Shown: piece after piece, positions 1 to 64,000 of the stretch
Numbering within the stretch: position 1 is the first letter of the stretch
Layout: each line of letters opens with the position of its first letter
IMG/VR virus record: IMGVR_UViG_3300012348_000136
Span: 1 to 64,000 of that record
Reading direction: 5' to 3' (one strand)
From: a virus
Lineage: Duplodnaviria; Heunggongvirae; Uroviricota; Caudoviricetes
DNA length: 64,000 bases
Translations under genes and position numbers: made by a program
Notes under the pieces: generated by a model
Databases searched by the model: none
What the model was told of the DNA's origin: nothing
The model's input: the letters and a program-made list of their open reading frames with translations, nothing else

Positions 1-46
1 TTGGGGATTTTTGACGAAAATTTGTGAAAATTTATGAAAAAAGTTA

Positions 47-75
47 TTTACAAGCCGGCATTTTCCGTTTATAAT
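47..75 (+). promoter_or_regulatory. sigma70-like early promoter in a repeated promoter plus 5'UTR cassette
   Basis: -35 TTTACA, 17-nt spacer, TATAAT. Followed by the conserved leader gatctcgtaaggaaaaccaccac and an ATG at 104. AT-rich TTTGTGAAAA repeats lie upstream. Confidence 0.6.
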
Positions 76-103
76 GATCTCGTAAGGAAAACCACCACAG
101 AAT

Positions 104-289
104 ATGACCGAAACTGCTAAAACCGCCCGCAAGAATCTGATCGCCGAAATCGCCCGCCGCCACGCGGCTGACCGCGAGTTTGCCAAATCCGTGGCCGTCA
201 AGGAATCCACCTCGACCGCTGATGAACATGACGCAATCATCGCCGAAGAGTTTGAGCGCCTTGAAAAGGCCAGCGTGATCCTCGGCTAA
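104..289 (+). CDS. hypothetical early protein (61 aa)
   Basis: ORF directly downstream of the promoter cassette with an AAGGAAA Shine-Dalgarno sequence. Confidence 0.5.
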   Translation: MTETAKTARKNLIAEIARRHAADREFAKSVAVKESTSTADEHDAIIAEEFERLEKASVILG

Positions 290-396
290 TTTCAACGGTT
301 CTTAACTTTATGTTCCTAACTTTACTCCTAATATGCATAGGATTGTTATCTTACTATCTTAGCACATTCTTTGACCCATCTATCTAAATTCATTAT

Positions 397-552
397 GTCC
401 ATTTACATTATTGCTGCTTCTCTTGTCGGTTGGCTTTTTCCGGAGTTTCTTAAAATGCTTGCTCCTCGGAATTATAGTGTCCCTTGGACGATGAACGCTA
501 TGTGCGCTTTCATCGGCGGTGCGGTCGCACATTACCTTCTCACCCACTAATA
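397..552 (+). CDS. small hydrophobic peptide (about 51 aa)
   Basis: ORF MSIYIIAASLVGWLF.. read by hand; not in the supplied track. Confidence 0.2.
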
Positions 553-563
553 CACACTACATT

Positions 564-824
564 ATGAAAACCAAAGGATTCACGCTTATTGAACTGCTCA
601 TTGTTATCACAATTGTTGCAGCAGTTGCGATGTTAGTCTTCGGCATTGTGAATGGTGTCAACAATCCAGAAGAGTACGACTCTGATGTTGACTACACCTA
701 CTTTGCTCCAGAGATTGAAACTGCACGTTCACAACGTCGTATGGCCGAAGAAATGCAACGGCAAAATGACCTGCTGCAACGCCGCCTGGAACTCCTCGAG
801 CAACAAAACTCTAAAAATGAATGA
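564..824 (+). CDS. prepilin-like protein (type IV pilin or pseudopilin N-terminal signal)
   Basis: N-terminus MKTKGFTLIELLIVITIVAAVAML matches the class III signal motif G|FTLIELL plus a hydrophobic helix. Start refined from track ORF 519..824. Confidence 0.5.
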   Translation: MKTKGFTLIELLIVITIVAAVAMLVFGIVNGVNNPEEYDSDVDYTYFAPEIETARSQRRMAEEMQRQNDLLQRRLELLEQQNSKNE

Positions 825-927
825 AATTGCTAAAGCTCAAATTGCACTAAGAAGACTGACAATCGGTTCATCTGAATGGTGGACTGCACTCGATAAACTT
901 CGATCACTTGAACAAAAATCAAAATGA
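817..927 (+). CDS. small ORF (36 aa)
   Basis: Internal ATG of track ORF 652..927; overlaps the end of the pilin-like gene. Confidence 0.25.
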   Translation: MNEIAKAQIALRRLTIGSSEWWTALDKLRSLEQKSK

Positions 928-1328
928 AACAACCTCTACCACACCCTCATGCTAAACTTGCCCAGGAATACTGGACGGAAGCTGCCATTGACATTAATGC
1001 TTGGAAAAATTGGGAGTATCAAACAATTGATGGTGTGTGGCGTTCTTGCACCACAGCGCCTCGTTTTGAGACTTATATACAATACCGCCGCAAACCTAAG
1101 ACGATTAAGATCGGCAACTATGATGTTCCTGAGCCAATAAGAGAGGCACTGAAGAACGGGACCGGATATTACATTCCATCTTTTGTGGCGCCTAATAAAG
1201 TTTGGGCGTATTCGTGGGACGGCGGCGGTATTGACCAACACGTACTAGAGTGTGGCCTAATCCACCTCACTGCAGAAGCTGCAAGGCTCCATGCGGAAGC
1301 TCTAATCTCATTAACGAAATCACCATGA
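924..1328 (+). CDS. hypothetical protein (134 aa)
   Basis: Track ORF; start overlaps the previous stop in the usual phage style. Confidence 0.5.
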   Translation: MKQPLPHPHAKLAQEYWTEAAIDINAWKNWEYQTIDGVWRSCTTAPRFETYIQYRRKPKTIKIGNYDVPEPIREALKNGTGYYIPSFVAPNKVWAYSWDGGGIDQHVLECGLIHLTAEAARLHAEALISLTKSP

Positions 1329-1456
1329 AACGTCTTGCACAAAACTCACTTGAGATGCGAAACCTCGTGCGTCATCGCGTCGCTCCTCCAACGATTGCCT
1401 TCAAGGATCGTAAGAAGGAAATGAAGCGCAAAGCCTGCCGAAAGAAAGAATACTAA
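1325..1456 (+). CDS. small basic protein (43 aa)
   Basis: Internal ATG of track ORF 1250..1456 placed just after the stop of the previous gene. Confidence 0.3.
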   Translation: MKRLAQNSLEMRNLVRHRVAPPTIAFKDRKKEMKRKACRKKEY

Positions 1457-1468
1457 ATAACTACTTCT

Positions 1469-2155
1469 ATGGGAATGTTCGACTACTTTGAAATCAATAC
1501 GTCTCTATTGCCAACTGTTCCTAGTGAACTGATGGTGAGAAAAGATGGTTATTTTGTATTTCAGACAAAAGACACTGAAATGCGGGCAATGTCGACGTAC
1601 ATTCAGAACGCGTCCGGTAGGCTGATCTTAAAGAACACAACTGGTGAATTTGTCCCAGGTGAACCGGTTGGCGAAGATGCAGACTTTTTTGCAAAGCTAA
1701 ATTCAATAGGTTCATATGTCGTAAAAGACACATGGTATGAAGAGCAGCAAATAACAGACACAATTAGTTTTTACACTAGCCTAAGGCATCCGAAGTCTGA
1801 CAACAGCGATCGGTATGTTTACGGCTGGGTTGAATATTCCGCAAAGTATGAGTGTGGGAGTCTACAAGGCATCACGCTAAAAGAGTATACACCTCCTAAA
1901 GAATACACTGATGATGAATTGGCTGTTGAGAGATTAGCTAAGGAAAAAGCACGTGCACATTTTCAATCAAAGCTGATAACTATCCGAAAAGAAAATCCAA
2001 CACCCGAACAGCATCTTATTGATTCTATTTCAGCGATTTGTCGTAACGATGAAGCGCTATATGATGAAACTGATTTGATTCGCGCGATAAATTCTATAAA
2101 CAACCTAATTGAGGTATATCGAGAAAAGCATGATCCACATTACAGACCAACCTAA
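1469..2155 (+). CDS. hypothetical protein (228 aa)
   Basis: Track ORF. Confidence 0.5.
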   Translation: MGMFDYFEINTSLLPTVPSELMVRKDGYFVFQTKDTEMRAMSTYIQNASGRLILKNTTGEFVPGEPVGEDADFFAKLNSIGSYVVKDTWYEEQQITDTISFYTSLRHPKSDNSDRYVYGWVEYSAKYECGSLQGITLKEYTPPKEYTDDELAVERLAKEKARAHFQSKLITIRKENPTPEQHLIDSISAICRNDEALYDETDLIRAINSINNLIEVYREKHDPHYRPT

Positions 2156-2303
2156 AGAAAGACTCTATGAATATAGAGGTAAGCAATTCAAATGCGATGA
2201 AAGAACAATCGCTGCTCTAAACTATGCACTTGCATTAAACGGCAGCGAGGAAAGATATGTTCTTGTAACAAAAACCAAAAAGACAAATGGCAACGACGAA
2301 TGA
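2130..2303 (+). CDS. hypothetical small protein
   Basis: Track ORF 2109..2303 trimmed to an internal ATG. Confidence 0.3.
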   Translation: MIHITDQPKERLYEYRGKQFKCDERTIAALNYALALNGSEERYVLVTKTKKTNGNDE

Positions 2304-2580
2304 TATCACTGGCGCCGAAATTAAAAGCGGCATCTATAGCGCACAAGGACGCGATAACCATGATCGTATCTTTGCGAAAAAGACTGCGGCTGAATGGCTA
2401 GAGTTCCTACCGGAATGCAAAGGATGGACTATCCTTGATCCTGATGGCTGGCGCTACGATGACGGAATCACGCTTGAGTCAAAGATTTCATGCACGGAAT
2501 TTATTCGTCGCTTTAACAAAAGCACTAGAAGCATTATATTAGGTCCAGTTTTGCAACCGAAGAAAAATGACGAAGTATAA
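2287..2580 (+). CDS. hypothetical protein (97 aa)
   Basis: Track ORF. Confidence 0.45.
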   Translation: MATTNDITGAEIKSGIYSAQGRDNHDRIFAKKTAAEWLEFLPECKGWTILDPDGWRYDDGITLESKISCTEFIRRFNKSTRSIILGPVLQPKKNDEV

Positions 2581-2848
2581 CATAATCATTAGCGAAGGCT
2601 GCACTGCTTTCTACACTGACGTGAACGGAAAGACTGTCGGTGGGAGCTATGAACCAACACGATTGACGGAAGAAGAAGAAAACGAACTTGTTGATTATCT
2701 GCTTGTCAAAGTCAAAGAAGGTATCACAAATAGCACAATTAGTCTTAACGCATTGATTGGTCTTTTTCAATATGATGACTACGAGACTGATGAATATTCG
2801 TGTGAGCAATGCGGAGATTCCGTAAGCCGAACAATTTACAACATATGA
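2567..2848 (+). CDS. hypothetical protein (93 aa), Cys-containing C-terminus
   Basis: Track ORF. Confidence 0.45.
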   Translation: MTKYNIIISEGCTAFYTDVNGKTVGGSYEPTRLTEEEENELVDYLLVKVKEGITNSTISLNALIGLFQYDDYETDEYSCEQCGDSVSRTIYNI

Positions 2849-3240
2849 GCTACAATCTTTTTCTTGATGATGTTCGTAAACCCGACGATGCATGGTTGTA
2901 TGATCAAAAAGTAAAGTTGTGCGAGGCAAGCAACATTCACAACTGGGTGATTGTTCGCGATTATGACCAATTTGTCAAAATGATCCGTGACGGCGGTATT
3001 CCTACTGTCGTTTCATTTGACCATGATCTTCACTTTGAACATATGCGTCATTACTTTGATGTCACGTCCAAATGCGGAGTCGTTGAGTATGGTAATCTCA
3101 AGTATAAGACAGGACTATCATGTGCACAGTACCTAATTGATGCCTGTCGTGAAAAGAACGTGTCTCTTCCACGCTGTTATGTTCATAGTGCAAATGAATG
3201 GGGTCGCGAAAACATCAAGAAACTACTTGGGATTGACTAA
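2845..3240 (+). CDS. hypothetical protein (131 aa)
   Basis: Track ORF 2809..3240 with start moved to the ATG at 2845. Confidence 0.45.
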   Translation: MSYNLFLDDVRKPDDAWLYDQKVKLCEASNIHNWVIVRDYDQFVKMIRDGGIPTVVSFDHDLHFEHMRHYFDVTSKCGVVEYGNLKYKTGLSCAQYLIDACREKNVSLPRCYVHSANEWGRENIKKLLGID

Positions 3241-3249
3241 AGTTTTTTA

Positions 3250-3278
3250 TTTACAAACCGGAAGATTTGGTTTATAAT
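3250..3278 (+). promoter_or_regulatory. sigma70-like promoter
   Basis: TTTACA-N17-TATAAT. Confidence 0.55.
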
Positions 3279-3292
3279 AGTTCTATCAAACA

Positions 3293-3379
3293 ATGGTTTT
3301 ATTACTTTTACTTTTAATTTGTTGGGGCGAATGGGAAATTGCCTTAATGCTATACATACTTACATTAATCTTTGATTAA
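3293..3379 (+). CDS. small hydrophobic peptide (28 aa)
   Basis: Hand-read ORF MVLLLLLLICWGEW.. directly after the promoter. Confidence 0.2.
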   Translation: MVLLLLLLICWGEWEIALMLYILTLIFD

Positions 3380-3382
3380 ACT

Positions 3383-3487
3383 ATGAGCTACGGTATCCTA
3401 TTCATACTTGCGATAATTGCATACGTGTGTGATTATTGCATAGTTGCTGCAATATTGTTATTCTTATTCTTTCTTTTAGATGACTAG
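3383..3487 (+). CDS. small membrane peptide (34 aa)
   Basis: Hand-read ORF MSYGILFILAIIAYVCDYCIVAAILLFLFFLLDD; its stop overlaps the next ATG. Confidence 0.3.
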   Translation: MSYGILFILAIIAYVCDYCIVAAILLFLFFLLDD

Positions 3488-3827
3488 TGACATTTACTAC
3501 ACATACGCAACACGTGAAGAGCTACTTGCGGTAGGTGCAGATCCTGAGCATATCTTCGAGAACATTGCGCCTGATGGAGATACAATTCCATTACAGCAAG
3601 CGTCTCTAACCGAAGAACAATGTCATGCACTTATTCCTCAAGGAGGATATTGTTATTCTCGAAAGAATGGTAAGTTTGTCTATTGTCCTTTCCTTGACTC
3701 TATTCCAACTATGCCTAAGCAAAGCAATGGCTTTTGTCACTACCTTAAGCAAGGTGACTTCACCTCACCCGGTACAGATTTGCTTTGGGATAGCTGCAAA
3801 TGCTGTGGAGTAAAAGATTATGAATAG
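3480..3827 (+). CDS. hypothetical Cys-rich protein (115 aa)
   Basis: Track ORF. Confidence 0.5.
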   Translation: MTSDIYYTYATREELLAVGADPEHIFENIAPDGDTIPLQQASLTEEQCHALIPQGGYCYSRKNGKFVYCPFLDSIPTMPKQSNGFCHYLKQGDFTSPGTDLLWDSCKCCGVKDYE

Positions 3828-4164
3828 TAACATGACAACATTTAAAATTCGCGGAGAGACTATATATGACCGCATGAAGCAGTTTGCAGATCATTTAACC
3901 AAAGAGGGTATACAAGGTCGCGAACGTACCAAATTATTCAATCGGTTCTGCAAAGACCACCTTCGCGAAGGTAAGTATCTCATCAAGGTATCGCGAAAGA
4001 ATAAACAAAACTATTGCGGCGAAGGCAATCTATACATTGACTATACATACACTGCGGACGGATGGCTTGTGTTAAGTAAACGCGCAAATGCTCAATGGTT
4101 TACGGCAAAGGAAGCCGCGGAATTTGTAAGCCGCGTTAAAGGATTTAAAGTAGTGAAAAGGTAA
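3820..4164 (+). CDS. hypothetical protein (114 aa)
   Basis: Track ORF. Confidence 0.5.
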   Translation: MNSNMTTFKIRGETIYDRMKQFADHLTKEGIQGRERTKLFNRFCKDHLREGKYLIKVSRKNKQNYCGEGNLYIDYTYTADGWLVLSKRANAQWFTAKEAAEFVSRVKGFKVVKR

Positions 4165-4165
4165 T

Positions 4166-4381
4166 ATGATTCCTGAAAAAGATAAAAAGTATGCAATCGC
4201 TTTTCATCACCCACATTGGCGTGAATGCGACTTTGTTGGGATTGCGATGTGCAACGGCGAGCTAGATGGATTTGGTGAAGAAGACGACTATGAACAGTGG
4301 TATGGCTTCGTTAATCCAAAAGATCCAGACGACACTCTGTTCTTTGCATCTCAAGATATCGTATGTGAAGTGAAAGAATAA
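4166..4381 (+). CDS. hypothetical acidic protein (71 aa)
   Basis: Track ORF. Confidence 0.45.
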   Translation: MIPEKDKKYAIAFHHPHWRECDFVGIAMCNGELDGFGEEDDYEQWYGFVNPKDPDDTLFFASQDIVCEVKE

Positions 4382-4382
4382 T

Positions 4383-4559
4383 ATGGACCCGAACATTGAA
4401 AAGATCATAGAACTCGAGAAGGAAAAATCTGAGCTTGAGACTGAAGCTATTTACTTATACCAGACGTTGTGTAATATCCTAAGTATTGCTAGCGTTAATG
4501 GGCAGGTGTTTTATGTTGCCAACTCTGCGGTAACTGCATACGAACAACGCCGAAAGTAA
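4383..4559 (+). CDS. small ORF (about 58 aa)
   Basis: Hand-read ORF MDPNIEKIIELEKEKSELE.. in the gap between track ORFs. Confidence 0.3.
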   Translation: MDPNIEKIIELEKEKSELETEAIYLYQTLCNILSIASVNGQVFYVANSAVTAYEQRRK

Positions 4560-4561
4560 AC

Positions 4562-4846
4562 ATGGACATAACGATCAAAGCAAAAAATGGAGACATTCAT
4601 GAATTTGAATTTTTTAAATCGTGGGGTTTAAGAAATCCAAATACATGTGTATTCCAATACTATTGCCGTCGCAGCGATAATATTGAAATGGGAATACAAA
4701 TACTACCTCTTATGTTTTGGAAAGCATTTGGATTTTCGAGAGATTACTTTAATGATTTACGTATGAATGCCAAACATCGCCGTCGCATATTCATCGGCCT
4801 CGGCTTCTTTGAATTATTTTATGACGTATATGACAATGACGCGTGA
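4562..4846 (+). CDS. hypothetical protein (94 aa)
   Basis: Track ORF. Confidence 0.45.
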   Translation: MDITIKAKNGDIHEFEFFKSWGLRNPNTCVFQYYCRRSDNIEMGIQILPLMFWKAFGFSRDYFNDLRMNAKHRRRIFIGLGFFELFYDVYDNDA

Positions 4847-4847
4847 A

Positions 4848-5309
4848 ATGAAATTCCGTCTGTGGGACTATGAAAAGAAGACTATGGTTTACGCCGATAG
4901 TCTGCAGCAATTGTCGTTGATCGTTAAAGAGAGCGGTAAGTCATATGATCAATTTGCAATTCAGCAATTTAGCGGTAAGTATGATATTTATAAATTCCCG
5001 ATTTACGATGGAGACATTGTTGAATTAGTTCTTGCGTTGCAGACAGATGACCATGGTCGCAAACACGGTCCTGCAGATTCATTTGGTGTGTATGAAGTCT
5101 TCTATCGTGAGCGCAGTGCTGCATACTTCCTTCGTGTACATCGCAGTAATTGGCTTGATACATGGTTCACAACTGAGAAGCAAGCTGCCAAACTAACGAT
5201 TGATCCATTGTGTCCACATGTGACATGCTTGGAACGTGAATTGGGTAACTTCGGTATTATGCACGTCATCGGCAACATCTACGAAAACCCTGAACTACTA
5301 GAACAATGA
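4848..5309 (+). CDS. YopX-like phage protein, paralogue 1
   Basis: N-terminus MKFRLWDYEKK and C-terminus IGNIYENPELLEQ are shared with the next gene. Start chosen among several in-frame ATGs. Confidence 0.5.
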   Translation: MKFRLWDYEKKTMVYADSLQQLSLIVKESGKSYDQFAIQQFSGKYDIYKFPIYDGDIVELVLALQTDDHGRKHGPADSFGVYEVFYRERSAAYFLRVHRSNWLDTWFTTEKQAAKLTIDPLCPHVTCLERELGNFGIMHVIGNIYENPELLEQ

Positions 5310-5668
5310 GCAGAGAACTTAAATTTAGAATCTGGGATAAGCAGATGCGATACTTCTTATCTGAAACTGAAGCTCGTCATTATTTTTGTTATGATATCTT
5401 TACACAAAGCGATTTTATCGTTCAACAATACACTGGCTTGAAAGACAAGAATGGTGCTGAGATTTATGAAGGTGACATCGTTCGTGCAGTTACTGTGAAT
5501 GATGGGACTGAATTCTATGCACCGATTGTATTTTCTCCATGGGCGGGTTATTACCTTGACAGCCCAATTGAGTCATGCGATCGCGACGTATATGATGGCG
5601 GTGTTAGTATTGGAACAGAATGCGAAGTCGTCGGCAACATTCACGAAAATCCCGAACTACTAGACTAA
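5306..5668 (+). CDS. YopX-like phage protein, paralogue 2
   Basis: N-terminus LKFRIWDKQ; C-terminus VGNIHENPELLD. Confidence 0.5.
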   Translation: MSRELKFRIWDKQMRYFLSETEARHYFCYDIFTQSDFIVQQYTGLKDKNGAEIYEGDIVRAVTVNDGTEFYAPIVFSPWAGYYLDSPIESCDRDVYDGGVSIGTECEVVGNIHENPELLD

Positions 5669-5669
5669 C

Positions 5670-5867
5670 ATGGCATACATCCAAGAACAATACTGTAAAG
5701 CATGTGACTGTGTAAGATCATTCATAAACAATGTCTGTCCACAATGCGAGGAGCGTAAACGTCGAACCGAAATGGCTGCATGGCAAGCATTAACTTCTGA
5801 TGAAAAGTTGCTTGACATTCACCGACGTTTGCTTGCACTTGAAAACCGTAAAGAAATCAGATACTAA
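5670..5867 (+). CDS. zinc-ribbon protein (65 aa)
   Basis: CxxC...CxxC spacing (CKACDC...CPQCEE). Confidence 0.45.
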   Translation: MAYIQEQYCKACDCVRSFINNVCPQCEERKRRTEMAAWQALTSDEKLLDIHRRLLALENRKEIRY

Positions 5868-5868
5868 A

Positions 5869-6309
5869 ATGACACCAGCTGCTTCACTATTTAAGATTTG
5901 GAACAAGACACTAGGATGTTACGATGACCCATCGGATTACGCTCTACAATGCAACTTATATGCATTGCGTTATGATTGGAAGTCTGACTCTCAGCATACA
6001 CGTTCATGTGGACCGGTTTATTCTGAATATGCAGTTCAACTTTTTAGTGGACTGTTTGATAAAAACCGCAATCCAATTTATGATGGCGATTTTTTGATTG
6101 ATGAATCTGAATCTCGAAATGATATGTATTTCATTTATGAGGTCAGTATGTACTGCGGTAGCTATCGTAAGCCATACATCTATAAAGCATTTGCGAATTC
6201 GGATCAAGTCCACGTTGTTGGTCGAGTGAATAATGATGAAGCGCTTGACTTTTCTAAGTTGTCTATAGCAGGCAGCATATATTCAACTCCTCTTAATGTA
6301 TACCGATGA
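5869..6309 (+). CDS. hypothetical protein, possibly a YopX-like paralogue
   Basis: Internal ATG of track ORF 5800..6309; N-terminus LFKIWNKTL. Confidence 0.45.
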   Translation: MTPAASLFKIWNKTLGCYDDPSDYALQCNLYALRYDWKSDSQHTRSCGPVYSEYAVQLFSGLFDKNRNPIYDGDFLIDESESRNDMYFIYEVSMYCGSYRKPYIYKAFANSDQVHVVGRVNNDEALDFSKLSIAGSIYSTPLNVYR

Positions 6310-6491
6310 ATGATTACAACAAATATCCAGTCATACTTAGTGCAGAGTACATTCATGTCGATGATTTAACAGTCGCGACTTTAGAATCATGTGATATGAA
6401 TAGAGATATGATTCGGTTAAAGTGTTTAGATTCTCCATGGATCTTTGAATCTAATCATGCTACGTTTGCATACTATTGGAAACTCAAATGA
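6306..6491 (+). CDS. hypothetical protein (61 aa)
   Basis: Track ORF. Confidence 0.4.
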   Translation: MNDYNKYPVILSAEYIHVDDLTVATLESCDMNRDMIRLKCLDSPWIFESNHATFAYYWKLK

Positions 6492-6757
6492 ACATCTATC
6501 CTCCTGATAAAGAAGCGACGTATTACATAGAGTATGATAAAGAATGTAAAGAGGTCACGTTGTATCGTCGACACTTCTTTATGGATCATGCTGAATTTGA
6601 AGAATTAAAGAAAAGTGGAGATCACCATCCATTCATTACCAATGAAGGTCACCCTTATCAAATCTTTCGTTTGCCAGTGCCTCCTCTTGGGTGTGTGCCT
6701 GACATTACTTGGTATCAATGGATGGTGAACCGCTTAAATTCTCCATTTCTGAACTAA
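6476..6757 (+). CDS. hypothetical protein (93 aa)
   Basis: Track ORF. Confidence 0.4.
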   Translation: METQMNIYPPDKEATYYIEYDKECKEVTLYRRHFFMDHAEFEELKKSGDHHPFITNEGHPYQIFRLPVPPLGCVPDITWYQWMVNRLNSPFLN

Positions 6758-6781
6758 AATTCGCTGTGATGAATTTTCTTG

Positions 6782-6810
6782 TTTACATTTTCGACAGTTT
6801 GGTTTAAAAT
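6782..6810 (+). promoter_or_regulatory. sigma70-like promoter
   Basis: TTTACA-N17-TAAAAT; ATG at 6817. Confidence 0.5.
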
Positions 6811-6816
6811 ACAAAC

Positions 6817-7350
6817 ATGATTGATCGAGTATTCTGGGACATTGACGAAACGCTAATTCACACTGAGTTTAGCCCGTTTGGAGAAGGCTTTAATGACGTT
6901 CGACTCGTACTCGAAGATCACATATACTATACAAAGATTCGACCGTGCAGCATGCATCTTGTTGAATTTAGTCGTCAACTTGTAGGTTCCGAAAATGTTT
7001 ACATCCTGACGACAGCGACTCGTGATTACGCGCAAGAAGTTAATCGTCTTGCTGGTTGGAACTTTCCACATAGTCATATCTACTCTCGCGAGGACTTAAA
7101 GAAGCACCGTTACTCTACTGCATATGGTGGTTCTGGAACGGCGCAGAATAAAGAAATTGCATCAAGTAATAATGTCTTAATTGACAATTTGCCTCCTCGT
7201 GAGAACTGGGACAAGATGTCTTTCATCGGAATTGATAGTGGACGCTACTTGAAGATCCAAGATTACTACGGCGTAGATTTTCCAGATTGCGCCTTTGTCG
7301 AAGACGTCGAAAAATTCTTACTTAAACTACACAACAATGAACAACACTGA
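6817..7350 (+). CDS. HAD-superfamily phosphatase-like protein
   Basis: N-terminal FWDIDETLIHT matches HAD motif I (DxDxT). Confidence 0.5.
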   Translation: MIDRVFWDIDETLIHTEFSPFGEGFNDVRLVLEDHIYYTKIRPCSMHLVEFSRQLVGSENVYILTTATRDYAQEVNRLAGWNFPHSHIYSREDLKKHRYSTAYGGSGTAQNKEIASSNNVLIDNLPPRENWDKMSFIGIDSGRYLKIQDYYGVDFPDCAFVEDVEKFLLKLHNNEQH

Positions 7351-8323
7351 AGACATCCGCAAAAAGGAAAAGAAACTATCTCGCGATCACTGGATGTGTC
7401 GCATCCAAAAATACGCATTTGACATTGATGCACCTTCATACTACATGGGATACTGTCCATTCTTCTGGATGACATGGGTTGCGGTTGTATTGTTTCCAAT
7501 CATCTACGTTGGCCGTGTGTGTGCGAAACATCTTGTTAAGTTTAACGATTACTTAGACAGTAGGAGTAAGCCTATCCGCAATGCTATCACGAAGTCTGCT
7601 GATCCGTTTCGACCATTGCAGCCGACACACGAAGAGCTATGTCTCATTGCAGATTACCTCGATGAATTTGAGCAGTATCGGGATAATGAAAAACGCGACA
7701 GGGGATCATTGTTTGCATTCCTAAACATTTATGTAGATCTTCGTAACTATACATATAAATGCTCAAAACGTATTAGTAGATGGTTTGACGAAAATCCAAA
7801 TTGGCAAGAGACACATCTGCCAATTGCACGTGAATATGAAAAGAAGCTAGCAGCTGAAAGAAAGCTTGCAGAAGAACGCGAAAGACAAAAAGCGCTTCGT
7901 CGCCGTAAGGTTTCTAATTACACCAGCATCTGTGGGAAGTTTCTTTTTAAGATCATTATCCCGATTCTTATTGGTGCATTGGCTTTTATTGTGTACAAGC
8001 TTCTTGCGCTTGCATATGCAACAATCACTCTATTTGCAGTCCTTACAGTGTTACTTGGATCAATCGTCGCAGGTATCAGTTACTATCTAACACTCATCAT
8101 TTGCGACTTCCTCAAATCATTTGTCCTCACTGATAAAACTGCCGATACTTTCTGTGGAGTTATGGGTCGGATCACCGATTGCTTTGGGCGTATTGGAAAC
8201 ATGATTAAATCTGTGTATGCATTCATTGTTGATACCGTGAAGTTGACATACAAAGCAGAATGTCCAATGATCATCTGGGGTGAAGAAACCGGAAAAATTA
8301 CACGTCGTGAAAAAGAAATGTAA
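7337..8323 (+). CDS. integral membrane protein
   Basis: Several long hydrophobic helices (FFWMTWVAVVLFPIIYVG; ILIGALAFIVYKLLALAYATITLFAVLTVLLGSIV). Confidence 0.45.
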   Translation: MNNTEDIRKKEKKLSRDHWMCRIQKYAFDIDAPSYYMGYCPFFWMTWVAVVLFPIIYVGRVCAKHLVKFNDYLDSRSKPIRNAITKSADPFRPLQPTHEELCLIADYLDEFEQYRDNEKRDRGSLFAFLNIYVDLRNYTYKCSKRISRWFDENPNWQETHLPIAREYEKKLAAERKLAEERERQKALRRRKVSNYTSICGKFLFKIIIPILIGALAFIVYKLLALAYATITLFAVLTVLLGSIVAGISYYLTLIICDFLKSFVLTDKTADTFCGVMGRITDCFGRIGNMIKSVYAFIVDTVKLTYKAECPMIIWGEETGKITRREKEM

Positions 8324-8591
8324 TTATGTCTATGATGAAACATCGTGTATGTTCGTATGTGGCACATGTAAGAACGAAATAGTTGCGCATAGCCAAAGTG
8401 ATTTCAACCGAAAGAAAAGACAAAAGAAATGCCGTAAGCCTCAAACGTCTATGGAACATTTGGGCAAAGGCGATGGGTCAAAAAGCAACTGATCATGATG
8501 GAGAAGCAGATATTGCTGCAATCATACGAACCGTGTTCTGGGTGGTTAACCTCATTACCTGCTTCTTCATTATGGCCAACACAATAAGACA

Positions 8592-9026
8592 TTGGTAAAG
8601 ATGGATACAAAGCAAGTCATTGTCATGCGCAAAGATCTGAATATGCGCAAGGGCAAAATGTGCGCTCAGGCTAGTCATGCCAGTATGTCATTCTTAACAA
8701 AGAACGGATCTGTCTGTAGAGATTGGCGTGATGAAGATTGGTGCGTCATCGAGTTTTGTTCTAGCACATATGAAATAGAAAAGTATGAAGACGAAATCAA
8801 TCACTGGTTGCAAAATTCTTTTCGTAAGATCACTGTCTATGTCAACAGCCAAGAAGAACTAGAAGTAATTCATCAAAAAGCTCTTGATGCCAAACTAATC
8901 TCTCATTTGATTATTGATAATGGGGCGACCGAATTCAATGGAGTTCCTACAATGACATGCTGCGCAATTGGACCGCATTGGGACTCTAAGTTTGAAGGAA
9001 TTACTAATCACTTACCGCTACTATAA
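8592..9026 (+). CDS. peptidyl-tRNA hydrolase PTH2-family protein
   Basis: KQVIVMRKDLNMRKGKMCAQASHAS matches the PTH2 signature (..V.R.DL.M.KGK..AQ..HA). Confidence 0.55.
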   Translation: MVKMDTKQVIVMRKDLNMRKGKMCAQASHASMSFLTKNGSVCRDWRDEDWCVIEFCSSTYEIEKYEDEINHWLQNSFRKITVYVNSQEELEVIHQKALDAKLISHLIIDNGATEFNGVPTMTCCAIGPHWDSKFEGITNHLPLL

Positions 9027-9244
9027 TGTTACTATCAACCGAAGCAAGGCAAGTGTTTATAAATCGACGCACGTTAGAGCCTGAGTTTAGTAAAAAATTC
9101 GCTCTGATGATTAATCCTGATCAAATAGCGTTTATTAGATATCATGACGACTATGGAATGTATTTATGCTCGATAGGCGGAAATATCTTTTACTTAGATG
9201 TAGATTTTGTTGAAAATGAAATAGCAATCGTATCTGAATTATGA
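9026..9244 (+). CDS. hypothetical protein (72 aa)
   Basis: Track ORF. Confidence 0.4.
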   Translation: MLLSTEARQVFINRRTLEPEFSKKFALMINPDQIAFIRYHDDYGMYLCSIGGNIFYLDVDFVENEIAIVSEL

Positions 9245-9738
9245 TCACAGCAGCAATAAACCACAATAAGCAGTCTCTTGAAGTATTCAGAGACCAAACT
9301 ATGATCCTCTCGATCCCGCCTGAGTTATTTAAGTCATGGCAAGAAATGTATGGTGGAGATTACGGAGACACTTGGCTTGCGGACACCATCAGTAAAGAAT
9401 GTAACTTAAGCGAAACCGAGGCGGATGAGTTACTTCAGTGCATGAAAAATCCGCCTGAACAATTCAAGCCAAAAGATTTCATTACTCCGCTCATCGTTGA
9501 AACGCTTCCAACTGGATACATTCTCAACAGCAAGGATATTGTGCATCCGCAACGCAGTTACTATGATCCTGAAGGAGAATGTCATTTTCACATTTGGGCT
9601 GATAAGCGCTGCTATTACTGGGGAATTGAAATTGAAGCACGTTACACTGGTCTTGGTGAAGGTACTCCTAAGATTCGACGTTGTGAACATATCAGCCCAA
9701 AGGTGCATGCAATCTTTAAAGAACTTCCATTGTTATGA
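9241..9738 (+). CDS. hypothetical protein (165 aa)
   Basis: Track ORF. Confidence 0.45.
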   Translation: MITAAINHNKQSLEVFRDQTMILSIPPELFKSWQEMYGGDYGDTWLADTISKECNLSETEADELLQCMKNPPEQFKPKDFITPLIVETLPTGYILNSKDIVHPQRSYYDPEGECHFHIWADKRCYYWGIEIEARYTGLGEGTPKIRRCEHISPKVHAIFKELPLL

Positions 9739-9974
9739 ATGGCGAGTGTGAGAAATGCGGTGGGCGTATGACCATTGGACAAATCTTGTCAGGATCATAT
9801 GATGTATATGAAAGAGGTGGGATTATTCAGTTTGATCCGCCGCCTAGCAGCGGTAAACTTGAAGATTGTTTTAAGTGTGAAACATGTGGACATAGTGTAA
9901 CGTCAATTTACATCAAGCCTCCAATGCCTCTAAACTACATTAACGTTAAGATTGATCTAAATGAACTGCTTTGA
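9735..9974 (+). CDS. zinc-ribbon protein (79 aa)
   Basis: CEKCGG...CFKCETCGH. Confidence 0.45.
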   Translation: MNGECEKCGGRMTIGQILSGSYDVYERGGIIQFDPPPSSGKLEDCFKCETCGHSVTSIYIKPPMPLNYINVKIDLNELL

Positions 9975-10173
9975 TAAACACACCGATCTAAAAGGAAAAA
10001 GCAAAGATGAAATAATTCGCATCTTAGCTAAAGAACGAAATCGCTTTGCGCGTTCTCGACAGGAATGGATTGCTGCTGCATTTTTGCTAAACCGTGGAGA
10101 ACGTTCTGAATATGATCGTCTAGTCTCTGAAGAACTTTGTACTCACTGCATAAACCATTATGAGTTTCTTTAA
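9961..10173 (+). CDS. hypothetical protein (70 aa)
   Basis: Track ORF. Confidence 0.4.
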   Translation: MNCFDKHTDLKGKSKDEIIRILAKERNRFARSRQEWIAAAFLLNRGERSEYDRLVSEELCTHCINHYEFL

Positions 10174-10423
10174 CACAAAAGAAGACTGGGAAGAATTTCA
10201 ATCAGACATTGCAACCGAACTTGTAGATGATTATTTGACAGGTGGTGACGATGATTATCAATTTGTAGATCAGGTTTACCGTAACGGAGATGTGTATGTT
10301 AGTATATCATATGAAAGATGTCGATACCTTGGTACGTTAAGTTACAACTGGATGCATGCAATTCGTGTTTACCCAAAGCAAGTTATACGAACAATTTACG
10401 TAGAAGAAAATGAGCAGGATTAA
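10160..10423 (+). CDS. hypothetical acidic protein (87 aa)
   Basis: Track ORF. Confidence 0.4.
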   Translation: MSFFNTKEDWEEFQSDIATELVDDYLTGGDDDYQFVDQVYRNGDVYVSISYERCRYLGTLSYNWMHAIRVYPKQVIRTIYVEENEQD

Positions 10424-10940
10424 TCTATATGCAGGACCTGGAGCAGGTAAGAGTACAACAGCATCATGGCTATTTGCTGAACTAAAGAAACGTGGTTATA
10501 GCGTTGAACTTGTTAGTGAATATGTAAAGAGTTGGGCAATCGCCAAACGAGACGTGATCGGCTTTGACCAAGTGTACCTAATGGGAAAGCAACTCAATTA
10601 TGAATACCGCTTTCTTGCGCATGGCATACAACATATTGTGACAGACAGTCCAGTGTTGCTGTCTGCATGCTATACTCGATCTTACTTTGACGACCTTAAG
10701 ATTGCAGATCATATGGAAGCAATCATTGCTGAATATGAAGCACGTCATCCAAGCCTAAACATCTTTTTGAATCGTGATGGTAAAGAATACCGAACCGAAG
10801 GCCGTTGGCAAGACGCTGAAGCAGCAAAGAAGATTGACGGTATTGTGAAAGACGCTTTAAATCGCAACGGCTTGCCATACACTGAGTTTTCCTTCTATGA
10901 TAGTGAAGGTATCTTGAAACACGTGATTGAAAATATATGA
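10410..10940 (+). CDS. P-loop NTPase, putative (deoxy)nucleotide or nucleoside kinase
   Basis: Walker A GPGAGKSTTA; about 176 aa. The GK[SD]TTA pattern resembles my recollection of T4 gp1 dNMP kinase. Confidence 0.45.
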   Translation: MSRINLYAGPGAGKSTTASWLFAELKKRGYSVELVSEYVKSWAIAKRDVIGFDQVYLMGKQLNYEYRFLAHGIQHIVTDSPVLLSACYTRSYFDDLKIADHMEAIIAEYEARHPSLNIFLNRDGKEYRTEGRWQDAEAAKKIDGIVKDALNRNGLPYTEFSFYDSEGILKHVIENI

Positions 10941-11395
10941 ATGAAGAACTACTACATCATGATAGCGAAACATTGAAACACGTCAATGAAGTTCGCGCAA
11001 ACATTTGGACTCTAATTAAAGAACTCGATCACCGCGCCGCGGTTCACGATGCTTCTAAATTTGAGGAACCGGAACGCAGTGTCTTTGCGTCAAATACTCC
11101 AAAGCTAGCAAAGACGGAGTATGGAACTCCTGCATATGACGAACTGCTTAAGGAAGTGCAGCCAGCAATTCTGCATCACTACAGCAAGAACACTCACCAT
11201 CCTGAACATTGGCCAAACGGTGTAGACGGAATGGATCTTCTTGACGTCGTCGAAATGCTTGCGGACTGGGCGGCTGCTGTTAAGCGGAACAAGAACGGAA
11301 ACGTCCACAAGTCCATCCAGGTAAACCGTGAAAGGTTCGGACTCTCGGATCAGCTGGTTTCAATCCTTGAAAATACGGTCAATCGGTATTTTTGA
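10937..11395 (+). CDS. HD-domain phosphohydrolase-like protein
   Basis: His/Asp motifs (VHDASK; HHYSKNTHHPEHW). Confidence 0.45.
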   Translation: MNEELLHHDSETLKHVNEVRANIWTLIKELDHRAAVHDASKFEEPERSVFASNTPKLAKTEYGTPAYDELLKEVQPAILHHYSKNTHHPEHWPNGVDGMDLLDVVEMLADWAAAVKRNKNGNVHKSIQVNRERFGLSDQLVSILENTVNRYF

Positions 11396-11457
11396 TCCGT
11401 AACTTATTGAAAATCAATCGTTTTGTGAAAAAACGTGAAAATTTATGAAAAAAGTTA

Positions 11458-11486
11458 TTTACATGTGGTCGGTTTCCGTTTATAAT
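11458..11486 (+). promoter_or_regulatory. sigma70-like early promoter in a repeated cassette
   Basis: TTTACA-N17-TATAAT plus the conserved leader gtaaggaaaccaccaca. Confidence 0.6.
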
Positions 11487-11516
11487 GATCTTGTAAGGAA
11501 ACCACCACAATAAATC

Positions 11517-11699
11517 ATGGATAAAAACTCAGAAAACTTTTTCAAAGAATTGGCTGTTTTATTGGAAAAATACGAAGCTAATGTGTGGGTAAGCGGAGAT
11601 GGTGAGGTTGAATTTTGCGTCGGTGAGAAAGTCATTGACCGTGAATTCTTCTCATTTGGAGCTATGGAAATCCGCGAATTCCTTGAAGAGAATCAGTAA
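11517..11699 (+). CDS. hypothetical protein (60 aa)
   Basis: Track ORF after the cassette. Confidence 0.45.
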   Translation: MDKNSENFFKELAVLLEKYEANVWVSGDGEVEFCVGEKVIDREFFSFGAMEIREFLEENQ

Positions 11700-11707
11700 T
11701 TTTTCAT

Positions 11708-11905
11708 ATGACCATTCACGATCGTATAAGTGCTCTTGCGCAGGAAATTGATCAACTTCGTTGTCTCGCTGCGCAACCCAACATGTCACTTGAAACCGAA
11801 ATCATTTTTAAGAACGGAAAATCGCTTCATAAGCTTACAAAAATCGAGGCGAATTATTCAGTGAACACCGACACTGTAACTTTAGATTTTACCGCAGCCT
11901 ATTAA
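11708..11905 (+). CDS. hypothetical protein (65 aa)
   Basis: Track ORF. Confidence 0.4.
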   Translation: MTIHDRISALAQEIDQLRCLAAQPNMSLETEIIFKNGKSLHKLTKIEANYSVNTDTVTLDFTAAY

Positions 11906-11915
11906 CCTAAAGAGT

Positions 11916-12110
11916 ATGAATGCTAAAACATTTTACCCTGATAGAGGATACTTCAACAGCGGTCGAGGCGAACCTTTCAATAAGCCGATGTCAGCTCAGC
12001 GAAAAAGAATCATTCGCCGCTATAAGAAACGCTATCGGAGAATCATTGACAGACACGCTGACTATTCTCCATTTGAAGACACTCAAGAGTATCACGAATC
12101 CTTTGCATGA
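11916..12110 (+). CDS. small basic protein (64 aa)
   Basis: Track ORF; Arg/Lys-rich. Confidence 0.4.
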   Translation: MNAKTFYPDRGYFNSGRGEPFNKPMSAQRKRIIRRYKKRYRRIIDRHADYSPFEDTQEYHESFA

Positions 12111-12289
12111 AAAATCTCATTCTGACCACACTTGCCTGCGCCGTTCACATCGGCATTCATCAAGTCACCCATCACTACAGTCTGATCAGCGTAGAGTCAA
12201 ATCGTAACCTGCTTTTCCTTGCGCTCTTTGCAACCTTTGCTTTCGGAATCACCGCTGACATTAAACATCATGTACACTCTAAGGGATAA
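12107..12289 (+). CDS. small membrane protein (60 aa)
   Basis: Track ORF with two hydrophobic segments. Confidence 0.35.
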   Translation: MKNLILTTLACAVHIGIHQVTHHYSLISVESNRNLLFLALFATFAFGITADIKHHVHSKG

Positions 12290-12470
12290 AATCCACGATC
12301 TAGAAACCGAACTCTTGCAGCTGCAACTTCTTACTCTCAATGACGGTATCACGATTGACACTCCATTGTGTAATGAAGATTACATTCCTCTTGAGCGTGA
12401 AGATGATCCGATTTACACATGTTCAAAACAATGGGACGGCCAACGTGTCGTAATTCTCAAAAAACGCTAA
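12270..12470 (+). CDS. hypothetical protein
   Basis: Track ORF 12219..12470 trimmed to an internal ATG. Confidence 0.35.
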   Translation: MYTLRDKIHDLETELLQLQLLTLNDGITIDTPLCNEDYIPLEREDDPIYTCSKQWDGQRVVILKKR

Positions 12471-12480
12471 TCTCTACACT

Positions 12481-12750
12481 ATGAATAAAACTAACCTTAC
12501 ACTATTGACAACGTCAGTAATTTTGTCAGCGTCAGCCATCCTTGTATCGTCATGCAACGATCGGGAGTTGGACGAAGAGCACAAAGAGAAAATTGCTGCA
12601 CCACGTTTTCAAGTGGTTGAGCATGTCAAATTTGACGACCTGCGGCGTGACGGTCGAATTATGCTAGACAAAGAAACTGGAATTAAGTATCTTTATGTCC
12701 CTACGCAACATAATGATGGTCCTATCTTTACGCGACTTTGGGAAAAGTAA
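12481..12750 (+). CDS. putative lipoprotein (89 aa)
   Basis: Signal peptide plus lipobox-like ILVSSC. Confidence 0.45.
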   Translation: MNKTNLTLLTTSVILSASAILVSSCNDRELDEEHKEKIAAPRFQVVEHVKFDDLRRDGRIMLDKETGIKYLYVPTQHNDGPIFTRLWEK

Positions 12751-12774
12751 ACTTTAACATAATCACATATTTCT

Positions 12775-13725
12775 ATGAATAAACAACGCCTACATCTAAA
12801 TTGGGTCACGTCGACTCATCAAACCTACTTCGTTTCTTTGGACGGAGATTACTGTCCAATTGCGAAAACCGAAAATCTACTTCGTATTCCTTTGAAAGAG
12901 AATACATTCCCAGGCGGAGAAGTTCACCTTCGTCTTGACATCAATGAAGATCAAGTAGCTGACAACGCGCATCTTATTATTGCTGCGCGATACAACACCG
13001 CCGCCGACATCCTTAAGATTGTTCTTGCAGCTGATGCTGCACGCCGTCTTGGATTTTCTAAGACCACGCTTATTCTTCCATACTTCCCCGCGGCGCGTCA
13101 AGATCGTGTCTGTAATGTTGGCGAGCCTCTTACCGTCAAGATCTTTGCTGATATGATTAACGGATGCGGCTTTCATGCGGTTCATATTCTCAGCCCGCAC
13201 AGCGAAGTCACTCCGGCATTGCTGAATAATGTCGTGGTTCATGACGAATGCGGTTTGGTTGAGCGTGCACTGTGTAGGTGGATTACACAAACAAATTTGA
13301 CGACCATCAATATCGTTTGTCCCGATGCTGGCGCAGGCAAGCGTGTTGGTAAGGTTGCATCTTACCTTGCAAAGCGCTTTCCGCAAAACGGTGTCAATCT
13401 TATCCGTTGTGAAAAAGTCCGCGATGTGCGCGACGGCTCGCTTAAGGAGTTCTTTGTCCAAGCCGATGATCTTGGCGGATATCCAACGCTTATCATCGAT
13501 GACATTGTTGCATATGGTGGTACTTTCCTTGGTCTTGCTGACAAGTTGCGTGAACGTAACTGTGGTGAGCTTGGTATCTTCATCTCGCATGCTGACTGTG
13601 AAGAAGGCTTGATGAACCTGCGCCAAAAATTCAATTATGTTGTCACAACTGACTCTAAACGCGATTATGCGGGTTTCGCTTTGGATAATGACAAAACCGT
13701 TGATATCCTACCTTTTAAAATCTAA
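12775..13725 (+). CDS. PRPP-synthetase-family pyrophosphokinase (Prs-like)
   Basis: PRPP-binding loop LIIDDIVAYGGTF; about 316 aa; divergent N-terminus. Confidence 0.6.
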   Translation: MNKQRLHLNWVTSTHQTYFVSLDGDYCPIAKTENLLRIPLKENTFPGGEVHLRLDINEDQVADNAHLIIAARYNTAADILKIVLAADAARRLGFSKTTLILPYFPAARQDRVCNVGEPLTVKIFADMINGCGFHAVHILSPHSEVTPALLNNVVVHDECGLVERALCRWITQTNLTTINIVCPDAGAGKRVGKVASYLAKRFPQNGVNLIRCEKVRDVRDGSLKEFFVQADDLGGYPTLIIDDIVAYGGTFLGLADKLRERNCGELGIFISHADCEEGLMNLRQKFNYVVTTDSKRDYAGFALDNDKTVDILPFKI

Positions 13726-13727
13726 GT

Positions 13728-13937
13728 ATGAAAACGATTGAAAGCTACACAATCTTTGAAGCATATAATGATATTCAGGGCTTGTCACTAAGTGTTGACG
13801 AATATACCAAGATGGGTTGGCAACCATACGGAAGTCTTCAAGTAACGCCAGGTAGCTCTGCTGGCTCAGTACGATACACACAAGCAATGGTCAAGTATGC
13901 ACATGAATCTAACCTTCTAACTGAAACCACACGATGA
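13728..13937 (+). CDS. hypothetical protein (69 aa)
   Basis: Track ORF. Confidence 0.4.
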   Translation: MKTIESYTIFEAYNDIQGLSLSVDEYTKMGWQPYGSLQVTPGSSAGSVRYTQAMVKYAHESNLLTETTR

Positions 13938-14221
13938 AACTACTACTATTCACTGGAATTGGGCTAGCGTCGCTAGCTGCGGTCTATTGCATCTTCTTCA
14001 CATCGGTTGTTGATAAGATTATGCTTAAGATTGCACGCCACCGCGTTTCTGCGGTGGTAGCCAATCTCTCTACAATTAAAGAAGAAGCTGAGCGTCGTCA
14101 ACGACAGCTTTCAGATATGAAAAACGCTTTAGAGGAAGATGTAAAGACTGCGAAAAAAATCGCAGCTTCCGTCCCTCTACTAAACAAGAAAACGAAAAAC
14201 AAAGATACACATGAAAATTAA
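13934..14221 (+). CDS. small membrane protein with coiled coil (95 aa)
   Basis: N-terminal transmembrane segment; precedes the SPFH protein, resembling an NfeD-type partner. Confidence 0.4.
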   Translation: MKLLLFTGIGLASLAAVYCIFFTSVVDKIMLKIARHRVSAVVANLSTIKEEAERRQRQLSDMKNALEEDVKTAKKIAASVPLLNKKTKNKDTHEN

Positions 14222-15506
14222 GCTAATCCTAGCGGCGGTTGTAGTTTCGCTAATCTGTATGGTTGGTGTAAACTTGGTGCATAAAGTTGATGATACTGAA
14301 TGGCAAGCTGTTCAATATTTAAGCGGTGAAGTTGAAATTAAGGAAGACCCTGGAGTCTACTTTGCCTTCTTCCCAAAGGTAACAGAGTATGACCGAAATA
14401 TGTATTTCGAGTTCTCTAAGTTGCCGTCTCCAATGTCGCCAAACGATGAATCAACGCGTGTGACATTCAATGACGGCGGTACCGCTGATCTTGACGCCAC
14501 AATTCGTATTGCTTCACCGGCCACAAAGGAAAAGAAGCGAGAGTTTCACCGACAGTTTAATGGCTCGTCTGTAAACATCAAAGCTGCAATTTGGTCTCAC
14601 ATGGCAAACGTAATTAAGGCATCTGGTCCTCTTATGTCTGCATCTGAAAACCAAGCTGCACGTAAGTCAGAGTTCAACACTGTTGTTCTTAATCAGCTAA
14701 ATGATGGACTATATGAAATGCGTCGCGTTGAGCGTGAGATTGAACAGCTAGATGAAAAAGGCCAGAAGCTCCGCGTTGCAGCAACCGAAGTCATTCTTGC
14801 CAAGGATGGTAAACCAGTCATCTCTCAGGTATCTCCACTTGCGACATATGGCGTAACTGTAACGCAGTTCTCAATCACCGCAACGGAGTATGACGAACAG
14901 ACCAAAAAGCAATTCAGCACCAAGAAGGATGCATTCCTTGCAGCCGAATCTGCAAAGGCGCAGCGTGAAGGTGAAGTCCAACAGCGTCTGATGGTTATTG
15001 AGAAGGGCTTGCGTGAAAAGGCTGAAACCGAAGCAAAGTCCAACCTTGAGAAAGCACAAGCAGTGATTACCGCAATGAAAGAAAAGGAAGTTGCGGAAAC
15101 TCAAATTGCAAAAGAACTTGCGGTTGCAGAGACACAGAAGAAAATTGCTGAAACCGCTGCACAGCAAGCACTTGAAGTTGCAAAGCTAGAAAAGCAAGCA
15201 GCTGAAGAACAAGCGCAAAAGATTCGTATCCTTGCGGAAGCAGAAAAGGATAAGATTGCGCAAGCAGGTGCAATCACTGAAAAGGATCGCGTGACGCTTG
15301 AGGTTCAGCGTGAAACCGCGATTGGCGTTGCAACTGCACTTGCTAAGGTTAATGTTCCTCAGGTTGTTATCAGCGGAAAGGATGCCTCGGGTAACGGCGG
15401 CGGTTCCGCTACACAGTCTGAGCTGATCAACCTAATGCTCCTGAAGCAAAACGGATACCTTGATGCCATGAAGACTCCGTCGATTGGCACCCAAACCGTG
15501 AAATGA
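14211..15506 (+). CDS. SPFH/band-7 (stomatin, HflK/C-like) membrane protein
   Basis: N-terminal transmembrane segment, SPFH core, then a long Ala/Glu/Lys-rich coiled coil (EAEKDKIAQA). Confidence 0.6.
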   Translation: MKIKLILAAVVVSLICMVGVNLVHKVDDTEWQAVQYLSGEVEIKEDPGVYFAFFPKVTEYDRNMYFEFSKLPSPMSPNDESTRVTFNDGGTADLDATIRIASPATKEKKREFHRQFNGSSVNIKAAIWSHMANVIKASGPLMSASENQAARKSEFNTVVLNQLNDGLYEMRRVEREIEQLDEKGQKLRVAATEVILAKDGKPVISQVSPLATYGVTVTQFSITATEYDEQTKKQFSTKKDAFLAAESAKAQREGEVQQRLMVIEKGLREKAETEAKSNLEKAQAVITAMKEKEVAETQIAKELAVAETQKKIAETAAQQALEVAKLEKQAAEEQAQKIRILAEAEKDKIAQAGAITEKDRVTLEVQRETAIGVATALAKVNVPQVVISGKDASGNGGGSATQSELINLMLLKQNGYLDAMKTPSIGTQTVK

Positions 15507-15521
15507 TCGGCTAAAATGTAT

Positions 15522-15557
15522 GAGGTGGGGCGGCTACGGTCTCCCCACCTCTTTTTT
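15522..15557 (+). terminator. rho-independent terminator
   Basis: GAGGTGGGG/CCCCACCTC stem followed by TTTTTT. Confidence 0.7.
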
Positions 15558-15591
15558 GTGAAAAAAATATGAAAATTTGTGAATTTTTTTA

Positions 15592-15620
15592 TTTACAAGC
15601 TGACATTTTCCGTTTATAAT
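15592..15620 (+). promoter_or_regulatory. sigma70-like early promoter in a repeated cassette
   Basis: TTTACA-N17-TATAAT plus the conserved leader. Confidence 0.6.
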
Positions 15621-15645
15621 GATTCTGTAAGGAAACCACCACATT

Positions 15646-16104
15646 ATGAAATTCAAACTTTGGGACAACAAAAATCGCGAGTACATCAACAACCGTCACG
15701 CCGCAATTGACTGCGAAGGTTTTCTGTTTGACGTAAGCAACGATGATCCGATCGAGGCTGAAGTTCTTTATTCGACAGGAGTGACCGACTGTGACGGAAC
15801 CGAACTGTATGTCGGTGATGTGGTTGAAGCAATGAGATCTTCTGCTCGAGTTATGAATGGCGAATTGTTCATGGTCATTTTTAATGAAAAGCTGCGTTGC
15901 TTTGGACTAGTGCGAATTGACGGTCGGTCTGTCGAAAATTACATGGACCTTTTTGCAAGTGACGGCCGCAAAATCCCAGCGCTTAGCCGAGTGATGCCAA
16001 GCGTCGCCGTTCAAGTCACCACCTCAAAGAAGAAGGCTTTCCGCAAGAAAGGTGACATCAGCACTAACATGACTGCACAAATTCTTTTCTGCGGAGAAAA
16101 ATAA
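15646..16104 (+). CDS. YopX-like phage protein, paralogue
   Basis: N-terminus MKFKLWDNKNREY. Confidence 0.5.
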   Translation: MKFKLWDNKNREYINNRHAAIDCEGFLFDVSNDDPIEAEVLYSTGVTDCDGTELYVGDVVEAMRSSARVMNGELFMVIFNEKLRCFGLVRIDGRSVENYMDLFASDGRKIPALSRVMPSVAVQVTTSKKKAFRKKGDISTNMTAQILFCGEK

Positions 16105-16107
16105 TTG

Positions 16108-16136
16108 TTTACATCCGTTCGTTTTCCGTTTATAAT
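16108..16136 (+). promoter_or_regulatory. sigma70-like promoter
   Basis: TTTACA-N17-TATAAT. Confidence 0.55.
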
Positions 16137-16154
16137 CTAACCGACACAAACAAT

Positions 16155-16430
16155 ATGAAACTATCAACCTACGCTCTTTCTGTTCTAACCCTTGCGTTCT
16201 TTGCGACGTCTTGCACTGAAAACAAACGCGCCAAATCATATGGCGGAACACAGACGATCAATCTTCCAGCAAAGACAAAGCTTGTCAATGTTACTTGGAA
16301 GGAAGGCTCTAGCATGTGGATTCTGACACGCCCAATGCGTGAAGATGAAACCCCGGAAACTCTTACCTTCACTGAAAAGTCCGGTTTTGGACTCGTGGAA
16401 GGCAAGGTCATTATCAATGAATCCAAGTAA
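16155..16430 (+). CDS. putative secreted protein or lipoprotein (91 aa)
   Basis: Signal peptide; Cys in ..FFATSC.. Confidence 0.45.
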   Translation: MKLSTYALSVLTLAFFATSCTENKRAKSYGGTQTINLPAKTKLVNVTWKEGSSMWILTRPMREDETPETLTFTEKSGFGLVEGKVIINESK

Positions 16431-16455
16431 ACTAACACTCTCAATACACAACATT

Positions 16456-16851
16456 ATGCAAACATACAGTGAAACGCAAGGCAAAGAATCGTTCGATTGG
16501 AATGAATTTCTCAATCGCGAAAACATTTCTGAGGATGCCGCCGAAGACGCGCGTCTTCGTGCGAAAGATTGGGTCACGTGCGCATGCGGCAATCAATGCT
16601 CAGTCATCCCTCGTGACGGTGAGGGTCAGCCAGACGACTACATTCTGAGAACTTTAAGCGCTGAAGTCGGATTTTATGGCGCTATCAGAAAACAAAACTG
16701 GGAGGAAGCGAAAAATTTCCTGGCGCTAATTGAAATTCGCTCTGCATACTTGATCCGAAAGGAAACTGAAAAAGTCAAAGAAAACTTCATTGACGCTTTA
16801 AAGCAACTTGAGGTGCTTGGTATCAAACCGTCCGATCTCATCAATCAATAA
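16456..16851 (+). CDS. hypothetical protein
   Basis: Track ORF 16339..16851 trimmed to the first ATG after the upstream stop. Confidence 0.4.
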   Translation: MQTYSETQGKESFDWNEFLNRENISEDAAEDARLRAKDWVTCACGNQCSVIPRDGEGQPDDYILRTLSAEVGFYGAIRKQNWEEAKNFLALIEIRSAYLIRKETEKVKENFIDALKQLEVLGIKPSDLINQ

Positions 16852-16871
16852 CATCACATACACCAACAAAT

Positions 16872-18458
16872 ATGAAACCGAATAATGTCATTACTCTTGC
16901 ACCGCTCAATGTTGACGGTTACAAGGTCGATCACCGCCGTCAATATCCGTCCAACTCCGCGCTTGTCTTCAGCAATCTGACAGCTCGCGGCACTCGCATT
17001 AACAGCCTTGATAAGATCATTTTCTTTGGTCTGCAGTACTTCATGGACGAGTATCTGATCAAGGACTGGAACAACAACTTCTTCAATCTCCCACTTGATG
17101 AAGTCACTGAGCAATATGGATACGATCTGCTTGGTTACCTTGGCGTGAACAACATCGGTGATCAGCACATCCGCGACCTCCACGCTCTTGGCCATCTGCC
17201 GCTTGAGATTTGGGCGCTGCCTGAAGGCTCGAATGTCGACCTTCGCGTTCCGATGTTCGTCGTGTGGAATACCGACGCTCGCTTCTACTGGCTGACAAAT
17301 GCTATTGAGACCATTCTCAGTACTACAATGTGGATGCCGTGTACCAGCGCTACAACCGCGCTGATGTACCGCCGTATTCTTCAGCGCTATGCTGATGAGA
17401 CGAATCCGGAGATGGGTGAATTTGTCCAATGGCAAGGTCACGACTTCTCTTTCCGCGGTCACTCTTCGCGTGAATCTGCTTGCACTAGCGGCGGCGGTCA
17501 CCTCCTGTCTTTCACTGGAACTGATACACTGCCGGCAATTAGCTTTCTTGAGAAGCACTATGATTGCAGCCGCCGTACTCAGCTTGTTGGTGGTTCGGTT
17601 GCGGCTACTGAACACAGTGTTATGTGCATGGGTGGTATGGAAGATGAAGTTGAAACCTTCAAGCGCCTCATCACTGAGATCTATCCGTCCGGTATTGTGT
17701 CTATTGTGTCCGATACTTGGGACTTCTGGAATGTTGTTAATCCAAACGGTGGCATTGCAGCTCAACTCAAAGATCTAATCATGGCTCGTGATGGTAAGGT
17801 TGTCATTCGTCCTGACAGTGGTGATCCAGTTAAGATTGTGACTGGCTACACCGAAGATGAAATCATTTGTGAAGATGGTAAGATTTACGAAAAGCAATTT
17901 AAAGCTCTAGCGAATGCATTTCCATCGAAAGGCAAGGAACTCACCGAGCTTGAAGTCAAGGGTATGATTCAGTGCCTTTGGGAAATCTTCGGTGGTACCG
18001 AAACGTCCACTGGTTACAAGCAGCTTGACCGCCACATCGGTGCAATCTACGGCGACAGTATTACGCTTGAACGTGCCGAGCAAATCTGCGCACGCCTCAA
18101 GGCTAAAGGCTTTGCTTCGACCAACCTTGTGTATGGTATCGGATCTTACACTTACCAATATGTTACTCGCGATACGCATATGTTTGCGGTTAAGAGCACC
18201 TACGGCGAAGTCTTCGATGCTGAAGGTAATCGTGTTGGAATTGAGATCTTCAAGGATCCCAAGACTGACAGCGGAATTAAGAAATCCGCAAAAGGCTTGA
18301 CTGCCGTTTATCGTACCGCCGATGGTTTTGAACTGAAGGACCAAGCAACTTGGGACGATGTTAAGAACTGCGCGTTCGTTCAGGTCTTCAAAGATGGCAA
18401 CGTTGTGAAGCGCTGGACTCTGAACGAGGTTCGTGGCGAGGTTGCCAAGAGCTTCTAA
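16872..18458 (+). CDS. nadV: nicotinamide phosphoribosyltransferase-family enzyme (NadV/NAMPT-like)
   Basis: 528 aa; overall NAMPT-like features as recalled from T4-like phage KVP40 NadV. The antisense ORF 16854..17765 is regarded as spurious. Confidence 0.6.
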   Translation: MKPNNVITLAPLNVDGYKVDHRRQYPSNSALVFSNLTARGTRINSLDKIIFFGLQYFMDEYLIKDWNNNFFNLPLDEVTEQYGYDLLGYLGVNNIGDQHIRDLHALGHLPLEIWALPEGSNVDLRVPMFVVWNTDARFYWLTNAIETILSTTMWMPCTSATTALMYRRILQRYADETNPEMGEFVQWQGHDFSFRGHSSRESACTSGGGHLLSFTGTDTLPAISFLEKHYDCSRRTQLVGGSVAATEHSVMCMGGMEDEVETFKRLITEIYPSGIVSIVSDTWDFWNVVNPNGGIAAQLKDLIMARDGKVVIRPDSGDPVKIVTGYTEDEIICEDGKIYEKQFKALANAFPSKGKELTELEVKGMIQCLWEIFGGTETSTGYKQLDRHIGAIYGDSITLERAEQICARLKAKGFASTNLVYGIGSYTYQYVTRDTHMFAVKSTYGEVFDAEGNRVGIEIFKDPKTDSGIKKSAKGLTAVYRTADGFELKDQATWDDVKNCAFVQVFKDGNVVKRWTLNEVRGEVAKSF

Positions 18459-18730
18459 TATTCACGGTCGTGCTCCCGGACCTATACGGGAGACCACATT
18501 TCAGCCTCTGCAATGAGGGCATGTCCTAAAGATTAGTCTCGGACTGACACAGGAGGCAACATGAGTGACCTGATCAGAGGTTGAAATGTGGTTGACTATT
18601 ACATACCATGGGTGTCCATGGCAATGAATACATCACAAATTACGGTAGCGATGCTTTAAAGTGGGCACCTTAAGTGGAGTAGCCTCCGCCGTTTAACATT
18701 TTCATACTATGACCGCCACCCAACTTACAT

Positions 18731-18903
18731 ATGAAACCAAACAGATTTTGGACACTTGAACCATCCAAGCCAGATTTACATTACATCCCTGACGCGCAAG
18801 AAATTGCCGAAATGGCTGAGATTGAACGCATGCAAGATGAATGTCAGCACAGAAATTTCAATCATGATGATGGTTGCCTAGACTGCGGCTACTATGCAAA
18901 GTG
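18731..18903 (+). CDS. small Cys-containing ORF (57 aa)
   Basis: Hand-read ORF MKPNRFWTLEPS.. Confidence 0.25.
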
Positions 18904-19038
18904 AAACGCTTAAAGAAAAGAAGAACCGTCTACGAAATCTGAAAAGATTGTTGCGACATAAGTCTCGCTATAACTATTCACGGGAATGCTATAATATCAA
19001 TCAAAGCATAAAGACTCTACAAAAAGAAATAACACAAT

Positions 19039-19338
19039 ATGATCCTAGTAAAATTTGACGACAATTGGGCTGATGAAATGGATGTCAGCGGGTTTAAGCT
19101 CTACGATAATATCGACGCATGGAATGCTGCTATTGCTAAGTTCAAAGAAAAACGCAAAATTGATGAAGAGAATTACTTTGAAGTTTACTTCGGGACTAAC
19201 GAATGGATTGAGTATGATTCTCTCGATGAATTCCTTAATAACTTCAAAGTTATTGAAATTAGCGACACGGACGCTGCGGTGATTGGAGCAATGTTTCCTG
19301 AAGCTAATAGTTGTGGATATGCCCACTTCCCGATCTAA
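19039..19338 (+). CDS. hypothetical acidic protein (99 aa)
   Basis: Track ORF. Confidence 0.45.
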   Translation: MILVKFDDNWADEMDVSGFKLYDNIDAWNAAIAKFKEKRKIDEENYFEVYFGTNEWIEYDSLDEFLNNFKVIEISDTDAAVIGAMFPEANSCGYAHFPI

Positions 19339-19854
19339 ATGAAAACGAACACTACTGTATACACTCCCCCTAGATACTCTAAGAGATACTCTAAGAGAGA
19401 CAGCTCCGCTCCTTCAGTCTTCCTAGCAGGAAGTATTGAAATGGGTAACGCTGAAGATTGGCAAACAAAAGCTATTGATTATTTTAGGCGCGTTATTCCG
19501 ATTGGAAACTCTATCGACTTCTATAATCCTCGGCGTCCTGATTGGGATTCTAGTTGGGTTCAAGATCTAAACAGTCCCAACTTCTATGAGCAGGTATCTT
19601 GGGAACTTGATCATTTGCTTGCAGCTGACTTCATTTATATGTACTTTGATCCATCTACTCAAAGTCCCATTTCTCTCCTTGAGCTTGGCATGTTTGCAAA
19701 TAGCGGCAAGATGGTTGTATGCTGTCCCAATGGATTCTATCGTAAAGGAAACGTCGATATCGTTTGCCAAAAGATGCAGGTACCACTCTTTACTAACTTT
19801 GAGGCAAGCCTAATTGCGCTAAGAAACAGAATTGGAGAATACGCTGAATGGTGA
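19339..19854 (+). CDS. nucleoside 2-deoxyribosyltransferase-family protein
   Basis: VFLAGSIE ... LLELGMFANSGK pattern of the Nuc_deoxyrib_tr fold. Confidence 0.5.
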   Translation: MKTNTTVYTPPRYSKRYSKRDSSAPSVFLAGSIEMGNAEDWQTKAIDYFRRVIPIGNSIDFYNPRRPDWDSSWVQDLNSPNFYEQVSWELDHLLAADFIYMYFDPSTQSPISLLELGMFANSGKMVVCCPNGFYRKGNVDIVCQKMQVPLFTNFEASLIALRNRIGEYAEW

Positions 19855-19863
19855 ATTTTCTTG

Positions 19864-19892
19864 TTTACAATTGACGTAAACTGTTTATAATA
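19864..19892 (+). promoter_or_regulatory. sigma70-like promoter
   Basis: TTTACA-N17-TATAAT. Confidence 0.55.
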
Positions 19893-19900
19893 CAACTATC

Positions 19901-20368
19901 ATGGGAACGCTATTCGATGATCGACAATTTCTACACGGACTTCCAGTTTGGGGCCAGAAGATCAAATATGTAAAGCCAACTGAATTTGCATTTCACTCAA
20001 ATGTTATTGAGAATGAAAAGAGTCTTCTTGAACTTGGGAGGGAATACACCGTCCGAAGAGTTCAATTAAACAGTAGCAGCACGTATGTTTGTCTCGAAGA
20101 GTTTTGGGAAGAAGGATTAGATGAATATCGCTTTAATCAAAAATCGTTCAACATGCATGCGTTTGAGTGGGAGAAACCACCGATTGATCCGTCTATGCTG
20201 ATTGGTCGCAACCCTAGAGATTGTGCAATGCTACATAACACTTACGGATGCGGAGTCACTCAAAACGGAAAGTTGTGGTATGAAGGTGATCCGATGCTTC
20301 ATATTGAATATGAAATGCGCGATGACGAACGCAACAGTCTATACATAATAAAAGCAGAAATCAAATAA
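19901..20368 (+). CDS. hypothetical protein (155 aa)
   Basis: Track ORF. Confidence 0.45.
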   Translation: MGTLFDDRQFLHGLPVWGQKIKYVKPTEFAFHSNVIENEKSLLELGREYTVRRVQLNSSSTYVCLEEFWEEGLDEYRFNQKSFNMHAFEWEKPPIDPSMLIGRNPRDCAMLHNTYGCGVTQNGKLWYEGDPMLHIEYEMRDDERNSLYIIKAEIK

Positions 20369-20369
20369 A

Positions 20370-20900
20370 ATGAAAACTCTACAAACACCTGAAGAATATG
20401 GATACGTCCAGCATGGAAACATTGTCCTCTTTCAGAAAGGACCGCTTAGCCAATGGTATGGTGGCTTTAAAGATCAGGATAGTTGTTTCTATGATCAATA
20501 TAGCGGCTATCATTTTAATTGTTGTGAACAATGGATGATGGCTCAAAAGGCGTTTCTTTTTAGTGATTTGGATACAGCCGACCTTATTATTGCAGAGAGA
20601 CATCCAGGAACCCAAAAGGACCTCGGTCGACGTGTTAAGAACTTTGATCCTACGCTTTGGGACGCCGTGAAAGAAGACATCGTGTTTCTTGGAAACTATT
20701 ATAAGTTTACTAAGTGCAATCATTTACGTGACTTTTTGTTTTCGTATGATGTTAATACAATCTTTGCTGAGGCTGCTCCATGGGATCCAATCTGGGGAAT
20801 CGGACTTGGGCCAAATGATCCGGATGCAGCCGATCCTTCAAAGTGGCGTGGTCAAAATCTGCTTGGTAAAGCAATCAGTCGCGTTCGTAAATTACTCTAA
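20370..20900 (+). CDS. NADAR-domain (YbiA-like, DUF1768) protein
   Basis: FYDQYSGYHFNCCEQWMMAQKAFLF ... DPIWGIGLG ... WRGQNLLGKAI match NADAR family motifs. Confidence 0.6.
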   Translation: MKTLQTPEEYGYVQHGNIVLFQKGPLSQWYGGFKDQDSCFYDQYSGYHFNCCEQWMMAQKAFLFSDLDTADLIIAERHPGTQKDLGRRVKNFDPTLWDAVKEDIVFLGNYYKFTKCNHLRDFLFSYDVNTIFAEAAPWDPIWGIGLGPNDPDAADPSKWRGQNLLGKAISRVRKLL

Positions 20901-21430
20901 TGAAAGCATATCTGAAAAATCTATTCCGCGTATTCCGTGAGCCATCTATGCTCTTTAATCGTTTTTGGAGACACGATGTCTATTACGGTTTCACATCATA
21001 CTTTAATCCTCGCCAAAAGTGGCTCACAGAGGAAATACCAAACACTTGGTGCGACAAGGTTGAGCTAATCCCACGCCTGCTATTTGCATGTCTTATTGAC
21101 TTTGTTGAAAAGGAAAAGGGTCTAAATCAGCTTGACATTGATTGGAGCAAAGAACTTGAAGCAGGACATGTTTCTCAGGAGTATGTTGACAATGTCATCT
21201 CGACTTATTCTGAACTAAAGAAAGTTTACGATTACATCAAGACTGAACGTCCAGCATTACAAAAGCAACATGATGAATCATATCCAGACTATCCGCTTCC
21301 AGCTGATATGAAGAATCTTCCATATGATGAACTTTATAGCGAAACCAATCGCCTTGAGAAACTAATTGAAGAAAAAGATCAGTGGGCAATGCATGCGATT
21401 GTAACACGTGTTGGTTACTTATGGACGTAA
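20900..21430 (+). CDS. hypothetical protein (176 aa)
   Basis: Track ORF. Confidence 0.45.
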   Translation: MKAYLKNLFRVFREPSMLFNRFWRHDVYYGFTSYFNPRQKWLTEEIPNTWCDKVELIPRLLFACLIDFVEKEKGLNQLDIDWSKELEAGHVSQEYVDNVISTYSELKKVYDYIKTERPALQKQHDESYPDYPLPADMKNLPYDELYSETNRLEKLIEEKDQWAMHAIVTRVGYLWT

Positions 21431-21774
21431 AGATCTATAGCGATAAATTCGCTGATTCCGATTATGAAGTGATCGCTACAAACGTTCCTGAACCAAAACA
21501 TTCGTCGTTCTTTTATGCGCCTTACATACCATTAATGATTATAAAACCTATGGACGAATACACTGCATTTATGCATAGTTACAATCACAAGCATTCATGT
21601 TGCCCAAGTTGCGGATGCAATAGCACAATTCAAACTTTGGTTGCATACGTCTTGGATCTATCAAAGAAAGAAGAATATGTAGACCGTAATGGATGTACGT
21701 GTTGCGGTTGTGGATGGACTGGAATTGTGCATGACCTAACATCTCCTAAAGAAAATGAAAGTGAAATCTCTTAA
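21421..21774 (+). CDS. Cys-rich zinc-binding protein
   Basis: CCPSCGC ... CTCCGCGW; start trimmed from track ORF 21382. Confidence 0.4.
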   Translation: MDVKIYSDKFADSDYEVIATNVPEPKHSSFFYAPYIPLMIIKPMDEYTAFMHSYNHKHSCCPSCGCNSTIQTLVAYVLDLSKKEEYVDRNGCTCCGCGWTGIVHDLTSPKENESEIS

Positions 21775-22456
21775 AGAAATTAGAGATAAAATTGACATGG
21801 CTATACAAGAAGAAAAGTCTTTTGAGGAGTATCTGATGGAGAAGTATCCATCTCTCTTTGACAAGGATGCGGACGGTAAACTGTTGCCGCCTGACTGCGG
21901 TATCAGCTGTCCTCCAGGTTGGTATAAGCTGGTTGATCGGTTGTGCCAAAGCATCGTGTTTCGAGTTGAGAACAACCATGTCTATACTCCTCGCACGTTC
22001 TTTGCGTTGCCGCTTCGTCTTTGGATTTGGAATACCATCGTTTATCCGATTCGTGTTTGTAATGACCCTAAGGCAAAAGCTTTAAAGAATAAGAGATTTA
22101 TAACAGTAGCCGAGTCCAAAGGTATTGAAGCAGACCATCCATGGCGAACATACATTGTAAAAAAGATCTTCAGCCGTATTGAGACGTTTCTCGTACCGCG
22201 GAATAAATACAAACTGAGCCCCATTCCCGAAGTTAAGATTGGTCAAATCAAAGAAAAGTTCGGTACATTGAGATTCTACTATGATGGTGGAGACTCTGTC
22301 ATTCAAGGAATGGTAAGCTTCGCTGAAGCGATGTCTGACAGTATCTGTGAGATGACTGGCGAAGCTGGTAGCCTTTGTAAGAGAGGCGCAGGAATGCCTT
22401 GGTATAAGACACTCTCTGAGGAAAAGGCAAAAGAACTAGAATACAAAAAAGCATAA
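21755..22456 (+). CDS. hypothetical protein (233 aa)
   Basis: Track ORF. Confidence 0.45.
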   Translation: MKVKSLKEIRDKIDMAIQEEKSFEEYLMEKYPSLFDKDADGKLLPPDCGISCPPGWYKLVDRLCQSIVFRVENNHVYTPRTFFALPLRLWIWNTIVYPIRVCNDPKAKALKNKRFITVAESKGIEADHPWRTYIVKKIFSRIETFLVPRNKYKLSPIPEVKIGQIKEKFGTLRFYYDGGDSVIQGMVSFAEAMSDSICEMTGEAGSLCKRGAGMPWYKTLSEEKAKELEYKKA

Positions 22457-22869
22457 TGAAAACATTACTTATTCTGATGTTCGCGACACTCTCTGTGTCG
22501 TGTTCACAATTTGCACATTCAAGTGAAAAGACAAAGACTGCACCTGTTGTCGTTGCAGTTGAGCATGGCAAGGCGTCTTGGTATAGCATAAAGACAAATC
22601 GTGGTACTAAGACCGCAAGCGGTAAAAGATTGGCTAACCATGAATTGACTGCAGCACATAAAACTCTTCCTATGGGTTCGGTTGTTAAGGTTACAAATAA
22701 GAGCAACGGAAAATCTGAAGTTGTGACGATTACTGACCGCGGACCTTACATTAAAGGAAGAATCATCGATGTTACGATCGGTACCGCGGAAAAGCTCGGA
22801 TTTGTGAAGTCTGGGACCGCTCCTGTGAAAATTGAGGTGCTTCGGCACGGAAAAATGAAAAAAAATTAA
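22456..22869 (+). CDS. RlpA-like (double-psi beta-barrel) lipoprotein
   Basis: Signal peptide plus lipobox LSVSC; KASWYS ... AAHKTLPMGSVVKVTN ... VVTITDRGPY resembles the RlpA/DPBB domain. Confidence 0.5.
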   Translation: MKTLLILMFATLSVSCSQFAHSSEKTKTAPVVVAVEHGKASWYSIKTNRGTKTASGKRLANHELTAAHKTLPMGSVVKVTNKSNGKSEVVTITDRGPYIKGRIIDVTIGTAEKLGFVKSGTAPVKIEVLRHGKMKKN

Positions 22870-22897
22870 AAATTTTCACATTTTGTGAATTTTCTTG

Positions 22898-22926
22898 TTT
22901 ACATTGGTCGGTTTTCCGTTTATAAT
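22898..22926 (+). promoter_or_regulatory. sigma70-like early promoter in a repeated cassette
   Basis: TTTACA-N17-TATAAT plus the conserved leader; a TTCACATTTTGTGAA inverted repeat lies upstream. Confidence 0.6.
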
Positions 22927-22948
22927 GATCCTGTAAGGAAACCACCAC

Positions 22949-23215
22949 ATGTCCGACAACATTCCAACCTTAGATCTCGCCGACATTATTTCAAAGTGCG
23001 GCCTATCGCAAAACACTCGGATCTGCTCAACAACGGTTGACCCACAAGTACTTGACGAAATCTTTGAATGCGCGAGTTTCCGCTTGAAACGGAAAGGTCG
23101 CAAAACCATAAAGTTCGATTTTTTATACACCGTGGATAATGAAATCGTTTACGGTAATGACGATGCTGATGAATATATGTCGATCGCTATTCATTCTAAA
23201 TCAAAGAGGAAATGA
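22949..23215 (+). CDS. hypothetical protein (88 aa)
   Basis: Track ORF. Confidence 0.45.
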   Translation: MSDNIPTLDLADIISKCGLSQNTRICSTTVDPQVLDEIFECASFRLKRKGRKTIKFDFLYTVDNEIVYGNDDADEYMSIAIHSKSKRK

Positions 23216-23239
23216 AACTCGGTTGAAAGGAAACCACCA

Positions 23240-23545
23240 ATGCAACACGCAACTTACCGCAAACATAATGATAGGTCGCTTAATTCAAGCACCTACCATA
23301 AAAAGGACGGCACGGCCATTCGTGCAATTCTCAAAGAAGAACTTCACGCGGAAGCAGGCGAAGACTCGATTCTTGCAAACGTCTACGAAAGCTATGAACG
23401 AAACGGCGATGGGTTCGTAATGTTCAACACCGAAGAAGCGGCGCAAAACCACTCATTCTTTGAAGTCGCGTATGTTGTTAAAACTCAAGTGTTCCTGTCG
23501 CCTCAAGGATATGCCGAACTGATGCAAGGTAAACCGATCTTTTGA
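23240..23545 (+). CDS. hypothetical protein (101 aa)
   Basis: Track ORF preceded by a partial leader copy (aaggaaaccaccaATG). Confidence 0.45.
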   Translation: MQHATYRKHNDRSLNSSTYHKKDGTAIRAILKEELHAEAGEDSILANVYESYERNGDGFVMFNTEEAAQNHSFFEVAYVVKTQVFLSPQGYAELMQGKPIF

Positions 23546-23546
23546 A

Positions 23547-23738
23547 ATGAAACCTACTGTCAAACAACTTATTAAATTCCTGGAAAAGCTTCCACAAGAT
23601 GCTCAAGTCAGGATCCTTTCTGCTGGCGGATTTGGATGTGACTCATTCGCCGAATGGGAAAACATCGACCTTAACCCACCTACTGAAGACGTCGTAATCA
23701 TCGACGGAATCGTTCACATCGGAAACCGTTCACTGTGA
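23547..23738 (+). CDS. hypothetical protein (63 aa)
   Basis: Track ORF. Confidence 0.4.
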   Translation: MKPTVKQLIKFLEKLPQDAQVRILSAGGFGCDSFAEWENIDLNPPTEDVVIIDGIVHIGNRSL

Positions 23739-24316
23739 AAACTAAACTCACCATTGCTGCTTTAGGTTGCGCTACCGTTGCCAGTCTTGTTGGTCTTTCG
23801 CACTGCAAGCTGACTTCGCTGAAATATACGGTCACGCCTATTCAATATCCCAAGCTGATCAAGCCTACGGTAAAGTTGGTCAATTGGACTGATGAAATCA
23901 TTGAAGGTGTTAAGCGCTTCGAGAGTTTCCGTTCACAGCCCTATCGTTGTCCTGCTGGTGTACTTACCGTCGGCTACGGTTACACCGGACCAGGTGCCAA
24001 TCTTCCGGTGACTCACACACAAGCCGAACACTTGCTTCGAAAGGAATTGTCTGAAGCCGCTAAGATCGTCGATCGTAACATTCATGTGAAGCTTACGGAA
24101 TATCAACGTGCTGCACTGGTCAGCTTTACTTTCAACTGTGGTGAATCAAATCTCAGGCAACTTGTGAATGGCAAGAATCGCCTGAACGCCGGAAACTATG
24201 ATAGCATCGTTAAGCTAATGCCGAAATATATGTATGGCAACGGTAAACCTCTGCGCGGATTGTCCAAGCGGCGTGGATGGGAACTTCAAGTTTGGCAAGG
24301 AATCTTTACAATTTAA
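23735..24316 (+). CDS. lysozyme (GH24 T4-E/lambda-R type) with N-terminal signal-anchor (SAR-like)
   Basis: EGVKRFESFRSQPYRCPAGVLTVGYGYT, ALVSFTFNCG and GLSKRRGWE lysozyme motifs; Gly/Ala-rich N-terminal hydrophobic segment. Confidence 0.55.
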   Translation: MKTKLTIAALGCATVASLVGLSHCKLTSLKYTVTPIQYPKLIKPTVKLVNWTDEIIEGVKRFESFRSQPYRCPAGVLTVGYGYTGPGANLPVTHTQAEHLLRKELSEAAKIVDRNIHVKLTEYQRAALVSFTFNCGESNLRQLVNGKNRLNAGNYDSIVKLMPKYMYGNGKPLRGLSKRRGWELQVWQGIFTI

Positions 24317-24319
24317 TCA

Positions 24320-24506
24320 TATGTGTGACTGCTATCGTATTGGAGGGCCTTGGATTGCTGAAGATCCAAATTGCCCAGTGCATGGAACTGAAGCTAAGCG
24401 TAAGCGCGAGACAGCAAGTGCTCTGAGGAGCAAGATTGAAAATGCGACTACTTTTGAAGGCTTGCAAGAAGTAATGATTAGTCTATTAGAACTCATTGAA
24501 GAATAA
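24320..24506 (+). CDS. small ORF (62 aa)
   Basis: Trimmed from track ORF 24234..24506. Confidence 0.3.
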
Positions 24507-24507
24507 T

Positions 24508-24837
24508 ATGAAATGGACCCAAGGGAGATGTGAGCAAACATCGGCTTTAAAGAAGCTAACTCTTAAAGTTGGAAAATCGTATGATGCATACATTATATCG
24601 ATGCCGACCGGTGCAACCATCGGCGAGCACCTTGACACCGTGGGTGAAGACAAAAATCATTATCGCTTAAACATTACACTAAAAGGCAAATGGAGTCTTG
24701 GTTTACATTCTCGGCAAATCCCTCAGAGAGTTGGAAGCTTCCATTTGTTTAGGCCTGACATTCAACCGCATTCGGCGGCAGTACAATCAAAAACTTACAT
24801 TTTAAGTATCGGCTGGGTTACAAGAAAGAAACTGTGA
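24508..24837 (+). CDS. hypothetical protein
   Basis: Trimmed from track ORF 24496..24837. Confidence 0.4.
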   Translation: MKWTQGRCEQTSALKKLTLKVGKSYDAYIISMPTGATIGEHLDTVGEDKNHYRLNITLKGKWSLGLHSRQIPQRVGSFHLFRPDIQPHSAAVQSKTYILSIGWVTRKKL

Positions 24838-24946
24838 AATCTAAGGAAGATTCTGCATTATGCGGCGGAATATCCGTCAGGTTCACCGAAAATGCCGAAA
24901 TTCTTGCTTTGTGGAGAAAATTTGTGAAAATTTATGAATTTTCTTG

Positions 24947-24975
24947 TTTACATCCAAGCATTTTCCGTTTATAAT
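24947..24975 (+). promoter_or_regulatory. sigma70-like early promoter in a repeated cassette
   Basis: TTTACA-N17-TATAAT plus the conserved leader. Confidence 0.6.
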
Positions 24976-25002
24976 GATTCTGTAAGGAAACCACCGCAAA
25001 AT

Positions 25003-25419
25003 ATGATCAAAGTTACCAATTGCCGAGCTAGAGGCGGCCGCGAAAAACGAATCAATGGCGCTCGCGCGTATGTTAATTCATCGGTCGGAAAGGTCGTTGA
25101 CAAATTCTTCGACGACAACAAAATCTATGCTCTCAATTTCACTTGCAGCACGTGGAATGCATTGAAGCGGAAGGCAGTCGAGTCCGACATTGCCGATTTG
25201 AAGACGATTTTTGGCGAAGACGCTGAAATCCGCTGGTCAAAAACCGCCGGTTGCTCATGCGGATGCTCTCCAGGATATGTCGTTGACGGACAAATGAAGT
25301 CCGAATTCCGCAATAAGAATGTCTGGATCGACATCGAGTCTTCCACCGATCATCTTGTGAAACTCCTCCCGGACTTCACCAAGAAACTGGCGGCTGAAAT
25401 TGCCAAGAAAAATTCTTGA
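25003..25419 (+). CDS. hypothetical protein
   Basis: Track ORF 24934..25419 trimmed to the ATG following the cassette leader. Confidence 0.45.
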   Translation: MIKVTNCRARGGREKRINGARAYVNSSVGKVVDKFFDDNKIYALNFTCSTWNALKRKAVESDIADLKTIFGEDAEIRWSKTAGCSCGCSPGYVVDGQMKSEFRNKNVWIDIESSTDHLVKLLPDFTKKLAAEIAKKNS

Positions 25420-25428
25420 AGATTTTTA

Positions 25429-25457
25429 TTTACAAGCAGCCAAAAACCTGTTAGAAT
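25429..25457 (+). promoter_or_regulatory. sigma70-like promoter
   Basis: TTTACA-N17-TAGAAT. Confidence 0.45.
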
Positions 25458-25497
25458 AATTCTGTAAGGAAACTAAAACCTCAAACTACACTACATT

Positions 25498-25932
25498 ATG
25501 TCACTAGCCCGAATGAATGAAATGCTGGAAGATATGAACTCCCAGCCGTCCGCAGCCGAAGGATTCTCCGCCGCCCACTTTTACAAGATGGGCCAAAAAT
25601 ACGGACTGACCTGCAGCGAAATCATGGTGAACTTCCTTGGCAAGGCGCGTGCGCTTTCCCGTGGCAAGTATCCCGCCGTCGCTCCCGATGCGCCGCTTGA
25701 AACGAGCCGCAAGCCGAAAGCGGTCGCTCCCAAGCCGCTGAAGGCTGCCGCTAAAAAGGCGCCTAAGAAGGCTGCTGCGGAAAAACCCGCTAAGGCGCCC
25801 AAGAAGACCAAGCCAAGCATTGCCGATGAAATCAATGCTGAGCTTGACGCTGAAGATCTCGACGAGGTCGAGGAAACTGGCACGGTGTTTGAATACATCG
25901 CGACTCCTGAGGAAATCGCTGAAGAAGGCTGA
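25498..25932 (+). CDS. histone-H1-like basic protein with AKKAPKKAA repeats
   Basis: Ala/Lys/Pro repeat block and acidic C-terminus; locally GC-rich. Confidence 0.5.
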   Translation: MSLARMNEMLEDMNSQPSAAEGFSAAHFYKMGQKYGLTCSEIMVNFLGKARALSRGKYPAVAPDAPLETSRKPKAVAPKPLKAAAKKAPKKAAAEKPAKAPKKTKPSIADEINAELDAEDLDEVEETGTVFEYIATPEEIAEEG

Positions 25933-25941
25933 ATCATTCAC

Positions 25942-25966
25942 GCGGGGCGAAAGCCCCGCTTTTTTC
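25942..25966 (+). terminator. rho-independent terminator
   Basis: GCGGGGC GAAA GCCCCGC followed by TTTTTT. Confidence 0.7.
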
Positions 25967-26236
25967 ATTATGGAAAATCTCAAGAAAACATTTTGGCGTG
26001 CGTATTACCGCATGACTCTTGGCGCTGAGGAAAGCAATCGCCGCATGCAATCCGCAAAGCTGTTTGGCGGTTACCTTGATGAACAGTCTGAAAAGGTTGG
26101 CATCGGTCGCAATTATGATGTGCAGGGAAATCAGATTCGCGGTTGGCATCGGCGTTCACATCATGCACCGCCTCCTGCAAAAAGTTCTCATCCACTCATT
26201 GATAAGTATTGCTAAAATCTGCACGTGCTTTTGCCG

Positions 26237-26269
26237 GCAGCTGAACCTTTAAGGTCAGCTGCCTTTTTG
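26237..26269 (+). terminator. rho-independent terminator
   Basis: GGCAGCTGA ... TCAGCTGCC followed by TTTTTG. Confidence 0.65.
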
Positions 26270-26272
26270 TTA

Positions 26273-26301
26273 TTTACATTCTTGCAACAATAAATTATAT
26301 T
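26273..26301 (+). promoter_or_regulatory. sigma70-like promoter
   Basis: TTTACA-N17-TATATT. Confidence 0.5.
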
Positions 26302-26307
26302 AGACAT

Positions 26308-26640
26308 ATGAATATTCCAATCCTCAATCGCCTTCGCGAAATGTTTAAAGCCGAGCGTCCAGAACGCTATGAAAACGATGCACTTGCATCACTTATGTTT
26401 ATCTTCGTTAAAGAAGGAAACGGATATGATGATCAGGACTTAGGCATTGCAGTACATGACATCATTGAAGAATGTCAAACGTACATTTATCGCGATCGTC
26501 CTCTTCAAGTTAACGCTATGATTGAGGCTGAAATAAACGGAGAATATGATGAAGCCGATTACATCGCGAAAAGTATTTACGAACAAGATACAATCGTCAT
26601 GTGCAACCTAGTTAAAATCAGAGAATACATTTACGCATGA
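26308..26640 (+). CDS. hypothetical protein (110 aa)
   Basis: Track ORF. Confidence 0.45.
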   Translation: MNIPILNRLREMFKAERPERYENDALASLMFIFVKEGNGYDDQDLGIAVHDIIEECQTYIYRDRPLQVNAMIEAEINGEYDEADYIAKSIYEQDTIVMCNLVKIREYIYA

Positions 26641-27344
26641 AACAACCAAGAACAGCAGACATACGCGACACACTTGCATCGCTTTATAAGCAAGGGCACT
26701 TCTCAACCGATAAGACTGGTGTAAAAACCGTAGAGATTGTCGGCGCAAGCTTCATTGCCGATGAACCGACAATCTTTGGAGCTCTTAACGATGAATACAT
26801 TGAAAAGGAATTGGATTGGTACTTGTCGCAAAGCTTATATGTCAAAGACATCGGTGATCCTGTTCCGAAGATTTGGACAGCCGTTTCTGACCGTGAAGGT
26901 AAGATCAATTCAAACTATGGCTATCTAATTTTCTCACAGGAGAATGGTCTGCAATTCCAAAATGTTCTAAATGAATTGCTTTCTAACAAAGATTCGCGTC
27001 GGGCCGTAATGATTTACACGCGCCCAAGTATGCATACGGATTACAACTCAAATGGCATGAGTGATTTCATTTGTACCAATGCAGCGCAGTACTTGATCCG
27101 TGATGGCGCATTACATACAGTTGTCCAGATGCGCAGCAATGATGTTGTCTTCGGATATCGCAATGATTATGCTTGGCATCAATATGTAACAAAAGAACTT
27201 CTTAAGCAATACAATGACTGTCTTGCGGATCCAAGTGATGCTGTTGTTCTTGGACAAACGTCGTGGCAAGTGGGTTCTTTACATGTGTATGAAAGACACT
27301 TTAAGATGATTGAGGACTATATAGCTTCACTCTCTGAGCAATAA
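26637..27344 (+). CDS. 42: dCMP hydroxymethylase (thymidylate-synthase family, T4 gp42-like)
   Basis: GASFIADEPTIFGALNDEY, SRRAVMIYTRPS and MSDFICTNAAQYLIRD ... MRSNDVVFGYRNDYAW match ThyA-family motifs and resemble my recollection of T4 gp42. Confidence 0.6.
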   Translation: MKQPRTADIRDTLASLYKQGHFSTDKTGVKTVEIVGASFIADEPTIFGALNDEYIEKELDWYLSQSLYVKDIGDPVPKIWTAVSDREGKINSNYGYLIFSQENGLQFQNVLNELLSNKDSRRAVMIYTRPSMHTDYNSNGMSDFICTNAAQYLIRDGALHTVVQMRSNDVVFGYRNDYAWHQYVTKELLKQYNDCLADPSDAVVLGQTSWQVGSLHVYERHFKMIEDYIASLSEQ

Positions 27345-27348
27345 ATTG

Positions 27349-27377
27349 TTTACAATTTGTGCACGGCCTGATATAAT
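27349..27377 (+). promoter_or_regulatory. sigma70-like promoter
   Basis: TTTACA-N17-TATAAT. Confidence 0.55.
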
Positions 27378-27383
27378 ATCTTT

Positions 27384-27848
27384 ATGATACGGAATGAGAT
27401 TCCTGCGCTACTAGCCAAACCCACTAGGAAATTTCCAGAGCTGGTTGCGCATTTTATCCCTGCACCTGATTACACAAACGAACCAAACAAAATAGACTAT
27501 ACCCGAATGGAAGAAAAAGAAAGCATTAAAATTCTTGACGAATGTAAAGCACTTCAAATCAAGAAGTCAAACGATTACCAAAATCCCCACTCACGTATTC
27601 GTCAAGCAGATTATTATCCTCGCGGCGTTGCTACAATTCTTGACATCATTCAAGCAAAAGTGCTGCGAATGTATTCGGTAATTGAGGCTATGGAAAACGA
27701 TCCAAGCTATGTTCCGAACTTTGAAAGCTTTGAGGATAGCTGTAAAGATCTTATTAACTATGCTTCATTTGCAGCTGCATATTCACGTGGCAAGGTCGAT
27801 GGTCAGTCTCCTTCCAAAGACTTCCTAAATCGCAATGTGAACGCATGA
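27384..27848 (+). CDS. hypothetical protein (154 aa)
   Basis: Track ORF. Could be an NTP-pyrophosphatase-type nucleotide-metabolism protein; I could not assign it. Confidence 0.4.
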   Translation: MIRNEIPALLAKPTRKFPELVAHFIPAPDYTNEPNKIDYTRMEEKESIKILDECKALQIKKSNDYQNPHSRIRQADYYPRGVATILDIIQAKVLRMYSVIEAMENDPSYVPNFESFEDSCKDLINYASFAAAYSRGKVDGQSPSKDFLNRNVNA

Positions 27849-28720
27849 AGAACGTAGTGTTTATCCCGACGTCTAATCTTTACAGAGTGCGTACTCTGAT
27901 AAAGTACTATAACGTCCATAACTTACCAACTGATCAGCGTGTCATTTTCATCGCCGATGATCGTGGCAACATCTCAAAGGAAGAGTATGCTGAGGCTGTA
28001 AATGATTCGAGGTTTGAGTTAATCTATACCTCCGATATGATGGCTGCCGTGAATGACTTGTTTGCGGACTGTCCATATTATGATCCAATCATCAATGACA
28101 TGTATAAAGTGTCAGTGAAAATGCTTGTGTTCATTTATGCAGCTCGTCATATGAGTATCCGCAAGAGCTTGATGCTTGACGACGACATCTTGTTTCTCAA
28201 GCCGCTTGATGAATGGTTTGCGTATGATTATGTTGTCAAAGAGGACGGCTTGTCAACGATGACTACAACATTAGTTAATGGTTTTCAAAGTACATACCCT
28301 CATGTTGATGTTGCGGAATTTAATCAGCCAAAGCATCGTATCAATTCAGGAAGCATTCTTTACACTATGGAAGATAACGACCGTTTGCTTAACGACGTTC
28401 GTGCTTTCTTCTCATCAGACGACATATATCGCATTCTCGTGAATCGTCTAAATAAGACAAGTTCACGTCGAAAAGGTTGGGGTTATGATTGGATGCTTGA
28501 ACAATACTTCTATGGCATCCATATGTATTCCTTAGGCGTAGAGATTCCGCGCTTCCGTTCAGCCGTTAATATTGGTCTTGGATATCCAAAGGAAGATAAA
28601 CCGCTTAAGCCATTTAAGAAAATTCCAAATGTGATTCATTTCCTTCAGATGGAAAAGCAGCGAATGTACGATGCATATCTACCTCTGATTGATGAATACA
28701 TCAGAACCAATAAACTGTAA
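27845..28720 (+). CDS. putative glycosyltransferase
   Basis: DDD motif (LMLDDDILF), possibly a GT-A DxD. Confidence 0.35.
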   Translation: MKNVVFIPTSNLYRVRTLIKYYNVHNLPTDQRVIFIADDRGNISKEEYAEAVNDSRFELIYTSDMMAAVNDLFADCPYYDPIINDMYKVSVKMLVFIYAARHMSIRKSLMLDDDILFLKPLDEWFAYDYVVKEDGLSTMTTTLVNGFQSTYPHVDVAEFNQPKHRINSGSILYTMEDNDRLLNDVRAFFSSDDIYRILVNRLNKTSSRRKGWGYDWMLEQYFYGIHMYSLGVEIPRFRSAVNIGLGYPKEDKPLKPFKKIPNVIHFLQMEKQRMYDAYLPLIDEYIRTNKL

Positions 28721-28721
28721 C

Positions 28722-29771
28722 ATGGCACAACATATCACAACACTTGTCGTTGACTATGACGACACAATAGCAATTACTTTTAATCGTGATTGGCAGAATG
28801 CTAAACCAAATCAGCCGCTGATTAATAAACTAAATCAGCTGTATGATCAAGGATGGACCATTCACATTGTAACTGCACGCGGTCAGCTTTCATGTGATGG
28901 TGACTATCAAAAAGCAGATGATAAGTATCGTAAGCAAATTGAAAAGTGGTTGAGCGATCATAATGTAAAGTATCATACGCTAAGTTTCCAAAAGAAGCTG
29001 GCAGCATATTACATTGATGATAAAGGAATAACTCCTGAGCAGTTTGTTGAAAAATTTGATCGGGTTGATCTACAAAACGGTTGGTCAGGTGCTTCAGTTT
29101 ATTATGATGCAGTTACTGATTGCGTTTATAAGACCGCGTCAAACGGTCATGAAGCAATTCAGTGGTATGAGCATGCAACCGCATTAGGTTACAATACACC
29201 ACATGTCCACAACATCATCGGCAACACTATTCGTATGAGTAGGCTGCCTGCTTACACTGGAAGTGTATGTGATGCGGTTGATAGTATCATATCATTCGGC
29301 AAACATCCAGCATTGCGCGGAAATAAAGACGCTCTTGCATATGTTGAACGCTGTACCGCGCGCGTAAAGAACATGTTGCCAACCGATACTTTAAAAAGTA
29401 TTGTTAACTTTCTACAGGTTGCAATGCAGTCTACACCATTCACATTTGGGCACGGTGATTGTTCATCGTTGAACATTATGGGAGCTGCGGCTGACTCATG
29501 TGTTCCTGCATTCATTGATCCAATCAACGATTCTACATTGTATAGCAGCTATGTCATTGACCTTGGAAAATATTATGCAAGCATTGACATCTTTAAACAA
29601 GAACCATCTATTAAAGACGAAATCCTTAATGCTGTAGATAGCGTAAGTAGCTGGACAATCAAAGCGCATGCACTTGGACATCTTTGCCGTTGCTTGCCAT
29701 ATGCACCCACTGAGGCAGACAAACTGCATATAACTACTCTTATCGAAAAACAAACATATGCTCTTAGATAA
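28722..29771 (+). CDS. bifunctional HAD-like phosphatase / APH-type sugar kinase candidate
   Basis: N-terminus VVDYDDTIA (HAD motif I) and IVTAR. C-terminal HGDCSSLNI (HGDxxxxN kinase motif) and FIDPIND. Confidence 0.45.
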   Translation: MAQHITTLVVDYDDTIAITFNRDWQNAKPNQPLINKLNQLYDQGWTIHIVTARGQLSCDGDYQKADDKYRKQIEKWLSDHNVKYHTLSFQKKLAAYYIDDKGITPEQFVEKFDRVDLQNGWSGASVYYDAVTDCVYKTASNGHEAIQWYEHATALGYNTPHVHNIIGNTIRMSRLPAYTGSVCDAVDSIISFGKHPALRGNKDALAYVERCTARVKNMLPTDTLKSIVNFLQVAMQSTPFTFGHGDCSSLNIMGAAADSCVPAFIDPINDSTLYSSYVIDLGKYYASIDIFKQEPSIKDEILNAVDSVSSWTIKAHALGHLCRCLPYAPTEADKLHITTLIEKQTYALR

Positions 29772-30207
29772 AAAAGAACTAGCCGCTAGACTTGGAAAAG
29801 ATATCAACGACGTAAAGATTGGTCTTACCGCGTCCACATTTGACTTGTTTCATGCAGGCCATAATGTAATGCTGATGGAAGCAAAACAACTTTGTGACTA
29901 TCTCATTGTTGGCTTGCTGGTAGACCCAACAAAAGATCGCCCAGACACAAAGAACAAGCCAGTCCAAAGTGTGTTTGAGCGTTACATCCAAATTTCAAGC
30001 TGCAAGTACATTGATGAAATCATTCCGTTTGAAACCGAAAACGATTTGGTCGATATGATCCTAACTATCAATCCTGACATTCGTATTGTTGGGGAAGAAT
30101 ACAAAGGTACTGACCATACTGGAGTTGGTCTTTGCCCAATTCATTATAATAAGCGTCGCCACTCGTTCTCTACAAGTGAGCTACGCACACGAATTCAAAA
30201 TCAATAA
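29758..30207 (+). CDS. cytidylyltransferase-like nucleotidyltransferase (TagD/HldE-adenylyltransferase type)
   Basis: TASTFDLFHAGH HxGH nucleotidyltransferase motif; 149 aa. Confidence 0.55.
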   Translation: MLLDKKELAARLGKDINDVKIGLTASTFDLFHAGHNVMLMEAKQLCDYLIVGLLVDPTKDRPDTKNKPVQSVFERYIQISSCKYIDEIIPFETENDLVDMILTINPDIRIVGEEYKGTDHTGVGLCPIHYNKRRHSFSTSELRTRIQNQ

Positions 30208-30215
30208 TTACATAT

Positions 30216-31238
30216 ATGAAAATACTGATCACCGGCGGTGCCGGATTTGTTGGAACTAATCTAATTCCTTGTTTACTAAATGATGGTCATGATGTTTATG
30301 TCTTTGATAACCTTGCACAAGGAAGCCTAATTCCTGAGGTTCACAATCGTGTTCACGTGTGCATTGGTGATATTACAAATCGTGAACACATCTTTTCGTA
30401 TGTTGAAAATGTAAAGCCTGATATCACGTTTCACTTTGCAGGACTGGTTAGCATTTATGATTGTCATAAAGATTCAGCATCAGCGTGTTTGAATAACATC
30501 AATGGCTCACTCAATGTATTTGATGCATTGCTAGCACATGGTTGTCCGCGTGTTATCTTTTCTGAAACAAGCGCGGTTTATGAGAATTGTGCGTTGCCTC
30601 CAAATGGTTACAATGAATCTCAAAGCGATCCTACTACTTTCTATTCTACATCTAAGGCATGTGTTGCATTGATTGCTGAAAGCTATGCACGTACTAAAGG
30701 ATTGCGATACACTGCGCTTCGTTACTTTAATGTCGCTGGTCCTATTCAAGACTATCGTCGAACAGTACCTCCACTCTTCGCTGGATTTGCAATTCGTATG
30801 ATGGCTGGTAATAATCCAATCATCTTTGGTAACGGTGAACGTCGTCGTGACTTCATTCATGTGGATGACATCAATGATTTCCACATCCTTGCAATGAACA
30901 ATGATGAGACCATCGGTGAGACATACAACCTCGGCCGCGGCGAAAGTTATAGCTTGTATGAAATTGGTGATATTGTCGCAGATGTTTTGCGTAAGCGCGG
31001 ATATCAAAATATTCCCGAAAAGATTACTTATACAATGATGCCTGAAATCAATGGTGAAGCATTTGATATTTACGCAGATGTTCGCAAAGCAAATACATTA
31101 GGGTGGTCTGCATCACGTAGCATTGAAGAAGCGCTAAATGATACCATTGTGTATCTTGAACGTGAAATTGAAAATGGCGCAATTAAGCCAGATACATACA
31201 TGAGCAATATTAATACTGACAGCGTTAAGATTGGATAA
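30216..31238 (+). CDS. NAD-dependent sugar epimerase/dehydratase (extended SDR)
   Basis: ILITGGAGFVGTNL Rossmann motif and YSTSK catalytic YxxxK. Confidence 0.7.
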   Translation: MKILITGGAGFVGTNLIPCLLNDGHDVYVFDNLAQGSLIPEVHNRVHVCIGDITNREHIFSYVENVKPDITFHFAGLVSIYDCHKDSASACLNNINGSLNVFDALLAHGCPRVIFSETSAVYENCALPPNGYNESQSDPTTFYSTSKACVALIAESYARTKGLRYTALRYFNVAGPIQDYRRTVPPLFAGFAIRMMAGNNPIIFGNGERRRDFIHVDDINDFHILAMNNDETIGETYNLGRGESYSLYEIGDIVADVLRKRGYQNIPEKITYTMMPEINGEAFDIYADVRKANTLGWSASRSIEEALNDTIVYLEREIENGAIKPDTYMSNINTDSVKIG

Positions 31239-32514
31239 CATGAACATCTTTGTAGGAAAATTAGGAAAAAGTATTCTCTTCAAGCGATCGTCTTGGGGAC
31301 CAATTGGTGGTGATAATGAAGCTCCGCTATATTATGAAAATCTATTTCATCGCAATCCTGACATTCAATTTTACTTGTTAGGTTGCAGCGACTATGATCG
31401 TCTAGCACCTGAAGAACGTGATCGTATTAATAAGAACGGTAACGTCCATAATATCTGGGGTGATGATTGGAAGAACTTCAAAAAGACATATAGCGGACCA
31501 AAGGTTAGCTGCCGTATTGATTACATGGATCAATGGGCTGCAAAGGCTAAAGAGTCTGGTTTGAACATGGATGTTGGAATCCTTTTTGCAGGACCAAACG
31601 CAACATGTAATATGCCATTTCGTGTGACGAAAATGAAGGATCCAACTGTAATAGCTAAGCCTATTGATATGTTGGCTCTTTATGCTGGTCCGTTGGTTTC
31701 TTACCTAAACACTTACCGTGTTCCATATACATTGATCGTAAATGACCCTCGGTTCTTTCCATTTATGTCAAAGGATTTGCTACACGCGCCATCGAGTGTA
31801 TTGTCGCAATACAATGAGACAATTACTTTCAAGCACCGAAAGACATACACTGATAACACCGTCATTCAGTTTCCACTTGAAGCAAGGTATGCATCGTCTG
31901 AAACAATTTATTTGATTAACGATAAGAGTAAAGAAACTGAATCGAAACCATGCTCGCTTGAGTCATTCTTCGGTGAAGATACGCCAGTTGAAGAAACGGG
32001 TGTGGTAGAGCGCGACATTAAGTTCCTAGTTGTTCTTAATGAAGGTCGCCCTTCGCGCTATGGTCTTCTTAAAGAAAATATTTTAGATCATATTGATGAT
32101 GTTAGTGTTTATGGTCAATGGGATCCTGAAACTATTGGAGATGATCCTCGCTTTAAAGGTAGCGTATCTTATGATGAACTGCAAAAGATGCTTCCTCGTA
32201 TCAAGTATTCATATTGCATTCCAATTAAGCCAGGCTGGGTGACAATGAAGTTTTGGGAACTGTTAAATCATGGAGTTATTCCATTCTTGCATCCAACATA
32301 TGACAGTCAAAATAATCTAAATGCTCCAGAGTTTCTGAGAGTTAAAGATAGTAAAGATTTAGCAGCTAAGATAAATTTCTTAGAGAATAATCCTGAAGAA
32401 TATACGCTATTCTTAAATAGGCTAAAAGCAATGATTAAGCCAGAGCATCGCGATGGGTCGCTATTAAATAACATCGTAATGAATGAAATCACAAAGATAA
32501 CAAATAATGACTAA
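31231..32514 (+). CDS. DNA beta-glucosyltransferase homologue (T4 beta-gt-like)
   Basis: Blocks resembling my recollection of T4 beta-gt: WVTMKFWELL vs ITLRVWETM, a RPSRYG block and a C-terminal EFLRVKDSKDLAAKINFL block. Confidence 0.5.
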   Translation: MDNMNIFVGKLGKSILFKRSSWGPIGGDNEAPLYYENLFHRNPDIQFYLLGCSDYDRLAPEERDRINKNGNVHNIWGDDWKNFKKTYSGPKVSCRIDYMDQWAAKAKESGLNMDVGILFAGPNATCNMPFRVTKMKDPTVIAKPIDMLALYAGPLVSYLNTYRVPYTLIVNDPRFFPFMSKDLLHAPSSVLSQYNETITFKHRKTYTDNTVIQFPLEARYASSETIYLINDKSKETESKPCSLESFFGEDTPVEETGVVERDIKFLVVLNEGRPSRYGLLKENILDHIDDVSVYGQWDPETIGDDPRFKGSVSYDELQKMLPRIKYSYCIPIKPGWVTMKFWELLNHGVIPFLHPTYDSQNNLNAPEFLRVKDSKDLAAKINFLENNPEEYTLFLNRLKAMIKPEHRDGSLLNNIVMNEITKITNND

Positions 32515-33781
32515 TAAGAAATATACATACGCAGCAATTGTACCTCTAATTGGGGGTGAAGTATTGGGTACAACCGAAGCTCTAAATGGGCAGCTACCCG
32601 AATATGTACTATCATATACTCCATTCAAGAATAATGATGAGCATTACATCAATTACATCCGTACTCAAAAAGGATGGTCTGGTGATTATGTTTTCTTAGA
32701 TGAAAACACTGATTATGTAGCGCCGCATGTAGACGTTGTTCTTACAACATGTCCATGCGCAGGACTATCAAGCTTTAGTACAACAAGTAATGAAAATAGT
32801 GCAACCAATGATTGGATGTATCGCACTGCAGAATATGTACTTGGCACAATTAAGCCAACTGTTTTCTGGGGAGAAAATGCTCCACGATTGTATGGTAACA
32901 GCGGTAAGAAAGTAGCAGACCGTCTGCATGAAATTGGTAAGGCGCTTGGATACAGCCTGAATCTTTACTATACCGAAAGCCGTCTGCATGGATTGTCACA
33001 AAAGAGACCGCGCACATTCTACTTCTTCACGAAGAGTGAATCCGCTCCTATCTTTTCGTGGCATAATAAAGAGCCTGAGTCAGTTGAAGACGTTCTTAAA
33101 ATGGCAAAGCGTCCAGATGACCCGATGAATATTCTTACCAATGAAGAATGCCCAACCGCTAATGCATGGGTTGCATACAACATGGCAATGACGGAGTCAA
33201 AGACAATCGGTCAATTGGCTACACACTTTGACAAGACAACTAACATGATTGTTAACACTGACGGCGGTTATGGTAAGAATCTTCTTGAGGTTGCGGATTG
33301 GATGGACGCTAATGGCCATAGTCATGTAGCAAAGCGCGCACGCGCAATGCAAGCAAAACTCGATGATGGTAAAGGCTACTGGGCGCACGGCGTCACTCTT
33401 CCAAAAGGTCAACTTATTCCTGCTTTCATCGGTGCACTTCCGTACTGTATGATTAACCCATTCACCGAAAAGTACATTACTATTCGTGATGGTCTTCGTC
33501 TAATGAAGATGCCTGAAGACTTTAATCTTGTGGGTGATAAACCACTCGCCAAGCTTAATCACGTTTGCCAAAACGTTCCAGTTACGACTGCACGTGACAT
33601 GATGCTTAATGTTATTGAGTATCTTGAAGGCAAAACGCAATATGGAGACTGCTCATATATCAAGCAAAGTAATAAGAATAAGAATATTGTTCGTGTTACG
33701 CTTGATGAAACGTACGCAGCAAATACTGCGGACCTTGATGAGTTTTTCCATTTACATAAACACAAAACTAATATACAATAA
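32507..33781 (+). CDS. C5-cytosine methyltransferase-fold protein
   Basis: Ordered motifs: I PLIGGEVLG, IV TCPCAGLSSFS, VI GENAPRL, VIII SQKRPRTFYFF, X-like CQNVPV. Confidence 0.5.
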   Translation: MTNKKYTYAAIVPLIGGEVLGTTEALNGQLPEYVLSYTPFKNNDEHYINYIRTQKGWSGDYVFLDENTDYVAPHVDVVLTTCPCAGLSSFSTTSNENSATNDWMYRTAEYVLGTIKPTVFWGENAPRLYGNSGKKVADRLHEIGKALGYSLNLYYTESRLHGLSQKRPRTFYFFTKSESAPIFSWHNKEPESVEDVLKMAKRPDDPMNILTNEECPTANAWVAYNMAMTESKTIGQLATHFDKTTNMIVNTDGGYGKNLLEVADWMDANGHSHVAKRARAMQAKLDDGKGYWAHGVTLPKGQLIPAFIGALPYCMINPFTEKYITIRDGLRLMKMPEDFNLVGDKPLAKLNHVCQNVPVTTARDMMLNVIEYLEGKTQYGDCSYIKQSNKNKNIVRVTLDETYAANTADLDEFFHLHKHKTNIQ

Positions 33782-33797
33782 ACATAATACAAATACT

Positions 33798-34880
33798 ATG
33801 TCATCCGTACTCGATAAACTAAAAAAGAATTGCCGAATTAAAGAAGCAGATGTCCTTTCAGAATCGGACTTCTATTCGGAAAAGGATATTACTCCTACAC
33901 CAGTGCCAATGATTAATGTTGCTCTTAGCGGCAGCATTGATGGTGGTCTTACTAGCGGACTTACTGTTCTTGCAGGTCCGTCCAAGCACTTCAAGACTAG
34001 CTTTGCGCTTCTTATGGCTGCAAGCTATCTGAAAAAGCATAAGGATGCAGTTCTTATGTTTTATGATTCCGAATTCGGATCGCCACAGCAATACTTTGAA
34101 AGCTTTGGCATTGATACATCGCGCGTTCTACATGTTCCTATTAAGAACATTGAAGAACTAAAGTTTGACTTGGTCAATCAGCTTGATCAAATTGAACGTA
34201 AGGATAAGGTTGTAATTGTTATCGACTCGGTTGGTAACCTTGCAAGTAAGAAGGAACTTGAAGATGCTCTGAACGAAAAGAGCGTCGCTGACATGACGCG
34301 CGCAAAGGCGCTAAAAGGTCTGTTCCGTATGGTTACTCCATATCTTACAATGAAGAACATTCCGCTTATTGCAATTAACCACACCTATCAGGAAATTGGA
34401 TTGTTCCCGAAGGCGATTGTTAGCGGCGGCACCGGCATTACTTACAGTGCCGACAACATCTGGATTCTTGGTCGTCAGCAAGATAAAGATGGTACTGAAA
34501 TTCAGGGATATCACTTCATCATTAACGTCGAGAAGTCTCGCTTCGTTAAGGAAAAGTCGAAGATCCCGATCAGCGTAAGTTGGGAAGGCGGTATTCAGAA
34601 GTGGTCTGGATTGCTTGATGTTGCTATTGACGGTGGATATGTTATCAAACCAAAGAATGGTTGGTACATGGCAGTGAACAAGGCAACTGGAGAACCGCTT
34701 ACGCAAAACTTGCGAGCTGCGCAGACTATGACGTCTGACTTCTGGGAGAAGGTGTTTAATAACACTAACTTTGCCAAATACATTAAAGACAAGTATACAA
34801 TTGGTCTGCGTGACATGATCACTGAGACTGCTTCTAAAGACTTGTCTGATGATGAAATCCTTGAGCAGTACGAAGAGTAA
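33798..34880 (+). CDS. uvsX: UvsX RecA-like recombinase
   Basis: Extensive similarity to my recollection of T4 UvsX (MINVALSG ... LAGPSKHFKTSFAL ... LFYDSEFG ... DSVGNLASKKELEDALNEK ... DMTRAKALKGLFR ... NHTY). Confidence 0.8.
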   Translation: MSSVLDKLKKNCRIKEADVLSESDFYSEKDITPTPVPMINVALSGSIDGGLTSGLTVLAGPSKHFKTSFALLMAASYLKKHKDAVLMFYDSEFGSPQQYFESFGIDTSRVLHVPIKNIEELKFDLVNQLDQIERKDKVVIVIDSVGNLASKKELEDALNEKSVADMTRAKALKGLFRMVTPYLTMKNIPLIAINHTYQEIGLFPKAIVSGGTGITYSADNIWILGRQQDKDGTEIQGYHFIINVEKSRFVKEKSKIPISVSWEGGIQKWSGLLDVAIDGGYVIKPKNGWYMAVNKATGEPLTQNLRAAQTMTSDFWEKVFNNTNFAKYIKDKYTIGLRDMITETASKDLSDDEILEQYEE

Positions 34881-35179
34881 TGATTGAAGGAAAAGACTAC
34901 TTGTTGGTCGAAGATGATTTACATCCAGACCAATTCCTGATACAATTAACAAGTAGCGGATATGCTGGTGTAATTTACCGTTATGGTAAAGTCAGTATAG
35001 TTGAGGAAAAGAATCAGGCACGCTTGAAGTTTATCTACAAGATTGAGAGCGTGCCTGATTTTCTCACACACCGCCGCGACAAATTGCAAGAAGATCCTGA
35101 GTTCAATAATCTGCTCGGTGAAATTCTCGCTGACATTCTCTCAAATAACGACTGTAAAATAGGAAGACCACATGATTGA
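34880..35179 (+). CDS. small protein in the position of T4 gene 40
   Basis: Lies between the uvsX and gp41 homologues as gene 40 does in T4; no motif support. Confidence 0.35.
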   Translation: MIEGKDYLLVEDDLHPDQFLIQLTSSGYAGVIYRYGKVSIVEEKNQARLKFIYKIESVPDFLTHRRDKLQEDPEFNNLLGEILADILSNNDCKIGRPHD

Positions 35180-36581
35180 TATTTCTCTTGAATCCCTTAT
35201 CTTAAACAACCTTGTCAACAATGAAGCATACACACGCAAAGCTATGCCTCATATTAAGCCTGAATACTTTACAGGCTCTCAGCGTGTAATCTATGAGCTG
35301 ATTCTTGACTTCATCAGCAAGTATAATAAGCTTCCAAACGCTAGTGTACTTGACATTGAATTTCAAAAAAGTAATGCAGCGGTGCGTCCAGACCGTCACG
35401 ATATTCTAAAAGAGATACGTGAATTTAGTACGCCACAACCAGCTGAACATGAATGGCTTGTAGACAGCACTGAAAAGTGGTGTAAGGATCGCGCTGTTCA
35501 TTTGGCTGTTATGGAAGCCATCTCAATCATCGATGGCAAAAATAAAGATAAGGCCGAAGGAGCAATTCCTGAGATTCTTAACAAAGCTTTAAGCGTAACA
35601 TTTGATACAAACGTAGGTCACGACTATCTTGAGAATGCTGATCGTCGATTTGATTTCTATCATCGTGTTGAAGATAAGATTGAGTTTGATCTTGATATGC
35701 TTAATCAAATTACCAATGGCGGTGTTCCTCGTAAGACACTAAATATCATCCTTGCAGGTACAGGTGTTGGTAAGAGTTTGGGTATGTGTCACCTTGCCGC
35801 AGCTGACCTTTCTATGGGTCGCAACGTTCTTTACATTACGATGGAAATGGCAGAAGAACGTATTGCTGAACGTATTGATGCTAACCTGCTTGATGTTCGT
35901 ATTGATGAGCTAAAGAACTTGTCACAAACTGCTTTCTCATCGAAGATTAAGAACCTATCAGAACGCACAAAAGGTAAGATTGTTATTAAGGAATATCCAA
36001 CAGCTAGTGCACATGCTGGACACTTCCGCGCATTGCTACATGAGCTGAAACTGAAAAAGAAGTTTACGCCTGATGTCATTTACATTGACTATCTTAACAT
36101 TTGCGCTAGCAGCCGTATTAAAGGATTAAGCGGTAGTGTTAATACTTACAGCTTAATCAAGGCTATTGCTGAAGAACTACGTGGTCTTGCGGTTGAATTT
36201 AATGTTCCGATTTGGAGTGCAACACAGGTTACACGTGGCGGCTATAACAGTTCCGATGTTGAACTAACTGACACATCCGAAAGTTTCGGTTTGCCTGCAA
36301 CCGCTGACTTGATGATTGCGTTTATCAGCACTGAGCAACTTGAAAAGATGAATCAGCTTATGGTTAAACAGCTCAAGAATCGTTATAATGATGCAAATAC
36401 AAATAAGCGATTCACTGTTGGTATTGATCGCTCAAAGATGCGACTGTATGATGTTGCTGATCCAACCGCAAATATTATGAGTGAGGAATCTTCATCAGCT
36501 GCGCCAGTTGCAAATACACCATTTAGTCGAGGCGGTAATAATGCACAAAGAGGAAAATCCTTTAGCGACTTCAAAGTATGA
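35172..36581 (+). CDS. 41: gp41-like replicative DNA helicase (DnaB family)
   Basis: ILAGTGVGKSLGMCHLAA ... NVLYITMEMAEE ... IDANLLDV ... GLPATADLMIA match my recollection of T4 gp41. Confidence 0.8.
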   Translation: MIDISLESLILNNLVNNEAYTRKAMPHIKPEYFTGSQRVIYELILDFISKYNKLPNASVLDIEFQKSNAAVRPDRHDILKEIREFSTPQPAEHEWLVDSTEKWCKDRAVHLAVMEAISIIDGKNKDKAEGAIPEILNKALSVTFDTNVGHDYLENADRRFDFYHRVEDKIEFDLDMLNQITNGGVPRKTLNIILAGTGVGKSLGMCHLAAADLSMGRNVLYITMEMAEERIAERIDANLLDVRIDELKNLSQTAFSSKIKNLSERTKGKIVIKEYPTASAHAGHFRALLHELKLKKKFTPDVIYIDYLNICASSRIKGLSGSVNTYSLIKAIAEELRGLAVEFNVPIWSATQVTRGGYNSSDVELTDTSESFGLPATADLMIAFISTEQLEKMNQLMVKQLKNRYNDANTNKRFTVGIDRSKMRLYDVADPTANIMSEESSSAAPVANTPFSRGGNNAQRGKSFSDFKV

Positions 36582-36630
36582 AAATTATAATATCAAAAGA
36601 CTATAATGTAATTCGTGATGGGGATCACAT

Positions 36631-36804
36631 ATGCACCCAGTTCTTAATCAGGATGAATGCGGTTACATTCAAGTAATTCAGGATTTTTCAATTGGATCAC
36701 GTCGTACGCAAAGAGAAGGAAGATGGTTAGGTATGCTACCACCGCCCGATCATCTATGCTCACGACATGTTGAAATAAATGCTGAAGATTTAGTGTTTGT
36801 ATAA
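36631..36804 (+). CDS. small ORF (57 aa)
   Basis: Hand-read; low support. Confidence 0.2.
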   Translation: MHPVLNQDECGYIQVIQDFSIGSRRTQREGRWLGMLPPPDHLCSRHVEINAEDLVFV

Positions 36805-36807
36805 ATA
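36800..36807 (+). promoter_or_regulatory. T4-type late promoter core
   Basis: Exact TATAAATA a few nt upstream of the ATG at 36814. Confidence 0.4.
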
Positions 36808-36813
36808 GACTAT

Positions 36814-38364
36814 ATGTCTACAACACTTAGCTTAAAAGGATACTTAGCTGAGGCGATTTCCTCGTCTTCAGCGGATAAAGCAGCTTTCCTTATTGCTAAA
36901 TATCTCAAGAAAAAGACAGGATTGATCTTCTTCCGTTATCCGGGCCTTGAGAAATTTAAAAGCAGTAAAGGTCAGGGATTCGGCTTACGCTTCTATACTC
37001 ACAAAAAGAATCGCTCTGTTCGATTTAACTGGGTTAGCGTAACTGCAGTTGGAATGGTTGGTCTACACAGCATCGACTATTGGGATGGCGTTTCGGATAC
37101 ACCATGGCACATCGAGTTTGACACTGAAGTTTCATTGGTTAAGACATTGCCGATCATTGCATCGATGATCAGTAAGGTAAAACCAGAACTTGGTTCGTTC
37201 TATACTCTACCAGATGGTGTTCCTCTTGAGGAAGCAGGCCTTGTTGCAGAATCAGCAATGATTCTTGAAGCAAAAGGCGGTGTTAGTGTTGAGGATATGC
37301 TTGACGGTATTCTTGACATGGTTGCAATGCCAAACTTCTCAAAGGGTAAGGTATACACTGCATACAAAGGCGCTGGTATGAAGATCTTCGATCAGCTTGA
37401 AATGATGTACCCAACCTTGATTGTTAAGAGCGGTACAAAGTATACTTGGGATGGTTCTCCAAAGGATCTGCAAAAGATCAAAAAGGAAAAGAACAAGTTG
37501 CTTGCGGCAATTGGTAGTGTTGAAGCAAAGGTAACAAAAGGCGCATCTAATGAAACATATGCGCCTGAAGGTAACATCGCTGAAATTGAAAATAACCGCG
37601 AGCGCCTTTCATTTGAAAAGCAGTTGCTTGACCTTGAGAACTTGCTTAAGCTAACGGTCAACGGTGCCGCAAACGCAATCTTCGTTTCAGGTAAAGGTGG
37701 TGTTGGTAAGACTCACACAACCGAAAAGATTCTTGCAAGCATGGGTCTACGTGACGGTGCTGGTTACTTCAAGAATACTGGTTCTGCTTCGGCTGCTGGT
37801 ATGTACTCGTTGCTATTCCGCTACAAGAACGATATTATCTTCTTCGATGACTCTGACGACGCTCTTAAGGATCAGGAAAGCCGTAACTTGCTTAAGGCTG
37901 CAACTGATACCAAGAAGATTCGTAAGCTTGTTTGGAACAAGATGGGTAAGAACGTTGTTGATAACGAGGATATGACCGACGAAGAAATCCTTGACCAAGG
38001 GTTGATTCCACGTTTCTTCGAATTCACTGGTAAGGTAATCTTTATCTCTAACCTTGATCTTGACAAGCTAGATCCAGACGGTGCACTACGCACTCGCGCA
38101 TTCATCGTAAACATCGATCCAACTGAAATGGAAATCTATGATTTCATGGAAAAGATCGTTGGTGATATCCAACTTGAAGATGGTCTTACGCTTGATCTTA
38201 CAGCACGTAAGCACGTTGTTGATCTGCTACGTAAAGGTAAGAGCAAACAAAGCGCTAACCTTCGTAAGCTATCACGCGGCCTATCTATGGCAGCAGGTGC
38301 ACTTGCAGCTGGCGTTGATGTCAGCGACAATGACCTGCAGCGCATGATTGAAACATACGCTTAA
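36814..38364 (+). CDS. AAA+-type P-loop ATPase with an unknown N-terminal domain
   Basis: Walker A GKGGVGKT, Walker B IIFFDD about 55 aa later, sensor-1-like VIFISN, then ALRTRAF. Confidence 0.5.
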   Translation: MSTTLSLKGYLAEAISSSSADKAAFLIAKYLKKKTGLIFFRYPGLEKFKSSKGQGFGLRFYTHKKNRSVRFNWVSVTAVGMVGLHSIDYWDGVSDTPWHIEFDTEVSLVKTLPIIASMISKVKPELGSFYTLPDGVPLEEAGLVAESAMILEAKGGVSVEDMLDGILDMVAMPNFSKGKVYTAYKGAGMKIFDQLEMMYPTLIVKSGTKYTWDGSPKDLQKIKKEKNKLLAAIGSVEAKVTKGASNETYAPEGNIAEIENNRERLSFEKQLLDLENLLKLTVNGAANAIFVSGKGGVGKTHTTEKILASMGLRDGAGYFKNTGSASAAGMYSLLFRYKNDIIFFDDSDDALKDQESRNLLKAATDTKKIRKLVWNKMGKNVVDNEDMTDEEILDQGLIPRFFEFTGKVIFISNLDLDKLDPDGALRTRAFIVNIDPTEMEIYDFMEKIVGDIQLEDGLTLDLTARKHVVDLLRKGKSKQSANLRKLSRGLSMAAGALAAGVDVSDNDLQRMIETYA

Positions 38365-38795
38365 TGAAACTCGTAAAAGTATACGGCTGCTCAAAAACCC
38401 CAACTCGTAAGGACTTAGTCCGCCGAGCAGCCGTATACTTTCTTAAGCTTTTACTACCACGTAAACGAAAAATACAAATTGACATTCATCTCGAAGAAGA
38501 CCTTATAACAAAAGAAAGCGTCTATGGTGAATGTTATCATATGTCTAAGTCGCCGTCTAAGTATAAAATACGGCTTGACAAAGACATGAATGATCTTACG
38601 CTAATAACAACACTGGCGCACGAATTTATCCACGTGAAACAGTTTGATCGCAATGAATTAGCGTTTCTTTATAGCTGTAGCCGTTGGCACGGCGAATATT
38701 ATCCAGATGATGAGTTTATTGAAAGTGAAGAACCATGGGAGGTTGAGCCGCGTGAACGCGAATCAGACTTAGCCTCAAAATTCTTTGCACAATAA
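38364..38795 (+). CDS. HExxH zinc-metallopeptidase-like protein
   Basis: TLAHEFIHVKQ motif. Confidence 0.45.
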   Translation: MKLVKVYGCSKTPTRKDLVRRAAVYFLKLLLPRKRKIQIDIHLEEDLITKESVYGECYHMSKSPSKYKIRLDKDMNDLTLITTLAHEFIHVKQFDRNELAFLYSCSRWHGEYYPDDEFIESEEPWEVEPRERESDLASKFFAQ

Positions 38796-38804
38796 ATATC
38801 ATCT

Positions 38805-39626
38805 ATGGCTGCATCAGAAGGAGTAGATTTAGAATGGGCGATTGTTGACTATGTAAATACTCAGATGTCAAACAAAATAGTATCGTCTGGTAAAACATAT
38901 TCTAAGAAGATAGAAGACCAAGCAAAAAAATGCACTGAGCATATTATTAAGTATGCAGCTGGCAAGCGCGTTGAAGCGTGGCATTCAGACGATTCAACAA
39001 ATCCATTTGGGATTGCGATTTACGCGAAACCGGAACCTAAAACCGATATTATACTTAAGATCGGCTCAAAGGTTTATTCTACATCGGTTAAAATGGCTGG
39101 AGGCGTACAATTAGCATCAGGCCAGGGTTCGTCAACAGCGGACTTATTTGAGGCAGCATCAAAGTCATTAAGCAATTCAAAAAAGAAAACAGTATTAAGT
39201 TCTATCATAAAAGAATTAAGAGTTCTTCCTACTAGATTATTATCACAATCAAATCTCAATAGGATTTTAACTGAAGGATCAGATTCAACAATTAAGGAAT
39301 TTGTATCACGTGGAAAAATCATAAGTGATAAAAGCTATGACTTGTGGTTGAAAAATAATAAGCCAAAATTAATGAGTGATTTGCTGAGTTATATCCAAAA
39401 GGATAAGGAATTCACTGAAGCTCTACTATATGAAAGTATGACTGGTGAGCAAACGTTAAAGTCATATAGAGGAGCGGTTGCGGATTCAATTATTAGTCCT
39501 AAAGGATTCTATGTCATAGATTCAAAATATGTGTCTTCTATCATGAATAAGATTAAATTTGACATCCGCGGTAAGTCAAGAAGTGGAATTACTGGACTAG
39601 CATTCAGAATAGATTTAAAAGCATGA
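38805..39626 (+). CDS. hypothetical protein (273 aa)
   Basis: Track ORF. Confidence 0.45.
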   Translation: MAASEGVDLEWAIVDYVNTQMSNKIVSSGKTYSKKIEDQAKKCTEHIIKYAAGKRVEAWHSDDSTNPFGIAIYAKPEPKTDIILKIGSKVYSTSVKMAGGVQLASGQGSSTADLFEAASKSLSNSKKKTVLSSIIKELRVLPTRLLSQSNLNRILTEGSDSTIKEFVSRGKIISDKSYDLWLKNNKPKLMSDLLSYIQKDKEFTEALLYESMTGEQTLKSYRGAVADSIISPKGFYVIDSKYVSSIMNKIKFDIRGKSRSGITGLAFRIDLKA

Positions 39627-40924
39627 AATCATTTAGAAGTTTTTTAACTGAAGGAGCAAACCTTGCACCAGCCGAACTTTATAAGTACGATTGGCGTCTT
39701 GAGCTGTTTATCGACAAACTTAAAAGTGGGCTACCATTAGCTCTTGTAAAAGGCGGAGAGATTTCGCTGCACTATGACGCGGACGCTGAAAGTCGTTTAC
39801 GCGCTAAGCAAGACCCAGGTAAGATTTCTTTTCGAGGTTATGACAATTCCGTCTATTACCTAAAGGACTTTGCAAAGTCAAAGGAATTTGGAGGAGGCGG
39901 TGGTTCTGGTGCAGGTGCCGACGTTACACAGCTAACCGAAAGCGCGCAGGCAGTTTATGCTGCAGCTAAATGGGCTGGCGCTAAGACATATAATACTGCT
40001 GAATTAACTCAAGGATATTCTCACTCTGAAGTTGATGATGATCTTAATCGTATCTTAAATGACTTGCCAAAAGAATGGCGTGAGTCATGCATTCTTGGTG
40101 CTGAGGAATTATACAAACTACTTCATGGAAAAGCTTACACATTCCATCGTGGTAGTGCATGGGTAGATAAACTTGAAAAGCACTTCAAGACTCTTAATTC
40201 TAAAGAGAAGGCTTTCTCAAACTTAAATAAGTGGAGTCCAGCTGATATTTACTTAGTGTCTCCTGTTGGTAAAAATATTCACTTTGAGAATGCACAAAGT
40301 ATTGCTGAATTAAACAGCATGCTAACTGAAGCATTAAAGAACAAAGATGTAGTTGGCGTGTCATTGAAGCTACTTAAAAAGAATGCTCATATTTCATACT
40401 ACAACTTTGATACCAAGAAAAAGATTGTTGAATTTGATCACTTCACAACTGGTAACAAAGGATTCTTTAGCGGTAAGGACGTCTATATGTACTTTACGTT
40501 AGACGGTAAGATTCAGTTCCGTACATTTCCCGAAACATTCCAAGGCGAAATTAAAGGTAAGAATGCTAACCAAGGGAAGTTAAGTTATGGACCAATTCAA
40601 ACGATTCTTCGCCAACTAAAGCTACCTCAGCTGATTGACGTTAAGAAACTGCGTAGCGGATTGCAAAAGAGCGACCCAACCTTGCTTAAGGAGTTTTATT
40701 CAAACTATACACGTTACTCAAAGGACACCGTAAAGGTTTCATATGACGAGTTTGTTGACAGGATAAAAGATCAGGGCGTTTCTTGGTCCTTTAGTAAATT
40801 CCTTGGAGTTGAACTTATTGACATAATCTCAAAAAGCTCGCAAGAAGACGAGTTTATTACAGCATGCATCAGCTATGCAAGTAGCAGCAGCGATCTTAGC
40901 GCACCATTTATCAAATTAGAATAA
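39623..40924 (+). CDS. putative internal head protein (capsid-targeting-sequence-like N-terminus)
   Basis: N-terminus MKSFRSFLTEG resembles the T4 internal-protein targeting peptide MKTYQEFIAEA. Confidence 0.45.
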   Translation: MKSFRSFLTEGANLAPAELYKYDWRLELFIDKLKSGLPLALVKGGEISLHYDADAESRLRAKQDPGKISFRGYDNSVYYLKDFAKSKEFGGGGGSGAGADVTQLTESAQAVYAAAKWAGAKTYNTAELTQGYSHSEVDDDLNRILNDLPKEWRESCILGAEELYKLLHGKAYTFHRGSAWVDKLEKHFKTLNSKEKAFSNLNKWSPADIYLVSPVGKNIHFENAQSIAELNSMLTEALKNKDVVGVSLKLLKKNAHISYYNFDTKKKIVEFDHFTTGNKGFFSGKDVYMYFTLDGKIQFRTFPETFQGEIKGKNANQGKLSYGPIQTILRQLKLPQLIDVKKLRSGLQKSDPTLLKEFYSNYTRYSKDTVKVSYDEFVDRIKDQGVSWSFSKFLGVELIDIISKSSQEDEFITACISYASSSSDLSAPFIKLE

Positions 40925-40927
40925 CAC

Positions 40928-42166
40928 ATGAAATCATTTAAAGACTACATCGCTGAGGCTTCGGCTGAAGGCAAAAATTTACACATGACTCATATCGAGG
41001 ATGCTGTTATTTACGGCGGCATTAAAGGAGCACGTGATGCAATTCTTGCGTTGCGAAGCTTACGCGATATGCTCGCGGGTAATGCTAAATCAGCCACAGA
41101 CGTTACAGTAAAATGGGATGGTGCACCGGCAGTATTTGCTGGTATTGATCCATCGGACGGACAGTTCTTTGTTGCTAAGAAAGGTATCTTCAACAAGAAT
41201 CCAAAGATCTATAAGAGCGTGTCAGACGTTCGTGCTGATACGTCTGGAGACCTTGCTGATAAACTGTCCATTGCTTTTAATGAATTACAAAAGCTTGGAA
41301 TTAAAGGAGTGCTACAAGGTGACATTATGTTCACCCAAAAGGATCTTAGTGTTGAAGACTATGATGGAGAAAAGTACATCACGTTTCAGCCCAACACAAT
41401 TGTTTATGCAGTTCAAGCTAATAGCGAAATTGCAAAGACTATCAAGAAAGCTAAAATTGGCGTAGTATTCCATACACGATACACCGGAGCTACTCTTGAA
41501 AGTATGAAAGCTTCTTATGACTTTGATCAAAGCGAACTTAAAAAGACTTCGTCAGTTTGGTTCCAAGACGCAAAAGTTCATGACCTTTCAGGTAAGGCTA
41601 CCTTTACAGCTGAAGAGACCGCTGAGCTAACCGCAAGACTGTCAGTTGCAGGTAAGATATTTCAAAAGATCAACGGTTCTACACTCAAGGAAATTGAAGA
41701 CAATCCTGACTTTGCACAAAGCCTTGAAACATTCAATAACACATATGTACGTCGCGGTGAAACCGTAAAGGATACAAAAGCACATGTTGATAACTTAATC
41801 AAATGGGCAACAGATCGCTTCAATAAAGACATCGAGTCTAAGAAGTCAGCAAAAGGTAAGGAAGCTGCATCGGCAAAACGCGACGACTATATGAAGTTCT
41901 TTTCGGATGAAAACAAAAAGAACCTCAACTTGGTTTATCAGCTACAAAATGCAATTATTGATGCAAAGATGTTAATTATAAATAAACTCGATACTCTTAA
42001 AAAGTTAAGTACTTTTATTAGAACTAAGAACGGATTTAGAGTTACAAGTCAAGAAGGTTTTGTTGCAATTGATCATTTATCAGGTGGCGCAGTAAAATTG
42101 GTTGACCGCATGAATTTCTCTTATTCAAATTTTAGTCCTGACGTAATTAAAGGATGGGATCGCTAA
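40928..42166 (+). CDS. putative internal head protein (capsid-targeting-sequence-like N-terminus)
   Basis: N-terminus MKSFKDYIAEA; also carries a KWDG motif reminiscent of nucleotidyltransferase motif I. Confidence 0.45.
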   Translation: MKSFKDYIAEASAEGKNLHMTHIEDAVIYGGIKGARDAILALRSLRDMLAGNAKSATDVTVKWDGAPAVFAGIDPSDGQFFVAKKGIFNKNPKIYKSVSDVRADTSGDLADKLSIAFNELQKLGIKGVLQGDIMFTQKDLSVEDYDGEKYITFQPNTIVYAVQANSEIAKTIKKAKIGVVFHTRYTGATLESMKASYDFDQSELKKTSSVWFQDAKVHDLSGKATFTAEETAELTARLSVAGKIFQKINGSTLKEIEDNPDFAQSLETFNNTYVRRGETVKDTKAHVDNLIKWATDRFNKDIESKKSAKGKEAASAKRDDYMKFFSDENKKNLNLVYQLQNAIIDAKMLIINKLDTLKKLSTFIRTKNGFRVTSQEGFVAIDHLSGGAVKLVDRMNFSYSNFSPDVIKGWDR

Positions 42167-42167
42167 T

Positions 42168-43166
42168 ATGAAACAATCAGATACACCTGCAAGTAAAGAA
42201 CCTAAGAAGATTCGATTAAAGGATCTTATCGCTGTTGACTACACTGACGACTCATGGCCTGAGGACGAAGAAGGACAGTTAGCATACGATTATTGGAAGC
42301 GCGCGTCTGGAGTTCTTGATGAGGAAGAAATTGAAGAAGGCATTGATTGGTTTAAGCTTGTCTATGGTGACAGCAAATTAGCTATTGCTAAGAAGATTAA
42401 AGCTACCCCATCTAAGACTTTAGAAACTCTAGCTAAATCAAATCCAAATGCAGCTGGTGCTCAAAAATTTCAGCATGAGTTTGCCGTAAAAGAACTTGAA
42501 TATCGCAAGAAGATTAATGATCATTCTGACGGTAACCCAAAATATAAGAAAGAATATGGGAATGGATATAGTCATTTAGAAGATTCACTCGAAGAATCTC
42601 ACGATTCTCAAATCTCTAAGTATGAACTAAATGGCGAGCTTAAGCGTGTAAATGATCGTATTAAGTTCCTACGTGCGGCTCATCATGGTTCCTCTTTACC
42701 TAAGGACGTTTCATCTGAGCTAAAGCGACTTGAAGATCAACGTGATAGTATTCTTTCAATGCTTAAGGAAGAAGATATCCTTGAAGATGTTGACTCTGAG
42801 ACTATCACAGAGGCACTTAATATGTTGCAGCGCATGAAGCGCCGCGCGATTATGCGTAGAAACAAATCAAAGATTCTTGCAGGCCGTCGTCGCGCGCAAC
42901 GCCGCCGCGCATCCACCTCAGTTCTTCAGCAACGTGCAGTGCGCGCGGCTCGTGCTGCTCTTGCTCGCCGCTTGTTACATAAAAATAAAGGTGAAGCTAG
43001 CTATGGTGAAAAGGTTCGAGTTGAAAGAATGCTTGCTGCTCGCCAAGGGGCAATTAAGAACATTGCTCGCCGTCTTCTTTCAAAGGTTCGTCAAAAGGAA
43101 CGTATGCGTTTCCAAAAGCATGCTACCCCTCCAAAGCCAATCCAATCCATTAAGCCAAATAAGTAA
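42168..43166 (+). CDS. hypothetical protein with a strongly basic C-terminus
   Basis: Arg-rich tail RRRAQRRRAST... Confidence 0.45.
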   Translation: MKQSDTPASKEPKKIRLKDLIAVDYTDDSWPEDEEGQLAYDYWKRASGVLDEEEIEEGIDWFKLVYGDSKLAIAKKIKATPSKTLETLAKSNPNAAGAQKFQHEFAVKELEYRKKINDHSDGNPKYKKEYGNGYSHLEDSLEESHDSQISKYELNGELKRVNDRIKFLRAAHHGSSLPKDVSSELKRLEDQRDSILSMLKEEDILEDVDSETITEALNMLQRMKRRAIMRRNKSKILAGRRRAQRRRASTSVLQQRAVRAARAALARRLLHKNKGEASYGEKVRVERMLAARQGAIKNIARRLLSKVRQKERMRFQKHATPPKPIQSIKPNK

Positions 43167-44401
43167 TGGGACTCAAATCATTCCGTACCTACACCGAAGA
43201 ATCAACTAAGGAATTAGTTGCGACATTCGGCCGCTTTAATCCGCCGACAATTGGTCATGAAAAATTGATTAATGCGGTTGCAAAAGAAGGCAAAGGTAAA
43301 ACATATCGCATTTACGCATCGCAAAGCGAGGATTCAAAAAAGAACCCGCTATCTTACGATGATAAGATTAAATTTATGCGTAAGATGTTTCCACAGTATG
43401 GTCGCAATATCATACTGGATCGCGCAATCAAAAATGTGTTTAACGTAGCGTCAGCTGCACATGACGATGGCTACACAAAATTCACGTTGGTTGTAGGGAG
43501 CGATCGTGTTCCAGAATTTAAGTCTTTGCTTGCAAAGTATGATGGTGTTAAAGGTACACATGGGTACTATAAATTCCGTGATGGTATTCAAGTTGTATCT
43601 GCGGGCGAACGCGATCCTGATGCAGACGATGTAAGTGGTATGAGTGCATCAAAGATGCGTGCTGCGGCGGCTGATAACGATCTTGATACTTTTGCAAAAG
43701 GACTGCCTAAAACATTTGGTGAAGTCAAGGAGTTGTTTAATGCTGTGCGAAAAGGAATGGGTCTAAAAGAAAGCCATAACTTCCGTAAGCATGTTCAGTT
43801 TGAGCCACTAAGCAATATTCGTGAACGCTATATTGCTGGAGAAATTTTCAATGTTGGCGATGAAGTTTATGCTGAATCTGAGAGTGACATGATCCTTACT
43901 GTTGAATCACGCGGACCAAACCATGTCACGTGTAAACTACCAAATGGAGAAACCAAACGCTTCTTTATAACCGATCTGCATATAGTTGAAGGCTCTTCAT
44001 ACTATACGGGCCTGTCAAAATCAACCGCTGATAAACGCGAAAAGCATTTTGACAAGAACGCTAAGAAGGATGACGATGATGACAGTGCATACGCGCCTGC
44101 ACCAGGCGATAAGACCGCTGTCACTAAACCTTCAAAATACACAAAAGAATATCAAAGGAGATTTGATGAAGGCGCTAGCCCAGTGTCTAAAGCACTGCGT
44201 AAAAAGTCAGAAGATTCTGGTATTGACTATGGTATACTTAAAGACGTATATGACCGTGGACATGCTGCATGGAGAACTGGCCATCGTCCTGGAACAACGC
44301 CTGAGCAGTGGGGATTGGCTAGAGTAAACAGTTTTATAGTTGGAGGAACAACCCGCAAGACCACAGACTCCGACTTATGGAAAAAGCATAAAGGTAAATA
44401 A
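43166..44401 (+). CDS. cytidylyltransferase-like nucleotidyltransferase, NMNAT candidate, with capsid-targeting-like N-terminus
   Basis: N-terminus MGLKSFRTYTEES, then GRFNPPTIGHEKL (HxGH motif) and SGMSASKMR (ISSTxxR-like); unknown C-terminal half. Confidence 0.5.
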   Translation: MGLKSFRTYTEESTKELVATFGRFNPPTIGHEKLINAVAKEGKGKTYRIYASQSEDSKKNPLSYDDKIKFMRKMFPQYGRNIILDRAIKNVFNVASAAHDDGYTKFTLVVGSDRVPEFKSLLAKYDGVKGTHGYYKFRDGIQVVSAGERDPDADDVSGMSASKMRAAAADNDLDTFAKGLPKTFGEVKELFNAVRKGMGLKESHNFRKHVQFEPLSNIRERYIAGEIFNVGDEVYAESESDMILTVESRGPNHVTCKLPNGETKRFFITDLHIVEGSSYYTGLSKSTADKREKHFDKNAKKDDDDDSAYAPAPGDKTAVTKPSKYTKEYQRRFDEGASPVSKALRKKSEDSGIDYGILKDVYDRGHAAWRTGHRPGTTPEQWGLARVNSFIVGGTTRKTTDSDLWKKHKGK

Positions 44402-44409
44402 ATAAACAT

Positions 44410-45648
44410 ATGAAGAAACTTTCACAAATTGAATCAGAAGCCATTGCGATATATGAAAATATGGAAATGGCACTCGGAGGTAACTCAAATGAAATTGTCC
44501 CTCCAATCACACCAGCGACGGTTGACCGTGTTGGTTCTGCGCTAGAGAAGTTAGATCAAATTGGCGAAATGGCAAATGATCTATACAATACAATTTCTCA
44601 TCTTGAAGAAATTGATGCAGAGACTGATGCTGCTCTAACAGGTGCATACAATTCTATTGACGACCTATACACGAAGATTGATGACAAGTATGACGTCATT
44701 CCAGTTGAACTCGATGAATATGACATTGAGGAAGAACTTGAACTTTCAGCCGACATTGAAATCATTGCTGAAAAGCTATCAGCTGATGCAGATGCATCTG
44801 AATGGATCGATGATTTTGTCAATAGCGATGCTCCACAGTTTAAAGGTAAGTCCAAGAAGGAACGTATCAAGATGGCTCTAGGCGCATACTATGGTGCACA
44901 AAAGAACGAAGAAGTTGATCTTGAAGAAGCAGCTGCATCTGACACTAAATGGCGAGTAGCATTCTCATATGCTGATCCATCTGGATCTGGTGTTGCTAAT
45001 GCTAGAATCGTTATTAAAGCAAACGATTCCGAAACTGCAAAACGATATGCAGAAACAAGTCTTAAAAGAAAAGGCAATTACAAAGATTTCAAAATTAAGT
45101 CTGCTTCGAAGATGAATGAAGAAGTTGAGCTTGAAGAAGCGCTGTTACCAAGTCACAATTGGAGTCCTGGTCATGATATGGTACCTGCGCCAATTGGTAA
45201 AGATACTATAACTGCAAAAGGAACGACCAAAGACATTCAAAAACTTTGGGGTATCAAAATGCGCGCAGGAAAGTGGGCTGATACCTTCGTTGGCATGTAT
45301 AAAGATGGAACGCTTGGAATTTTTAACAATGATGGCGAATGGAAATATAAAAATGTAGCCGATTTTGAAAAAGCCTTTGCTAAATTCCGTAAGACAGGCG
45401 ATCTTGACGAGAATGTTGACCTTGAAGAAAGTGTTAACCTTCCAAAAATCAAAGAGCTTGTATCACTTGCTCTAATTGATGAAAAAGATGTACCTGCTAC
45501 AATTGCTGCATTAAAAGCAACTCAATCTGATAAGACATTAACTCCAGCGCAAACCAAACTACTTGGTAACCTTGCTGTTATGTTGACCAACGTTATCCTT
45601 GGAGATACAAGTGCATTGTCCAGCGTTAAGCGCGCATCTAAGGAATAA
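44410..45648 (+). CDS. acidic repeat protein, possibly a processed internal-protein precursor
   Basis: Repeated EEVDLEEA, EEVELEEA and ENVDLEES (LxE-type sites). Confidence 0.45.
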   Translation: MKKLSQIESEAIAIYENMEMALGGNSNEIVPPITPATVDRVGSALEKLDQIGEMANDLYNTISHLEEIDAETDAALTGAYNSIDDLYTKIDDKYDVIPVELDEYDIEEELELSADIEIIAEKLSADADASEWIDDFVNSDAPQFKGKSKKERIKMALGAYYGAQKNEEVDLEEAAASDTKWRVAFSYADPSGSGVANARIVIKANDSETAKRYAETSLKRKGNYKDFKIKSASKMNEEVELEEALLPSHNWSPGHDMVPAPIGKDTITAKGTTKDIQKLWGIKMRAGKWADTFVGMYKDGTLGIFNNDGEWKYKNVADFEKAFAKFRKTGDLDENVDLEESVNLPKIKELVSLALIDEKDVPATIAALKATQSDKTLTPAQTKLLGNLAVMLTNVILGDTSALSSVKRASKE

Positions 45649-45838
45649 CTCTAATCCACCTTTGCCTAACCTAAGGATTATTTTATGATCCCTTCGGGAA
45701 CCTTCGGTCAATCTAGTTTCTTCTGGATTGGCCGTTTGTTTATATGCAGCCATCAAACGGTTGCTGCGGAATGAATACTTAATTATTATAACATGGTCTG
45801 CGAGAATGTAAATAACAAAATTCACAATATATACAATT

Positions 45839-46618
45839 ATGGACTTTAATGGAAGAAAAGATTTAGTAAAGAGAGTGCAATCTGCTCTGGGATTACAAGT
45901 GGATGGAGATGATGGCTTTAAAACATGGTCAGCTATTGTCGAAAAGATTTGCCCTCTTGAAACTGAAGCACCAAAACCAGTTCAACCTGAACCATCAGTT
46001 GGATTATCACCTCGCGCTTTAAAACTAATCATCGACTATGAAGTTGGTGGAGGTGAAGGTTACTACAATGCTGCATTAAAGCGTCCATGTTATCCAGGCG
46101 GTCAAAGCGGAGTTACAATTGGCATCGGCTACGATTTAGGATACAATACCGTAGCACAATTTCAATCTGATTGGGGATTCCATCTTAGCGGCGGCGACTA
46201 CAATCGACTCGTTCAACATGTCGGCAAAAAAGGATCGTCTGCTAGCGCTGCAATATCTTCTGTTAGGGATATTCAAATATCTTGGGAAGATGCGCTTGCG
46301 GTATTTAAACAGAGTACTTTACCACGCTTTATTAAAGAAACTCTTCGAGTGTTTCCAGGCGCAGACAAGTTACATCCAGACGCATTTGGCGCACTTGTCT
46401 CGTTGGTATTTAACCGCGGTGGATCGCTCAGCGGAAGCAGCCGAATTGAGATGCTAAATATTTCAAAAGCAATTAAAGGCGAAATTCAAACTCCAAACAT
46501 TTACGGCTATATCGCCGACCAAATTATCGCGATGAAGCGTCTATGGGTTGGTAAAGGACTAGATGGTTTGTTACGTCGCCGCAATGAAGAAGCCGATGTA
46601 ATTCGCAAATGTAACTAA
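45839..46618 (+). CDS. endolysin: peptidoglycan-binding domain plus lysozyme-like catalytic domain
   Basis: VKRVQSALGLQVDGDDGFKTWSAI (PG_binding-like), then GIGYDLGYNT ... ALVSLVFNRG ... GLLRRRNEEADV. Confidence 0.55.
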   Translation: MDFNGRKDLVKRVQSALGLQVDGDDGFKTWSAIVEKICPLETEAPKPVQPEPSVGLSPRALKLIIDYEVGGGEGYYNAALKRPCYPGGQSGVTIGIGYDLGYNTVAQFQSDWGFHLSGGDYNRLVQHVGKKGSSASAAISSVRDIQISWEDALAVFKQSTLPRFIKETLRVFPGADKLHPDAFGALVSLVFNRGGSLSGSSRIEMLNISKAIKGEIQTPNIYGYIADQIIAMKRLWVGKGLDGLLRRRNEEADVIRKCN

Positions 46619-46626
46619 ACGAAAAT

Positions 46627-47895
46627 ATGCCTACCCAATACCTATCAGGACCAAAAACATTAACGCGCGAGCATGCGCGATATGAAGTCCATATGTTAGC
46701 TGACCAACTAACACCTGGCGGATCTATAACCGATGCCTTTGGACGACTACGAACAAGTTCTCCTTTCACTATATTTGACAGCCAGTATCGTTATGGCGAT
46801 AATGGCAAGTGGGATACGTTAACAGCAACAAACGGATCTGCTACACATGTCTCGGCTGAAAACGTAATGTCATTAACTGTCACTAACGAATCAGGTAGCA
46901 AGGTTGTTCGTGAAACACGTCGAGTGATGCCGTATCAGCCAGGAAAAAGTCTACTGATTCTTGCAAGCTTTTGTCTAGGTACTCTTAAAACAAATCTTAG
47001 ACAGCGTGTTGGTTATTTTGGCGACAATGATGGGATATTCCTTGAAGCCAATGGCGAAGATGTATCTCTAAAGATACGCAGCCGCAGTCTCAACACAACA
47101 CTGTCAGCTCCTCGGGCTGAATGGAACGGCGATAAATTTGACGGGACTGGATATAGCGGTCGCACCATTGATTTTTCCAAGTCTCAAATATTTTGGATGG
47201 ACATTGAATGGCTAGGCGTTGGCGATGTTCGTTGTGGCTTTATTGTTGATGGACATTTAATTGTAGCACACACGTTCCATAATGACAACATCCGAACCAC
47301 AACGTATATGTCAACTGCATGCTTGCCTATACGTTATGAAATTGAAAACCTTGCAGCTACTTCAGGCTCAACAACGCTAAAGCAAATTTGCTCTACTGTA
47401 ATTTCCGAAGGAGGTTATGAACAAATCACCAAGCAATGGTCAGCCACTCGAACATCTGCTATAGCAAGCGTCGATGTCGCAACTGGATGGGCTCCTGTTG
47501 TATCACTTCGTCTCAAAAGTGGATACACCGATGCTATAGTTTTACCATCTCAAATCCATATTATCGGGAGCGGTAACTCTAGCACATATGAATATGCATG
47601 TATTCGTAATGCGACTATAACAAACGGTAATTGGACTACGCACACTGGCAGCGGTGGTGTATTGGAATATAACATAGGAGCAACTTCAATGAGTGGAGGC
47701 ACCGTTGAAGACAGCGGAATATTTGCTAGTAGCAACCAATCAAATGCTCTCATCAATGCTTACCTACCAAGCACATTTGAACAGCAACTTGGAAGAACTA
47801 TAGGAGGGACCGCTGATACATATACATTAGCAGTGCGACACTTAGGCACTGGCGGAAACGTCTATGGAACTCTAAACTGGAACAGCATACTCTAA
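46627..47895 (+). CDS. hypothetical Gly/Ser/Thr-rich beta-type protein (422 aa)
   Basis: Track ORF; composition resembles fibre or decoration proteins. Confidence 0.4.
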   Translation: MPTQYLSGPKTLTREHARYEVHMLADQLTPGGSITDAFGRLRTSSPFTIFDSQYRYGDNGKWDTLTATNGSATHVSAENVMSLTVTNESGSKVVRETRRVMPYQPGKSLLILASFCLGTLKTNLRQRVGYFGDNDGIFLEANGEDVSLKIRSRSLNTTLSAPRAEWNGDKFDGTGYSGRTIDFSKSQIFWMDIEWLGVGDVRCGFIVDGHLIVAHTFHNDNIRTTTYMSTACLPIRYEIENLAATSGSTTLKQICSTVISEGGYEQITKQWSATRTSAIASVDVATGWAPVVSLRLKSGYTDAIVLPSQIHIIGSGNSSTYEYACIRNATITNGNWTTHTGSGGVLEYNIGATSMSGGTVEDSGIFASSNQSNALINAYLPSTFEQQLGRTIGGTADTYTLAVRHLGTGGNVYGTLNWNSIL

Positions 47896-47896
47896 T

Positions 47897-48439
47897 ATGA
47901 AATCATTTAAAACATACGTAGAAAATTCTACAATCCCTAAGGCTTTACTATATCATATTCTATATGATATCCCATTAGCGCAAAATGTGTTTCGTCCACA
48001 TACTCCAAACTATTATGCATTGTTTGAGTATGCACGCCAAAATGTAGATAGTCTTGAAACTCTATCTGAATTTGATCGTATGCTTATGGAAAGCGACATT
48101 GGTCAAATTGGAATATATGAAGGACAGGAAGTTCCGCTTGACCATCCTCTACTTGAAAAAGAAGATGAAGACGTAGAACTCAATTCTCCAAAGCGCGGCG
48201 GATCTAAGAAATACTATGTCTATGTTAAGAATGATAAAGGCAACATTATCAAAGTTCAGTTTGGAGACACTTCTGGATTAACTGCAAAGATTGATGATCC
48301 AGCTGCTCGCAAATCATTTGCGGCGCGTCATAACTGCGATCAGAAAAAGGATAAGACCAAGCCTGGGTATTGGGCGTGTCGCCTCCCTTATTATGCTAAG
48401 CAACTTGGTCTTAAAGGCGGAGGTTCATTTTATTGGTAA
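47897..48439 (+). CDS. putative internal head protein (capsid-targeting-like N-terminus)
   Basis: N-terminus MKSFKTYVENS. Confidence 0.4.
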   Translation: MKSFKTYVENSTIPKALLYHILYDIPLAQNVFRPHTPNYYALFEYARQNVDSLETLSEFDRMLMESDIGQIGIYEGQEVPLDHPLLEKEDEDVELNSPKRGGSKKYYVYVKNDKGNIIKVQFGDTSGLTAKIDDPAARKSFAARHNCDQKKDKTKPGYWACRLPYYAKQLGLKGGGSFYW

Positions 48440-48440
48440 T

Positions 48441-48710
48441 ATGAATACTCCTTATTATGATAGTGAAAAAGCGAATAACAAGTGGATTCGCGAATTTAAG
48501 CCAAATACTGATAGTCATGAATTAGTTTGGCATCGTGACCATAATGATCGAATCGTTAAGGTATTAGACGGCCAAGGCTGGGTGTTTCAAATGGATGAAC
48601 AGGTTCCATATGAACTACGCAAAGGCGATGTATTAAATGTGCCTAAGCAAACATATCATCGTCTGTTTAAAGCTGGAGATACTACTTTAAGAATTGAGAT
48701 TACTGAATAA
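48441..48710 (+). CDS. small cupin-like protein
   Basis: Trimmed from track ORF 48291..48710; HRDHNDRIVKVLDGQGW ... KGDVLNVP. Confidence 0.4.
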   Translation: MNTPYYDSEKANNKWIREFKPNTDSHELVWHRDHNDRIVKVLDGQGWVFQMDEQVPYELRKGDVLNVPKQTYHRLFKAGDTTLRIEITE

Positions 48711-48716
48711 TTTCAC

Positions 48717-49073
48717 ATGGACTTAAACGATCGCACCTTTGCCTTATATGCAGCTAAGAATTATCGCAATCCATGTTGCACTGACATTAAGGAATTTTAT
48801 GAAGACTTATTGAGGTTTAAGTATCTTAAGAAACTACTTAAACGATATAAGGATAAAGGCGATCTACAAGAAAGACTAATTCTTAATCACATAATTATCA
48901 TCCATAACTCATTTGGAGTTGCGGCTGGCATACGCTTATGCTTTTTCAAAATACCAGAAGAGTATTGGCCTGCATTGAAAACCTTCTTGCTGTACTTAAA
49001 CTATGTACACCGTGACGACTATATAAATATACCAAGCGATATGTACGTCGCGCGTAAACTGCAGCAAATTTAA
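48717..49073 (+). CDS. hypothetical protein (118 aa)
   Basis: Track ORF. Confidence 0.45.
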   Translation: MDLNDRTFALYAAKNYRNPCCTDIKEFYEDLLRFKYLKKLLKRYKDKGDLQERLILNHIIIIHNSFGVAAGIRLCFFKIPEEYWPALKTFLLYLNYVHRDDYINIPSDMYVARKLQQI

Positions 49074-49084
49074 TTTTAAGACGT

Positions 49085-49669
49085 ATGGGATTACTTTCAA
49101 GAGCAACTGACACCTTTTATGCATTCCGCTTTTTGCGCTTGCTTACTACTCCATGGGAAAAGACTGGAGCTTATAAAGCAGGAATTATTGATGACAGAGG
49201 AAAGCTTATAAAGAAGCCTGAAACATCGGACGAAAAGAGCGTCTATAACTATTTTCATCGTCTAGTGTTTAATGTCAAGCGTATGTTAAACAAGCTACCG
49301 CTTGGGAAGACAACAATTGCAAGTTATCTTACTGCGTTGTTTCTTATTAAAGAGCACGCTGATTTATCAAACGAAGCGCTGTTAAAGGCGCTAAGCGAAA
49401 TTGCAGATGTAAAAGCATGCATGATGCCTTTACTTGAAAGCACTTGGTATCAAACCGACAACGGTTATTTGCGTGAAGGCGCATATATGCTACGCCATAC
49501 ACTACCTTTACCAAAGACGGGTGAACTCCTTGCATTGCGCAATACTCGTGTAATTGCTGAATCTGACGTCAAGCCTTGCGGAAATATTTTTGGAGCTCCT
49601 GTCTACAAGGTGCACCATCAGAAGACTAACCAATACATTTACGTAACCCAAGCTGACCTAATCCAATGA
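49085..49669 (+). CDS. hypothetical protein (194 aa)
   Basis: Track ORF. Confidence 0.45.
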   Translation: MGLLSRATDTFYAFRFLRLLTTPWEKTGAYKAGIIDDRGKLIKKPETSDEKSVYNYFHRLVFNVKRMLNKLPLGKTTIASYLTALFLIKEHADLSNEALLKALSEIADVKACMMPLLESTWYQTDNGYLREGAYMLRHTLPLPKTGELLALRNTRVIAESDVKPCGNIFGAPVYKVHHQKTNQYIYVTQADLIQ

Positions 49670-49953
49670 CCAACGAAGATACAACAACCGCCGCAGTTGC
49701 AATGCCTCCATCAGACTATCCAAAGACTGGAGCAACATGGAGACTCTTTAGTGTGAAGCCTGACGTCTTCCGTAGATTCGAGACTGGACGCAACAAATTT
49801 GAACGTTGGTCTAAGTACTTAGATTTGACTGACGAGACTCATAAAGAGATTGTTGATTATGCTAAGAAGAACAAAGGAAAGAAGACCATCGTACTTCAAT
49901 GCAGTGAGACCGGCGCGATGCGAAGCATCAGAAAACGTGCTGCCAATGAATAA
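49666..49953 (+). CDS. hypothetical protein (95 aa)
   Basis: Track ORF. Confidence 0.4.
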   Translation: MTNEDTTTAAVAMPPSDYPKTGATWRLFSVKPDVFRRFETGRNKFERWSKYLDLTDETHKEIVDYAKKNKGKKTIVLQCSETGAMRSIRKRAANE

Positions 49954-50044
49954 TTAGATTTACACTAGAGGCAAAATAATATATAGTAAACCATAACCAA
50001 AGGGCTACACAATACGTAGCCCATTTTTATGTAAGAAAAATCAT

Positions 50045-51025
50045 ATGTCACACAGTATTTTTGAAGAACAAGTATCACGTAAACCAAATCGCTATTCATG
50101 GGCAGAGCAATTCATTGAAGCAATGCACAATGGATTTTGGACCGATAAAGAATTTACTTTTAAACCTGACCTACAGGATTTCCGAACAATTCTTAATGAT
50201 CAAGAACGTGAAATTGTAGTACGTACTCTTTCAGCAATTGGTCAGATCGAAGTTGCGGTTAAAACCTTTTGGGCAAAGCTTGGAGAGAATCTTCCGCATC
50301 CATCTCTTCAAGATCTTGGGTATGTAATGGCCAACACTGAAGTTATTCATAACAATGCATATGAACGTTTGCTAACAGTTCTTGATCTTGAGGACGTGTT
50401 TGAAGAAAACCTTAAGCTTGAGTGGATTCAAGGTCGTGTTAAGTATCTTCGTAAATACACTCATCGCTTCTATAAGGATTCCAAGAAGCAATATTTGTAT
50501 GCGCTAATTCTCTTTACTCTGTTTGTCGAAAACGTGTCGTTGTTTAGCCAGTTCTATATCATCAACTGGTTTGCTACTTTTAAGAACGTTCTTAAGCATA
50601 CTGATCAGCAAGTTAAGTATACACGCAATGAAGAAACTATTCATGCTCTTGTTGGTATTAAACTTGTGAATACAATTCGTGAAGAACTTCCAGAACTGTT
50701 TGACGCTGATCTTGAGGATCGAATTGTATCTGAAGCGCATGAAGCATTTAAAGCAGAATCACGTATTGTTGATTGGATGATTAATGGAATTCAAGAAGAA
50801 GGCTTGACTGCTCCAATTCTAAAAGAGTTCATCAAGAATCGTATCAACGAAAGCATGGCTCAAATTGGATTCCGCGCTCCATTTGAAGTTGATAAAGAGT
50901 TGTTGAAACACACCGTTTGGTTTGATGAACAGGTGCTTGGTAACAACATGACAGATTTCTTCAACTCTCGTCCCGTCGAATATTCTAAGAAGAATCAAAG
51001 TTTCGACGAAGACGAACTGTTCTAA
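50045..51025 (+). CDS. nrdB: ribonucleotide reductase small subunit
   Basis: 326 aa ferritin-like R2 protein; contiguous, no intron apparent. Confidence 0.7.
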   Translation: MSHSIFEEQVSRKPNRYSWAEQFIEAMHNGFWTDKEFTFKPDLQDFRTILNDQEREIVVRTLSAIGQIEVAVKTFWAKLGENLPHPSLQDLGYVMANTEVIHNNAYERLLTVLDLEDVFEENLKLEWIQGRVKYLRKYTHRFYKDSKKQYLYALILFTLFVENVSLFSQFYIINWFATFKNVLKHTDQQVKYTRNEETIHALVGIKLVNTIREELPELFDADLEDRIVSEAHEAFKAESRIVDWMINGIQEEGLTAPILKEFIKNRINESMAQIGFRAPFEVDKELLKHTVWFDEQVLGNNMTDFFNSRPVEYSKKNQSFDEDELF

Positions 51026-51037
51026 CACACGTATAAA

Positions 51038-52696
51038 TTGATTATGGAAACAAATATTTACTGGCTCAATAAAGATAGCCGAAAGTTCTTAAGCCGCGGC
51101 TACCTGCTTGAGGGAGAAACTGCTGAAGGTCGCATACGTGATATTGCTGAAAGTGCCGAAAAGATTTTAGGCATACCTGGATTTGCTGATAAGTTCGAGA
51201 AGTATATGCATCTCGGATACTATTCATTGTCAAGTCCTATTTGGTCTAACTTTGGACGTGAACGCGGTTTGCCTATTAGTTGCTTTGGTAGCTACATTGA
51301 AGACACGCTTGAAGAAATCACGGGATATAAGCTTGCGGAAGTCAGCATGATGACTAAAGGCGGCGGAGGTACAAGTGCATACTTTGGTGCGCTACGTGGT
51401 CGTGGTGCACCAATCAGCAGTGGTGGGCAATCAACTGGAAGTGTTCACTTTATGGAACTGTATGACAAGTTGATGAATGTTGTCTCACAAGGCAATGTTC
51501 GTCGTGGATCATTTGCGGCATACCAATCAATTGACCATCATGATATTGAAGAATTCCTTAAGATCCGTAGTGAAGGTAATTCAATTCAGGACATGTCTAT
51601 TGGTGTTACTGTTAGTGACCAATGGATGCGCGAAATGATTGATGGCGATAGCTCAAAGCGTAAGATCTGGGGTCTCGTTATCAAGAAGCGTTTTGAGTCA
51701 GGATATCCATACATCTTCTTTAGTGATAATGCTAATAACGGTGCTCCTGATGTTTACAAACAGCAGGGTATGCGGATTTATTCCAGTAACCTTTGCACTG
51801 AGATTTTTCTTCCAACGACAAAGGATGAAAGCTTTGTATGCGACCTTAGCTCGATGAACCTCGAGAAGTGGGATGAATTCTCTAAGACAGACGCTGTTGA
51901 AACGCTGGTTTATTTCCTCGACGCTGTTATGACTGAGTTCATTAACAAGACCGAAGGTGTTCCATTTATGGAAGCTCCAAGAAAGTTTGCAATTTGCCAT
52001 CGTGCTCTTGGTGTTGGTGTCCTTGGTTGGCATAGCTTGCTGCAGAGCAAAATGATTGCCTTTGAAGGAATGGATGCACAGTTCCTTAACATGGATATTT
52101 GGAAATTCATTCGTGAACGTGCAGATAAAGCAACCGGCGAGTTGGCCACGCTGTTTGGTGAACCTGAAGTATGCAAAGGTTATGGACGTCGCAATACAAC
52201 TACACTTGCGATCGCTCCAACAACTTCAAGTTCGTTTATCCTTGGACAAGTATCGCCGAGTATTGAACCGCTTAACAGTAACTACTTTGTTAAGGATCTT
52301 GCAAAAGGTAAGTTCACATACAAGAATCCATACCTTGCTAAACTCCTTAAGGAAAAAGGTCAAGATGATATTGACGTATGGAAGGATATCCTTGTCCACG
52401 GCGGTAGTGTACAACATCTTGACTTCCTGACTCCTGAAGAAAAGGCAGTGTTTAAAACCTTTGGTGAAATCTCGCAAAAGGAAATTGTTACACAAGCCAT
52501 TCAGCGTCAACGATACATCGACCAAGGACAAAGTCTTAATCTCATGATTAGTCCAAAAGCCAAACCGAAAGAGGTTAATGAGTTGATGATCTATGCATGG
52601 GAAAACGGAATTAAGAGTCTGTATTATCAACGTAGCGCTAATCCAGCTCAAGAACTTGCGCGTAGTATTTTAACTTGTAGCACATGCGAAGGCTGA
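51038..52696 (+). CDS. nrdA: ribonucleotide reductase large subunit (short form)
   Basis: SNLCTEIFLP active-site motif; 552 aa. Confidence 0.7.
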   Translation: MIMETNIYWLNKDSRKFLSRGYLLEGETAEGRIRDIAESAEKILGIPGFADKFEKYMHLGYYSLSSPIWSNFGRERGLPISCFGSYIEDTLEEITGYKLAEVSMMTKGGGGTSAYFGALRGRGAPISSGGQSTGSVHFMELYDKLMNVVSQGNVRRGSFAAYQSIDHHDIEEFLKIRSEGNSIQDMSIGVTVSDQWMREMIDGDSSKRKIWGLVIKKRFESGYPYIFFSDNANNGAPDVYKQQGMRIYSSNLCTEIFLPTTKDESFVCDLSSMNLEKWDEFSKTDAVETLVYFLDAVMTEFINKTEGVPFMEAPRKFAICHRALGVGVLGWHSLLQSKMIAFEGMDAQFLNMDIWKFIRERADKATGELATLFGEPEVCKGYGRRNTTTLAIAPTTSSSFILGQVSPSIEPLNSNYFVKDLAKGKFTYKNPYLAKLLKEKGQDDIDVWKDILVHGGSVQHLDFLTPEEKAVFKTFGEISQKEIVTQAIQRQRYIDQGQSLNLMISPKAKPKEVNELMIYAWENGIKSLYYQRSANPAQELARSILTCSTCEG

Positions 52697-52697
52697 T

Positions 52698-52907
52698 ATG
52701 AATCCCTACACTGAACATCGCGTTTTACGTCCGTTATTTGAATCAATCGCTTCTTTGATTGTAATGCCATTTGTGATACTCACGCTGGCAGTTGCATTCT
52801 TCGTGATTTTACTTACTCTCTTGGTTATGTGGCCGCTTGCGCCTTTCTTTGTTTATGCTGAACGTAAAAAAGAACTAACCGAAGAAGAAGATGATAGAAA
52901 AGAATAA
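52698..52907 (+). CDS. small membrane protein (69 aa)
   Basis: Two hydrophobic helices. Confidence 0.4.
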   Translation: MNPYTEHRVLRPLFESIASLIVMPFVILTLAVAFFVILLTLLVMWPLAPFFVYAERKKELTEEEDDRKE

Positions 52908-53100
52908 ATGCACATGTTGTAAGAATGTTTACGAAATCATGTGGGACGATGACATTGACGATTACTACTCAGACAGTATCGAGAATGATGATGACTCTAT
53001 TTACGAAGATGATCAGTACCCTGAGTACTGTCCTTTTTGTGGAGTTCATCGCGAGTATGGTGGTGAAGAAGATGGCTATGATTCATTTGCCGATAAATAA
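52891..53100 (+). CDS. small acidic zinc-ribbon protein
   Basis: CTCC ... CPFCG. Confidence 0.4.
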   Translation: MIEKNKCTCCKNVYEIMWDDDIDDYYSDSIENDDDSIYEDDQYPEYCPFCGVHREYGGEEDGYDSFADK

Positions 53101-53106
53101 AAGCAT

Positions 53107-53646
53107 ATGAAAGATTTACTACAAGCGGCTAAAGACATTATCGAAAACACAAATGAAGTAACGGACATTGATACTAGGTGGTCTAGCCCTGAAAATTTAA
53201 CGATTTATGGAAAAAGCCATTGGTCAACCCAGTCCGATACAATTTTTATGTATGCAGACAATACGGTAATTTTTTGCGACACAAACATTGATGGAGAGGA
53301 AGTGTTACATTATACTATGACGCAAGCTTTAGCTGGTGCTAAAAAATATGATTGGTGTCGTACACAACTAAAGTATTCAAAACGACCTAACACCGCAAAG
53401 TTGCAACAAATAGGAGCGTCCGCAACAACATTAGACGGTAGTCGTCTTGAAGAGTTTTGCGCTAAGCATAAATCAGGTAATCTTTGGAAATTGCGCGATC
53501 ATGACAATCAGACAGTAATTAGCTTTTGGTCAGATGAGCATCAAATAGACAATGCATACCTTAAGCAATTGGCATCAGCCTTTAAACTAAAATCATTCCT
53601 ATGGTGCGCTTCCGATTCAAAGTTCTTCTTTAGATATTCTGCATAA
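53107..53646 (+). CDS. hypothetical protein (179 aa)
   Basis: Track ORF. Confidence 0.45.
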   Translation: MKDLLQAAKDIIENTNEVTDIDTRWSSPENLTIYGKSHWSTQSDTIFMYADNTVIFCDTNIDGEEVLHYTMTQALAGAKKYDWCRTQLKYSKRPNTAKLQQIGASATTLDGSRLEEFCAKHKSGNLWKLRDHDNQTVISFWSDEHQIDNAYLKQLASAFKLKSFLWCASDSKFFFRYSA

Positions 53647-53670
53647 CTCGTTTGCCGATAAATAAGTTGT

Positions 53671-54105
53671 ATGAGTCCATGGACATATCAGAACAACGCA
53701 TTTACAAAGGAAGACGCTGAACTAAAAATCGAGGAAGGCTGTATCGGATTCGTCTATGAAATTACAGACGTCTCAAACGGCAAAAAGTACATCGGCAAAA
53801 AGCTGCTAGTCACAAAAAGAAAACGTCCACCGCTTAAAGGTCAAAAGAGAAAGCGCATTGACATTATTCAAAGTGATTGGGAAAAGTATTGTGGCAGCAG
53901 CGAAACAGTTAAGCTATTAGTTAAAGATCGTCCTGATGATTTCCGTCGTGAAATACTTGAGTTCTGTAAAGCAAAAGGCGAACTATCTTACATTGAAGCA
54001 AAGTGGCAATTTGCAAAAGAAGTACTTCTAAAAGAAGAGTACTACAATGAGTTCGTGGGCTGCAGAATACACGCTAAACATGTGAAAAATCTTTGGAAAA
54101 AGTAA
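53671..54105 (+). CDS. hypothetical protein (144 aa)
   Basis: Track ORF. Confidence 0.45.
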   Translation: MSPWTYQNNAFTKEDAELKIEEGCIGFVYEITDVSNGKKYIGKKLLVTKRKRPPLKGQKRKRIDIIQSDWEKYCGSSETVKLLVKDRPDDFRREILEFCKAKGELSYIEAKWQFAKEVLLKEEYYNEFVGCRIHAKHVKNLWKK

Positions 54106-54134
54106 TTTACATTTCATCTACTTTTGGTTATAAT
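54106..54134 (+). promoter_or_regulatory. sigma70-like promoter
   Basis: TTTACA-N17-TATAAT; ATG at 54157. Confidence 0.55.
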
Positions 54135-54156
54135 CTAAATCTAAAGAAACAATATC

Positions 54157-55026
54157 ATGGTAATAGTTGACTACAGCGGAATCGCAATTGCAAGTATCTT
54201 TTCTCAAGTTAAGAATGACAAGATCGAGGAATCATTCATTCGCCACTTGATCTTAAATACGTTGAGAATGTATAATGTAAAGTACCGCGCCAAGTATGGC
54301 GAGATGGTACTAGCGTGTGATGGTGGATCATGGCGTAAAACATACTACCCTTTCTATAAAGCAGCTCGCCGTAAAAACCGCGAGGAGTCCTCGCTTGATT
54401 GGACTGAGATCTTTCGTATCCTTAATAAAGTCAAGGAAGAGATCAGCGAACATATGCCTTATAAGGTAATTCAGGCTCCACACGCTGAAGCAGACGATGT
54501 GATTGGCTCTCTTGTCGCAAACACTCAGGAGTTTGGCCAGTATGAGCCAGTTATGATTATTAGCGCTGACAAGGACTTCATTCAGTTGCAACGATATGAC
54601 AATGTTCAGCAGTTCAGCCCTATGACTAAGAAGCTGGTGACTGATAAGAATCCACATCGTTATCTTTTTGAGCATATTGTCAAAGGAGACGGCGGCGATG
54701 GTGTTCCAAACATTCTTTCGGCTGACGATGTATTTGTTACTGAAGGTACACGTCAGACGCCAGTTCGTGCAACTAAGATTGAGGATTGGTATGCTGCATA
54801 CAAGAAAGGCGATATGCAAAGTGTTCTTGATGCCAATACATATCGCAACTATATTCGTAACCGTACTGTCATTGATCTTGAGTGTACTCCATCTGATCTG
54901 CGCGAAATCATCCTTGATACATATCGCAAAGCTCCAGCTGTTGGCAACTCTAAGGTACTAAACTATCTTATTGCTAATCGATGCAATATGCTTATCAGCT
55001 GCGCCGAAGAATTTTTTGTTAAATAA
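54157..55026 (+). CDS. rnh: RNase H (FEN-family 5'-3' exonuclease)
   Basis: MVRHLILNT, YMPYKVIQAPHAEADDVIG, IISADKDFIQLQ and NVQQFSPM match my recollection of T4 RNase H. Confidence 0.75.
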   Translation: MVIVDYSGIAIASIFSQVKNDKIEESFIRHLILNTLRMYNVKYRAKYGEMVLACDGGSWRKTYYPFYKAARRKNREESSLDWTEIFRILNKVKEEISEHMPYKVIQAPHAEADDVIGSLVANTQEFGQYEPVMIISADKDFIQLQRYDNVQQFSPMTKKLVTDKNPHRYLFEHIVKGDGGDGVPNILSADDVFVTEGTRQTPVRATKIEDWYAAYKKGDMQSVLDANTYRNYIRNRTVIDLECTPSDLREIILDTYRKAPAVGNSKVLNYLIANRCNMLISCAEEFFVK

Positions 55027-55031
55027 AGTAT

Positions 55032-55493
55032 ATGCGTAAACTACCAAATCGTAAATTACCTCATGAGGTTTTTGACCTCGTTGAACAAGCTAAGAAGGTC
55101 GAGGATCGTGTTCGTATTCTTCAAGAAAACAATACATTTGAGATTCAAACTATTCTACAAGGAGCATTCCATCCTGGAGTAATCTTCGACCTACCTGAAG
55201 GAGCTCCGCCATACACTCCTGATAAAGCAGCGCCTGGATGTCAACCAACTCCGCTGCACAAGCAGTTGATTTATCTTGTTAACTGTGTTAAAGGAAAAGG
55301 TAAGTTTGATGAGAATGATCGCTACACACGTATGCGTCGTGAAACTCAATTCATCAAGCTTCTTGAAATTGCATATGAGAAAGATGCTGAAATTCTAATT
55401 GCAATGAAGGACAAGAAACTAAATAAGATGTATCCTTCATTGACTGCATCGTTGGTACGTAAAGCATTCCCTAACATTCTTCCACAAAAATGA
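55032..55493 (+). CDS. hypothetical protein (153 aa)
   Basis: Track ORF. Confidence 0.45.
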   Translation: MRKLPNRKLPHEVFDLVEQAKKVEDRVRILQENNTFEIQTILQGAFHPGVIFDLPEGAPPYTPDKAAPGCQPTPLHKQLIYLVNCVKGKGKFDENDRYTRMRRETQFIKLLEIAYEKDAEILIAMKDKKLNKMYPSLTASLVRKAFPNILPQK

Positions 55494-55750
55494 CATACAC
55501 ATATAATTGCGAAAACTGTAATGAGACTTGGGAAGATCGTCAGCTTCTAGTTGATCGCGATCTACCAACATCTGAACCTTGTCCACATTGTAAAGCTGAA
55601 GGTAATGTGAAACGTATTATTGATTTTGCGCCTCGCGTAAGTTATGATGGCGCAAAGACAGTTCTACAACGTGCTGGCTCTGGATGGAATGACCTCCTAA
55701 ACAAAGTAAAGAAGAGCAGCGGTCGTCACGCAAAGATTGAAACTCGTTAA
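55490..55750 (+). CDS. zinc-ribbon protein (86 aa)
   Basis: CENCNE ... CPHCK. Confidence 0.4.
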   Translation: MTYTYNCENCNETWEDRQLLVDRDLPTSEPCPHCKAEGNVKRIIDFAPRVSYDGAKTVLQRAGSGWNDLLNKVKKSSGRHAKIETR

Positions 55751-55923
55751 TGCCATGGGCAAGAGTAAAAAGAATCGCAATAAGGACAAACGGTCAGCCG
55801 GTGCATACTATGACGATTATGAAGCCAATCGTCGTAAGAACAAGCGGAACAAAAATCATTACGTCCACAATCATGATAAACCTCGTCGAGAATTTAATGA
55901 TTGGGATTCCTTATAATTAAAAC

Positions 55924-56268
55924 ATGGGACAAATTACAATACCTTGCAAGCCTGGTGAAGTATCGGATGGATACCATACCTTTGATGAATTGTATGCACA
56001 TCGCAGTGCGCTATACATGGCTTTCCTAAAAAGCCGTCCGTCCGATTCATGGATGAGTAAACGTCACTGTGATAACAGCTTATGGGAAGGTTGGTTTGTT
56101 GCAGGAACAACTCTACCAACCGGCGACATTACATATCATCTTAGTATGCAGTATTGGGATTGCTTAAAATCCGCAGGTGTATTGGTTTTAGACAACGCTC
56201 CTAAATGGGATGGTCATACAAGTAAAGACGTTTATGAGCGAATTATCGAATATGTTCAAAAACACTGA
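55924..56268 (+). CDS. hypothetical protein (114 aa)
   Basis: Track ORF. Confidence 0.4.
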   Translation: MGQITIPCKPGEVSDGYHTFDELYAHRSALYMAFLKSRPSDSWMSKRHCDNSLWEGWFVAGTTLPTGDITYHLSMQYWDCLKSAGVLVLDNAPKWDGHTSKDVYERIIEYVQKH

Positions 56269-56962
56269 ACCTCGCAAGATCTTTACTCATGAACCAGTTG
56301 TTCTTGGGTATGATAATCTTAGCGACTCTAGTGGTCCTTCAGGAAGAACTTACATCACGCCTGAAGGAAAGAAATATCCAAGTATCACCACGGTGCTTGG
56401 CGCGCGTTCAAAAGATTCTATCATGGAATGGCGACGTCGCGTTGGTGAAGAAGAAGCAAATAGAATATCGCGACATGCTGCAGCACGTGGTACTGCACTA
56501 CACACAGTTGCTGAAAACTATATCAACAATGACGTTGAGTATTTTCCTCCAAACACAATGCCGCATGTCCGAGCATTGTTTAAAAGCGTAAAGCCAATTA
56601 TTGATACTTACGTGGGCACGGTGGTTCTTCAAGAAAAGCCACTATACTCTGACCATCTTGGTGTCGCTGGACGTGTCGACCTTGTTGCTGAATTTAACGG
56701 TACTCTTTCGATCGTTGACTTCAAAACATCTAAGCGCCGTAAAACGCGAGAAGAGATTAAGAACTATTTTGCTCAAGCTACTGCTTATTCAATTATGTTT
56801 GAGGAGCGGACCGGTATTCCAGTTCCTCAGCTAGTGATCATAATGGCTGTTGATGACGACCCTAAGCCTATTGTTTTTGTTGAGAAAAGAAACAAGTGGG
56901 TTGAGGAGCTACGTGATGCAATTCGAGAGTATAACAAACTAATCATATTCGGACATGCTTAA
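56252..56962 (+). CDS. PD-(D/E)xK-family nuclease-like protein
   Basis: GRVDLVAEF ... IVDFKTSK (D ... ExK); start trimmed from track ORF 56210. Confidence 0.45.
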   Translation: MFKNTEPRKIFTHEPVVLGYDNLSDSSGPSGRTYITPEGKKYPSITTVLGARSKDSIMEWRRRVGEEEANRISRHAAARGTALHTVAENYINNDVEYFPPNTMPHVRALFKSVKPIIDTYVGTVVLQEKPLYSDHLGVAGRVDLVAEFNGTLSIVDFKTSKRRKTREEIKNYFAQATAYSIMFEERTGIPVPQLVIIMAVDDDPKPIVFVEKRNKWVEELRDAIREYNKLIIFGHA

Positions 56963-57605
56963 CAATAACAAACAAAACCAAAACAACAAAGGCCTTCTTG
57001 ATCTAATTAAAGGAGCTCATTCAGATTCATTTAACACTGACTATGGGTCTATCAAAGATTATTACCTATCGGACGAAATTGGAAGTCCTGATGAGTATAC
57101 TCAAATGATACACGACATAAGAACATCTAGACAAACGGATGTAATTAAGCTACATATCAATTGTCCAGGCGGTAACTTATTTACGACAATCCAAATCCTA
57201 CAAGCAATGGCTGAATGCGAAGGTCATATCATTGCAAGCGTTGAAGGAGCATGCATGTCCGCTGCAACATTAGTCTTTCTATGTGCAGATGAGTTTATGA
57301 TTACCAATCACAGCATGTTCCTGTTCCACAATTACAGCGGCGGTACTTTTGGTAAAGGCGGAGAAATGTATCATGGAGTAATTCATGAACGAAAGTGGAG
57401 CGAAGGTTTAATGCGCGACTTGTATGAAGACTTCCTAACAGATGATGAAATCTCAGATCTTATCAATGACAAGGATATTTGGATGGACGCGAATCAGGTC
57501 TTAGAGCGCCTTGAAAAGCGCGGGAAGACAATCGAGAAAAAGACCAAGGCTGCCGCGAAGACTCCTCGCAAAAGGAAGAAGGAAGTCTCCGAAACTGAAA
57601 GTTGA
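56955..57605 (+). CDS. ClpP/S49-like serine peptidase
   Basis: HINCPGG (ClpP YINSPGG-like), GACMSAA (Ser), MFLFHNYSGG (His). Confidence 0.5.
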   Translation: MLNNNKQNQNNKGLLDLIKGAHSDSFNTDYGSIKDYYLSDEIGSPDEYTQMIHDIRTSRQTDVIKLHINCPGGNLFTTIQILQAMAECEGHIIASVEGACMSAATLVFLCADEFMITNHSMFLFHNYSGGTFGKGGEMYHGVIHERKWSEGLMRDLYEDFLTDDEISDLINDKDIWMDANQVLERLEKRGKTIEKKTKAAAKTPRKRKKEVSETES

Positions 57606-57691
57606 CCTAAAAATCACAAATTTTCACAAAAATCCGTAACTTATTGATTTTCAATGGGCAAGATTTTTTGTGAAAATTTGTGAAAAAAGTT

Positions 57692-57720
57692 ATTTACAAG
57701 CGGTCGTTTTCCGTTTATAA
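57692..57720 (+). promoter_or_regulatory. sigma70-like early promoter in a repeated cassette
   Basis: TTTACA-N17-TATAAT plus the conserved leader. Confidence 0.6.
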
Positions 57721-57745
57721 TGATCTCGTAAGGAAACCACCGCAA

Positions 57746-57920
57746 CATGAAAAAGAAATTTACTGTAACTGTCGCTGATGAAAAAACCGCAATTCGCGTG
57801 TGTAAACTTTTGAGAGGCATTTATCCCGATATTTCTAGGGAAGGTAAGGTTGTCGGTACATCGGCCGCTGGAACTTCTCAGAAAGGCTTAGAGGAATGGG
57901 TGAAGGAAGCAATCGCATAA
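57746..57920 (+). CDS. small protein (58 aa if read through an A8 run; 22 aa otherwise)
   Basis: ATG after the cassette. The frame hits a stop at 57814 unless one A of the A8 run (57780-57787) is skipped, in which case the ORF ends exactly at the TAA at 57918-57920. Confidence 0.3.
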
Positions 57921-57927
57921 AATTTTA

Positions 57928-57956
57928 TTTACATGTGCTAAGTTTCCGTTTATAAT
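57928..57956 (+). promoter_or_regulatory. sigma70-like early promoter in a repeated cassette
   Basis: TTTACA-N17-TATAAT plus the conserved leader. Confidence 0.6.
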
Positions 57957-57982
57957 GATCTCGTAAGGAAAACCACCGCAAC

Positions 57983-58171
57983 ATGAAACCGCCAAAAAAT
58001 TACGCATTGCGAAGCGGCGCCTACCAAGGGCTGCTACTGAGTCTTGAACATGACGTCGATATTCACCGGCTTCTTGATTATGACAAAGTGAAGCATGCGA
58101 CCTTTGTCTCAATTCTCCAAGCCTTGACAAAGAAGGCTGAAGAAATCTGCGAAAATTTCGAATCTCAATAA
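57983..58171 (+). CDS. hypothetical protein (62 aa)
   Basis: Track ORF. Confidence 0.45.
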   Translation: MKPPKNYALRSGAYQGLLLSLEHDVDIHRLLDYDKVKHATFVSILQALTKKAEEICENFESQ

Positions 58172-58185
58172 CACAACATTACATT

Positions 58186-58551
58186 ATGCAAACCAATCTT
58201 GACATCACCACGCTCGTTTACCAAGAAGTTCTCAAAGTCAAAAATGACCTCGGCGGTCATGAAACGATTGCTGACCTTCGCCGTCAAGCACGTGCTGAAA
58301 ACAAAAAGCAACGCGCCAAAGCAGTACTTGATTCGTCATACAATCCGGTCTTTGTGCGAGTTGTAACCTTCGGCCGTCTTGGCAAGAACAACCCAAATTC
58401 ATGGATTTACAAGCAACGTAACAGCGGCTTCCGCAACGGATATCAACGCATTGATACCCAACATGCAGCTGAACTTGCTGTTTACATCAACCCTATGAAT
58501 AAGACTAAGTGGGGTTATCATCAAACCTCTAAATTCAATTTCGTCAAATGA
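58186..58551 (+). CDS. hypothetical protein (121 aa)
   Basis: Track ORF. Confidence 0.45.
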   Translation: MQTNLDITTLVYQEVLKVKNDLGGHETIADLRRQARAENKKQRAKAVLDSSYNPVFVRVVTFGRLGKNNPNSWIYKQRNSGFRNGYQRIDTQHAAELAVYINPMNKTKWGYHQTSKFNFVK

Positions 58552-59141
58552 TTCCAGTACCTCCAACACGTAAGACCACGCTGGTTCTTACTGCAGCTTT
58601 TCAGCCGTGTGGATTTTTCTCTGCACGCAGCGCAATCCGAAACCTTATGGTCGGGGGCGTAAAGGCATATGATACACATGGAAATATTCATGATTGGAAA
58701 AGCTGGATTGCGAATGACAACATTCTTGATCCGGATCATCCTTCACTGCGTAGCGTTAGTGCCGATTGGGCAATTCCAACAATTGTTGTGATTCCTGGTT
58801 ACTTCGGTAATCACAAGCGTCGGGGTAAGCGTCGCAATCGTACTGTCAACCTGCGTCAGCTGTATCATGTTTATGATGGTCAATGCCAATACTGCCTGAA
58901 GAAGATTCCGTATACACATGCGACACGGGACCACCTTCTTCCGCGCAGTAAGGGCGGTGGCAATCATGACGACAACATTGTCTTGAGCTGTAAGAAGTGT
59001 AACACCAAGAAGTCTAACCACTTCCCATACTTCAACGTTCATGGCAGCGAAGTCAAGCCAAAGATTCTGTCTGACATTGACTTTACAGCATTGTCCGAAA
59101 AGGTTCAGCGTCGTCCAGAATGGGAAATTTTCCTTGGATAA
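58548..59141 (+). CDS. HNH endonuclease
   Basis: CQYC ... DHLLPRSKGGGNHDDNIVLSCKKCNTKKSN; N-terminus TLVLTAAFQP ... like standalone HNH proteins. Confidence 0.55.
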   Translation: MIPVPPTRKTTLVLTAAFQPCGFFSARSAIRNLMVGGVKAYDTHGNIHDWKSWIANDNILDPDHPSLRSVSADWAIPTIVVIPGYFGNHKRRGKRRNRTVNLRQLYHVYDGQCQYCLKKIPYTHATRDHLLPRSKGGGNHDDNIVLSCKKCNTKKSNHFPYFNVHGSEVKPKILSDIDFTALSEKVQRRPEWEIFLG

Positions 59142-59149
59142 AGAGAAAG

Positions 59150-59157
59150 TATAAATA
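59150..59157 (+). promoter_or_regulatory. T4-type late promoter core
   Basis: TATAAATA 5 nt upstream of the ATG at 59163. Confidence 0.4.
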
Positions 59158-59162
59158 CAAGT

Positions 59163-59582
59163 ATGAACAGTTTAGAAAACTCAGCTTTAGCCTGTCTTAG
59201 CGAATCACTGGTACCATCTGGTATCAAGTGGGTTAGAGGCAAATCAAAGAACCTTGGCAACGGTGTAATTGGTTCGGATCTTGGTTCGGAAATTGATCCG
59301 TTCATTAAACGCATGAAGGATCAACCGTTGCTTGGTAAGTACCTTGAAGTGCACACTGGAGGAGATTCAGTGCGTGGTCAATGCGTTGGCTTTTTCATGT
59401 TGAAAGGTCATCCTTACCTTGTGTTACATGATGGTAACATGGAAACAATTGTTGTCGAGTGCCATAAAGCACAACGCAAGATTTACGAATTCGTTCCAAG
59501 CGGCGGTGAAGTAACTGGCGTGACAGGAACCGGAAGCTCCGATGATCCTGCTCTTTATAGCATGTCCAAGAAAAATTACTAA
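59163..59582 (+). CDS. hypothetical protein (139 aa)
   Basis: Track ORF. Confidence 0.4.
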   Translation: MNSLENSALACLSESLVPSGIKWVRGKSKNLGNGVIGSDLGSEIDPFIKRMKDQPLLGKYLEVHTGGDSVRGQCVGFFMLKGHPYLVLHDGNMETIVVECHKAQRKIYEFVPSGGEVTGVTGTGSSDDPALYSMSKKNY

Positions 59583-59590
59583 GCTATCAT

Positions 59591-59914
59591 ATGGATTTAC
59601 TAAAAGCATCAATGGCAGTATTGTCTGAATCCAAATTGGGTGACGACGAGCTTTACTCTAAGTTGTCTAAGGATCTCATTCATATCTTTAGCGCTTTGCA
59701 TCCAGGTAATCGTAGTGACGCAGACTGGAAAAAGTTTCATGATGATTTCTCAAATTCAGTCTATGGCATTGATGCTTCAAATGGATTGGAGTATATGGAA
59801 CTCCGCAAGAACAAACTTAAGATCTATCTAAGCAATAAAAAGCCAGAGGGCGTAGAAGGAAAGTATACTAAGTTAATACATGACTTCAAAGCATCATGGC
59901 ATATTTTTTCATAA
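59591..59914 (+). CDS. hypothetical protein (107 aa)
   Basis: Track ORF. Confidence 0.4.
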   Translation: MDLLKASMAVLSESKLGDDELYSKLSKDLIHIFSALHPGNRSDADWKKFHDDFSNSVYGIDASNGLEYMELRKNKLKIYLSNKKPEGVEGKYTKLIHDFKASWHIFS

Positions 59915-59949
59915 TGTGAAGATTTTGTGCTTTTTGAGATCTCTTCGAG

Positions 59950-59957
59950 TATAAATA
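59950..59957 (+). promoter_or_regulatory. T4-type late promoter core
   Basis: TATAAATA upstream of a small ORF. Confidence 0.35.
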
Positions 59958-59962
59958 AACCA

Positions 59963-60091
59963 ATGGCAAATAACAGTCATACATATAGCAATACATGGAC
60001 ACGACCTCTCAGTGTCGTTGTTTCATTATGCCTATGCATTGCGATGCCTGCGGAATTTAATGGACAAAAAGATCCAAGACTCCAAAGATAA
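59963..60091 (+). CDS. small late ORF (42 aa)
   Basis: Hand-read MANNSHTYSNTWTRPLSVVVSLCLCIAMPAEF..; followed by a terminator. Confidence 0.25.
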   Translation: MANNSHTYSNTWTRPLSVVVSLCLCIAMPAEFNGQKDPRLQR

Positions 60092-60113
60092 GCCAGAAGA
60101 AAATTTCCCCTCC

Positions 60114-60156
60114 GAAAACCTTCGTTCTGGCAACCCCAAACGAAGGTTTTTTATTT
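60114..60156 (+). terminator. rho-independent terminator
   Basis: AAAACCTTCG ... CGAAGGTTTT stem followed by a T-run. Confidence 0.6.
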
Positions 60157-60273
60157 CCAACAAATTGAAAAAAGATATTTACAGAAGCACATTTTTGAGT
60201 TAGAATATATTCACGATCGGCAACGGTAAACAAACCAAAGCCGATCCGATCTCAAAAAGATTGAAAAAAGTTA

Positions 60274-60302
60274 TTTACATTCAGTCCTTTTTAGATTATA
60301 AT
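60274..60302 (+). promoter_or_regulatory. sigma70-like promoter driving the tRNA array
   Basis: TTTACA-N17-TATAAT preceded by GAAAAAAGTTATTTACA, shared with the early cassettes. Confidence 0.55.
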
Positions 60303-60665
60303 AGCTCTACAATCAACGGCAGATAATACAACCTGCCGCTGAACATCGAAAAGCCCGCCAGGTGCAAAAGAAACTTGGTAACGACCGTGGTTGAACGGCT
60401 TGGATCTTGAAGAAGGATGCGATGACAATAAGTTAAGAAGCAGGAGCACTCAGTCCCTGTGTAACAAGATATAGCTGATGAAGAGTTTAGGTTGTAGCGC
60501 CGCACGTTGCGGATCACGCTCCCATACTTTCAAAAGAAAAGCCAAACTATATCAACTGAGAAATTTTCATGCGTCGGTAAAGCAAGCGGCTCTTGCAGCG
60601 AGATTGTAAACCTCGGCCCTTAATTGGGGAGTGGGTCGGCACCACACCGGCGCACCATTCTATAT

Positions 60666-60740
60666 CCTCCAGTAGCTCAGTGGTAGAGCGGGTTCTTTAT
60701 AAGGGCCGGGTCGTTGGATCGTTCCCAACCTGGAGGACCA
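60666..60740 (+). tRNA. tRNA, anticodon UAU (Ile-like), CCA encoded
   Basis: Hand-folded cloverleaf; anticodon stem has two G-U pairs; T-loop ATCGTTC. Confidence 0.5.
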
Positions 60741-60743
60741 TAA

Positions 60744-60818
60744 CCGCCTGTAGCTCAGAGGCAGAGCGCGCGCCCGATAAGTGCGAGGTCGTGATATCGT
60801 AATTCACCAGGCGGACCA
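60744..60818 (+). tRNA. tRNA-Ile (GAU)
   Basis: Hand-folded; anticodon loop CCGATAA; CCA encoded. Confidence 0.6.
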
Positions 60819-60827
60819 TTTCATAAC

Positions 60828-60902
60828 GCGGGATTCGTATATCGGTTAATATGTGAGTTTTCCAAACTTGAGAGAAGGGTTCGATTCCCTTATCCCGTAC
60901 CA
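60828..60902 (+). tRNA. tRNA-Gly (UCC)
   Basis: Hand-folded; loop TTTCCAA; canonical T-arm AAGGGTTCGATTCCCTT; CCA encoded. Confidence 0.55.
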
Positions 60903-60911
60903 CTTTAAATT

Positions 60912-60988
60912 GGGGGCAAAGCATTGCTGATTGATGCACTAGGCTCTTACCCTTGAGAACTCGGTTTGATTCCAGAGTGCCCTAACCA
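60912..60988 (+). tRNA. tRNA-Lys (CUU)-like with a bulged T-stem
   Basis: Anticodon loop CTCTTAC; T-stem CTCGG/CC(A)GAG with one bulge; 1-72 mismatch; CCA encoded. May be a pseudogene. Confidence 0.35.
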
Positions 60989-61000
60989 ATTTCAAAATAA

Positions 61001-61099
61001 CGTCGCGTGTCCGAGTTTGGTTAAAGGAGCTCGCCTTGGAAGCGAGTGCGTGCAGCAAGAGGCTGTGGGCCGTGGGTTCGAATCCCACCGCGGCGACCA
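61001..61099 (+). tRNA. unusual 99-nt tRNA: anticodon UGG (Pro-type loop CTTGGAA) with a 25-nt variable arm
   Basis: C1-G72 and A73; 3-bp D-stem of the long-variable-arm class; variable-arm hairpin GCAGC AAGAG GCTGT; canonical T-arm GTGGGTTCGAATCCCAC; CCA encoded. Confidence 0.45.
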
Positions 61100-61176
61100 A
61101 TTTTAATCGAGTGCTGAAGAATACGGTTACTTCTTCAAGCGAAACAACCACCGTGTTCGTTTGTTGCCTCGAATAT
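61100..61176 (+). ncRNA. conserved structured spacer element, copy 1
   Basis: Paralogous to 61252-61327 and 61924-62017; paired segments ATCGAG/CTCGA and ACGGT/ACCGT. Confidence 0.45.
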
Positions 61177-61251
61177 GGCGTGATGGGGGAATGGCTACTC
61201 GACGGCCTGCAAAGCTGATCCATGTCGGTTCGAGTCCGACTCACGCCTCCA
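61177..61251 (+). tRNA. tRNA-Cys (GCA)
   Basis: Loop CTGCAAA; 27-43 mismatch; T-arm GTCGGTTCGAGTCCGAC; CCA encoded. Confidence 0.5.
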
Positions 61252-61327
61252 ATTTCAAATCGAGTGTTGAATGCAACGGTTACTTCTTTTGGTGAAAACA
61301 CACCGTTGCAGTTTGTTACCTCGACAT
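61252..61327 (+). ncRNA. conserved structured spacer element, copy 2
   Basis: ATCGAG ... CCTCGA outer pairing; inner stem TGCAACGGT/ACCGTTGCA. Confidence 0.45.
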
Positions 61328-61401
61328 ACGGCGTTCGTCTAATGGTAAGACTACTCCCTCCAAAAGAGAAAACGTGGGTTCGATTCCTACACGCCGTGCC
61401 A
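61328..61401 (+). tRNA. tRNA-Trp (CCA)
   Basis: Loop CTCCAAA identical to the E. coli tRNA-Trp loop; weak anticodon stem; CCA encoded. Confidence 0.5.
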
Positions 61402-61415
61402 ATTTCATAAATAAT

Positions 61416-61490
61416 GCGCGTGTAGCTCAGAGGCAGAGCAGCTCCTTTACACGGAGAAGGCCGGGGTTTCGATATCCTCCATGCGTACCA
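61416..61490 (+). tRNA. tRNA-Val (UAC)
   Basis: TAGCTCAGAGGCAGAGC D-arm; loop TTTACAC; CCA encoded. Confidence 0.55.
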
Positions 61491-61499
61491 CTTTCAAAT

Positions 61500-61574
61500 C
61501 GCAGGGAGAGTGTTGGTTCTCCGAGGGTCTCATAAGCCGCTCTGACGTGGGTTCGATTCCCACCCCCGCATCCA
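61500..61574 (+). tRNA. tRNA-like, CAU loop (CTCATAA), initiator-like C1·A72; poor anticodon stem
   Basis: 3' end CCCCGCA-T-CCA resembles the tRNA-fMet acceptor; canonical T-arm GTGGGTTCGATTCCCAC; the body folds poorly. Confidence 0.3.
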
Positions 61575-61583
61575 CTTTTAAAT

Positions 61584-61660
61584 AGAGCCGTAGCTCAGTT
61601 GGTTAGAGCGCTTGCCTGTCAAGCAAGAGGTCGCGGATTCGAGCTCCGTCGGTTCTGCCA
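61584..61660 (+). tRNA. tRNA-Asp (GUC)
   Basis: Clean cloverleaf; loop CTGTCAA; CCA encoded. Confidence 0.65.
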
Positions 61661-61668
61661 AGTTTAAT

Positions 61669-61753
61669 GCCGCAGTGATGAAATGGTAGCACATGCCAGA
61701 CTTAGAATCTGGTGCCTCACGGCGTGTCGGTTCGAGTCCGACCTGCGGTACCA
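61669..61753 (+). tRNA. tRNA-Leu (UAG)
   Basis: Long-variable-arm type; stem CCAGA/TCTGG; loop CTTAGAA; 13-nt variable arm; A73; CCA encoded. Confidence 0.65.
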
Positions 61754-61764
61754 CTTTACATAAT

Positions 61765-61840
61765 AGATAGCAATGCACCGGGCGTGCAGGGACGCTGTTA
61801 ACGTCTGTCGAGCTAGGTTCGAGTCCTAGGCTATCTGCCA
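61765..61840 (+). tRNA. tRNA-Asn (GUU), copy 1
   Basis: Loop CTGTTAA; T-arm CTAGGTTCGAGTCCTAG; G73; CCA encoded. Confidence 0.6.
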
Positions 61841-61848
61841 TTCTTAAC

Positions 61849-61923
61849 CCACCGGTAGCTGAGATGGATTAGCGCTAGCCTGAAGAGCCTGAGAGATTGG
61901 ATCGTTACCAATCCGGTGGACCA
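61849..61923 (+). tRNA. tRNA-Phe (GAA)
   Basis: Loop CTGAAGA (the E. coli tRNA-Phe loop); acceptor CCACCGG/CCGGTGG; weak anticodon stem; CCA encoded. Confidence 0.5.
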
Positions 61924-62017
61924 TTTTATCAAGTGCTGAAGAACAGTGTTACTTCAACGCAAATGAAACAACCCCAAACCAACACTGTTCGCCTATTGCC
62001 TTGATACTTTCTTTAAC
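61924..62017 (+). ncRNA. conserved structured spacer element, copy 3
   Basis: ATCAAG ... CCTTGAT (G to A change compensated by C to T); inner stem ACAGTGTT/AACACTGT. Confidence 0.45.
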
Positions 62018-62094
62018 GGGACATTCGACAAGTGGCCTAAGTCACCGATTTCATAAGTCGGCTATCGTTGGTTCGAATCCAACATGTCCTACCA
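62018..62094 (+). tRNA. tRNA-Met or Ile2 (CAU)
   Basis: Loop TTCATAA; stem CCGAT/GTCGG; T-arm GTTGGTTCGAATCCAAC; CCA encoded. Confidence 0.55.
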
Positions 62095-62102
62095 ATTTCA
62101 AT

Positions 62103-62178
62103 AGATAGCAATGCACCAGGCGTGCAGGGACGCTGTTAACGTCTGTCGAGCTAGGTTCGAGTCCTAGGCTATCTGCCA
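62103..62178 (+). tRNA. tRNA-Asn (GUU), copy 2
   Basis: Near-identical to 61765-61840, with one D-loop difference. Confidence 0.6.
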
Positions 62179-62519
62179 TTTTAGATGACGGCGTGGAAAG
62201 CAGACACGCAGGAATATTCGACTGGACGAAACCCTAGGCGGAGATGCACCGAGATGCGATAGGTTAGTAATCTGGTTGTGACCGTAGAGAAGAGCCGTGC
62301 ATGGCGAGTAAACAGAAAGCAAACCGACTCTGAATCGAGAGGCTTGTCCTGTTGATCGGGTACACCGATTTCAAATCCGAGTAGCGACGGATTCATCTAA
62401 TAACTTTCTCGACAGATTGACTGTGGTTGGTCACTCGAAATAAGATGCGTGTAGATCGTCGATGGATCCCCGACAAAGTAAGCACGCTGGAGCTTCAGCA
62501 GGCTCCGTCTGTTGAAGAT

Positions 62520-62594
62520 TGCTCTGTAGCTCAAAGGAAGAGCGCTTGTATGACATGCAAGAGGTTTGGGTATCGTGATCCCACAGAGCAACCA
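62520..62594 (+). tRNA. tRNA-Val (GAC)
   Basis: TAGCTCAAAGGAAGAGC D-arm; loop ATGACAT; CCA encoded. Confidence 0.5.
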
Positions 62595-62691
62595 ATTTAC
62601 AAACCTAGCGTTAACTTAAAACGATACTGAGGAGGGGCTGAACTCCTGACCTCAGAGAGTGACAGCGAGAGAGAACGCACCAATTTTCAAA

Positions 62692-62774
62692 GGGCATTGC
62701 AGTGTATGTCTTGGATGCATACCGTATCGGAATAAACATACGGAGGTTGGGTTCAAATCCCACTATGTCCACCA
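62692..62774 (+). tRNA. tRNA-like element (canonical T-arm, acceptor and CCA; non-canonical body)
   Basis: TTGGGTTCAAATCCCAC then TATGTCC-A-CCA; upstream hairpin CCGTAT ... ATACGG with a 10-nt loop. Confidence 0.25.
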
Positions 62775-62784
62775 ATTTTTCAAT

Positions 62785-62861
62785 GAATGTGTAGCGCGCA
62801 GTGGTGGGCAGGACCCGCTATGAGGCGACGGAAATGTACGTTCGAATCGTATCCACATTCG
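62785..62861 (+). tRNA. tRNA-like element without encoded CCA, bulged T-stem
   Basis: Perfect acceptor GAATGTG/CACATTC; T-arm GTACGTTCGAATCGTA(T)C; anticodon arm not resolved. Confidence 0.25.
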
Positions 62862-62866
62862 CTAAC

Positions 62867-62941
62867 GCCGCATAAGCATAAAAGGTGATGCGCCGGTTTT
62901 GTACTCCGGATAACTCAGTTCGATTCTGGGATGTGGCTCCA
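62867..62941 (+). tRNA. tRNA-Thr (UGU)
   Basis: Loop TTTGTAC; D-stem GCAT/ATGC; CCA encoded. Confidence 0.55.
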
Positions 62942-62947
62942 CTTTTG

Positions 62948-62955
62948 TATAAATA
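62948..62955 (+). promoter_or_regulatory. T4-type late promoter core
   Basis: TATAAATA 4 nt upstream of the ATG at 62960. Confidence 0.4.
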
Positions 62956-62959
62956 GAGT

Positions 62960-63205
62960 ATGGAAAAAGATACTGAGACTACACTATTGGAAGCGGCTAC
63001 AGCTGCACTAACCGAAGCTCAAATTGAACCATCCGCTAAGACATTGTATGCAATGAAAGATGGTGCAATCATATTCGTCGATCGCGTTAAGGGCGACGAA
63101 GTAATGATTTTTAAAGCTTCTAATTGGAATAGTGGTGCAATCACGCTTGATATGTTTAAGTCTAAAGTTTCTGGTAAAATCGGAGAAGCCGATTTACGTA
63201 AGTAA
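62960..63205 (+). CDS. hypothetical protein (81 aa) embedded in the tRNA array
   Basis: Track ORF with a late-promoter motif upstream. Confidence 0.45.
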   Translation: MEKDTETTLLEAATAALTEAQIEPSAKTLYAMKDGAIIFVDRVKGDEVMIFKASNWNSGAITLDMFKSKVSGKIGEADLRK

Positions 63206-63212
63206 TTACATT

Positions 63213-63287
63213 GCTCCTTAAGCATAGATGGCGATGCGCTGATTTCGTACATCAGAAAGGACGGCTCAAGTCCGTCAAGGAGCTCCA
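63213..63287 (+). tRNA. tRNA-Thr (CGU)
   Basis: Clean fold; loop TTCGTAC; T-loop CTCAAGT; CCA encoded. Confidence 0.55.
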
Positions 63288-63294
63288 CTTTTAT

Positions 63295-63384
63295 GGAGCG
63301 GGCCCAGGCTGGCCGATGGAACATACCTGGAAAGTATGTGGACCCTACAAGGTCTCAGGAGTTCGAATCTCCTCTGCTCCGCCA
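63295..63384 (+). tRNA. tRNA-Ser (GGA)
   Basis: Long-variable-arm type, 90 nt; stem CATAC/GTATG; loop CTGGAAA; T-arm AGGAGTTCGAATCTCCT; G73; CCA encoded. Confidence 0.65.
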
Positions 63385-63392
63385 TTTTTAAT

Positions 63393-63466
63393 TGTTCCGT
63401 AGCGTAATGGTAGCGCAACTGACTTTGACTCAGTGTGTATGGGTTCGACTCCCGTCGGAACTACCA
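63393..63466 (+). tRNA. tRNA-Gln (UUG)
   Basis: Loop CTTTGAC; stem ACTGA/TCAGT; weak 1-72 pair as in E. coli tRNA-Gln; CCA encoded. Confidence 0.55.
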
Positions 63467-63472
63467 ATCTTG

Positions 63473-63480
63473 TATAAATA
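63473..63480 (+). promoter_or_regulatory. T4-type late promoter core
   Basis: TATAAATA 5 nt upstream of the ATG at 63486. Confidence 0.4.
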
Positions 63481-63485
63481 ATCAC

Positions 63486-63914
63486 ATGAATAATCCATTT
63501 TTAGATACAAATAGTGATCCGCTTGTTGAAGCAGCTAAGACAATCCTTGAAAAGGTTTCTATCGCTGCGGTCACTGGATATGGTAAGTCCGTTCCAAGCG
63601 AGATACAAGAGCATCTGCAGACAATTTTGAATTCAGCTGATAGTCCTAAAGGTTCCATAACACGTGCTAAGTTTTTTGATTCTGGTTACTATGGAGTTTC
63701 CTTTATGATTGGCGGACGTGAATATAACATCACCATGAACATGGGAAAACTTGGATCTGATGATTATGTTCGAGGTAATATGACTCTTACCAAAACCGGA
63801 GATTCTAAACCAATCCTTGTAATTAAAGGGGATGACAAGTTGAATAGCGGTTTTCCAACAATGAGCGATCTCGGCAAGATGACGCGAGCTGTTTCTGATT
63901 TGATCAGACGTTAA
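63486..63914 (+). CDS. hypothetical protein (142 aa)
   Basis: Track ORF 63435..63914 trimmed so it no longer overlaps tRNA-Gln. Confidence 0.45.
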   Translation: MNNPFLDTNSDPLVEAAKTILEKVSIAAVTGYGKSVPSEIQEHLQTILNSADSPKGSITRAKFFDSGYYGVSFMIGGREYNITMNMGKLGSDDYVRGNMTLTKTGDSKPILVIKGDDKLNSGFPTMSDLGKMTRAVSDLIRR

Positions 63915-64000
63915 TTCTTTGGGTATGATGTAGTGATAGCATGACACCTTCCAGGTTGAGAAGCATTTGCTTCTCTGTATGATAAAGTCAGCGTACGTTT

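Follow-up and report, generated by a model that had tools for sequence, protein, structure and literature searches.

PeSLs are regulatory cassettes known from the T4-type phages RB49/phi1, PST/T4, and nt-1/KVP40, that is, from coliphage, Yersinia, and Vibrio systems (Arbiol 2010, PMC2839356; Comeau 2014, PMC4122927). They are about 100 bp long and comprise an AT-rich region, a sigma-70-like promoter, a stem-loop, and a Shine-Dalgarno (SD) sequence with an ATG at the 3' end, and they occur in hyperplastic regions, before ORFans and near indels (PMC2839356; PMC4122927). Promoter and terminator activity as well as mini-circles have been demonstrated for PeSLs. When related genomes are compared, their crossovers lie between the -10 and the SD/ATG (PMC2839356; Comeau 2014, PMC4122927), and the T4/PST PeSL consensus is TTTACW-N17-TAYWAT (PMC4122927).

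We analyzed 64 kb of a metagenomic, uncultivated phage genome (the window) and compared it to relatives that are metagenomic fragments, designated below by L numbers. The window harbors repeated cassettes, which are probably (probability about 0.78) portable early-expression cassettes of the PeSL type in a T4-like phage. Like PeSLs, they are repeated intergenic units of about 100 bp with an AT-rich region, a -35/N17/-10 promoter, an SD-like sequence and a downstream ATG, and their -35 and -10 agree with the T4/PST consensus. They are concentrated in small-gene, ORFan-rich regions, tandem copies surround single ORFans, and breakpoints lie between the -10 and the ATG. Unlike in PeSLs, a stable stem-loop or terminator is irregular (a GC-rich hairpin in 1/8 copies, a TTGA-N3-TCAA box in 2/8), and the first 10–17 transcribed bases hardly vary and are locked to the predicted +1, across clades too. 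The lineage that carries the cassettes also differs: it is close to the cyanomyophages, and its other genes have no SD sites. As far as its anatomy tells, the cassette matches the already known PeSL type apart from the stem-loop, and the main difference is the conservation of the first transcribed bases linked to the predicted +1.

The early promoters of T4, a subject of the 2003 review by Miller et al., depend on the host sigma-70 and have an extended consensus and an A-rich UP-like region; Alt and ADP-ribosylation have been linked to UP-like elements in this phage. The cassettes resemble these promoters as predicted very strong host-type promoters with conservation beyond the hexamers, with upstream A/T tracts and with small, non-essential genes of putative immediate-early type behind them. 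In contrast to T4, conservation runs into the transcript, from +1 to +17. The early promoters of T5, studied by Gentz and Bujard in 1985 and by Kammerer et al. in 1986, reportedly share homology in the initial transcribed region, which is said to affect late initiation and promoter escape. A common sequence downstream of +1 in strong early promoters is thus found in both systems, but they differ in the sequence itself and in phage family, and the block of the cassettes includes the SD-like UAAGGA. T4 also controls early genes after transcription: RegB cleaves the SD sites of early genes at GGAG, and the translational operator of RegA lies at early RBSs. A motif in the RBS region of early genes could permit a coordinated post-transcriptional shut-off here as well, a likeness in the way of working only. 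The motif is not GGAG, and no RegA or RegB homolog was seen in the ORFs scanned.

The window encodes a gp41/DnaB-type helicase and contains T4-type late boxes and a tRNA array. Every gene lies on the + strand, 16–18 tRNA genes are located at 60.6–63.5 kb, and PHROG/Pfam matches include the DnaB/gp41-type helicase, RNR, NAMPT, PRPP synthase, NADAR, lysozyme, and virion proteins. The late box ATAAATA is present 13 times on the + strand versus twice on the - strand, and 9 of the 13 are found 4–7 nt upstream of an ATG. Because replication and virion genes and ATAAATA late boxes are present, the context of the cassettes was regarded as T4-type. Among isolated phages, T4-like cyanomyophages come closest, at the protein level only (45–62% aa identity): the gp41/DnaB-like helicase has 58–62% identity to its cyanomyophage counterparts and a virion protein about 45% to those of S-RIM phages, and INPHARED contains no close relative of the window at the nucleotide level. 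The window's proteins trace to a 95.7-kb JGI metagenome contig and to run ERR3489834, the latter as short Logan contigs. Judged by its gene content, the phage is T4-like, from a lineage close to the cyanomyophages. The window also encodes GIY-YIG and HNH endonucleases.

Copies, anatomy and conservation of the cassettes

A search of the window for TATAATGATYYYGTAAGGAAA with up to three mismatches resulted in eight sites, all on the + strand, and no match was obtained in 100 dinucleotide-preserving shuffles. At least seven near-identical blocks had been claimed in the preliminary description; the eight copies bear this out, and one leader without promoter was found in addition. The common form is TTTACA-N17-TATAAT-N6-GTAAGGAAA(A)C, and the -35 always starts 23 nt before the -10.

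1..106, + strand: cassette 1, its upstream end truncated by the window edge; UP-like repeats TTTGTGAAAA/TTTATGAAAA 21-40; -35 47-52; -10 70-75; predicted +1 G 82; leader 82-103; ATG 104 of a 61-aa ORFan (104-289); orthologous cassette and gene in L002/L007.
11399..11519, + strand: cassette 2, long form; box GTAACTTATTGAAAATCAA 11399-11417; UP repeats 11422-11451; -35 11458-11463; -10 11481-11486; predicted +1 G 11493; leader 11493-11516; ATG 11517 of a 60-aa ORFan.
15525..15648, + strand: cassette 3, with a terminator-like hairpin GTGGGG-N12-CCCCAC plus T-run ahead (15525-15556); UP repeats 15555-15585; -35 15592-15597; -10 15615-15620; predicted +1 G 15627; ATG 15646, 152 aa.
22868..22951, + strand: cassette 4; UP region with TTTGTGAATT at 22882; -35 22898-22903; -10 22921-22926; predicted +1 G 22933; ATG 22949 of an 88-aa ORFan.
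23225..23242, + strand: leader copy without promoter; GAAAGGAAACCACCA, then ATG 23240 of a 101-aa ORF.
24908..25005, + strand: cassette 5; UP repeats 24921-24940; -35 24947-24952; -10 24970-24975; predicted +1 G 24982; ATG 25003, 138 aa.
25429..25500, + strand: cassette 6, divergent; -35 25429-25434; -10 TAGAAT 25452-25457; AATTCT discriminator; GTAAGGAAAC 25464-25473, then 24 nt rich in A/C; ATG 25498, 144 aa; orthologs of both gene and cassette in the clade-B relatives L015, L071, and L087.
57636..57749, + strand: cassette 7, long form; box GTAACTTATTGATTTTCAA 57636-57654; UP repeats 57667-57686; -35 57693-57698; -10 57716-57721; predicted +1 G 57728; ATG 57747 of a 57-aa ORFan.
57924..57985, + strand: cassette 8, in tandem 235 bp past cassette 7, right after the stop codon of the 57-aa ORF; -35 57928-57933; -10 57951-57956; predicted +1 G 57963; ATG 57983, 62 aa.

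From 5' to 3', a cassette consists of phased A/T repeats, the -35, a 17-bp spacer, the -10, a conserved block that begins with the 7th base after it (the predicted +1), an A/C-rich leader, and the ATG. The hexamers are TTTACA and TATAAT, with TAGAAT in the copy at 25452, which has three mismatches. Some details of the preliminary description had to be revised. One start, given as 57692, was off by one, as the -35 begins at 57693. The two supposed partial copies turned out to be a leader-only copy (at 23225, described as 23222) and a complete, divergent cassette (25452). The promoter-less leader may belong to the second gene behind cassette 4, as a 'half' cassette. The gap between CCACCRCA and the ATG, described as 2–6 nt, measured -1 to 7 nt. 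The discriminator is GAT(C/T)(C/T)(C/T), so that the GATC reported after the -10 is not invariant: two window copies have GATTCT and the 25452 copy has AATTCT; a conserved GATC/Dam site was rejected because of these variants. The AT-rich direct repeats upstream of the promoters were confirmed: TTTRTGAAWW was found 13 times versus 4.1 expected, and 11 of the 13 are placed just upstream of cassette -35s with a spacing of 10 or 20/21 bp. The leader-less promoters at 3250, 6782, 16108, 19864, 26273, 27349, 54106, and 60274 were also confirmed. All 11/12-match sigma-70 sites in the 10–28 kb region are on the + (coding) strand.

We also searched IMG/VR with the loose pattern TATAAT-N6-GTAAGGAAA. This retrieved mostly unrelated phages, and only sequences with TTTACA and a clade-specific upstream region were kept, which gave a total of 36 distinct cassette instances in two related clades. 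Clade A members have TTTGTGAAAA-type repeats and the spacer end TTTCCGTT in common, and clade B has upstream repeats containing ATGCAT and the AATTCT discriminator. Common to both is GTAAGG(A/C)AA(A)C, usually with CAC(C/T)(A/G)CA behind it; A7C variants (GTAAGGCAA) occur among the instances. The isolated phages in INPHARED gave no meaningful match (best E = 0.07). Among 185,579 species genomes of bacteria and archaea, 24 matches were found, about the number expected by chance and all without -35 and CCACC, and a host promoter as the origin of the cassette was rejected on this basis.

Information content was computed over 35 distinct instances, and segments outside the search pattern were compared. 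Conservation was highest in the discriminator (1.28 bits), followed by the 3' half of the spacer (0.94), positions +11 to +17 (0.79), and the UP region (0.74; 0.74–1.0 for the UP segment). Values were low in the 5' spacer half (0.38 bits) and at positions +18 to +30 (0.24 bits). Functional positions are thus kept beside variable filler, which argues for selection and not for recent copying alone, and indicates that the cassette sequence is under selection. We also considered whether orthologous cassettes were better conserved than the adjoining genes. This was not so: between window cassette 47 and L007 the cassettes had 83% and the adjoining genes 84% nt identity.

The 'stem-loop' in the name given to the cassettes applied to a minority of copies only. 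A GC-rich hairpin with a T-run precedes a single window copy (15525–15556; 1/8), and the upstream TTGA-N3-TCAA box, a weak 5-bp hairpin, is present at 11399 and 57636 only (2/8); no stem-loop was found at the other window copies. Among all instances the box, GTAACTYRTTGA-N3-TCAAY, was present in about 12 of 36, that is, in about a third, some 50 nt before the -35. An inverted repeat TTTCC-N19-GGAAA around the -10 was considered as an operator or PeSL stem and rejected, since it is missing in clade-B and L004/L013-type cassettes that retain the leader.

Predicted transcription start and leader

The window and its relatives together contain 63 distinct perfect TTTACA-N17-TATAAT promoters, 31 with the leader and 32 without it. 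The ATG is found 5–8 nt past the -10 in 15 of the 32 leader-less promoters, and in 8 of them the distance is exactly 6 nt; in the window, the promoters at 6782, 26273, and 27349 have the ATG close behind the -10. This arrangement implies leaderless mRNAs, with the 7th base past the -10 as the +1. For the cassettes, the +1 would be the G of GTAAGG, with pyrimidines before it; use of these promoters, their early timing, and the exact +1 are predictions from the sequence. There are two kinds of early promoter, those of leaderless genes and those with the conserved leader.

GTAAGGAAAC was always located exactly 6 nt past the -10, and its distance to the ATG was 14–34 nt. Every intergenic TAAGGAAAC is in the register of the 7th base after the -10. 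Within one orthologous family, the distance from motif to ATG was 34 nt in the window (ATG 25498), 33 nt in L015, 26 nt in L071, and 16 nt in L087. Since the distance to the -10 is fixed and the distance to the ATG is variable, we concluded that the block is tied to the RNA start and not to the start codon. The assumption that the cassettes fix an identical translation initiation region on their genes was not supported.

Pairing of UAAGGA with the anti-SD at the 3' end of the 16S rRNA was calculated to be -5.3 to -6.1 kcal/mol. Classical Shine-Dalgarno sequences lie about 5–13 nt upstream of the start codon; in the cassettes, the spacer from AAGGA to ATG is variable (7–27 nt) and often exceeds this range, and it is 8 nt in the promoter-less copy at 23225. 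SD pairing of -5 kcal/mol was reached by 5% of the other 102 genes, compared to 15% at random positions, and the upstream regions of these genes are A-rich and G-poor. Outside the cassettes, the genome appears to be depleted of SD sites and rich in leaderless genes.

The first 20 nt of the leaders were predicted to be 61–78% unpaired, the same as in shuffled leaders, and the Rfam scan showed only tRNAs above the gathering thresholds and no leader family. No Pfam match of the RegA, RegB, MotA, or AsiA type was obtained in nearly all ORFs of 1–28 kb and ten selected further ORFs of the 64-kb window, which is part of a contig of at least 96 kb. GGAG, the RegB target, is not contained in the leader motif. 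A candidate for an anti-leader small RNA on the minus strand (about 45640–45812; GGUGG...UUCCUUA, -13.2 kcal/mol) was not significant, as 7% of random 170-nt windows reached an equal value. The near-invariance of GTAAGGAAAC in two clades exceeds the need of a generic purine-rich initial transcribed region.

Recombination junctions at the cassettes and the genes behind them

Several comparisons between relatives revealed breaks or exchanges at cassettes. L013 and L006 have 92–98% aa identity upstream of a common cassette; homology stops right after GTAAGGAAAC, and the genes downstream are unrelated. A cassette of 84 nt is identical in L015 and L032 down to the variable spacer, with different immediate flanks and unrelated downstream genes; upstream of the L032 cassette the comparison spans only about 150 nt. 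The ortholog of the L032 gene in L071 has a different cassette, and together with the identity between L015 and L032 this points to conversion between loci. Window cassette 22898 has the same 9-nt variable spacer as a cassette in L001/L014, with unrelated genes on both sides. The L002/L007 cassette is nearer to window cassette 11458 than to its positional ortholog 47, and the variable spacers of window 47 and L002 agree in 1/9 positions. The tandem cassettes 57693 and 57928 around one 57-aa ORF are identical from the -10 through ATGAAA save for one extra A, and their spacers differ; a single cassette is present at the matching place in L013/L004.

Identical variable spacers in unrelated flanks and the homology break after GTAAGGAAAC indicate that recombination occurs at the cassettes, where genes appear to be exchanged. 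The junctions come from a handful of metagenomic contigs, and selection for promoter retention could bias which viable breakpoints are visible. Recombination junctions at cassette edges, which had been named as a check of the first description, were thus seen in the relatives, in the form of the L013/L006 break, gene replacement, and identical cassettes in unrelated flanks.

The cassettes had also been described as standing ahead of many unrelated genes, and this was borne out: the genes behind 34 instances fall into 24 unrelated protein families, mostly of 27–152 aa. Almost none of the cassette-driven genes has a PHROG/Pfam match, and the eight in the window have none or weak ones. The gene behind cassette 8 (62 aa) has 38% identity to a cassette-driven gene of L004/L013. 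All eight window cassettes are located in small-gene regions (1–26 kb and 57.6–58 kb; median ORF about 100 aa). The region from 27.4 to 57.6 kb has no cassettes, a median ORF of 250 aa, and late boxes. Among the features that define PeSLs, we found the sigma-70-like promoter, the AT-rich upstream region, an SD-like sequence with variable spacing and the ATG, the location, and the association with indels or gene replacement, the last in few cases and on metagenomic contigs. The idea of PeSL-like mobile regulatory cassettes therefore stands for promoter anatomy, small ORFans, and recombination junctions, but not for the stem-loop, which a minority of copies has.

Competing explanations and significance

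If the cassettes are early-expression cassettes of the PeSL type, the 10-bp-phased A/T repeats, as UP-like elements or curved DNA, would recruit the host sigma-70/sigma-A RNA polymerase right after infection. The polymerase would recognize TTTACA, the 17-bp spacer with its T-rich, conserved 3' half, and the consensus TATAAT, and would start at the G 7 nt past the -10. The resulting RNA would begin with the purine-rich GUAAGGAAAC, whose UAAGGA may pair with the 3' end of the 16S rRNA, followed by a presumably unstructured, G-poor stretch (CCACCRCA...) that leads to the start codon of a small ORFan. Promoter escape, ribosome loading, or both could be the role of the first 10 bases of the transcript. 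The likeness of the copies would result from selection that keeps each functional position at the same optimum and from homologous recombination and gene conversion that homogenize the copies, with genes inserted, lost, or exchanged at the cassettes.

Selection by itself, acting on independently kept optimal promoters and RBSs by convergence or purifying selection, with no role for recombination, was considered improbable. The variable 5' half of the spacer does differ among window copies and orthologs (1/9 positions shared between 47 and L002), and in several cases cassette and gene stay together as orthologs in different genomes and clades, as this explanation would have it. Yet it does not account for variable spacers of 9 nt and whole cassettes of 84 nt that are identical in unrelated flanks, for the L002 cassette being nearer to window 11458 than to 47, for the L013/L006 break exactly at the cassette edge, or for the identical 3' halves of the neighbors 57693 and 57928. 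Movement as an autonomous small element, either MITE-like or as a unit that a homing endonuclease or a site-specific recombinase targets or carries along, with the promoter look being secondary, is very unlikely: the conserved box GTAACTYRTTGA-N3-TCAAY in about a third of the instances and the GIY-YIG and HNH genes in the window would fit such an element, but all copies are co-oriented with the genes and end just upstream of the ATG, conservation tracks promoter positions, and neither terminal inverted repeats nor target-site duplications were seen in the copies. Moreover, the 185,579 bacterial and archaeal species genomes and the isolated phages in INPHARED contained no true copies. That the conserved 5' UTR sequence reflects a structured cis-regulatory RNA (riboswitch, attenuator, or thermosensor) is hardly credible for a leader of just 14–34 nt whose first 20 nt are 61–78% unpaired by prediction, like shuffles, which yielded no Rfam hits besides tRNAs and which has no conserved pairing partner, since the downstream coding sequences are unrelated.

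It is also conceivable, though doubtful, that the leader acts as a recognition tag, an invariant 5'-GUAAGGAAAC that is bound or cut, as RNA or as the same bases in DNA, by a trans-acting factor. A RegA/RegB-like repressor or endoribonuclease, a transcription shut-off protein, or a special 5'-end ribosome loading are candidates, and the genes of a single immediate-early regulon would be turned on, and off again, jointly; a tag would be compatible with promoter function. The motif is fixed to the predicted +1 at 14–34 nt from the ATG and kept in orthologs at 26–34 nt, it is conserved in two clades with different upstream promoter halves, SD-like sequence is avoided elsewhere (5% of 102 genes versus 15% background), and there are two early promoter classes, leaderless or with this leader. 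All of this is consistent with a tag. On the other hand, the scanned ORFs of the 64-kb window gave no RegA, RegB, MotA, or AsiA Pfam match, no RNA structure signal or Rfam family was obtained for the leader, the antisense-like candidate RNA was not significantly complementary, and the motif tolerates A7C variants (GTAAGGCAA). It is simpler to read the block as a purine-rich start of the transcript plus an SD.

As PeSL-type cassettes, the copies described here would widen this group to include an uncultivated lineage of phages close to the cyanomyophages, and the metagenomic comparisons would be independent evidence of gene exchange at such cassettes. A more speculative view is that the invariant 5'-terminal GUAAGGAAAC is a dedicated 5'-end tag in a lineage whose mRNAs appear to be mostly leaderless or SD-free. 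If so, it may serve as a ribosome landing pad or as a handle for an RNA-binding protein or nuclease, encoded by phage or host, and the immediate-early regulon could be translated and later silenced en bloc, whatever the distance to the start codon. In either case, an SD-like 5' leader coupled to the start site in a genome that avoids SD sequences and uses leaderless mRNAs may offer a handle on the first protein synthesis. For a phage group without cultured member, the cassettes would also give a precise consensus of the early promoter and the transcription start. This consensus may help with annotation and with the prediction of immediate-early genes for host takeover or anti-defence, and it may be put to use as a compact and strong expression module. 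Within the window, strong early-type promoters, cassettes and leader-less sites together, number 11 in 1–27.3 kb, 2 in 27.3–57.6 kb, and 4 beyond.

Start codons close to early and late promoter elements

Several early-type promoters that share the -35 and -10 elements of the cassettes (the repeated early promoters with a fixed short leader), but not the leader, had a gap of exactly 6 nt between the -10 element and the ATG. Such promoters were found in the window and also in the related phage loci L005, L007, L008, L032, L071 and L104. When all promoters lacking the leader were considered in the window and its relatives, the ATG followed 5-8 nt past the -10 element in 15 of 32. The spacing of exactly 6 nt implies, as far as the sequence tells, that the early mRNAs from these promoters would be leaderless.

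A short distance to the start codon was also seen at the T4-type late-promoter box ATAAATA. Thirteen boxes were present on the plus strand of the window and only two on the minus strand, and in nine of the 13 plus-strand boxes the ATG of the next gene was positioned 4-7 nt after the box, which would render the late mRNAs leaderless or almost so.

Promoters with an ATG close to the promoter element (window positions)
6782-6819: early-type promoter, ATG exactly 6 nt after the -10 element
26273-26310: early-type promoter, same spacing
27349-27386: early-type promoter, same spacing
36801, 38792, 44398, 53093, 53658, 59151, 59951, 62949 and 63474, plus strand: ATAAATA boxes 4-7 nt before an ATG

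Shine-Dalgarno-like pairing at -5 kcal/mol was depleted upstream of ordinary genes (5%, versus 15% at random positions; whole window, 102 genes), and the upstream regions of the same genes were rich in A (41%) and poor in G (13%). Together, these features point to a translation mode of host or phage that does not rely on Shine-Dalgarno pairing.

Elements associated with cassettes and a candidate small RNA

About 50 nt 5' of the -35 element, around one third of the cassettes carried a small palindromic or hairpin-like box, GTAACTYRTTGA-N3-TCAAY, which was conserved in both clades of related loci (L002, L005, L006, L013, L041, L071, L087 and L104). This box could be the counterpart of the stem-loop in the PeSL cassettes of T4-type phages or a putative protein-binding site. 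In L104, a clade-B relative, the promoter in front of the NAMPT gene (531 aa) resembled that of a cassette, and its leader was degenerate (GTAAGGAATTAC...); the window NAMPT gene was without a cassette. Judged from the L104 arrangement, cassettes are therefore not confined to tiny ORFans.

Box copies and further promoter units
11399-11417, window: box GTAACTYRTTGA-N3-TCAAY
57636-57654, window: box GTAACTYRTTGA-N3-TCAAY
11595 (reverse-complement position), minus strand of L104: cassette-like promoter
45640-45812, window, minus strand: promoter TTTACA-N16-TATAAT, then about 140 nt without ORF

The unit at 45640-45812, the sole clear minus-strand unit of the window, may be a phage small RNA. It shared 77% identity with positions 1740-1990 of L014 in conserved blocks such as ACCGAAGGTTCCCGAAGGGATCAT and AAAGGTGGATTAGAGT, and the L014 counterpart sits on the gene strand. 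Rfam gave no match for the unit, and its complementarity to the cassette leader was not significant.

Accessory genes and the tRNA array

Several genes of the window form an NAD/ADP-ribose and nucleotide-salvage group, and the early region contains accessory genes of an unusual kind. The window also encodes a SegE-like GIY-YIG endonuclease and an HNH endonuclease, both probably of the homing type; the gene for the HNH enzyme is found just 3' of the tandem cassettes and is kept in L004 and L013.

Metabolic, accessory and endonuclease genes (window positions)
Salvage set
10410-10940: AAA_28 protein
12775-13725: PRPP synthase
16872-18458: NAMPT
19339-19854: nucleoside 2-deoxyribosyltransferase-like protein
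20370-20900: NADAR
29758-30207: cytidylyltransferase-like protein, possibly NMNAT
Early-region accessory genes
564-824: small protein with type IV pilin-like N-terminal methylation motif
2809-3240: cREC_REC (cyclic-phosphate processing receiver) domain protein
8592-9026: PTH2 peptidyl-tRNA hydrolase
Endonucleases
53671-54105: SegE-like GIY-YIG endonuclease
58548-59141: HNH endonuclease

Within 60178-63466, two promoters lacking the leader (60178 and 60274) preceded a tRNA array, for which ARAGORN predicted 16 tRNAs and Rfam two more (61849-61920 and 63213-63284). The tRNA-Pro at 61001-61099 was unusually long (99 nt).

Follow-up and report, generated by a model that had tools for sequence, protein, structure and literature searches.

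In prepilins, the glycine at position -1 is needed for cleavage by peptidases of the PilD type, whose specificity covers Gly and, weakly, Ala at this position. Methylation, assembly and intramembrane contacts depend on the glutamate at position +5. PilA-N of Geobacter, which is chromosomally encoded in a pilus locus and pairs with a separately encoded head, PilA-C, shows that a pilin may comprise hardly more than the N-terminal helix. Besides PIT4 and PfsE, the known phage inhibitors of type IV pili include Tip and Aqs1. PfsE, Tip and Aqs1 are not known to resemble pilins; PfsE reportedly targets PilC, and Tip and Aqs1 target PilB. To our knowledge, phage inhibitors of type IV pili are directed at cytoplasmic or platform components and none of them is pilin-like. 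On the map of phage T4, the imm gene adjoins gene 43. Its product, Imm, is a membrane protein of 83 aa that binds the tape-measure protein and blocks genome entry (bioRxiv 10.64898/2026.03.06.709160). In Caulobacter, pilus function is reduced by the transmembrane helix of PilA on its own (17 residues), and cells become 77% less susceptible to the pilus phage CbK (PMC7196804). PIT4, an early protein of a lytic Pseudomonas phage, abolishes twitching, which its authors read as infection exclusion (PMC10714779). The disabling of type IV pili by PIT4 and PfsE is interpreted as superinfection exclusion (PMC10714779; PMC8764522).

The locus described here was found in a viral stretch of 64,000 nt, referred to as the window (positions 1 to 64,000 of the IMG/VR record IMGVR_UViG_3300012348_000136). 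The phage had been described as T4-like in an earlier note made from the sequence, and this description is borne out by genes for UvsX, a gp41-type helicase, T4 RNase H and both RNR subunits, by TATAAATA late-promoter motifs, and by gp44/62, regA and gp43 in contigs syntenic with the window. The window further encodes 16 tRNAs and a virion protein that shares 45% identity with proteins of cyanomyoviruses. Among cultured phages, the closest by UvsX are C48C1 (Kyanoviridae, 71% identity) and Acidovorax phage ACP17 (60%). No prepilin peptidase (A24-like) was found among the window ORFs scanned, so that a host enzyme would be needed. Of the membrane ORFs, ORF 7337-8323, considered as a phage prepilin peptidase, is polytopic but matched no family.

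The product of the gene at 564..824 starts with MKTKG, followed by FTLIE and a further 14 hydrophobic residues. It is matched by Pfam N_methyl (PF07963; 28.0 bits, gathering cut-off 21.2) and by NCBIfam TIGR02532 IV_pilin_GFxxxE (28.1 bits, cut-off 16.3), and residues 4-24 fit the strict PROSITE-type pattern [KRHEQSTAG]-G-[FYLIVM]-[ST]-[LT]-[LIVP]-E-[LIVMFWSTAG](14). A relaxed prepilin pattern occurs once in the six frames of the window, compared with 0.005 occurrences per shuffled window. Since both cut-offs are also passed, the prepilin motif is real and not a product of chance. An upstream ATG at 519, which would have made the motif internal, had been considered in the earlier note. The in-frame codon at this position is GTG and lies within the preceding ORF 395..550, and no other in-frame upstream start is present. 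In four other loci (L003, L006, L009 and L014), an in-frame stop is found 1-8 codons 5' of the ATG with no start codon between, which places the motif at the N-terminus across the family. The start context ..acattATG is common to several loci. A Shine-Dalgarno sequence precedes only 6 of the 74 ORFs of this phage, so that its lack at 564..824 is uninformative. Judged by these comparisons, 564 is the correct start codon, and the product carries a genuine class III (prepilin-type) signal at its true N-terminus, with the putative cleavage site after the Gly as originally proposed. The coordinates of the gene, its parts and its neighbors are listed in Table 1.

Table 1 Features of the prepilin-like gene and its immediate surroundings (window positions)
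Feature	Position	Strand	Remarks
Promoter and leader cassette of ~90 bp, GAAAATTTGTGAAAATTT ... TTTACA-17-TATAAT ... GTAAGGAAAACCACCACA	1..106	+	Heads the transcription unit of the gene
Sigma70-type promoter, TTTACA - 17 nt - TATAAT	47..75	+	11/12 matches; repeated copies
First ORF of the unit, 61 aa	104..289	+	Syntenic; 85% identity in L001 and L004
Small hydrophobic/membrane ORF, 51 aa	395..550	+	Directly upstream of the gene; 84% in L001 and L002
Prepilin-like gene	564..824	+	86 aa and stop; translation MKTKGFTLIELLIVITIVAAVAMLVFGIVNGVNNPEEYDSDVDYTYFAPEIETARSQRRMAEEMQRQNDLLQRRLELLEQQNSKNE
Basic leader MKTKG	564..578	+	Predicted prepilin-peptidase cut after Gly5 (codon 576-578); N_methyl and TIGR02532 matches
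Pilin-type N-terminal hydrophobic helix FTLIELLIVITIVAAVAMLVFGIV..	579..662	+	Phe+1, Thr+2, Glu+5 (codon 591-593); predicted transmembrane segment
Variable acidic linker, residues 30-48	651..707	+	Predicted disordered and periplasmic; poorly conserved
Amphipathic C-terminal helix PEIETARSQRRMAEEMQRQNDLLQRRLELLEQQ, residues 49-85	708..818	+	Conserved; heptad-like core including the invariant Asn68
RQNDL signature	759..773	+	Asn68 at 765-767
36-aa ORF	817..927	+	Overlaps the stop of 564..824 (ATGAATGA); without lipobox

The gene is the third of its unit (104-289, 395-550, 564-824), with the promoter cassette 490 bp upstream. Copies of this cassette at 1, 15556, 24901 and 57647 are nearly identical on alignment; the cassette core occurs seven times on the + strand (0 expected) and the leader contains GTAAGGAAA. 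The T4 late motif TATAAATA is absent before window position 4985. From the upstream cassette promoter and this absence we infer early transcription by the host RNA polymerase, and the gene is thus probably expressed early from the promoter at 47-75. The small ORF 395..550 is absent from loci other than L001 and L002 and is therefore no obligate partner. Downstream, the ORFs 817..927 and 924..1328 represent an insertion relative to L001, and ORF 817..927 lies outside the conserved context of the family.

An AlphaFold2 model built with the family alignment consists of a helix at residues 8-33, a low-confidence coil at 34-48 and a helix at 49-85, without any strands. This is in line with the earlier view that the C-terminus is helical and unlike the globular domain of a pilin. 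The mean pLDDT is 75.5, reaching about 91 for residues 61-80 and falling to about 51-52 in blocks of residues 31-50 and below 50 at residues 37-41. A single transmembrane helix is predicted. With a net charge of +2 in the leader before this helix and -7 after it (residues 30-53), the protein is predicted to be oriented N-in/C-out, with the linker and the second helix in the periplasm. The remaining 60 residues had been called acidic, which applies to the linker region 30-53 but not to the helical residues 54-86, whose net charge is +1. The protein is cysteine-free and extends for 53 residues beyond the membrane helix.

In a PDB profile search, matches were confined to pilins and pseudopilins and covered the first ~30-40 residues, with Geopilin PilA-N as the best (1e-7), followed by PilA, PilE, MshA, GspG and PpdD. 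The C-terminal half gave weak, compositional matches to the Max leucine zipper (E about 0.02), and a Foldseek search against viral structures returned no meaningful match (best E 8). Across the 70-sequence family alignment, residues 49-83 show a hydrophobic periodicity of 3.3-3.5. The best heptad register has a core of 54/57/61/64/68/71/75/78, in which Asn68 occupies a core position, much like the Asn buried in dimeric leucine zippers. L70 and L77 form a second conserved hydrophobic stripe on the opposite face of the helix, which could therefore equally well form a higher-order bundle or bind a partner. As modeled, the product is pilin-like, yet it is no pilin: without globular head, disulfide and pilus locus it should not be filed as one.

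A word-indexed search yielded 31 close homologues of 77-97 aa. With HMMER, a profile run against 1.84 billion representatives produced 90 matches, about 70 of which are full-length proteins of 70-95 aa. Family statistics were derived from 70 aligned members (mean column identity 33%), and the close clade comprises 32 sequences. N_methyl is matched by 64 of the 70 members, and some homologues carry the JGI automatic annotation 'prepilin-type N-terminal cleavage/methylation domain-containing protein'. Literature searches found no publication on this protein family, and pilins are not mentioned in the study of T4-like cyanophages by Sullivan (2010).

All genomic contexts retrieved are phage or phage-like DNA without pilus or secretion genes. 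Family peptide patterns gave 57 matches in 185,579 bacterial and archaeal genomes of GTDB, none of which was confirmed. Among the contexts examined, the family has so far been found solely on phage DNA. The synteny of the window is shared by seven contigs (L001, L002, L004, L005, L009, L014 and one listed without DNA), with the order HSP20, DNA polymerase B, MazG-like, a 311-aa ORF, small ORFs, the prepilin-like gene, small ORFs and cREC_REC. DNA polymerase or MazG is found upstream and cREC_REC downstream in six of the seven, the exception being L002, which at 1.8 kb is too short to show either (L001, for comparison, spans 196 kb). L009 additionally carries gp44, gp62 and regA upstream. In L003, L006, L007 and L008, all phage-like contigs, the gene lies in different surroundings. 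Across the contigs compared, no neighbor gene is consistently linked to it and none points to pili.

Further loci were sought in IMG/VR and in cultured phages. A scan of IMG/VR with A1 gave two loci, and a degenerate DNA pattern for MKKGFTLIE...QNDL gave no match in the same collection. Megablast of window positions 1-6000 against cultured phages found no match. Tblastn with the protein and the family consensus against cultured phages gave none at E 10, for which the low-complexity filter is probably responsible. In phage C48C1, the closest cultured relative (156 kb), an HMM search covering the first 150 kb detected no homologue.

Across this divergent family the prepilin motif is under selection, its pilin-specific positions ranking among the best retained. 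Among the 70 members, position -1 is occupied by G in 50, A in 14, N in 3 and K in 3, while Phe+1 is present in 60, Thr+2 in 67, Leu+3 in 62 and Glu+5 in 67. A plain signal anchor would have no reason to keep a small residue at -1 and a membrane-embedded Glu. The retention of Gly/Ala-1, Thr+2 and Glu+5 thus argues for an interaction with the pilin pathway over a generic membrane anchor, and it is the chief reason to suppose that the protein engages the prepilin pathway of the host.

The best explanation is that the product acts as a head-less pilin mimic that disturbs pilus or pseudopilus function of the host; we hold it tentatively, as possible and somewhat short of probable. The protein would insert into the inner membrane in N-in/C-out orientation and be recognized by the host prepilin peptidase (PilD/GspO class), usually with cleavage after Gly5 and N-methylation. 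The helix bearing Glu+5 could then bring it into the pool of pilins in the membrane or let it dock on those components of a type IV filament system that serve assembly or sensing; candidates for this system are the type IV pilus, type II secretion and the competence pilus. The periplasmic helix may self-associate or bind a partner, and without a head, normal fiber extension would be impossible. Pilus or pseudopilus function would cease in the infected cell, the protein acting either as a decoy or poison subunit or as a signal that misreports the 'pilin pool'. The phage might benefit by excluding pilus-dependent competitors. Such a mechanism is made plausible by the precedents of the Caulobacter PilA helix and PIT4. 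The earlier note had suggested that the protein may block superinfection, alter motility or titrate the prepilin peptidase; its interpretation is supported in part, since the architecture holds, while these effects are hypothetical and the Asn(-1) forms of the close clade are a complication.

In a bolder form of this proposal, which we regard as unlikely, the protein would be the first pilin-mimic anti-pilus effector, a 'poison pilin' that is matured by the prepilin peptidase of the host and recruited to the assembly platform of the type IV pilus or of type II secretion, and whose dimerizing RQNDL helix caps or jams the fiber or falsely signals a full pool to a PilS/PleC-type sensor. If this were true, infection would quickly strip cells of their pili and protect them from pilus-dependent competitors, and the strategy would be shared within a family of aquatic T4-like and other large phages.

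Several points count against the head-less mimic. The most conserved part of the protein is the C-terminal helix and not the pilin part. Position -1 is Asn in 10 of the 32 close-clade proteins, including the orthologue in L001, and His in one. Moreover, the neighborhood offers no conserved gene pointing to pili, and no homologue was found in 150 of the 156 kb of C48C1.

The first of these points leads to a rival reading, in which the N-terminus is a mere N-in/C-out anchor, the conserved C-terminal helix does the work, and the protein is a periplasmic effector independent of pili. The helix might bind the incoming tape-measure or tail-tip complex of related phages and so keep their DNA out, as a functional counterpart of T4 Imm, or bind another envelope target. 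In the close clade, 15 columns are invariant and all of them lie between P49 and E79 in the C-terminal helix (P49, E52, A54, R55, S56, R58, R59, E63, R66, N68, D69, L70, L77, L78 and E79), which is thus far better conserved than the membrane segment and must bind something conserved. Across the 70 members, Asn68 is the sole invariant residue (70/70), and at position 70 Leu is found in 65 members and Ile in the other 5. The gene is also small and likely early, and in the syntenic contigs it lies downstream of the DNA polymerase gene. Imm likewise is a small membrane protein, and it binds the tape measure (bioRxiv 10.64898/2026.03.06.709160). The Asn(-1) variants, in which cleavage appears dispensable, fit this reading as well. 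On the other hand, it leaves unexplained why Gly/Ala-1, Thr+2 and Glu+5 are retained in 91-96% of members at a mean column identity of 33%. The architecture of Imm, with a four-helix membrane core, differs, and no PADLOC model and no Pfam family beyond N_methyl is matched. On balance, a pilus-independent effector seems to us somewhat unlikely.

The C-terminal helix is conserved at the level of the protein. Synonymous codon changes, including TCN/AGY serine switches, are seen across six loci at 14 of 14 invariant C-terminal residues, which identifies a real gene under purifying selection. A constraint at the nucleotide or RNA level, or one imposed by the overlapping alternative-frame ORF 652..927, is ruled out by this variation; the ORF itself is not conserved.

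The variation at -1 bears on a second rival reading, according to which the protein is a substrate mimic, either jamming the host prepilin peptidase or competing for it or, as an unprocessed prepilin, clogging Sec/YidC-rich membrane domains. As a result, the maturation of all host pilins and pseudopilins would collapse. In the close clade, Asn is found at -1 in 10 of 32 sequences (MKNFTL) and His in one (MKHF). The Asn forms, among them the syntenic orthologue in L001 (MKNFTLAE), have diversified yet keep the recognition-type features Glu+5 and Thr+2. On a reading of the aligned N-termini, they would derive from MKNKGFT by a single 6-nt deletion of the Lys-Gly codons. Since Asn at -1 lies outside the specificity of PilD, these variants should be uncleavable and cleavage would not be indispensable, whereas the features of recognition still would be; we regard them as probably resistant to any PilD-type peptidase. 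Retained recognition elements, with the scissile Gly missing throughout a subclade, would be expected of a dead-end analogue, and unprocessed PilA1 prepilin impairs Sec translocon function in Synechocystis (PMC8546353). However, most members, having Gly or Ala at -1, would just undergo turnover, titration would require high expression, and the invariant RQNDL helix is not accounted for. A substrate mimic is accordingly judged improbable.

Even less probable is a lysis component, in which case the product would be a short membrane protein resembling an i-spanin or a holin/antiholin, its periplasmic part forming a coiled coil. In i-spanins, too, a periplasmic helix follows a transmembrane segment, and 3 of the 70 members weakly match Rz-like spanin PHROGs (best E 1.7e-4). 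The protein, however, is too short to span the periplasm, and no o-spanin lipoprotein or lipobox ORF is adjacent or embedded, the alternative-frame ORF lacking conservation. An early-type promoter lies upstream where a late function would call for the TATAAATA motif, which is missing, and the conserved prepilin motif would be unexplained. Finally, a chance motif in a non-coding or mis-called ORF, suggested by a short ORF without Shine-Dalgarno sequence and without tblastn match in the cultured-phage collection, has practically no likelihood left, as it is refuted by 90 family matches, the syntenic position and synonymous variation at every invariant residue, and runs against an expectation of 0.005 motifs per window in a phage that is SD-poor as a whole (6/74 ORFs).

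Three more specific assignments were considered and rejected. A mimic of the FtsB/FtsL/DivIC type was dismissed as neither DivIC nor FtsL is among the 25 Pfam families most often matched by the 70 members (E up to 1); no other recurrent coiled-coil family is found among these 25 either. A defense protein known to PADLOC was dismissed for lack of any matching model, and the RQNDL region is covered by no model of Pfam, NCBIfam or PADLOC. A homologue of Imm was set apart by the description of its architecture, with a multi-helix core compared to the single transmembrane helix predicted here.

What appears to be new at this locus, as read from the sequences, is the fusion of a class III signal with a conserved helix that is itself new, in a phage-specific and probably early protein. 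If true, the head-less pilin mimic would represent a new mode of subverting a widespread machine that serves pili, type II secretion and competence. At about 80 residues, it would also provide a minimal natural scaffold for blocking these systems. The natural Gly-to-Asn 'uncleavable' series would separate recognition by the prepilin peptidase from cleavage. Should the link to pilins be wrong, the family would still be a conserved putative periplasmic effector of T4-like phages.

Compared with pilins and pseudopilins (PilA, PilE, GspG-K, ComGC-GG), the phage protein shares the short basic leader, Gly-1, Phe+1, Thr+2, Glu+5 and a hydrophobic helix of ~20 residues. It differs in having neither an alpha/beta globular head nor an antiparallel beta-sheet in the AlphaFold2 model and, being devoid of Cys, it lacks the D-region disulfide of type IVa/IVb pilins. 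Moreover, it comes from a T4-like phage of the lytic type, its gene is not surrounded by pilus genes, and its RQNDL helix matches no pilin family. The best PDB matches were obtained with Geobacter PilA-N ('Geopilin domain 1', 61 aa mature; 2m7g, 6vk9, 7tgg, 9egp; E 1e-7 to 7e-5). In contrast to PilA-N, the phage protein has an unrelated charged helix of its own and no partner gene.

The Caulobacter CIP, i.e. the 17-residue PilA helix sensed by PleC, is alike in that a head-less pilin helix switches off pilus function (PMC7196804), and it offers a working model for the possible action of a head-less mimic. It is, however, a synthetic peptide representing a fragment of a host pilin of the Tad/Flp type, without sequence relationship to the phage protein. 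PIT4 (phage LSL4) and PfsE (Pf4) are comparable in that they, too, are small proteins of phages and put the type IV pili of the host out of action (PMC10714779; PMC8764522). PIT4, at 131 aa, is not pilin-like, has no conserved domains and acts on the kinase domains of PilS and FleS (PMC10714779). No homology of the phage prepilin-like protein to PIT4, PfsE, Tip or Aqs1 was detected. T4 Imm is similar as a small membrane protein of a T4-type phage, but is a multi-helix membrane protein without the prepilin motif.

Among phage protein families, the 70 members match phrog_13280 (45 members), phrog_11263 (39), phrog_10597 (31), phrog_27437 (27) and phrog_11596 (26), while phrog_3433, annotated as 'pilin', is matched by 16. 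The other five of these six PHROGs have no annotated function, and all six share the N-terminal motif alone. The match of phrog_13280 on the window protein, for instance, spans residues 1-41, and none of the PHROG matches of this protein reaches RQNDL at residues 66-70. Other phage mini-prepilins with unrelated C-termini exist as well (P0125 and P0132). The N-terminal motif shared by six PHROGs indicates that prepilin N-termini are a recurrent element of phage proteins.

The genomic neighborhood of the prepilin-like gene includes, a few genes downstream, a gene whose product has a cREC_REC (cyclic-phosphate processing receiver) domain and that is retained in all T4-like syntenic loci long enough to reach its position. 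Two ORFs of 36 and 134 aa (window 817-1328), the latter matching phrog_18768, are located between the prepilin-like gene and a 43-aa ORF (1325-1456). Both are missing from the corresponding position in the syntenic contig L001 and are therefore a local insertion; the region is hyperplastic.

A lone Cys is found directly C-terminal to the membrane helix in about 11 of the 70 family members (P0035, P0036, P0048, P0053, P0056, P0070, P0078, P0079, P0083 and P0087; contigs L005 and L009), in the recurrent context [RKG][AGS]-C-[SQ]. The window protein contains no Cys. Where present, this residue could hold a parallel dimer together through an interchain disulfide, or represent a lipobox-like site. 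Other phage contigs encode mini-prepilins of 68-73 aa that share the MKxKGFTLIELL start and have unrelated C-termini. Those of P0125 and P0132 are Pro-rich or beta-like. On more than one occasion, phages seem to have joined the prepilin N-terminus to periplasmic modules of different kinds.

A promoter and leader cassette of approximately 90 bp occurs seven times on the + strand of the window, with no copy expected by chance. It consists of the A/T-rich GAAAATTTGTGAAAATTT, followed by TTTACA-17-TATAAT and by GTAAGGAAACCACCACA directly 5' of an ATG. The seven copies probably mark the early transcription units of the phage.

NAD-related genes are clustered in the window (12775-20900) and may constitute an NAD+ salvage or reconstitution module against NAD-depleting host defences. 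The window also encodes a membrane-anchored SPFH/Band 7 protein and a polytopic membrane protein, the latter without a match in Pfam or PHROGs. Its tRNA array includes two genes each for Ile, Asn and Val.

GGAG, GAGG or AGGA is located upstream of only 6 of the 74 ORFs of at least 100 aa in the whole window. The phage is almost devoid of Shine-Dalgarno sequences, and this scarcity may hint at its host. The T4 late-promoter motif TATAAATA is present eight times in the window (3.4 expected), and ORFs start directly 3' of several copies.

Coordinates of the features described in the text
Feature	Locus	Position	Strand
cREC_REC gene	window	2809-3240	
cREC_REC gene	L001	6508-6903	
cREC_REC gene	L004	5325-5720	
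cREC_REC gene	L009	8742-9224	
cREC_REC gene	L014	7106-7501	
Mini-prepilin P0125	L013	6001-6207	
Cassette copy	window	1-106	+
Cassette copy	window	11458-11489	+
Cassette copy	window	15556-15665	+
Cassette copy	window	22898-22929	+
Cassette copy	window	24901-25010	+
Cassette copy	window	57647-57756	+
Cassette copy	window	57928-57959	+
PRPP-synthetase-like protein gene	window	12775-13725	
Nicotinamide phosphoribosyltransferase gene	window	16872-18458	
Nucleoside 2-deoxyribosyltransferase-like protein gene	window	19339-19854	
NADAR domain protein gene	window	20370-20900	
SPFH/Band 7 protein ORF (431 aa)	window	14211-15506	
Polytopic membrane protein ORF (328 aa, at least 4 hydrophobic segments)	window	7337-8323	
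tRNA gene array (16 genes)	window	60666-63466	+
Late-promoter motif	window	36800, 41977, 49022, 59150, 59950, 62948, 63473	+
Late-promoter motif	window	4985	-

Follow-up and report, generated by a model that had tools for sequence, protein, structure and literature searches.

A predicted NARP1 pair, adps and namat, with a variable spacer in an uncultured aquatic phage

The window, by which we mean the whole stretch of 64,000 nucleotides that was analysed, comes from an uncultured phage (IMGVR_UViG_3300012348_000136). A first-pass annotation had proposed two ORFs of this phage as a candidate NAD+ pathway; both exist exactly at the coordinates given there, with ATG starts and with Pfam matches far beyond chance (Table 1). 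The first, adps, codes for 316 aa with the two-domain fold of the Prs family (Pribosyltran_N, PF13793, 6.8e-11; Pribosyltran, PF00156, 3.8e-06). The second, namat, codes for 528 aa matching NAPRTase (PF04095, 1.7e-35) and NAMPT_N (PF18127, 1.8e-09). Both genes lie on the + strand with 3,146 nt between them, namat being the seventh gene downstream of adps. Between them are the SPFH, weakly YopX-like and lipoprotein-like genes that the annotation had named, and three further ORFs.

Table 1. Positions of the two predicted NARP1 genes, their spacer and other features of the window
Feature	Position	Strand	Basis
adps, ADP-ribose pyrophosphokinase (Prs-family), predicted NARP1 enzyme 1	12775..13725	+	Pfam, HMM, tree, motifs
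DUF1737-like ORF, 69 aa, first spacer gene	13728..13937	+	weak DUF1737 6.9e-4
95-aa ORF, N-terminal hydrophobic segment, spacer gene	13934..14221	+	family search without match
SPFH/Band_7 membrane protein, 431 aa, spacer gene	14211..15506	+	Band_7 4.9e-08, phrog_11908 1.4e-56
Promoter-like element TTTACA-N17-TATAAT, in ~80-nt repeated intergenic element, upstream of YopX-like gene	15592..15620	+	11/12 consensus match
YopX-like ORF (weak), 152 aa, spacer gene	15646..16104	+	YopX 7.7e-4 (below cut-off), phrog_98 1.4e-08
Promoter-like element before lipo91 (91-aa ORF), 131-aa ORF and namat	16108..16136	+	11/12 consensus match
Lipoprotein-like ORF, 91 aa, signal peptide and Cys, spacer gene	16155..16430	+	phrog_12728 5e-25
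131-aa ORF, four-helix bundle, conserved W-x-TCACGNQC-x2-IPR motif	16456..16851	+	21 nt upstream of namat
namat, nicotinamide ADP-ribose transferase (NAMPT-family), predicted NARP1 enzyme 2	16872..18458	+	PDB match, motifs, catalytic residues
Nuc_deoxyri_tr2 gene (nucleoside 2-deoxyribosyltransferase-like), conserved neighbour	19339..19854	+	PF15891 2.1e-35
NADAR-domain gene, conserved neighbour	20370..20900	+	PF08719 1.8e-41, TIGR02464 2.4e-34
HxGH nucleotidyltransferase ORF	43166-44401		CTP_transf_like 26.5 bits and DUF5824

The namat product scores 529.7 bits on the NCBIfam model NF006629 (cut-off 405), and a phmmer search of PDB gives 484.5 bits to the Namat of phage SPbetaL1 (9w5x/9w5w) against ~222 bits to human NAMPT. 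It is 47% identical to SPbetaL1 Namat over the full length, from which it differs by an insertion of ~27 residues (aa 329-357), and 47-48% identical to the Namats of SPbetaL1, FADO and Bas63 taken together. In a blastp matrix it reaches 380-461 bits to the Namats of SPbetaL1, FADO, ICP1 and VSe11, as opposed to 170 bits (27% identity) to the KVP40-like Nampt. A tblastn search of phages falls into two tiers, 34-50% identity for NARP1-bearing lineages and 25-30% for T4-like/jumbo phages of the NARP2 type. Membership of the Namat clade was thus tested by similarity and not by a full tree. The catalytic core (D15, Y17, F192, R195, D218, A245, H248, R313, D315) is identical to that of SPbetaL1 (D13, Y15, F189, R192, D215, A242, the catalytic His, R306, D308), and the published catalytic and NAD-contact residues are all kept, including the catalytic H248 and R313. 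All 21 functional positions that were mapped are either conserved or carry substitutions found in other Namats.

Namats are recognized by the motif GS-X-Phi-X-Phi-X-Phi-TRD and by Arg, Lys or Tyr at the third position of the SCL loop, which is the residue that stacks on adenine (PMC12774641). The SCH motif of the window protein is GSYTYQYVTRD (G424 to D434), identical to that of the Vibrio phage ICP1 Namat, with Y426 and Y430 at positions 3 and 7 and with T, Q and V, the stated preferred residues, as Phi1, Phi2 and Phi3. Its SCL loop, TARGTR42I, aligns with TPRTSR40V of SPbetaL1 and is of the Arg type, whereas ICP1 has Lys-Tyr. The adenine clamp R42/Y426/Y430/T432/R433/D434 is present. The KVP40 NadV-NatV route (NARP2) shares with this protein the catalytic core of the NAMPT family, and it too ends in NAD+, but in the KVP40-type Nampt the clamp is replaced by GGGLLQQLDRD and a short SCL, with K/G/Q/D at the clamp positions and with differences at S190G, S391G, F392G, Y396Q and T398D. 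A NARP2-type Nampt, i.e. one of the PRPP-preferring clade, was rejected for this gene because the Namat clamp is present. The product is a predicted Namat, which would prefer ADPR-PP, and not a plain NadV. Because some Nampt activity is left in Namat in vitro (PMC12774641; bioRxiv 10.1101/2024.02.11.579819), a certain production of NMN is possible in this phage.

The adps product contains TLIIDDIVAYGGTF and matches phrog_619 at 3e-64. It scores 103.2 on TIGR01251 (cut-off 113) and 36-86 bits on the NCBIfam Prs equivalog models (cut-offs 296-536); all NCBIfam Prs cut-offs are missed, and validated Adps proteins show the same sub-threshold profile (on TIGR01251, SPbetaL1 106 and FADO 96.5). A bootstrapped neighbour-joining tree, in which support is moderate (294 columns, small outgroup panel), places it inside the Adps clade with 88% support against nine Prs/Prs-like outgroups, between VSe11 and the SPbetaL1/FADO Adps. 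The closest cultured Adps is that of ICP1 (Adps/Namat pair gp228/gp229; Adps with 35% identity, 130 bits, sister at 74% bootstrap), whose PRPP loop reads DDICDGAASF where the window protein has DDIVAYGGTF. An Adps HMM made without the protein's own lineage gives it 151 bits, against 79 and 111 bits on Prs HMMs, so that the margin over the broad Prs HMM (111 bits) is only ~40 bits; in leave-one-out tests of the Adps HMM ICP1 scores 143 and VSe11 147, and every Prs <=96.

The protein resembles the class I Prs of E. coli and B. subtilis in its two-domain PRT-type fold, and it has the RQDR motif, the His motif and the flexible-loop catalytic Lys of these enzymes. This Lys, K162 in SPbetaL1, is K214 here and lies in a conserved K-x-R-[DN]-x3-G loop. 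The identity to E. coli Prs is 27%, that to the Adps of SPbetaL1, FADO and Bas63 27-32%. Four class I motifs were checked, namely DLHAxQIQGFF, the KRRxR loop, the DTGGT 5-phosphate loop and the C-terminal allosteric segment, and all four are altered or absent: the Adps-only motifs PHSEVTPALLNN and KVRDVRDG stand in place of DLHAxQIQGFF and the KRRPR flexible loop, Tyr replaces Thr225 in the 5-phosphate loop, and the allosteric tail is lacking. A bona fide Prs was rejected on these grounds and on the missed Prs cut-offs. It should be noted that the protein is somewhat more Prs-like than other Adps in that ARQDR and FPGGE are kept, and that it has an N-terminal extension of ~30 residues compared to the SPbetaL1, FADO and Bas63 proteins. 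As there is neither a solved structure nor a published specificity motif for Adps to compare with, the protein was assigned by its membership of the clade and by linkage. By sequence, motifs and phylogeny the product is a predicted Adps, which would act on ADPR rather than on ribose-5-P.

NARP1 is found in about 4% of phages, and we consider it highly probable that it is carried by this one, as a known counter-defence pathway rebuilding NAD+, with a variable spacer between the two genes. The Adps/Namat reading, preferred to Prs/NadV already in the first-pass annotation, held in every sequence-level test of membership that was run, and neither a standard Prs nor a plain NadV was found. By analogy to the characterised homologs in SPbetaL1, FADO and Bas63, which provide both the chemistry and the anti-defence phenotype, defence systems with SIR2, TIR or SEFIR effectors (e.g. 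Thoeris I, DSR1/2, SIR2-HerA) would deplete NAD+ by splitting it into ADP-ribose and nicotinamide. Adps would then pyrophosphorylate ADPR with ATP to ADPR-PP, and Namat would let nicotinamide displace the pyrophosphate and thus make NAD+ directly. The mechanism is already known and nothing new is revealed about it.

The reference systems are those of the Bacillus phages SPbetaL1 and FADO and the E. coli phage Bas63 (Osterman et al., 2024, bioRxiv 10.1101/2024.02.11.579819), with Namat structures in PDB 9w5x/9w5w (PMC12774641). The window agrees with them in both enzyme families, gene order and strand, and all catalytic, NAD-contact and adenine-clamp residues of Namat and the catalytic Lys of Adps are shared. 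In the reference phages the genes are adjacent or overlapping, and in ICP1 they are separated by 34 nt, while six ORFs, 3.1 kb and two promoter-like elements lie between them here. The first-pass annotation had regarded this arrangement as unusual. The six unrelated genes between the enzyme genes turn out to be the only unusual feature, and one that is normal for the phage lineage, in which 0 to 10 genes are routine (0, 2, 6 or 10 in the relatives). The distance is within the definition of NARP1 as a Namat homolog within 10 genes of Adps (bioRxiv 10.1101/2024.02.11.579819), and interrupted operons are known: Vibrio phage Gary has Adps-Adpp-Namat, termed NARP1-AP, in which Adpp is a Macro-domain ADPR-1P phosphatase (bioRxiv 10.64898/2026.01.28.702374), and Felixounavirus VSe11 has Adps-HNH-Namat with a homing endonuclease. 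These have one intervening gene each, as compared to six here without Macro domain or detectable link to ADPR. NARP1-AP, which takes a Macro-domain phosphatase within two genes of NARP1, was rejected: no Adpp match (PF14519/PF01661/PF20016) was obtained in the spacer and flanking ORFs, nor in the whole window among the Pfam families listed. The split operon should leave the pathway unimpaired because the two enzymes need neither co-translation nor a complex.

The interval itself is a recombination-prone variable spacer, and no tight operon of adps and namat exists in this lineage. In relative L005 they are adjacent, with no spacer genes and a gap of 56 nt, whereas one independent contig, L024, has nearly the same cassette as the window: the SPFH gene (99.3% identical) and the 95-aa ORF (89%) are in the same positions and the YopX-like ORF, which has a weak paralog at 5318-5491 of the window, is absent. 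A homolog of the DUF1737-like ORF also follows adps in L021. The promoter-like elements of Table 1 belong to a family that occurs 14 times in the window (0.09 expected), two of these occurrences being in the spacer. The one in front of the YopX-like gene can be aligned to copies at 11458, at 22898 and in L005; the other is homologous to the 56-nt spacer of L005, where the same element stands directly upstream of namat. There is no terminator-like site on the + strand between adps and namat, and namat possesses a promoter-like element of its own.

The findings widen the range of NARP1 by an abundant lineage of aquatic myoviruses, uncultured and without a close cultured relative. The matches listed include at least hundreds of homologs from the environment (50-83% identity), while the closest Namat of a cultured phage reaches only 50%, and depletion of NAD by immune systems is implied as a relevant selective pressure in their freshwater or marine hosts. 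As the two genes can be further apart than in a tight operon, such loci would be missed by searches demanding strict adjacency. For annotation the locus may serve as a worked example of how Adps/Namat can be separated from Prs/NadV by sequence.

The first-pass annotation also held that the phage could encode either this route or a KVP40-type salvage, or both. In the latter, NARP2-like, the Prs-like enzyme would make PRPP, the NAMPT-like enzyme NMN, and the product of 43166-44401, described as NMNAT-like, would adenylate NMN to NAD+, instead of or besides NARP1. The ORF exists, but its likeness to NMNAT is only generic. It scores 19 bits on TIGR01526 (cut-off 341), passes none of the NCBIfam NMNAT family thresholds, and does not match any solved NMNAT significantly, be it by sequence or by profile. 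Its fold belongs to the NMNAT/NadD/PPAT subgroup, in which PPAT is structurally as close to it as the NMNATs are. The family is core in T4-like cyanophages and pelagiphages and has >7,900 environmental members, most of them in phages without any Nampt; in the window the gene is 25 kb away from adps and namat and has a DUF6267 gene as its neighbour, and in phrog_455 these two are fused. The product is an HxGH nucleotidyltransferase. NARP2 needs a NadM/NadR-type Nmnat, of which no convincing homolog was found in the window, and Osterman et al. (bioRxiv 10.1101/2024.02.11.579819) encountered both pathways together in no phage. Given also the full clamp for ADPR-PP in the NAMPT-like enzyme, its clustering with Namat, and a Prs-like enzyme that nests in the Adps clade below all Prs thresholds, this salvage is distinctly improbable. 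As for NARP3, which combines a PnuC-like NR transporter with a NadR-like RNK-NMNAT, the NadR models were unmatched and PnuC was absent among the Pfam families listed; the AAA_28 protein at 10410-10940 has generic P-loop similarity only.

The two enzymes might also be functionally uncoupled, the Prs-like one making PRPP for phage nucleotides, the NAMPT-like one acting alone, and their proximity being a coincidence in a gene-dense early region. This would fit with the 3.1 kb and two promoter-like elements between the genes, and with discordant histories across relatives, e.g. 58% as against 92% identity in L022. We find it very unlikely in view of the clade and motif evidence for Adps and Namat and of the linkage, which was judged in every relative with a sufficient contig (L005, L007, L021, L023, L024) and found in all of them on the same strand within ~4 kb. 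It is kept despite heavy turnover of the intervening genes and therefore argues for selection on co-occurrence. Namat is moreover nearby for 97% of Adps-clade genes (bioRxiv 10.1101/2024.02.11.579819).

That the spacer genes are new accessories of an extended NARP1, delivering or processing ADPR derivatives like Adpp in NARP1-AP or like RyDEP, is hardly credible: known accessory genes do lie between or beside adps and namat, four relatives (L021, L022, L023, L024) keep the lipoprotein-like gene immediately before namat and L024 repeats the entire cassette, but none of the six resembles a known NARP1 accessory, Pfam and PHROG searches gave no Macro, RyR or Nudix signature for them nor any other sign of nucleotide binding, the 69-aa DUF1737-like ORF has no NAD-related signal, the 131-aa product is a helical bundle of a generic kind whose family is also found away from NARP1 in L025, the SPFH gene is elsewhere in L007, three of the six products are predicted membrane or exported proteins while NARP1 chemistry is cytoplasmic, and L005 does without spacer genes.

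Returning to NARP1, the pair could belong to a larger counter-defence island for NAD and ADPR, which we regard as unlikely in either of two versions. In one, the Nuc_deoxyri_tr2-like and NADAR proteins would feed the pathway by freeing ADPR or nicotinamide, either from DNA that carries ADP-ribose or from immune signals derived from ADPR. In the other, the product of 43166 would be an unrecognised phage NMNAT using NMN from the residual Nampt activity of Namat; this would bring ADPR-based and PRPP-based routes together in one phage, a combination reported absent from sequenced phages. In L005, L021 and L023, too, the Nuc_deoxyri_tr2 gene lies downstream of namat, and the NADAR gene is near NARP1 in these three and in L024. 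Phage NADAR is an anti-DarT factor (cited in PMC13464706), and the NADAR gene is probably a separate counter-defence against ADP-ribosylation.

The Prs-like and NAMPT-like genes of the window phage, both found where the first-pass annotation had placed them, very probably form a functional NARP1. This pathway was described in 2024 and is present in ~4.3% of sequenced phages (Osterman et al., bioRxiv 10.1101/2024.02.11.579819). By analogy with its homologs, in the window phage Adps would make ADPR-PP from ADPR and ATP, Namat would make NAD+ from ADPR-PP and nicotinamide, and the two enzymes would jointly counter NAD depletion by SIR2-, TIR- and SEFIR-based defences. The family and clade of both proteins, their conserved motifs and residues and the conserved linkage of their genes are observed directly. 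The pathway itself is known; new here is a member from an uncultured aquatic lineage in which the genes are split and reassorting. Such a split locus is useful for annotation and ecology and will not surprise the specialist. No match to the region turned up when 50,697 cultured phage records were searched by megablast; an identical Prs-like protein is also present on a 95.7-kb metagenomic contig.

Features of the window and, where compared, their counterparts in the relative L024
Feature	Position	Strand	Remarks
cREC_REC protein	2809-3240		143 aa; 1.7e-19
AAA_28 protein	10410-10940
Prs-like ORF	12775-13725	+	316 aa; Pribosyltran_N and Pribosyltran matches; contains TLIIDDIVAYGGTF; L024 2287-3222
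Spacer ORF 1			DUF1737-like, 69 aa
Spacer ORF 2			95 aa
Spacer ORF 3	14211-15506		SPFH, 431 aa; L024 3508-4803
Spacer ORF 4			weak YopX-like
Spacer ORF 5			lipoprotein-like, 91 aa
Spacer ORF 6	start 16456		131 aa; start agrees with source annotation
Restart of synteny with L005	16105-16163
NAMPT-like ORF	16872-18458	+	528 aa; NAMPT_N and NAPRTase; NCBIfam NF006629, 529.7 bits
Nuc_deoxyri_tr2-like gene	19339-19854		phrog_30579
NADAR gene	20370-20900
Sugar-nucleotide cluster	27845-31238		HAD capsule-type phosphatase, RfaE-II/TagD-like adenylyl/cytidylyltransferase, GalE-like epimerase
Second CTP_transf_like gene	29758-30207
DUF6267 protein	40928-42166		339 bits; KWDG motif resembling motif I of ligases/nucleotidyltransferases
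Intervening ORF	42168-43166
HxGH nucleotidyltransferase-DUF5824 gene	43166-44401
Promoter-like element copies	47, 3250, 11458, 15592, 16108, 19864, 22898, 24947, 27349, 45785(-), 54106, 57693, 57928, 60274

Since the literature offers neither a structure nor a specificity motif for Adps, membership has to be judged by clade and linkage, following Osterman et al. (bioRxiv 10.1101/2024.02.11.579819); the best PDB match of the window protein is E. coli Prs with 60 bits. The Adps set comprised the validated SPbetaL1 and FADO operons, to which the NARP1-type pairs of ICP1, Felixounavirus VSe11 and one B. thuringiensis plasmid were added, and the comparison panel held nine Prs and Prs-like proteins, canonical to very divergent. 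Pairwise BLAST was indecisive as a discriminator (80-130 vs 72 bits) and a tree and competing HMMs were therefore used. The window protein scores 103.2 bits with TIGR01251 (cut-off 113) and 36-86 bits with the equivalog models (cut-offs 296-536), and this profile with curated models matches SPbetaL1 Adps (106) and FADO Adps (96.5). A neighbour-joining tree of 24 sequences over 294 columns, bootstrapped with 200 replicates, pairs the window lineage with ICP1 Adps as sisters (74%); SPbetaL1, FADO and the B. thuringiensis protein join next (80%), followed by VSe11. The Adps clade, window included, is monophyletic with 88% bootstrap support against every Prs and Prs-like protein of the panel. The HMMs, from whose building the window lineage was excluded, gave the window protein 151 bits as Adps vs 79 as canonical Prs and 111 with the HMM of all Prs-like proteins; in leave-one-out scoring, ICP1 and VSe11 Adps reached 143 and 147 bits, and on the Adps HMM every Prs stayed at 96 bits or less.

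The window protein shares with Adps the motif PHS[DE]VTPAL[IL]NN, where Prs has DLHAEQIQGFFD, and the flexible loop K-x-R-[DN]-x3-G, which is KRRPRANV in Prs. Its catalytic lysine K214 corresponds to K162 of SPbetaL1, and the C-terminal allosteric segment of Prs is absent. Compared with the Prs and Adps sets, as the first-pass annotation had proposed, the protein is thus Adps-like by models, tree, HMMs and motifs. Its predicted assignment as Adps is strong but not certain, because the margin is moderate and the Prs-like ARQDR is retained in the window lineage. The PRPP loop has an aromatic residue (DDxxx[FY]GGTF) in the window protein, SPbetaL1 and FADO; it was dropped as a signature and is not a general Adps mark, because ICP1 (DDICDGAASF) and VSe11 (DDICDGGRTF) are without it.

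Divergent bacterial Prs-like genes adjoin 'nicotinate phosphoribosyltransferase' genes in Monoglobus pectinilyticus and Azospirillum brasilense, and the Monoglobus protein is sister to the entire Adps clade in the neighbour-joining tree (94% bootstrap). Such pairs may be related to NARP1-like pairs or may be their bacterial forerunners.

For the NAMPT-like enzyme the literature sets explicit criteria separating Namat (ADPR-PP to NAD+) from Nampt (PRPP to NMN); in Namat a Nampt-like core is conserved and an adenine 'selectivity clamp' is added to it (PMC12774641). The clamp motif of the window protein, G424-S-Y-T-Y-Q-Y-V-T-R-D434, is a perfect fit to the Namat criterion and identical to that of ICP1 Namat, and in SCL, the other part of the clamp, Arg42 aligns with Arg40 of SPbetaL1. 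The mapped nicotinamide, ribose-phosphate, AMP and adenine contacts are kept with A362S and F392Y as the sole differences, both of which also occur in other NARP1 Namats, and so are the catalytic histidine (H248) and the R306 equivalent (R313). A KVP40-like Schizotequatrovirus Nampt, the stand-in for KVP40 NatV, differs in having GGGLLQQLDRD at the clamp position and a shorter SCL. VSe11 stood in for Bas63, which we take to be a member of the Felixounavirus genus. Against the crystal sequences of SPbetaL1 Namat (9w5x/9w5w; full-length identity to this Namat 47%) the window protein reaches 484.5 bits vs ~222 against human NAMPT, and against four NARP1 Namats 380-461 bits vs 170 against the KVP40-like Nampt. 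A spread ranking of 2,024 phage matches falls into two tiers of identity, an upper one (34-50%) of Adps-carrying lineages (Staphylococcus K-like, ICP1, mycobacteriophages, Felixounavirus, Listeria) and a lower one (25-30%) of T4-like and jumbo phages. Clamp, contacts and bit scores are all Namat-like and not those of a KVP40-like Nampt, which agrees with NARP1, one of the two routes suggested earlier for the gene pair.

The single structural peculiarity of the window Namat is an insertion of ~27 residues (aa 329-357), and VSe11 Namat has an even larger one at this site. In L005, the closest relative with adjacent genes, Namat (4210-5835) carries seven extra residues within its SCH clamp motif (aa ~430-447; GSFTYQGAVTEDAIVTRD), which shift the position-7 aromatic that stacks on adenine.

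Between the two genes lie six ORFs, all on the same strand, which had been called an unusual arrangement. This does not hold among relatives of the window phage, where the spacer is variable. In L005, whose Adps is 79% identical, 56 nt separate adps from namat, its direct neighbour, and Nuc_deoxyri_tr2 and NADAR genes come next as in the window; L021 has two spacer genes (DUF1737, lipoprotein), L007/L008 two, L022 at least eight and L023 ten (3.8 kb). The independent Logan assembly L024 has almost the window cassette (98-aa gene, SPFH, 156-aa, 68-aa, lipoprotein and 131-aa gene), which shows that the interruption is inherited rather than produced by assembly. At the DNA level, synteny between the window and L005 stops just past adps and restarts in a short stretch homologous to the adps-namat spacer of L005.

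Adps and Namat are discordant in their identity to the window (79% vs 94% in L024, 57% vs 78% in L023, 58% vs 92% for the N-terminal part in L022), which marks the spacer as a recombination zone across which adps and namat have been reassorted. Reassortment should be tolerable because the enzymes act one after the other without a stable complex (PMC12774641). The mosaic identity between window and L024 (SPFH 99.3%, NADAR 96.6%, Namat 93.9%, Adps 78.8%, 131-aa ORF 76%) indicates recent recombination inside the NARP1 region. The GC content of this region (12001-18000) is 44-47% vs ~40% in the early-gene region on its flanks, as would fit an exchanged module of distinct composition; 24-26 kb and 60-62 kb are similarly high.

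Homing endonucleases target the NARP1 locus elsewhere too. VSe11 has an HNH gene between adps and namat, and in the 141-kb relative L007/L008 (11704-14185) namat is called as three pieces. The L007 insert, ~900 nt as estimated from blastn coordinates, lies between the NAMPT_N and NAPRTase parts and encodes a 260-aa endonuclease (phrog_4645). A group I intron was rejected, with zero Rfam matches and an insert that encodes an endonuclease; possible explanations for the insert are a free-standing homing endonuclease, an intron missed by Rfam or an intein. Split namat genes with HNH genes also occur in several cultured phages.

No Macro, RyR or Nudix domains are among the matches listed in the window-wide Pfam survey, and the 131-aa ORF beside namat was rejected as a Macro or RyR accessory, being a generic four-helix bundle. 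The aRES-type defences yield ADPR-1P (bioRxiv 10.64898/2026.01.28.702374), and the window pathway is predicted to fail against them because Adpp is absent. The Nuc_deoxyri_tr2-like and NADAR genes are kept beside NARP1 in L005, L021 and L023; of the two, only the NADAR gene was found in L024, upstream of adps. NADAR proteins of phages are reported to act against DarT (PMC13464706), and the two genes together with NARP1 may be an NAD/ADP-ribose counter-defence island. The cREC_REC ('cyclic-phosphate processing receiver') protein, also found in L022, is encoded 10 kb from adps and is of possible interest, as ADPR-PP decays to ADPR-cyclic-phosphate.

The gene at 43166 had been called NMNAT-like and counted with the NAD enzymes. 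The name is apt for the fold, but nothing connects the gene with the NARP1 genes 25 kb off. A sequence profile of its family gave no significant match in PDB. T4-like cyanophages, pelagiphage HTVC008M and Methylophilales phage Melnitz carry the family as a core gene; it has >7,900 environmental members and is paired or fused with DUF6267 (fused in phrog_455); in the window only one ORF separates the two genes. The DUF6267 and HxGH nucleotidyltransferase pair is very abundant and conserved in cyanophages and pelagiphages. The second CTP_transf_like gene was rejected as a true NMNAT, being of the RfaE-II/TagD sugar-nucleotide type in a sugar-modification cluster with a possible role in modifying DNA or surface glycans. 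NARP3, a recent addition (PnuC and NadR; PMC13464706), is not seen in the window, where PnuC is not among the Pfam families listed; the AAA_28 protein, considered as a NadR-type ribosylnicotinamide kinase, has generic P-loop matches only.

A promoter-like element, TTTACA-N17-TATAAT, lies inside the stretch where synteny with L005 restarts, and a second intergenic one at 15592-15620. With N16-18 there are 14 copies in the window vs 0.09 expected, nearly all on the + strand and in intergenic gaps, and the extended consensus is TTTACA-N11-TTTCCGTTTATAAT. We interpret these elements as promoters of the phage itself, of which namat would have one to itself even in relatives with adjacent genes. No + strand terminator-like site was found between adps and namat of the window. 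Several copies lie within a repeated intergenic block of ~80 nt which ends in TAAGGAAACCACCACA and is also found in L005, L021 and L023; such repeats may delimit cassettes that are shuffled as modules.
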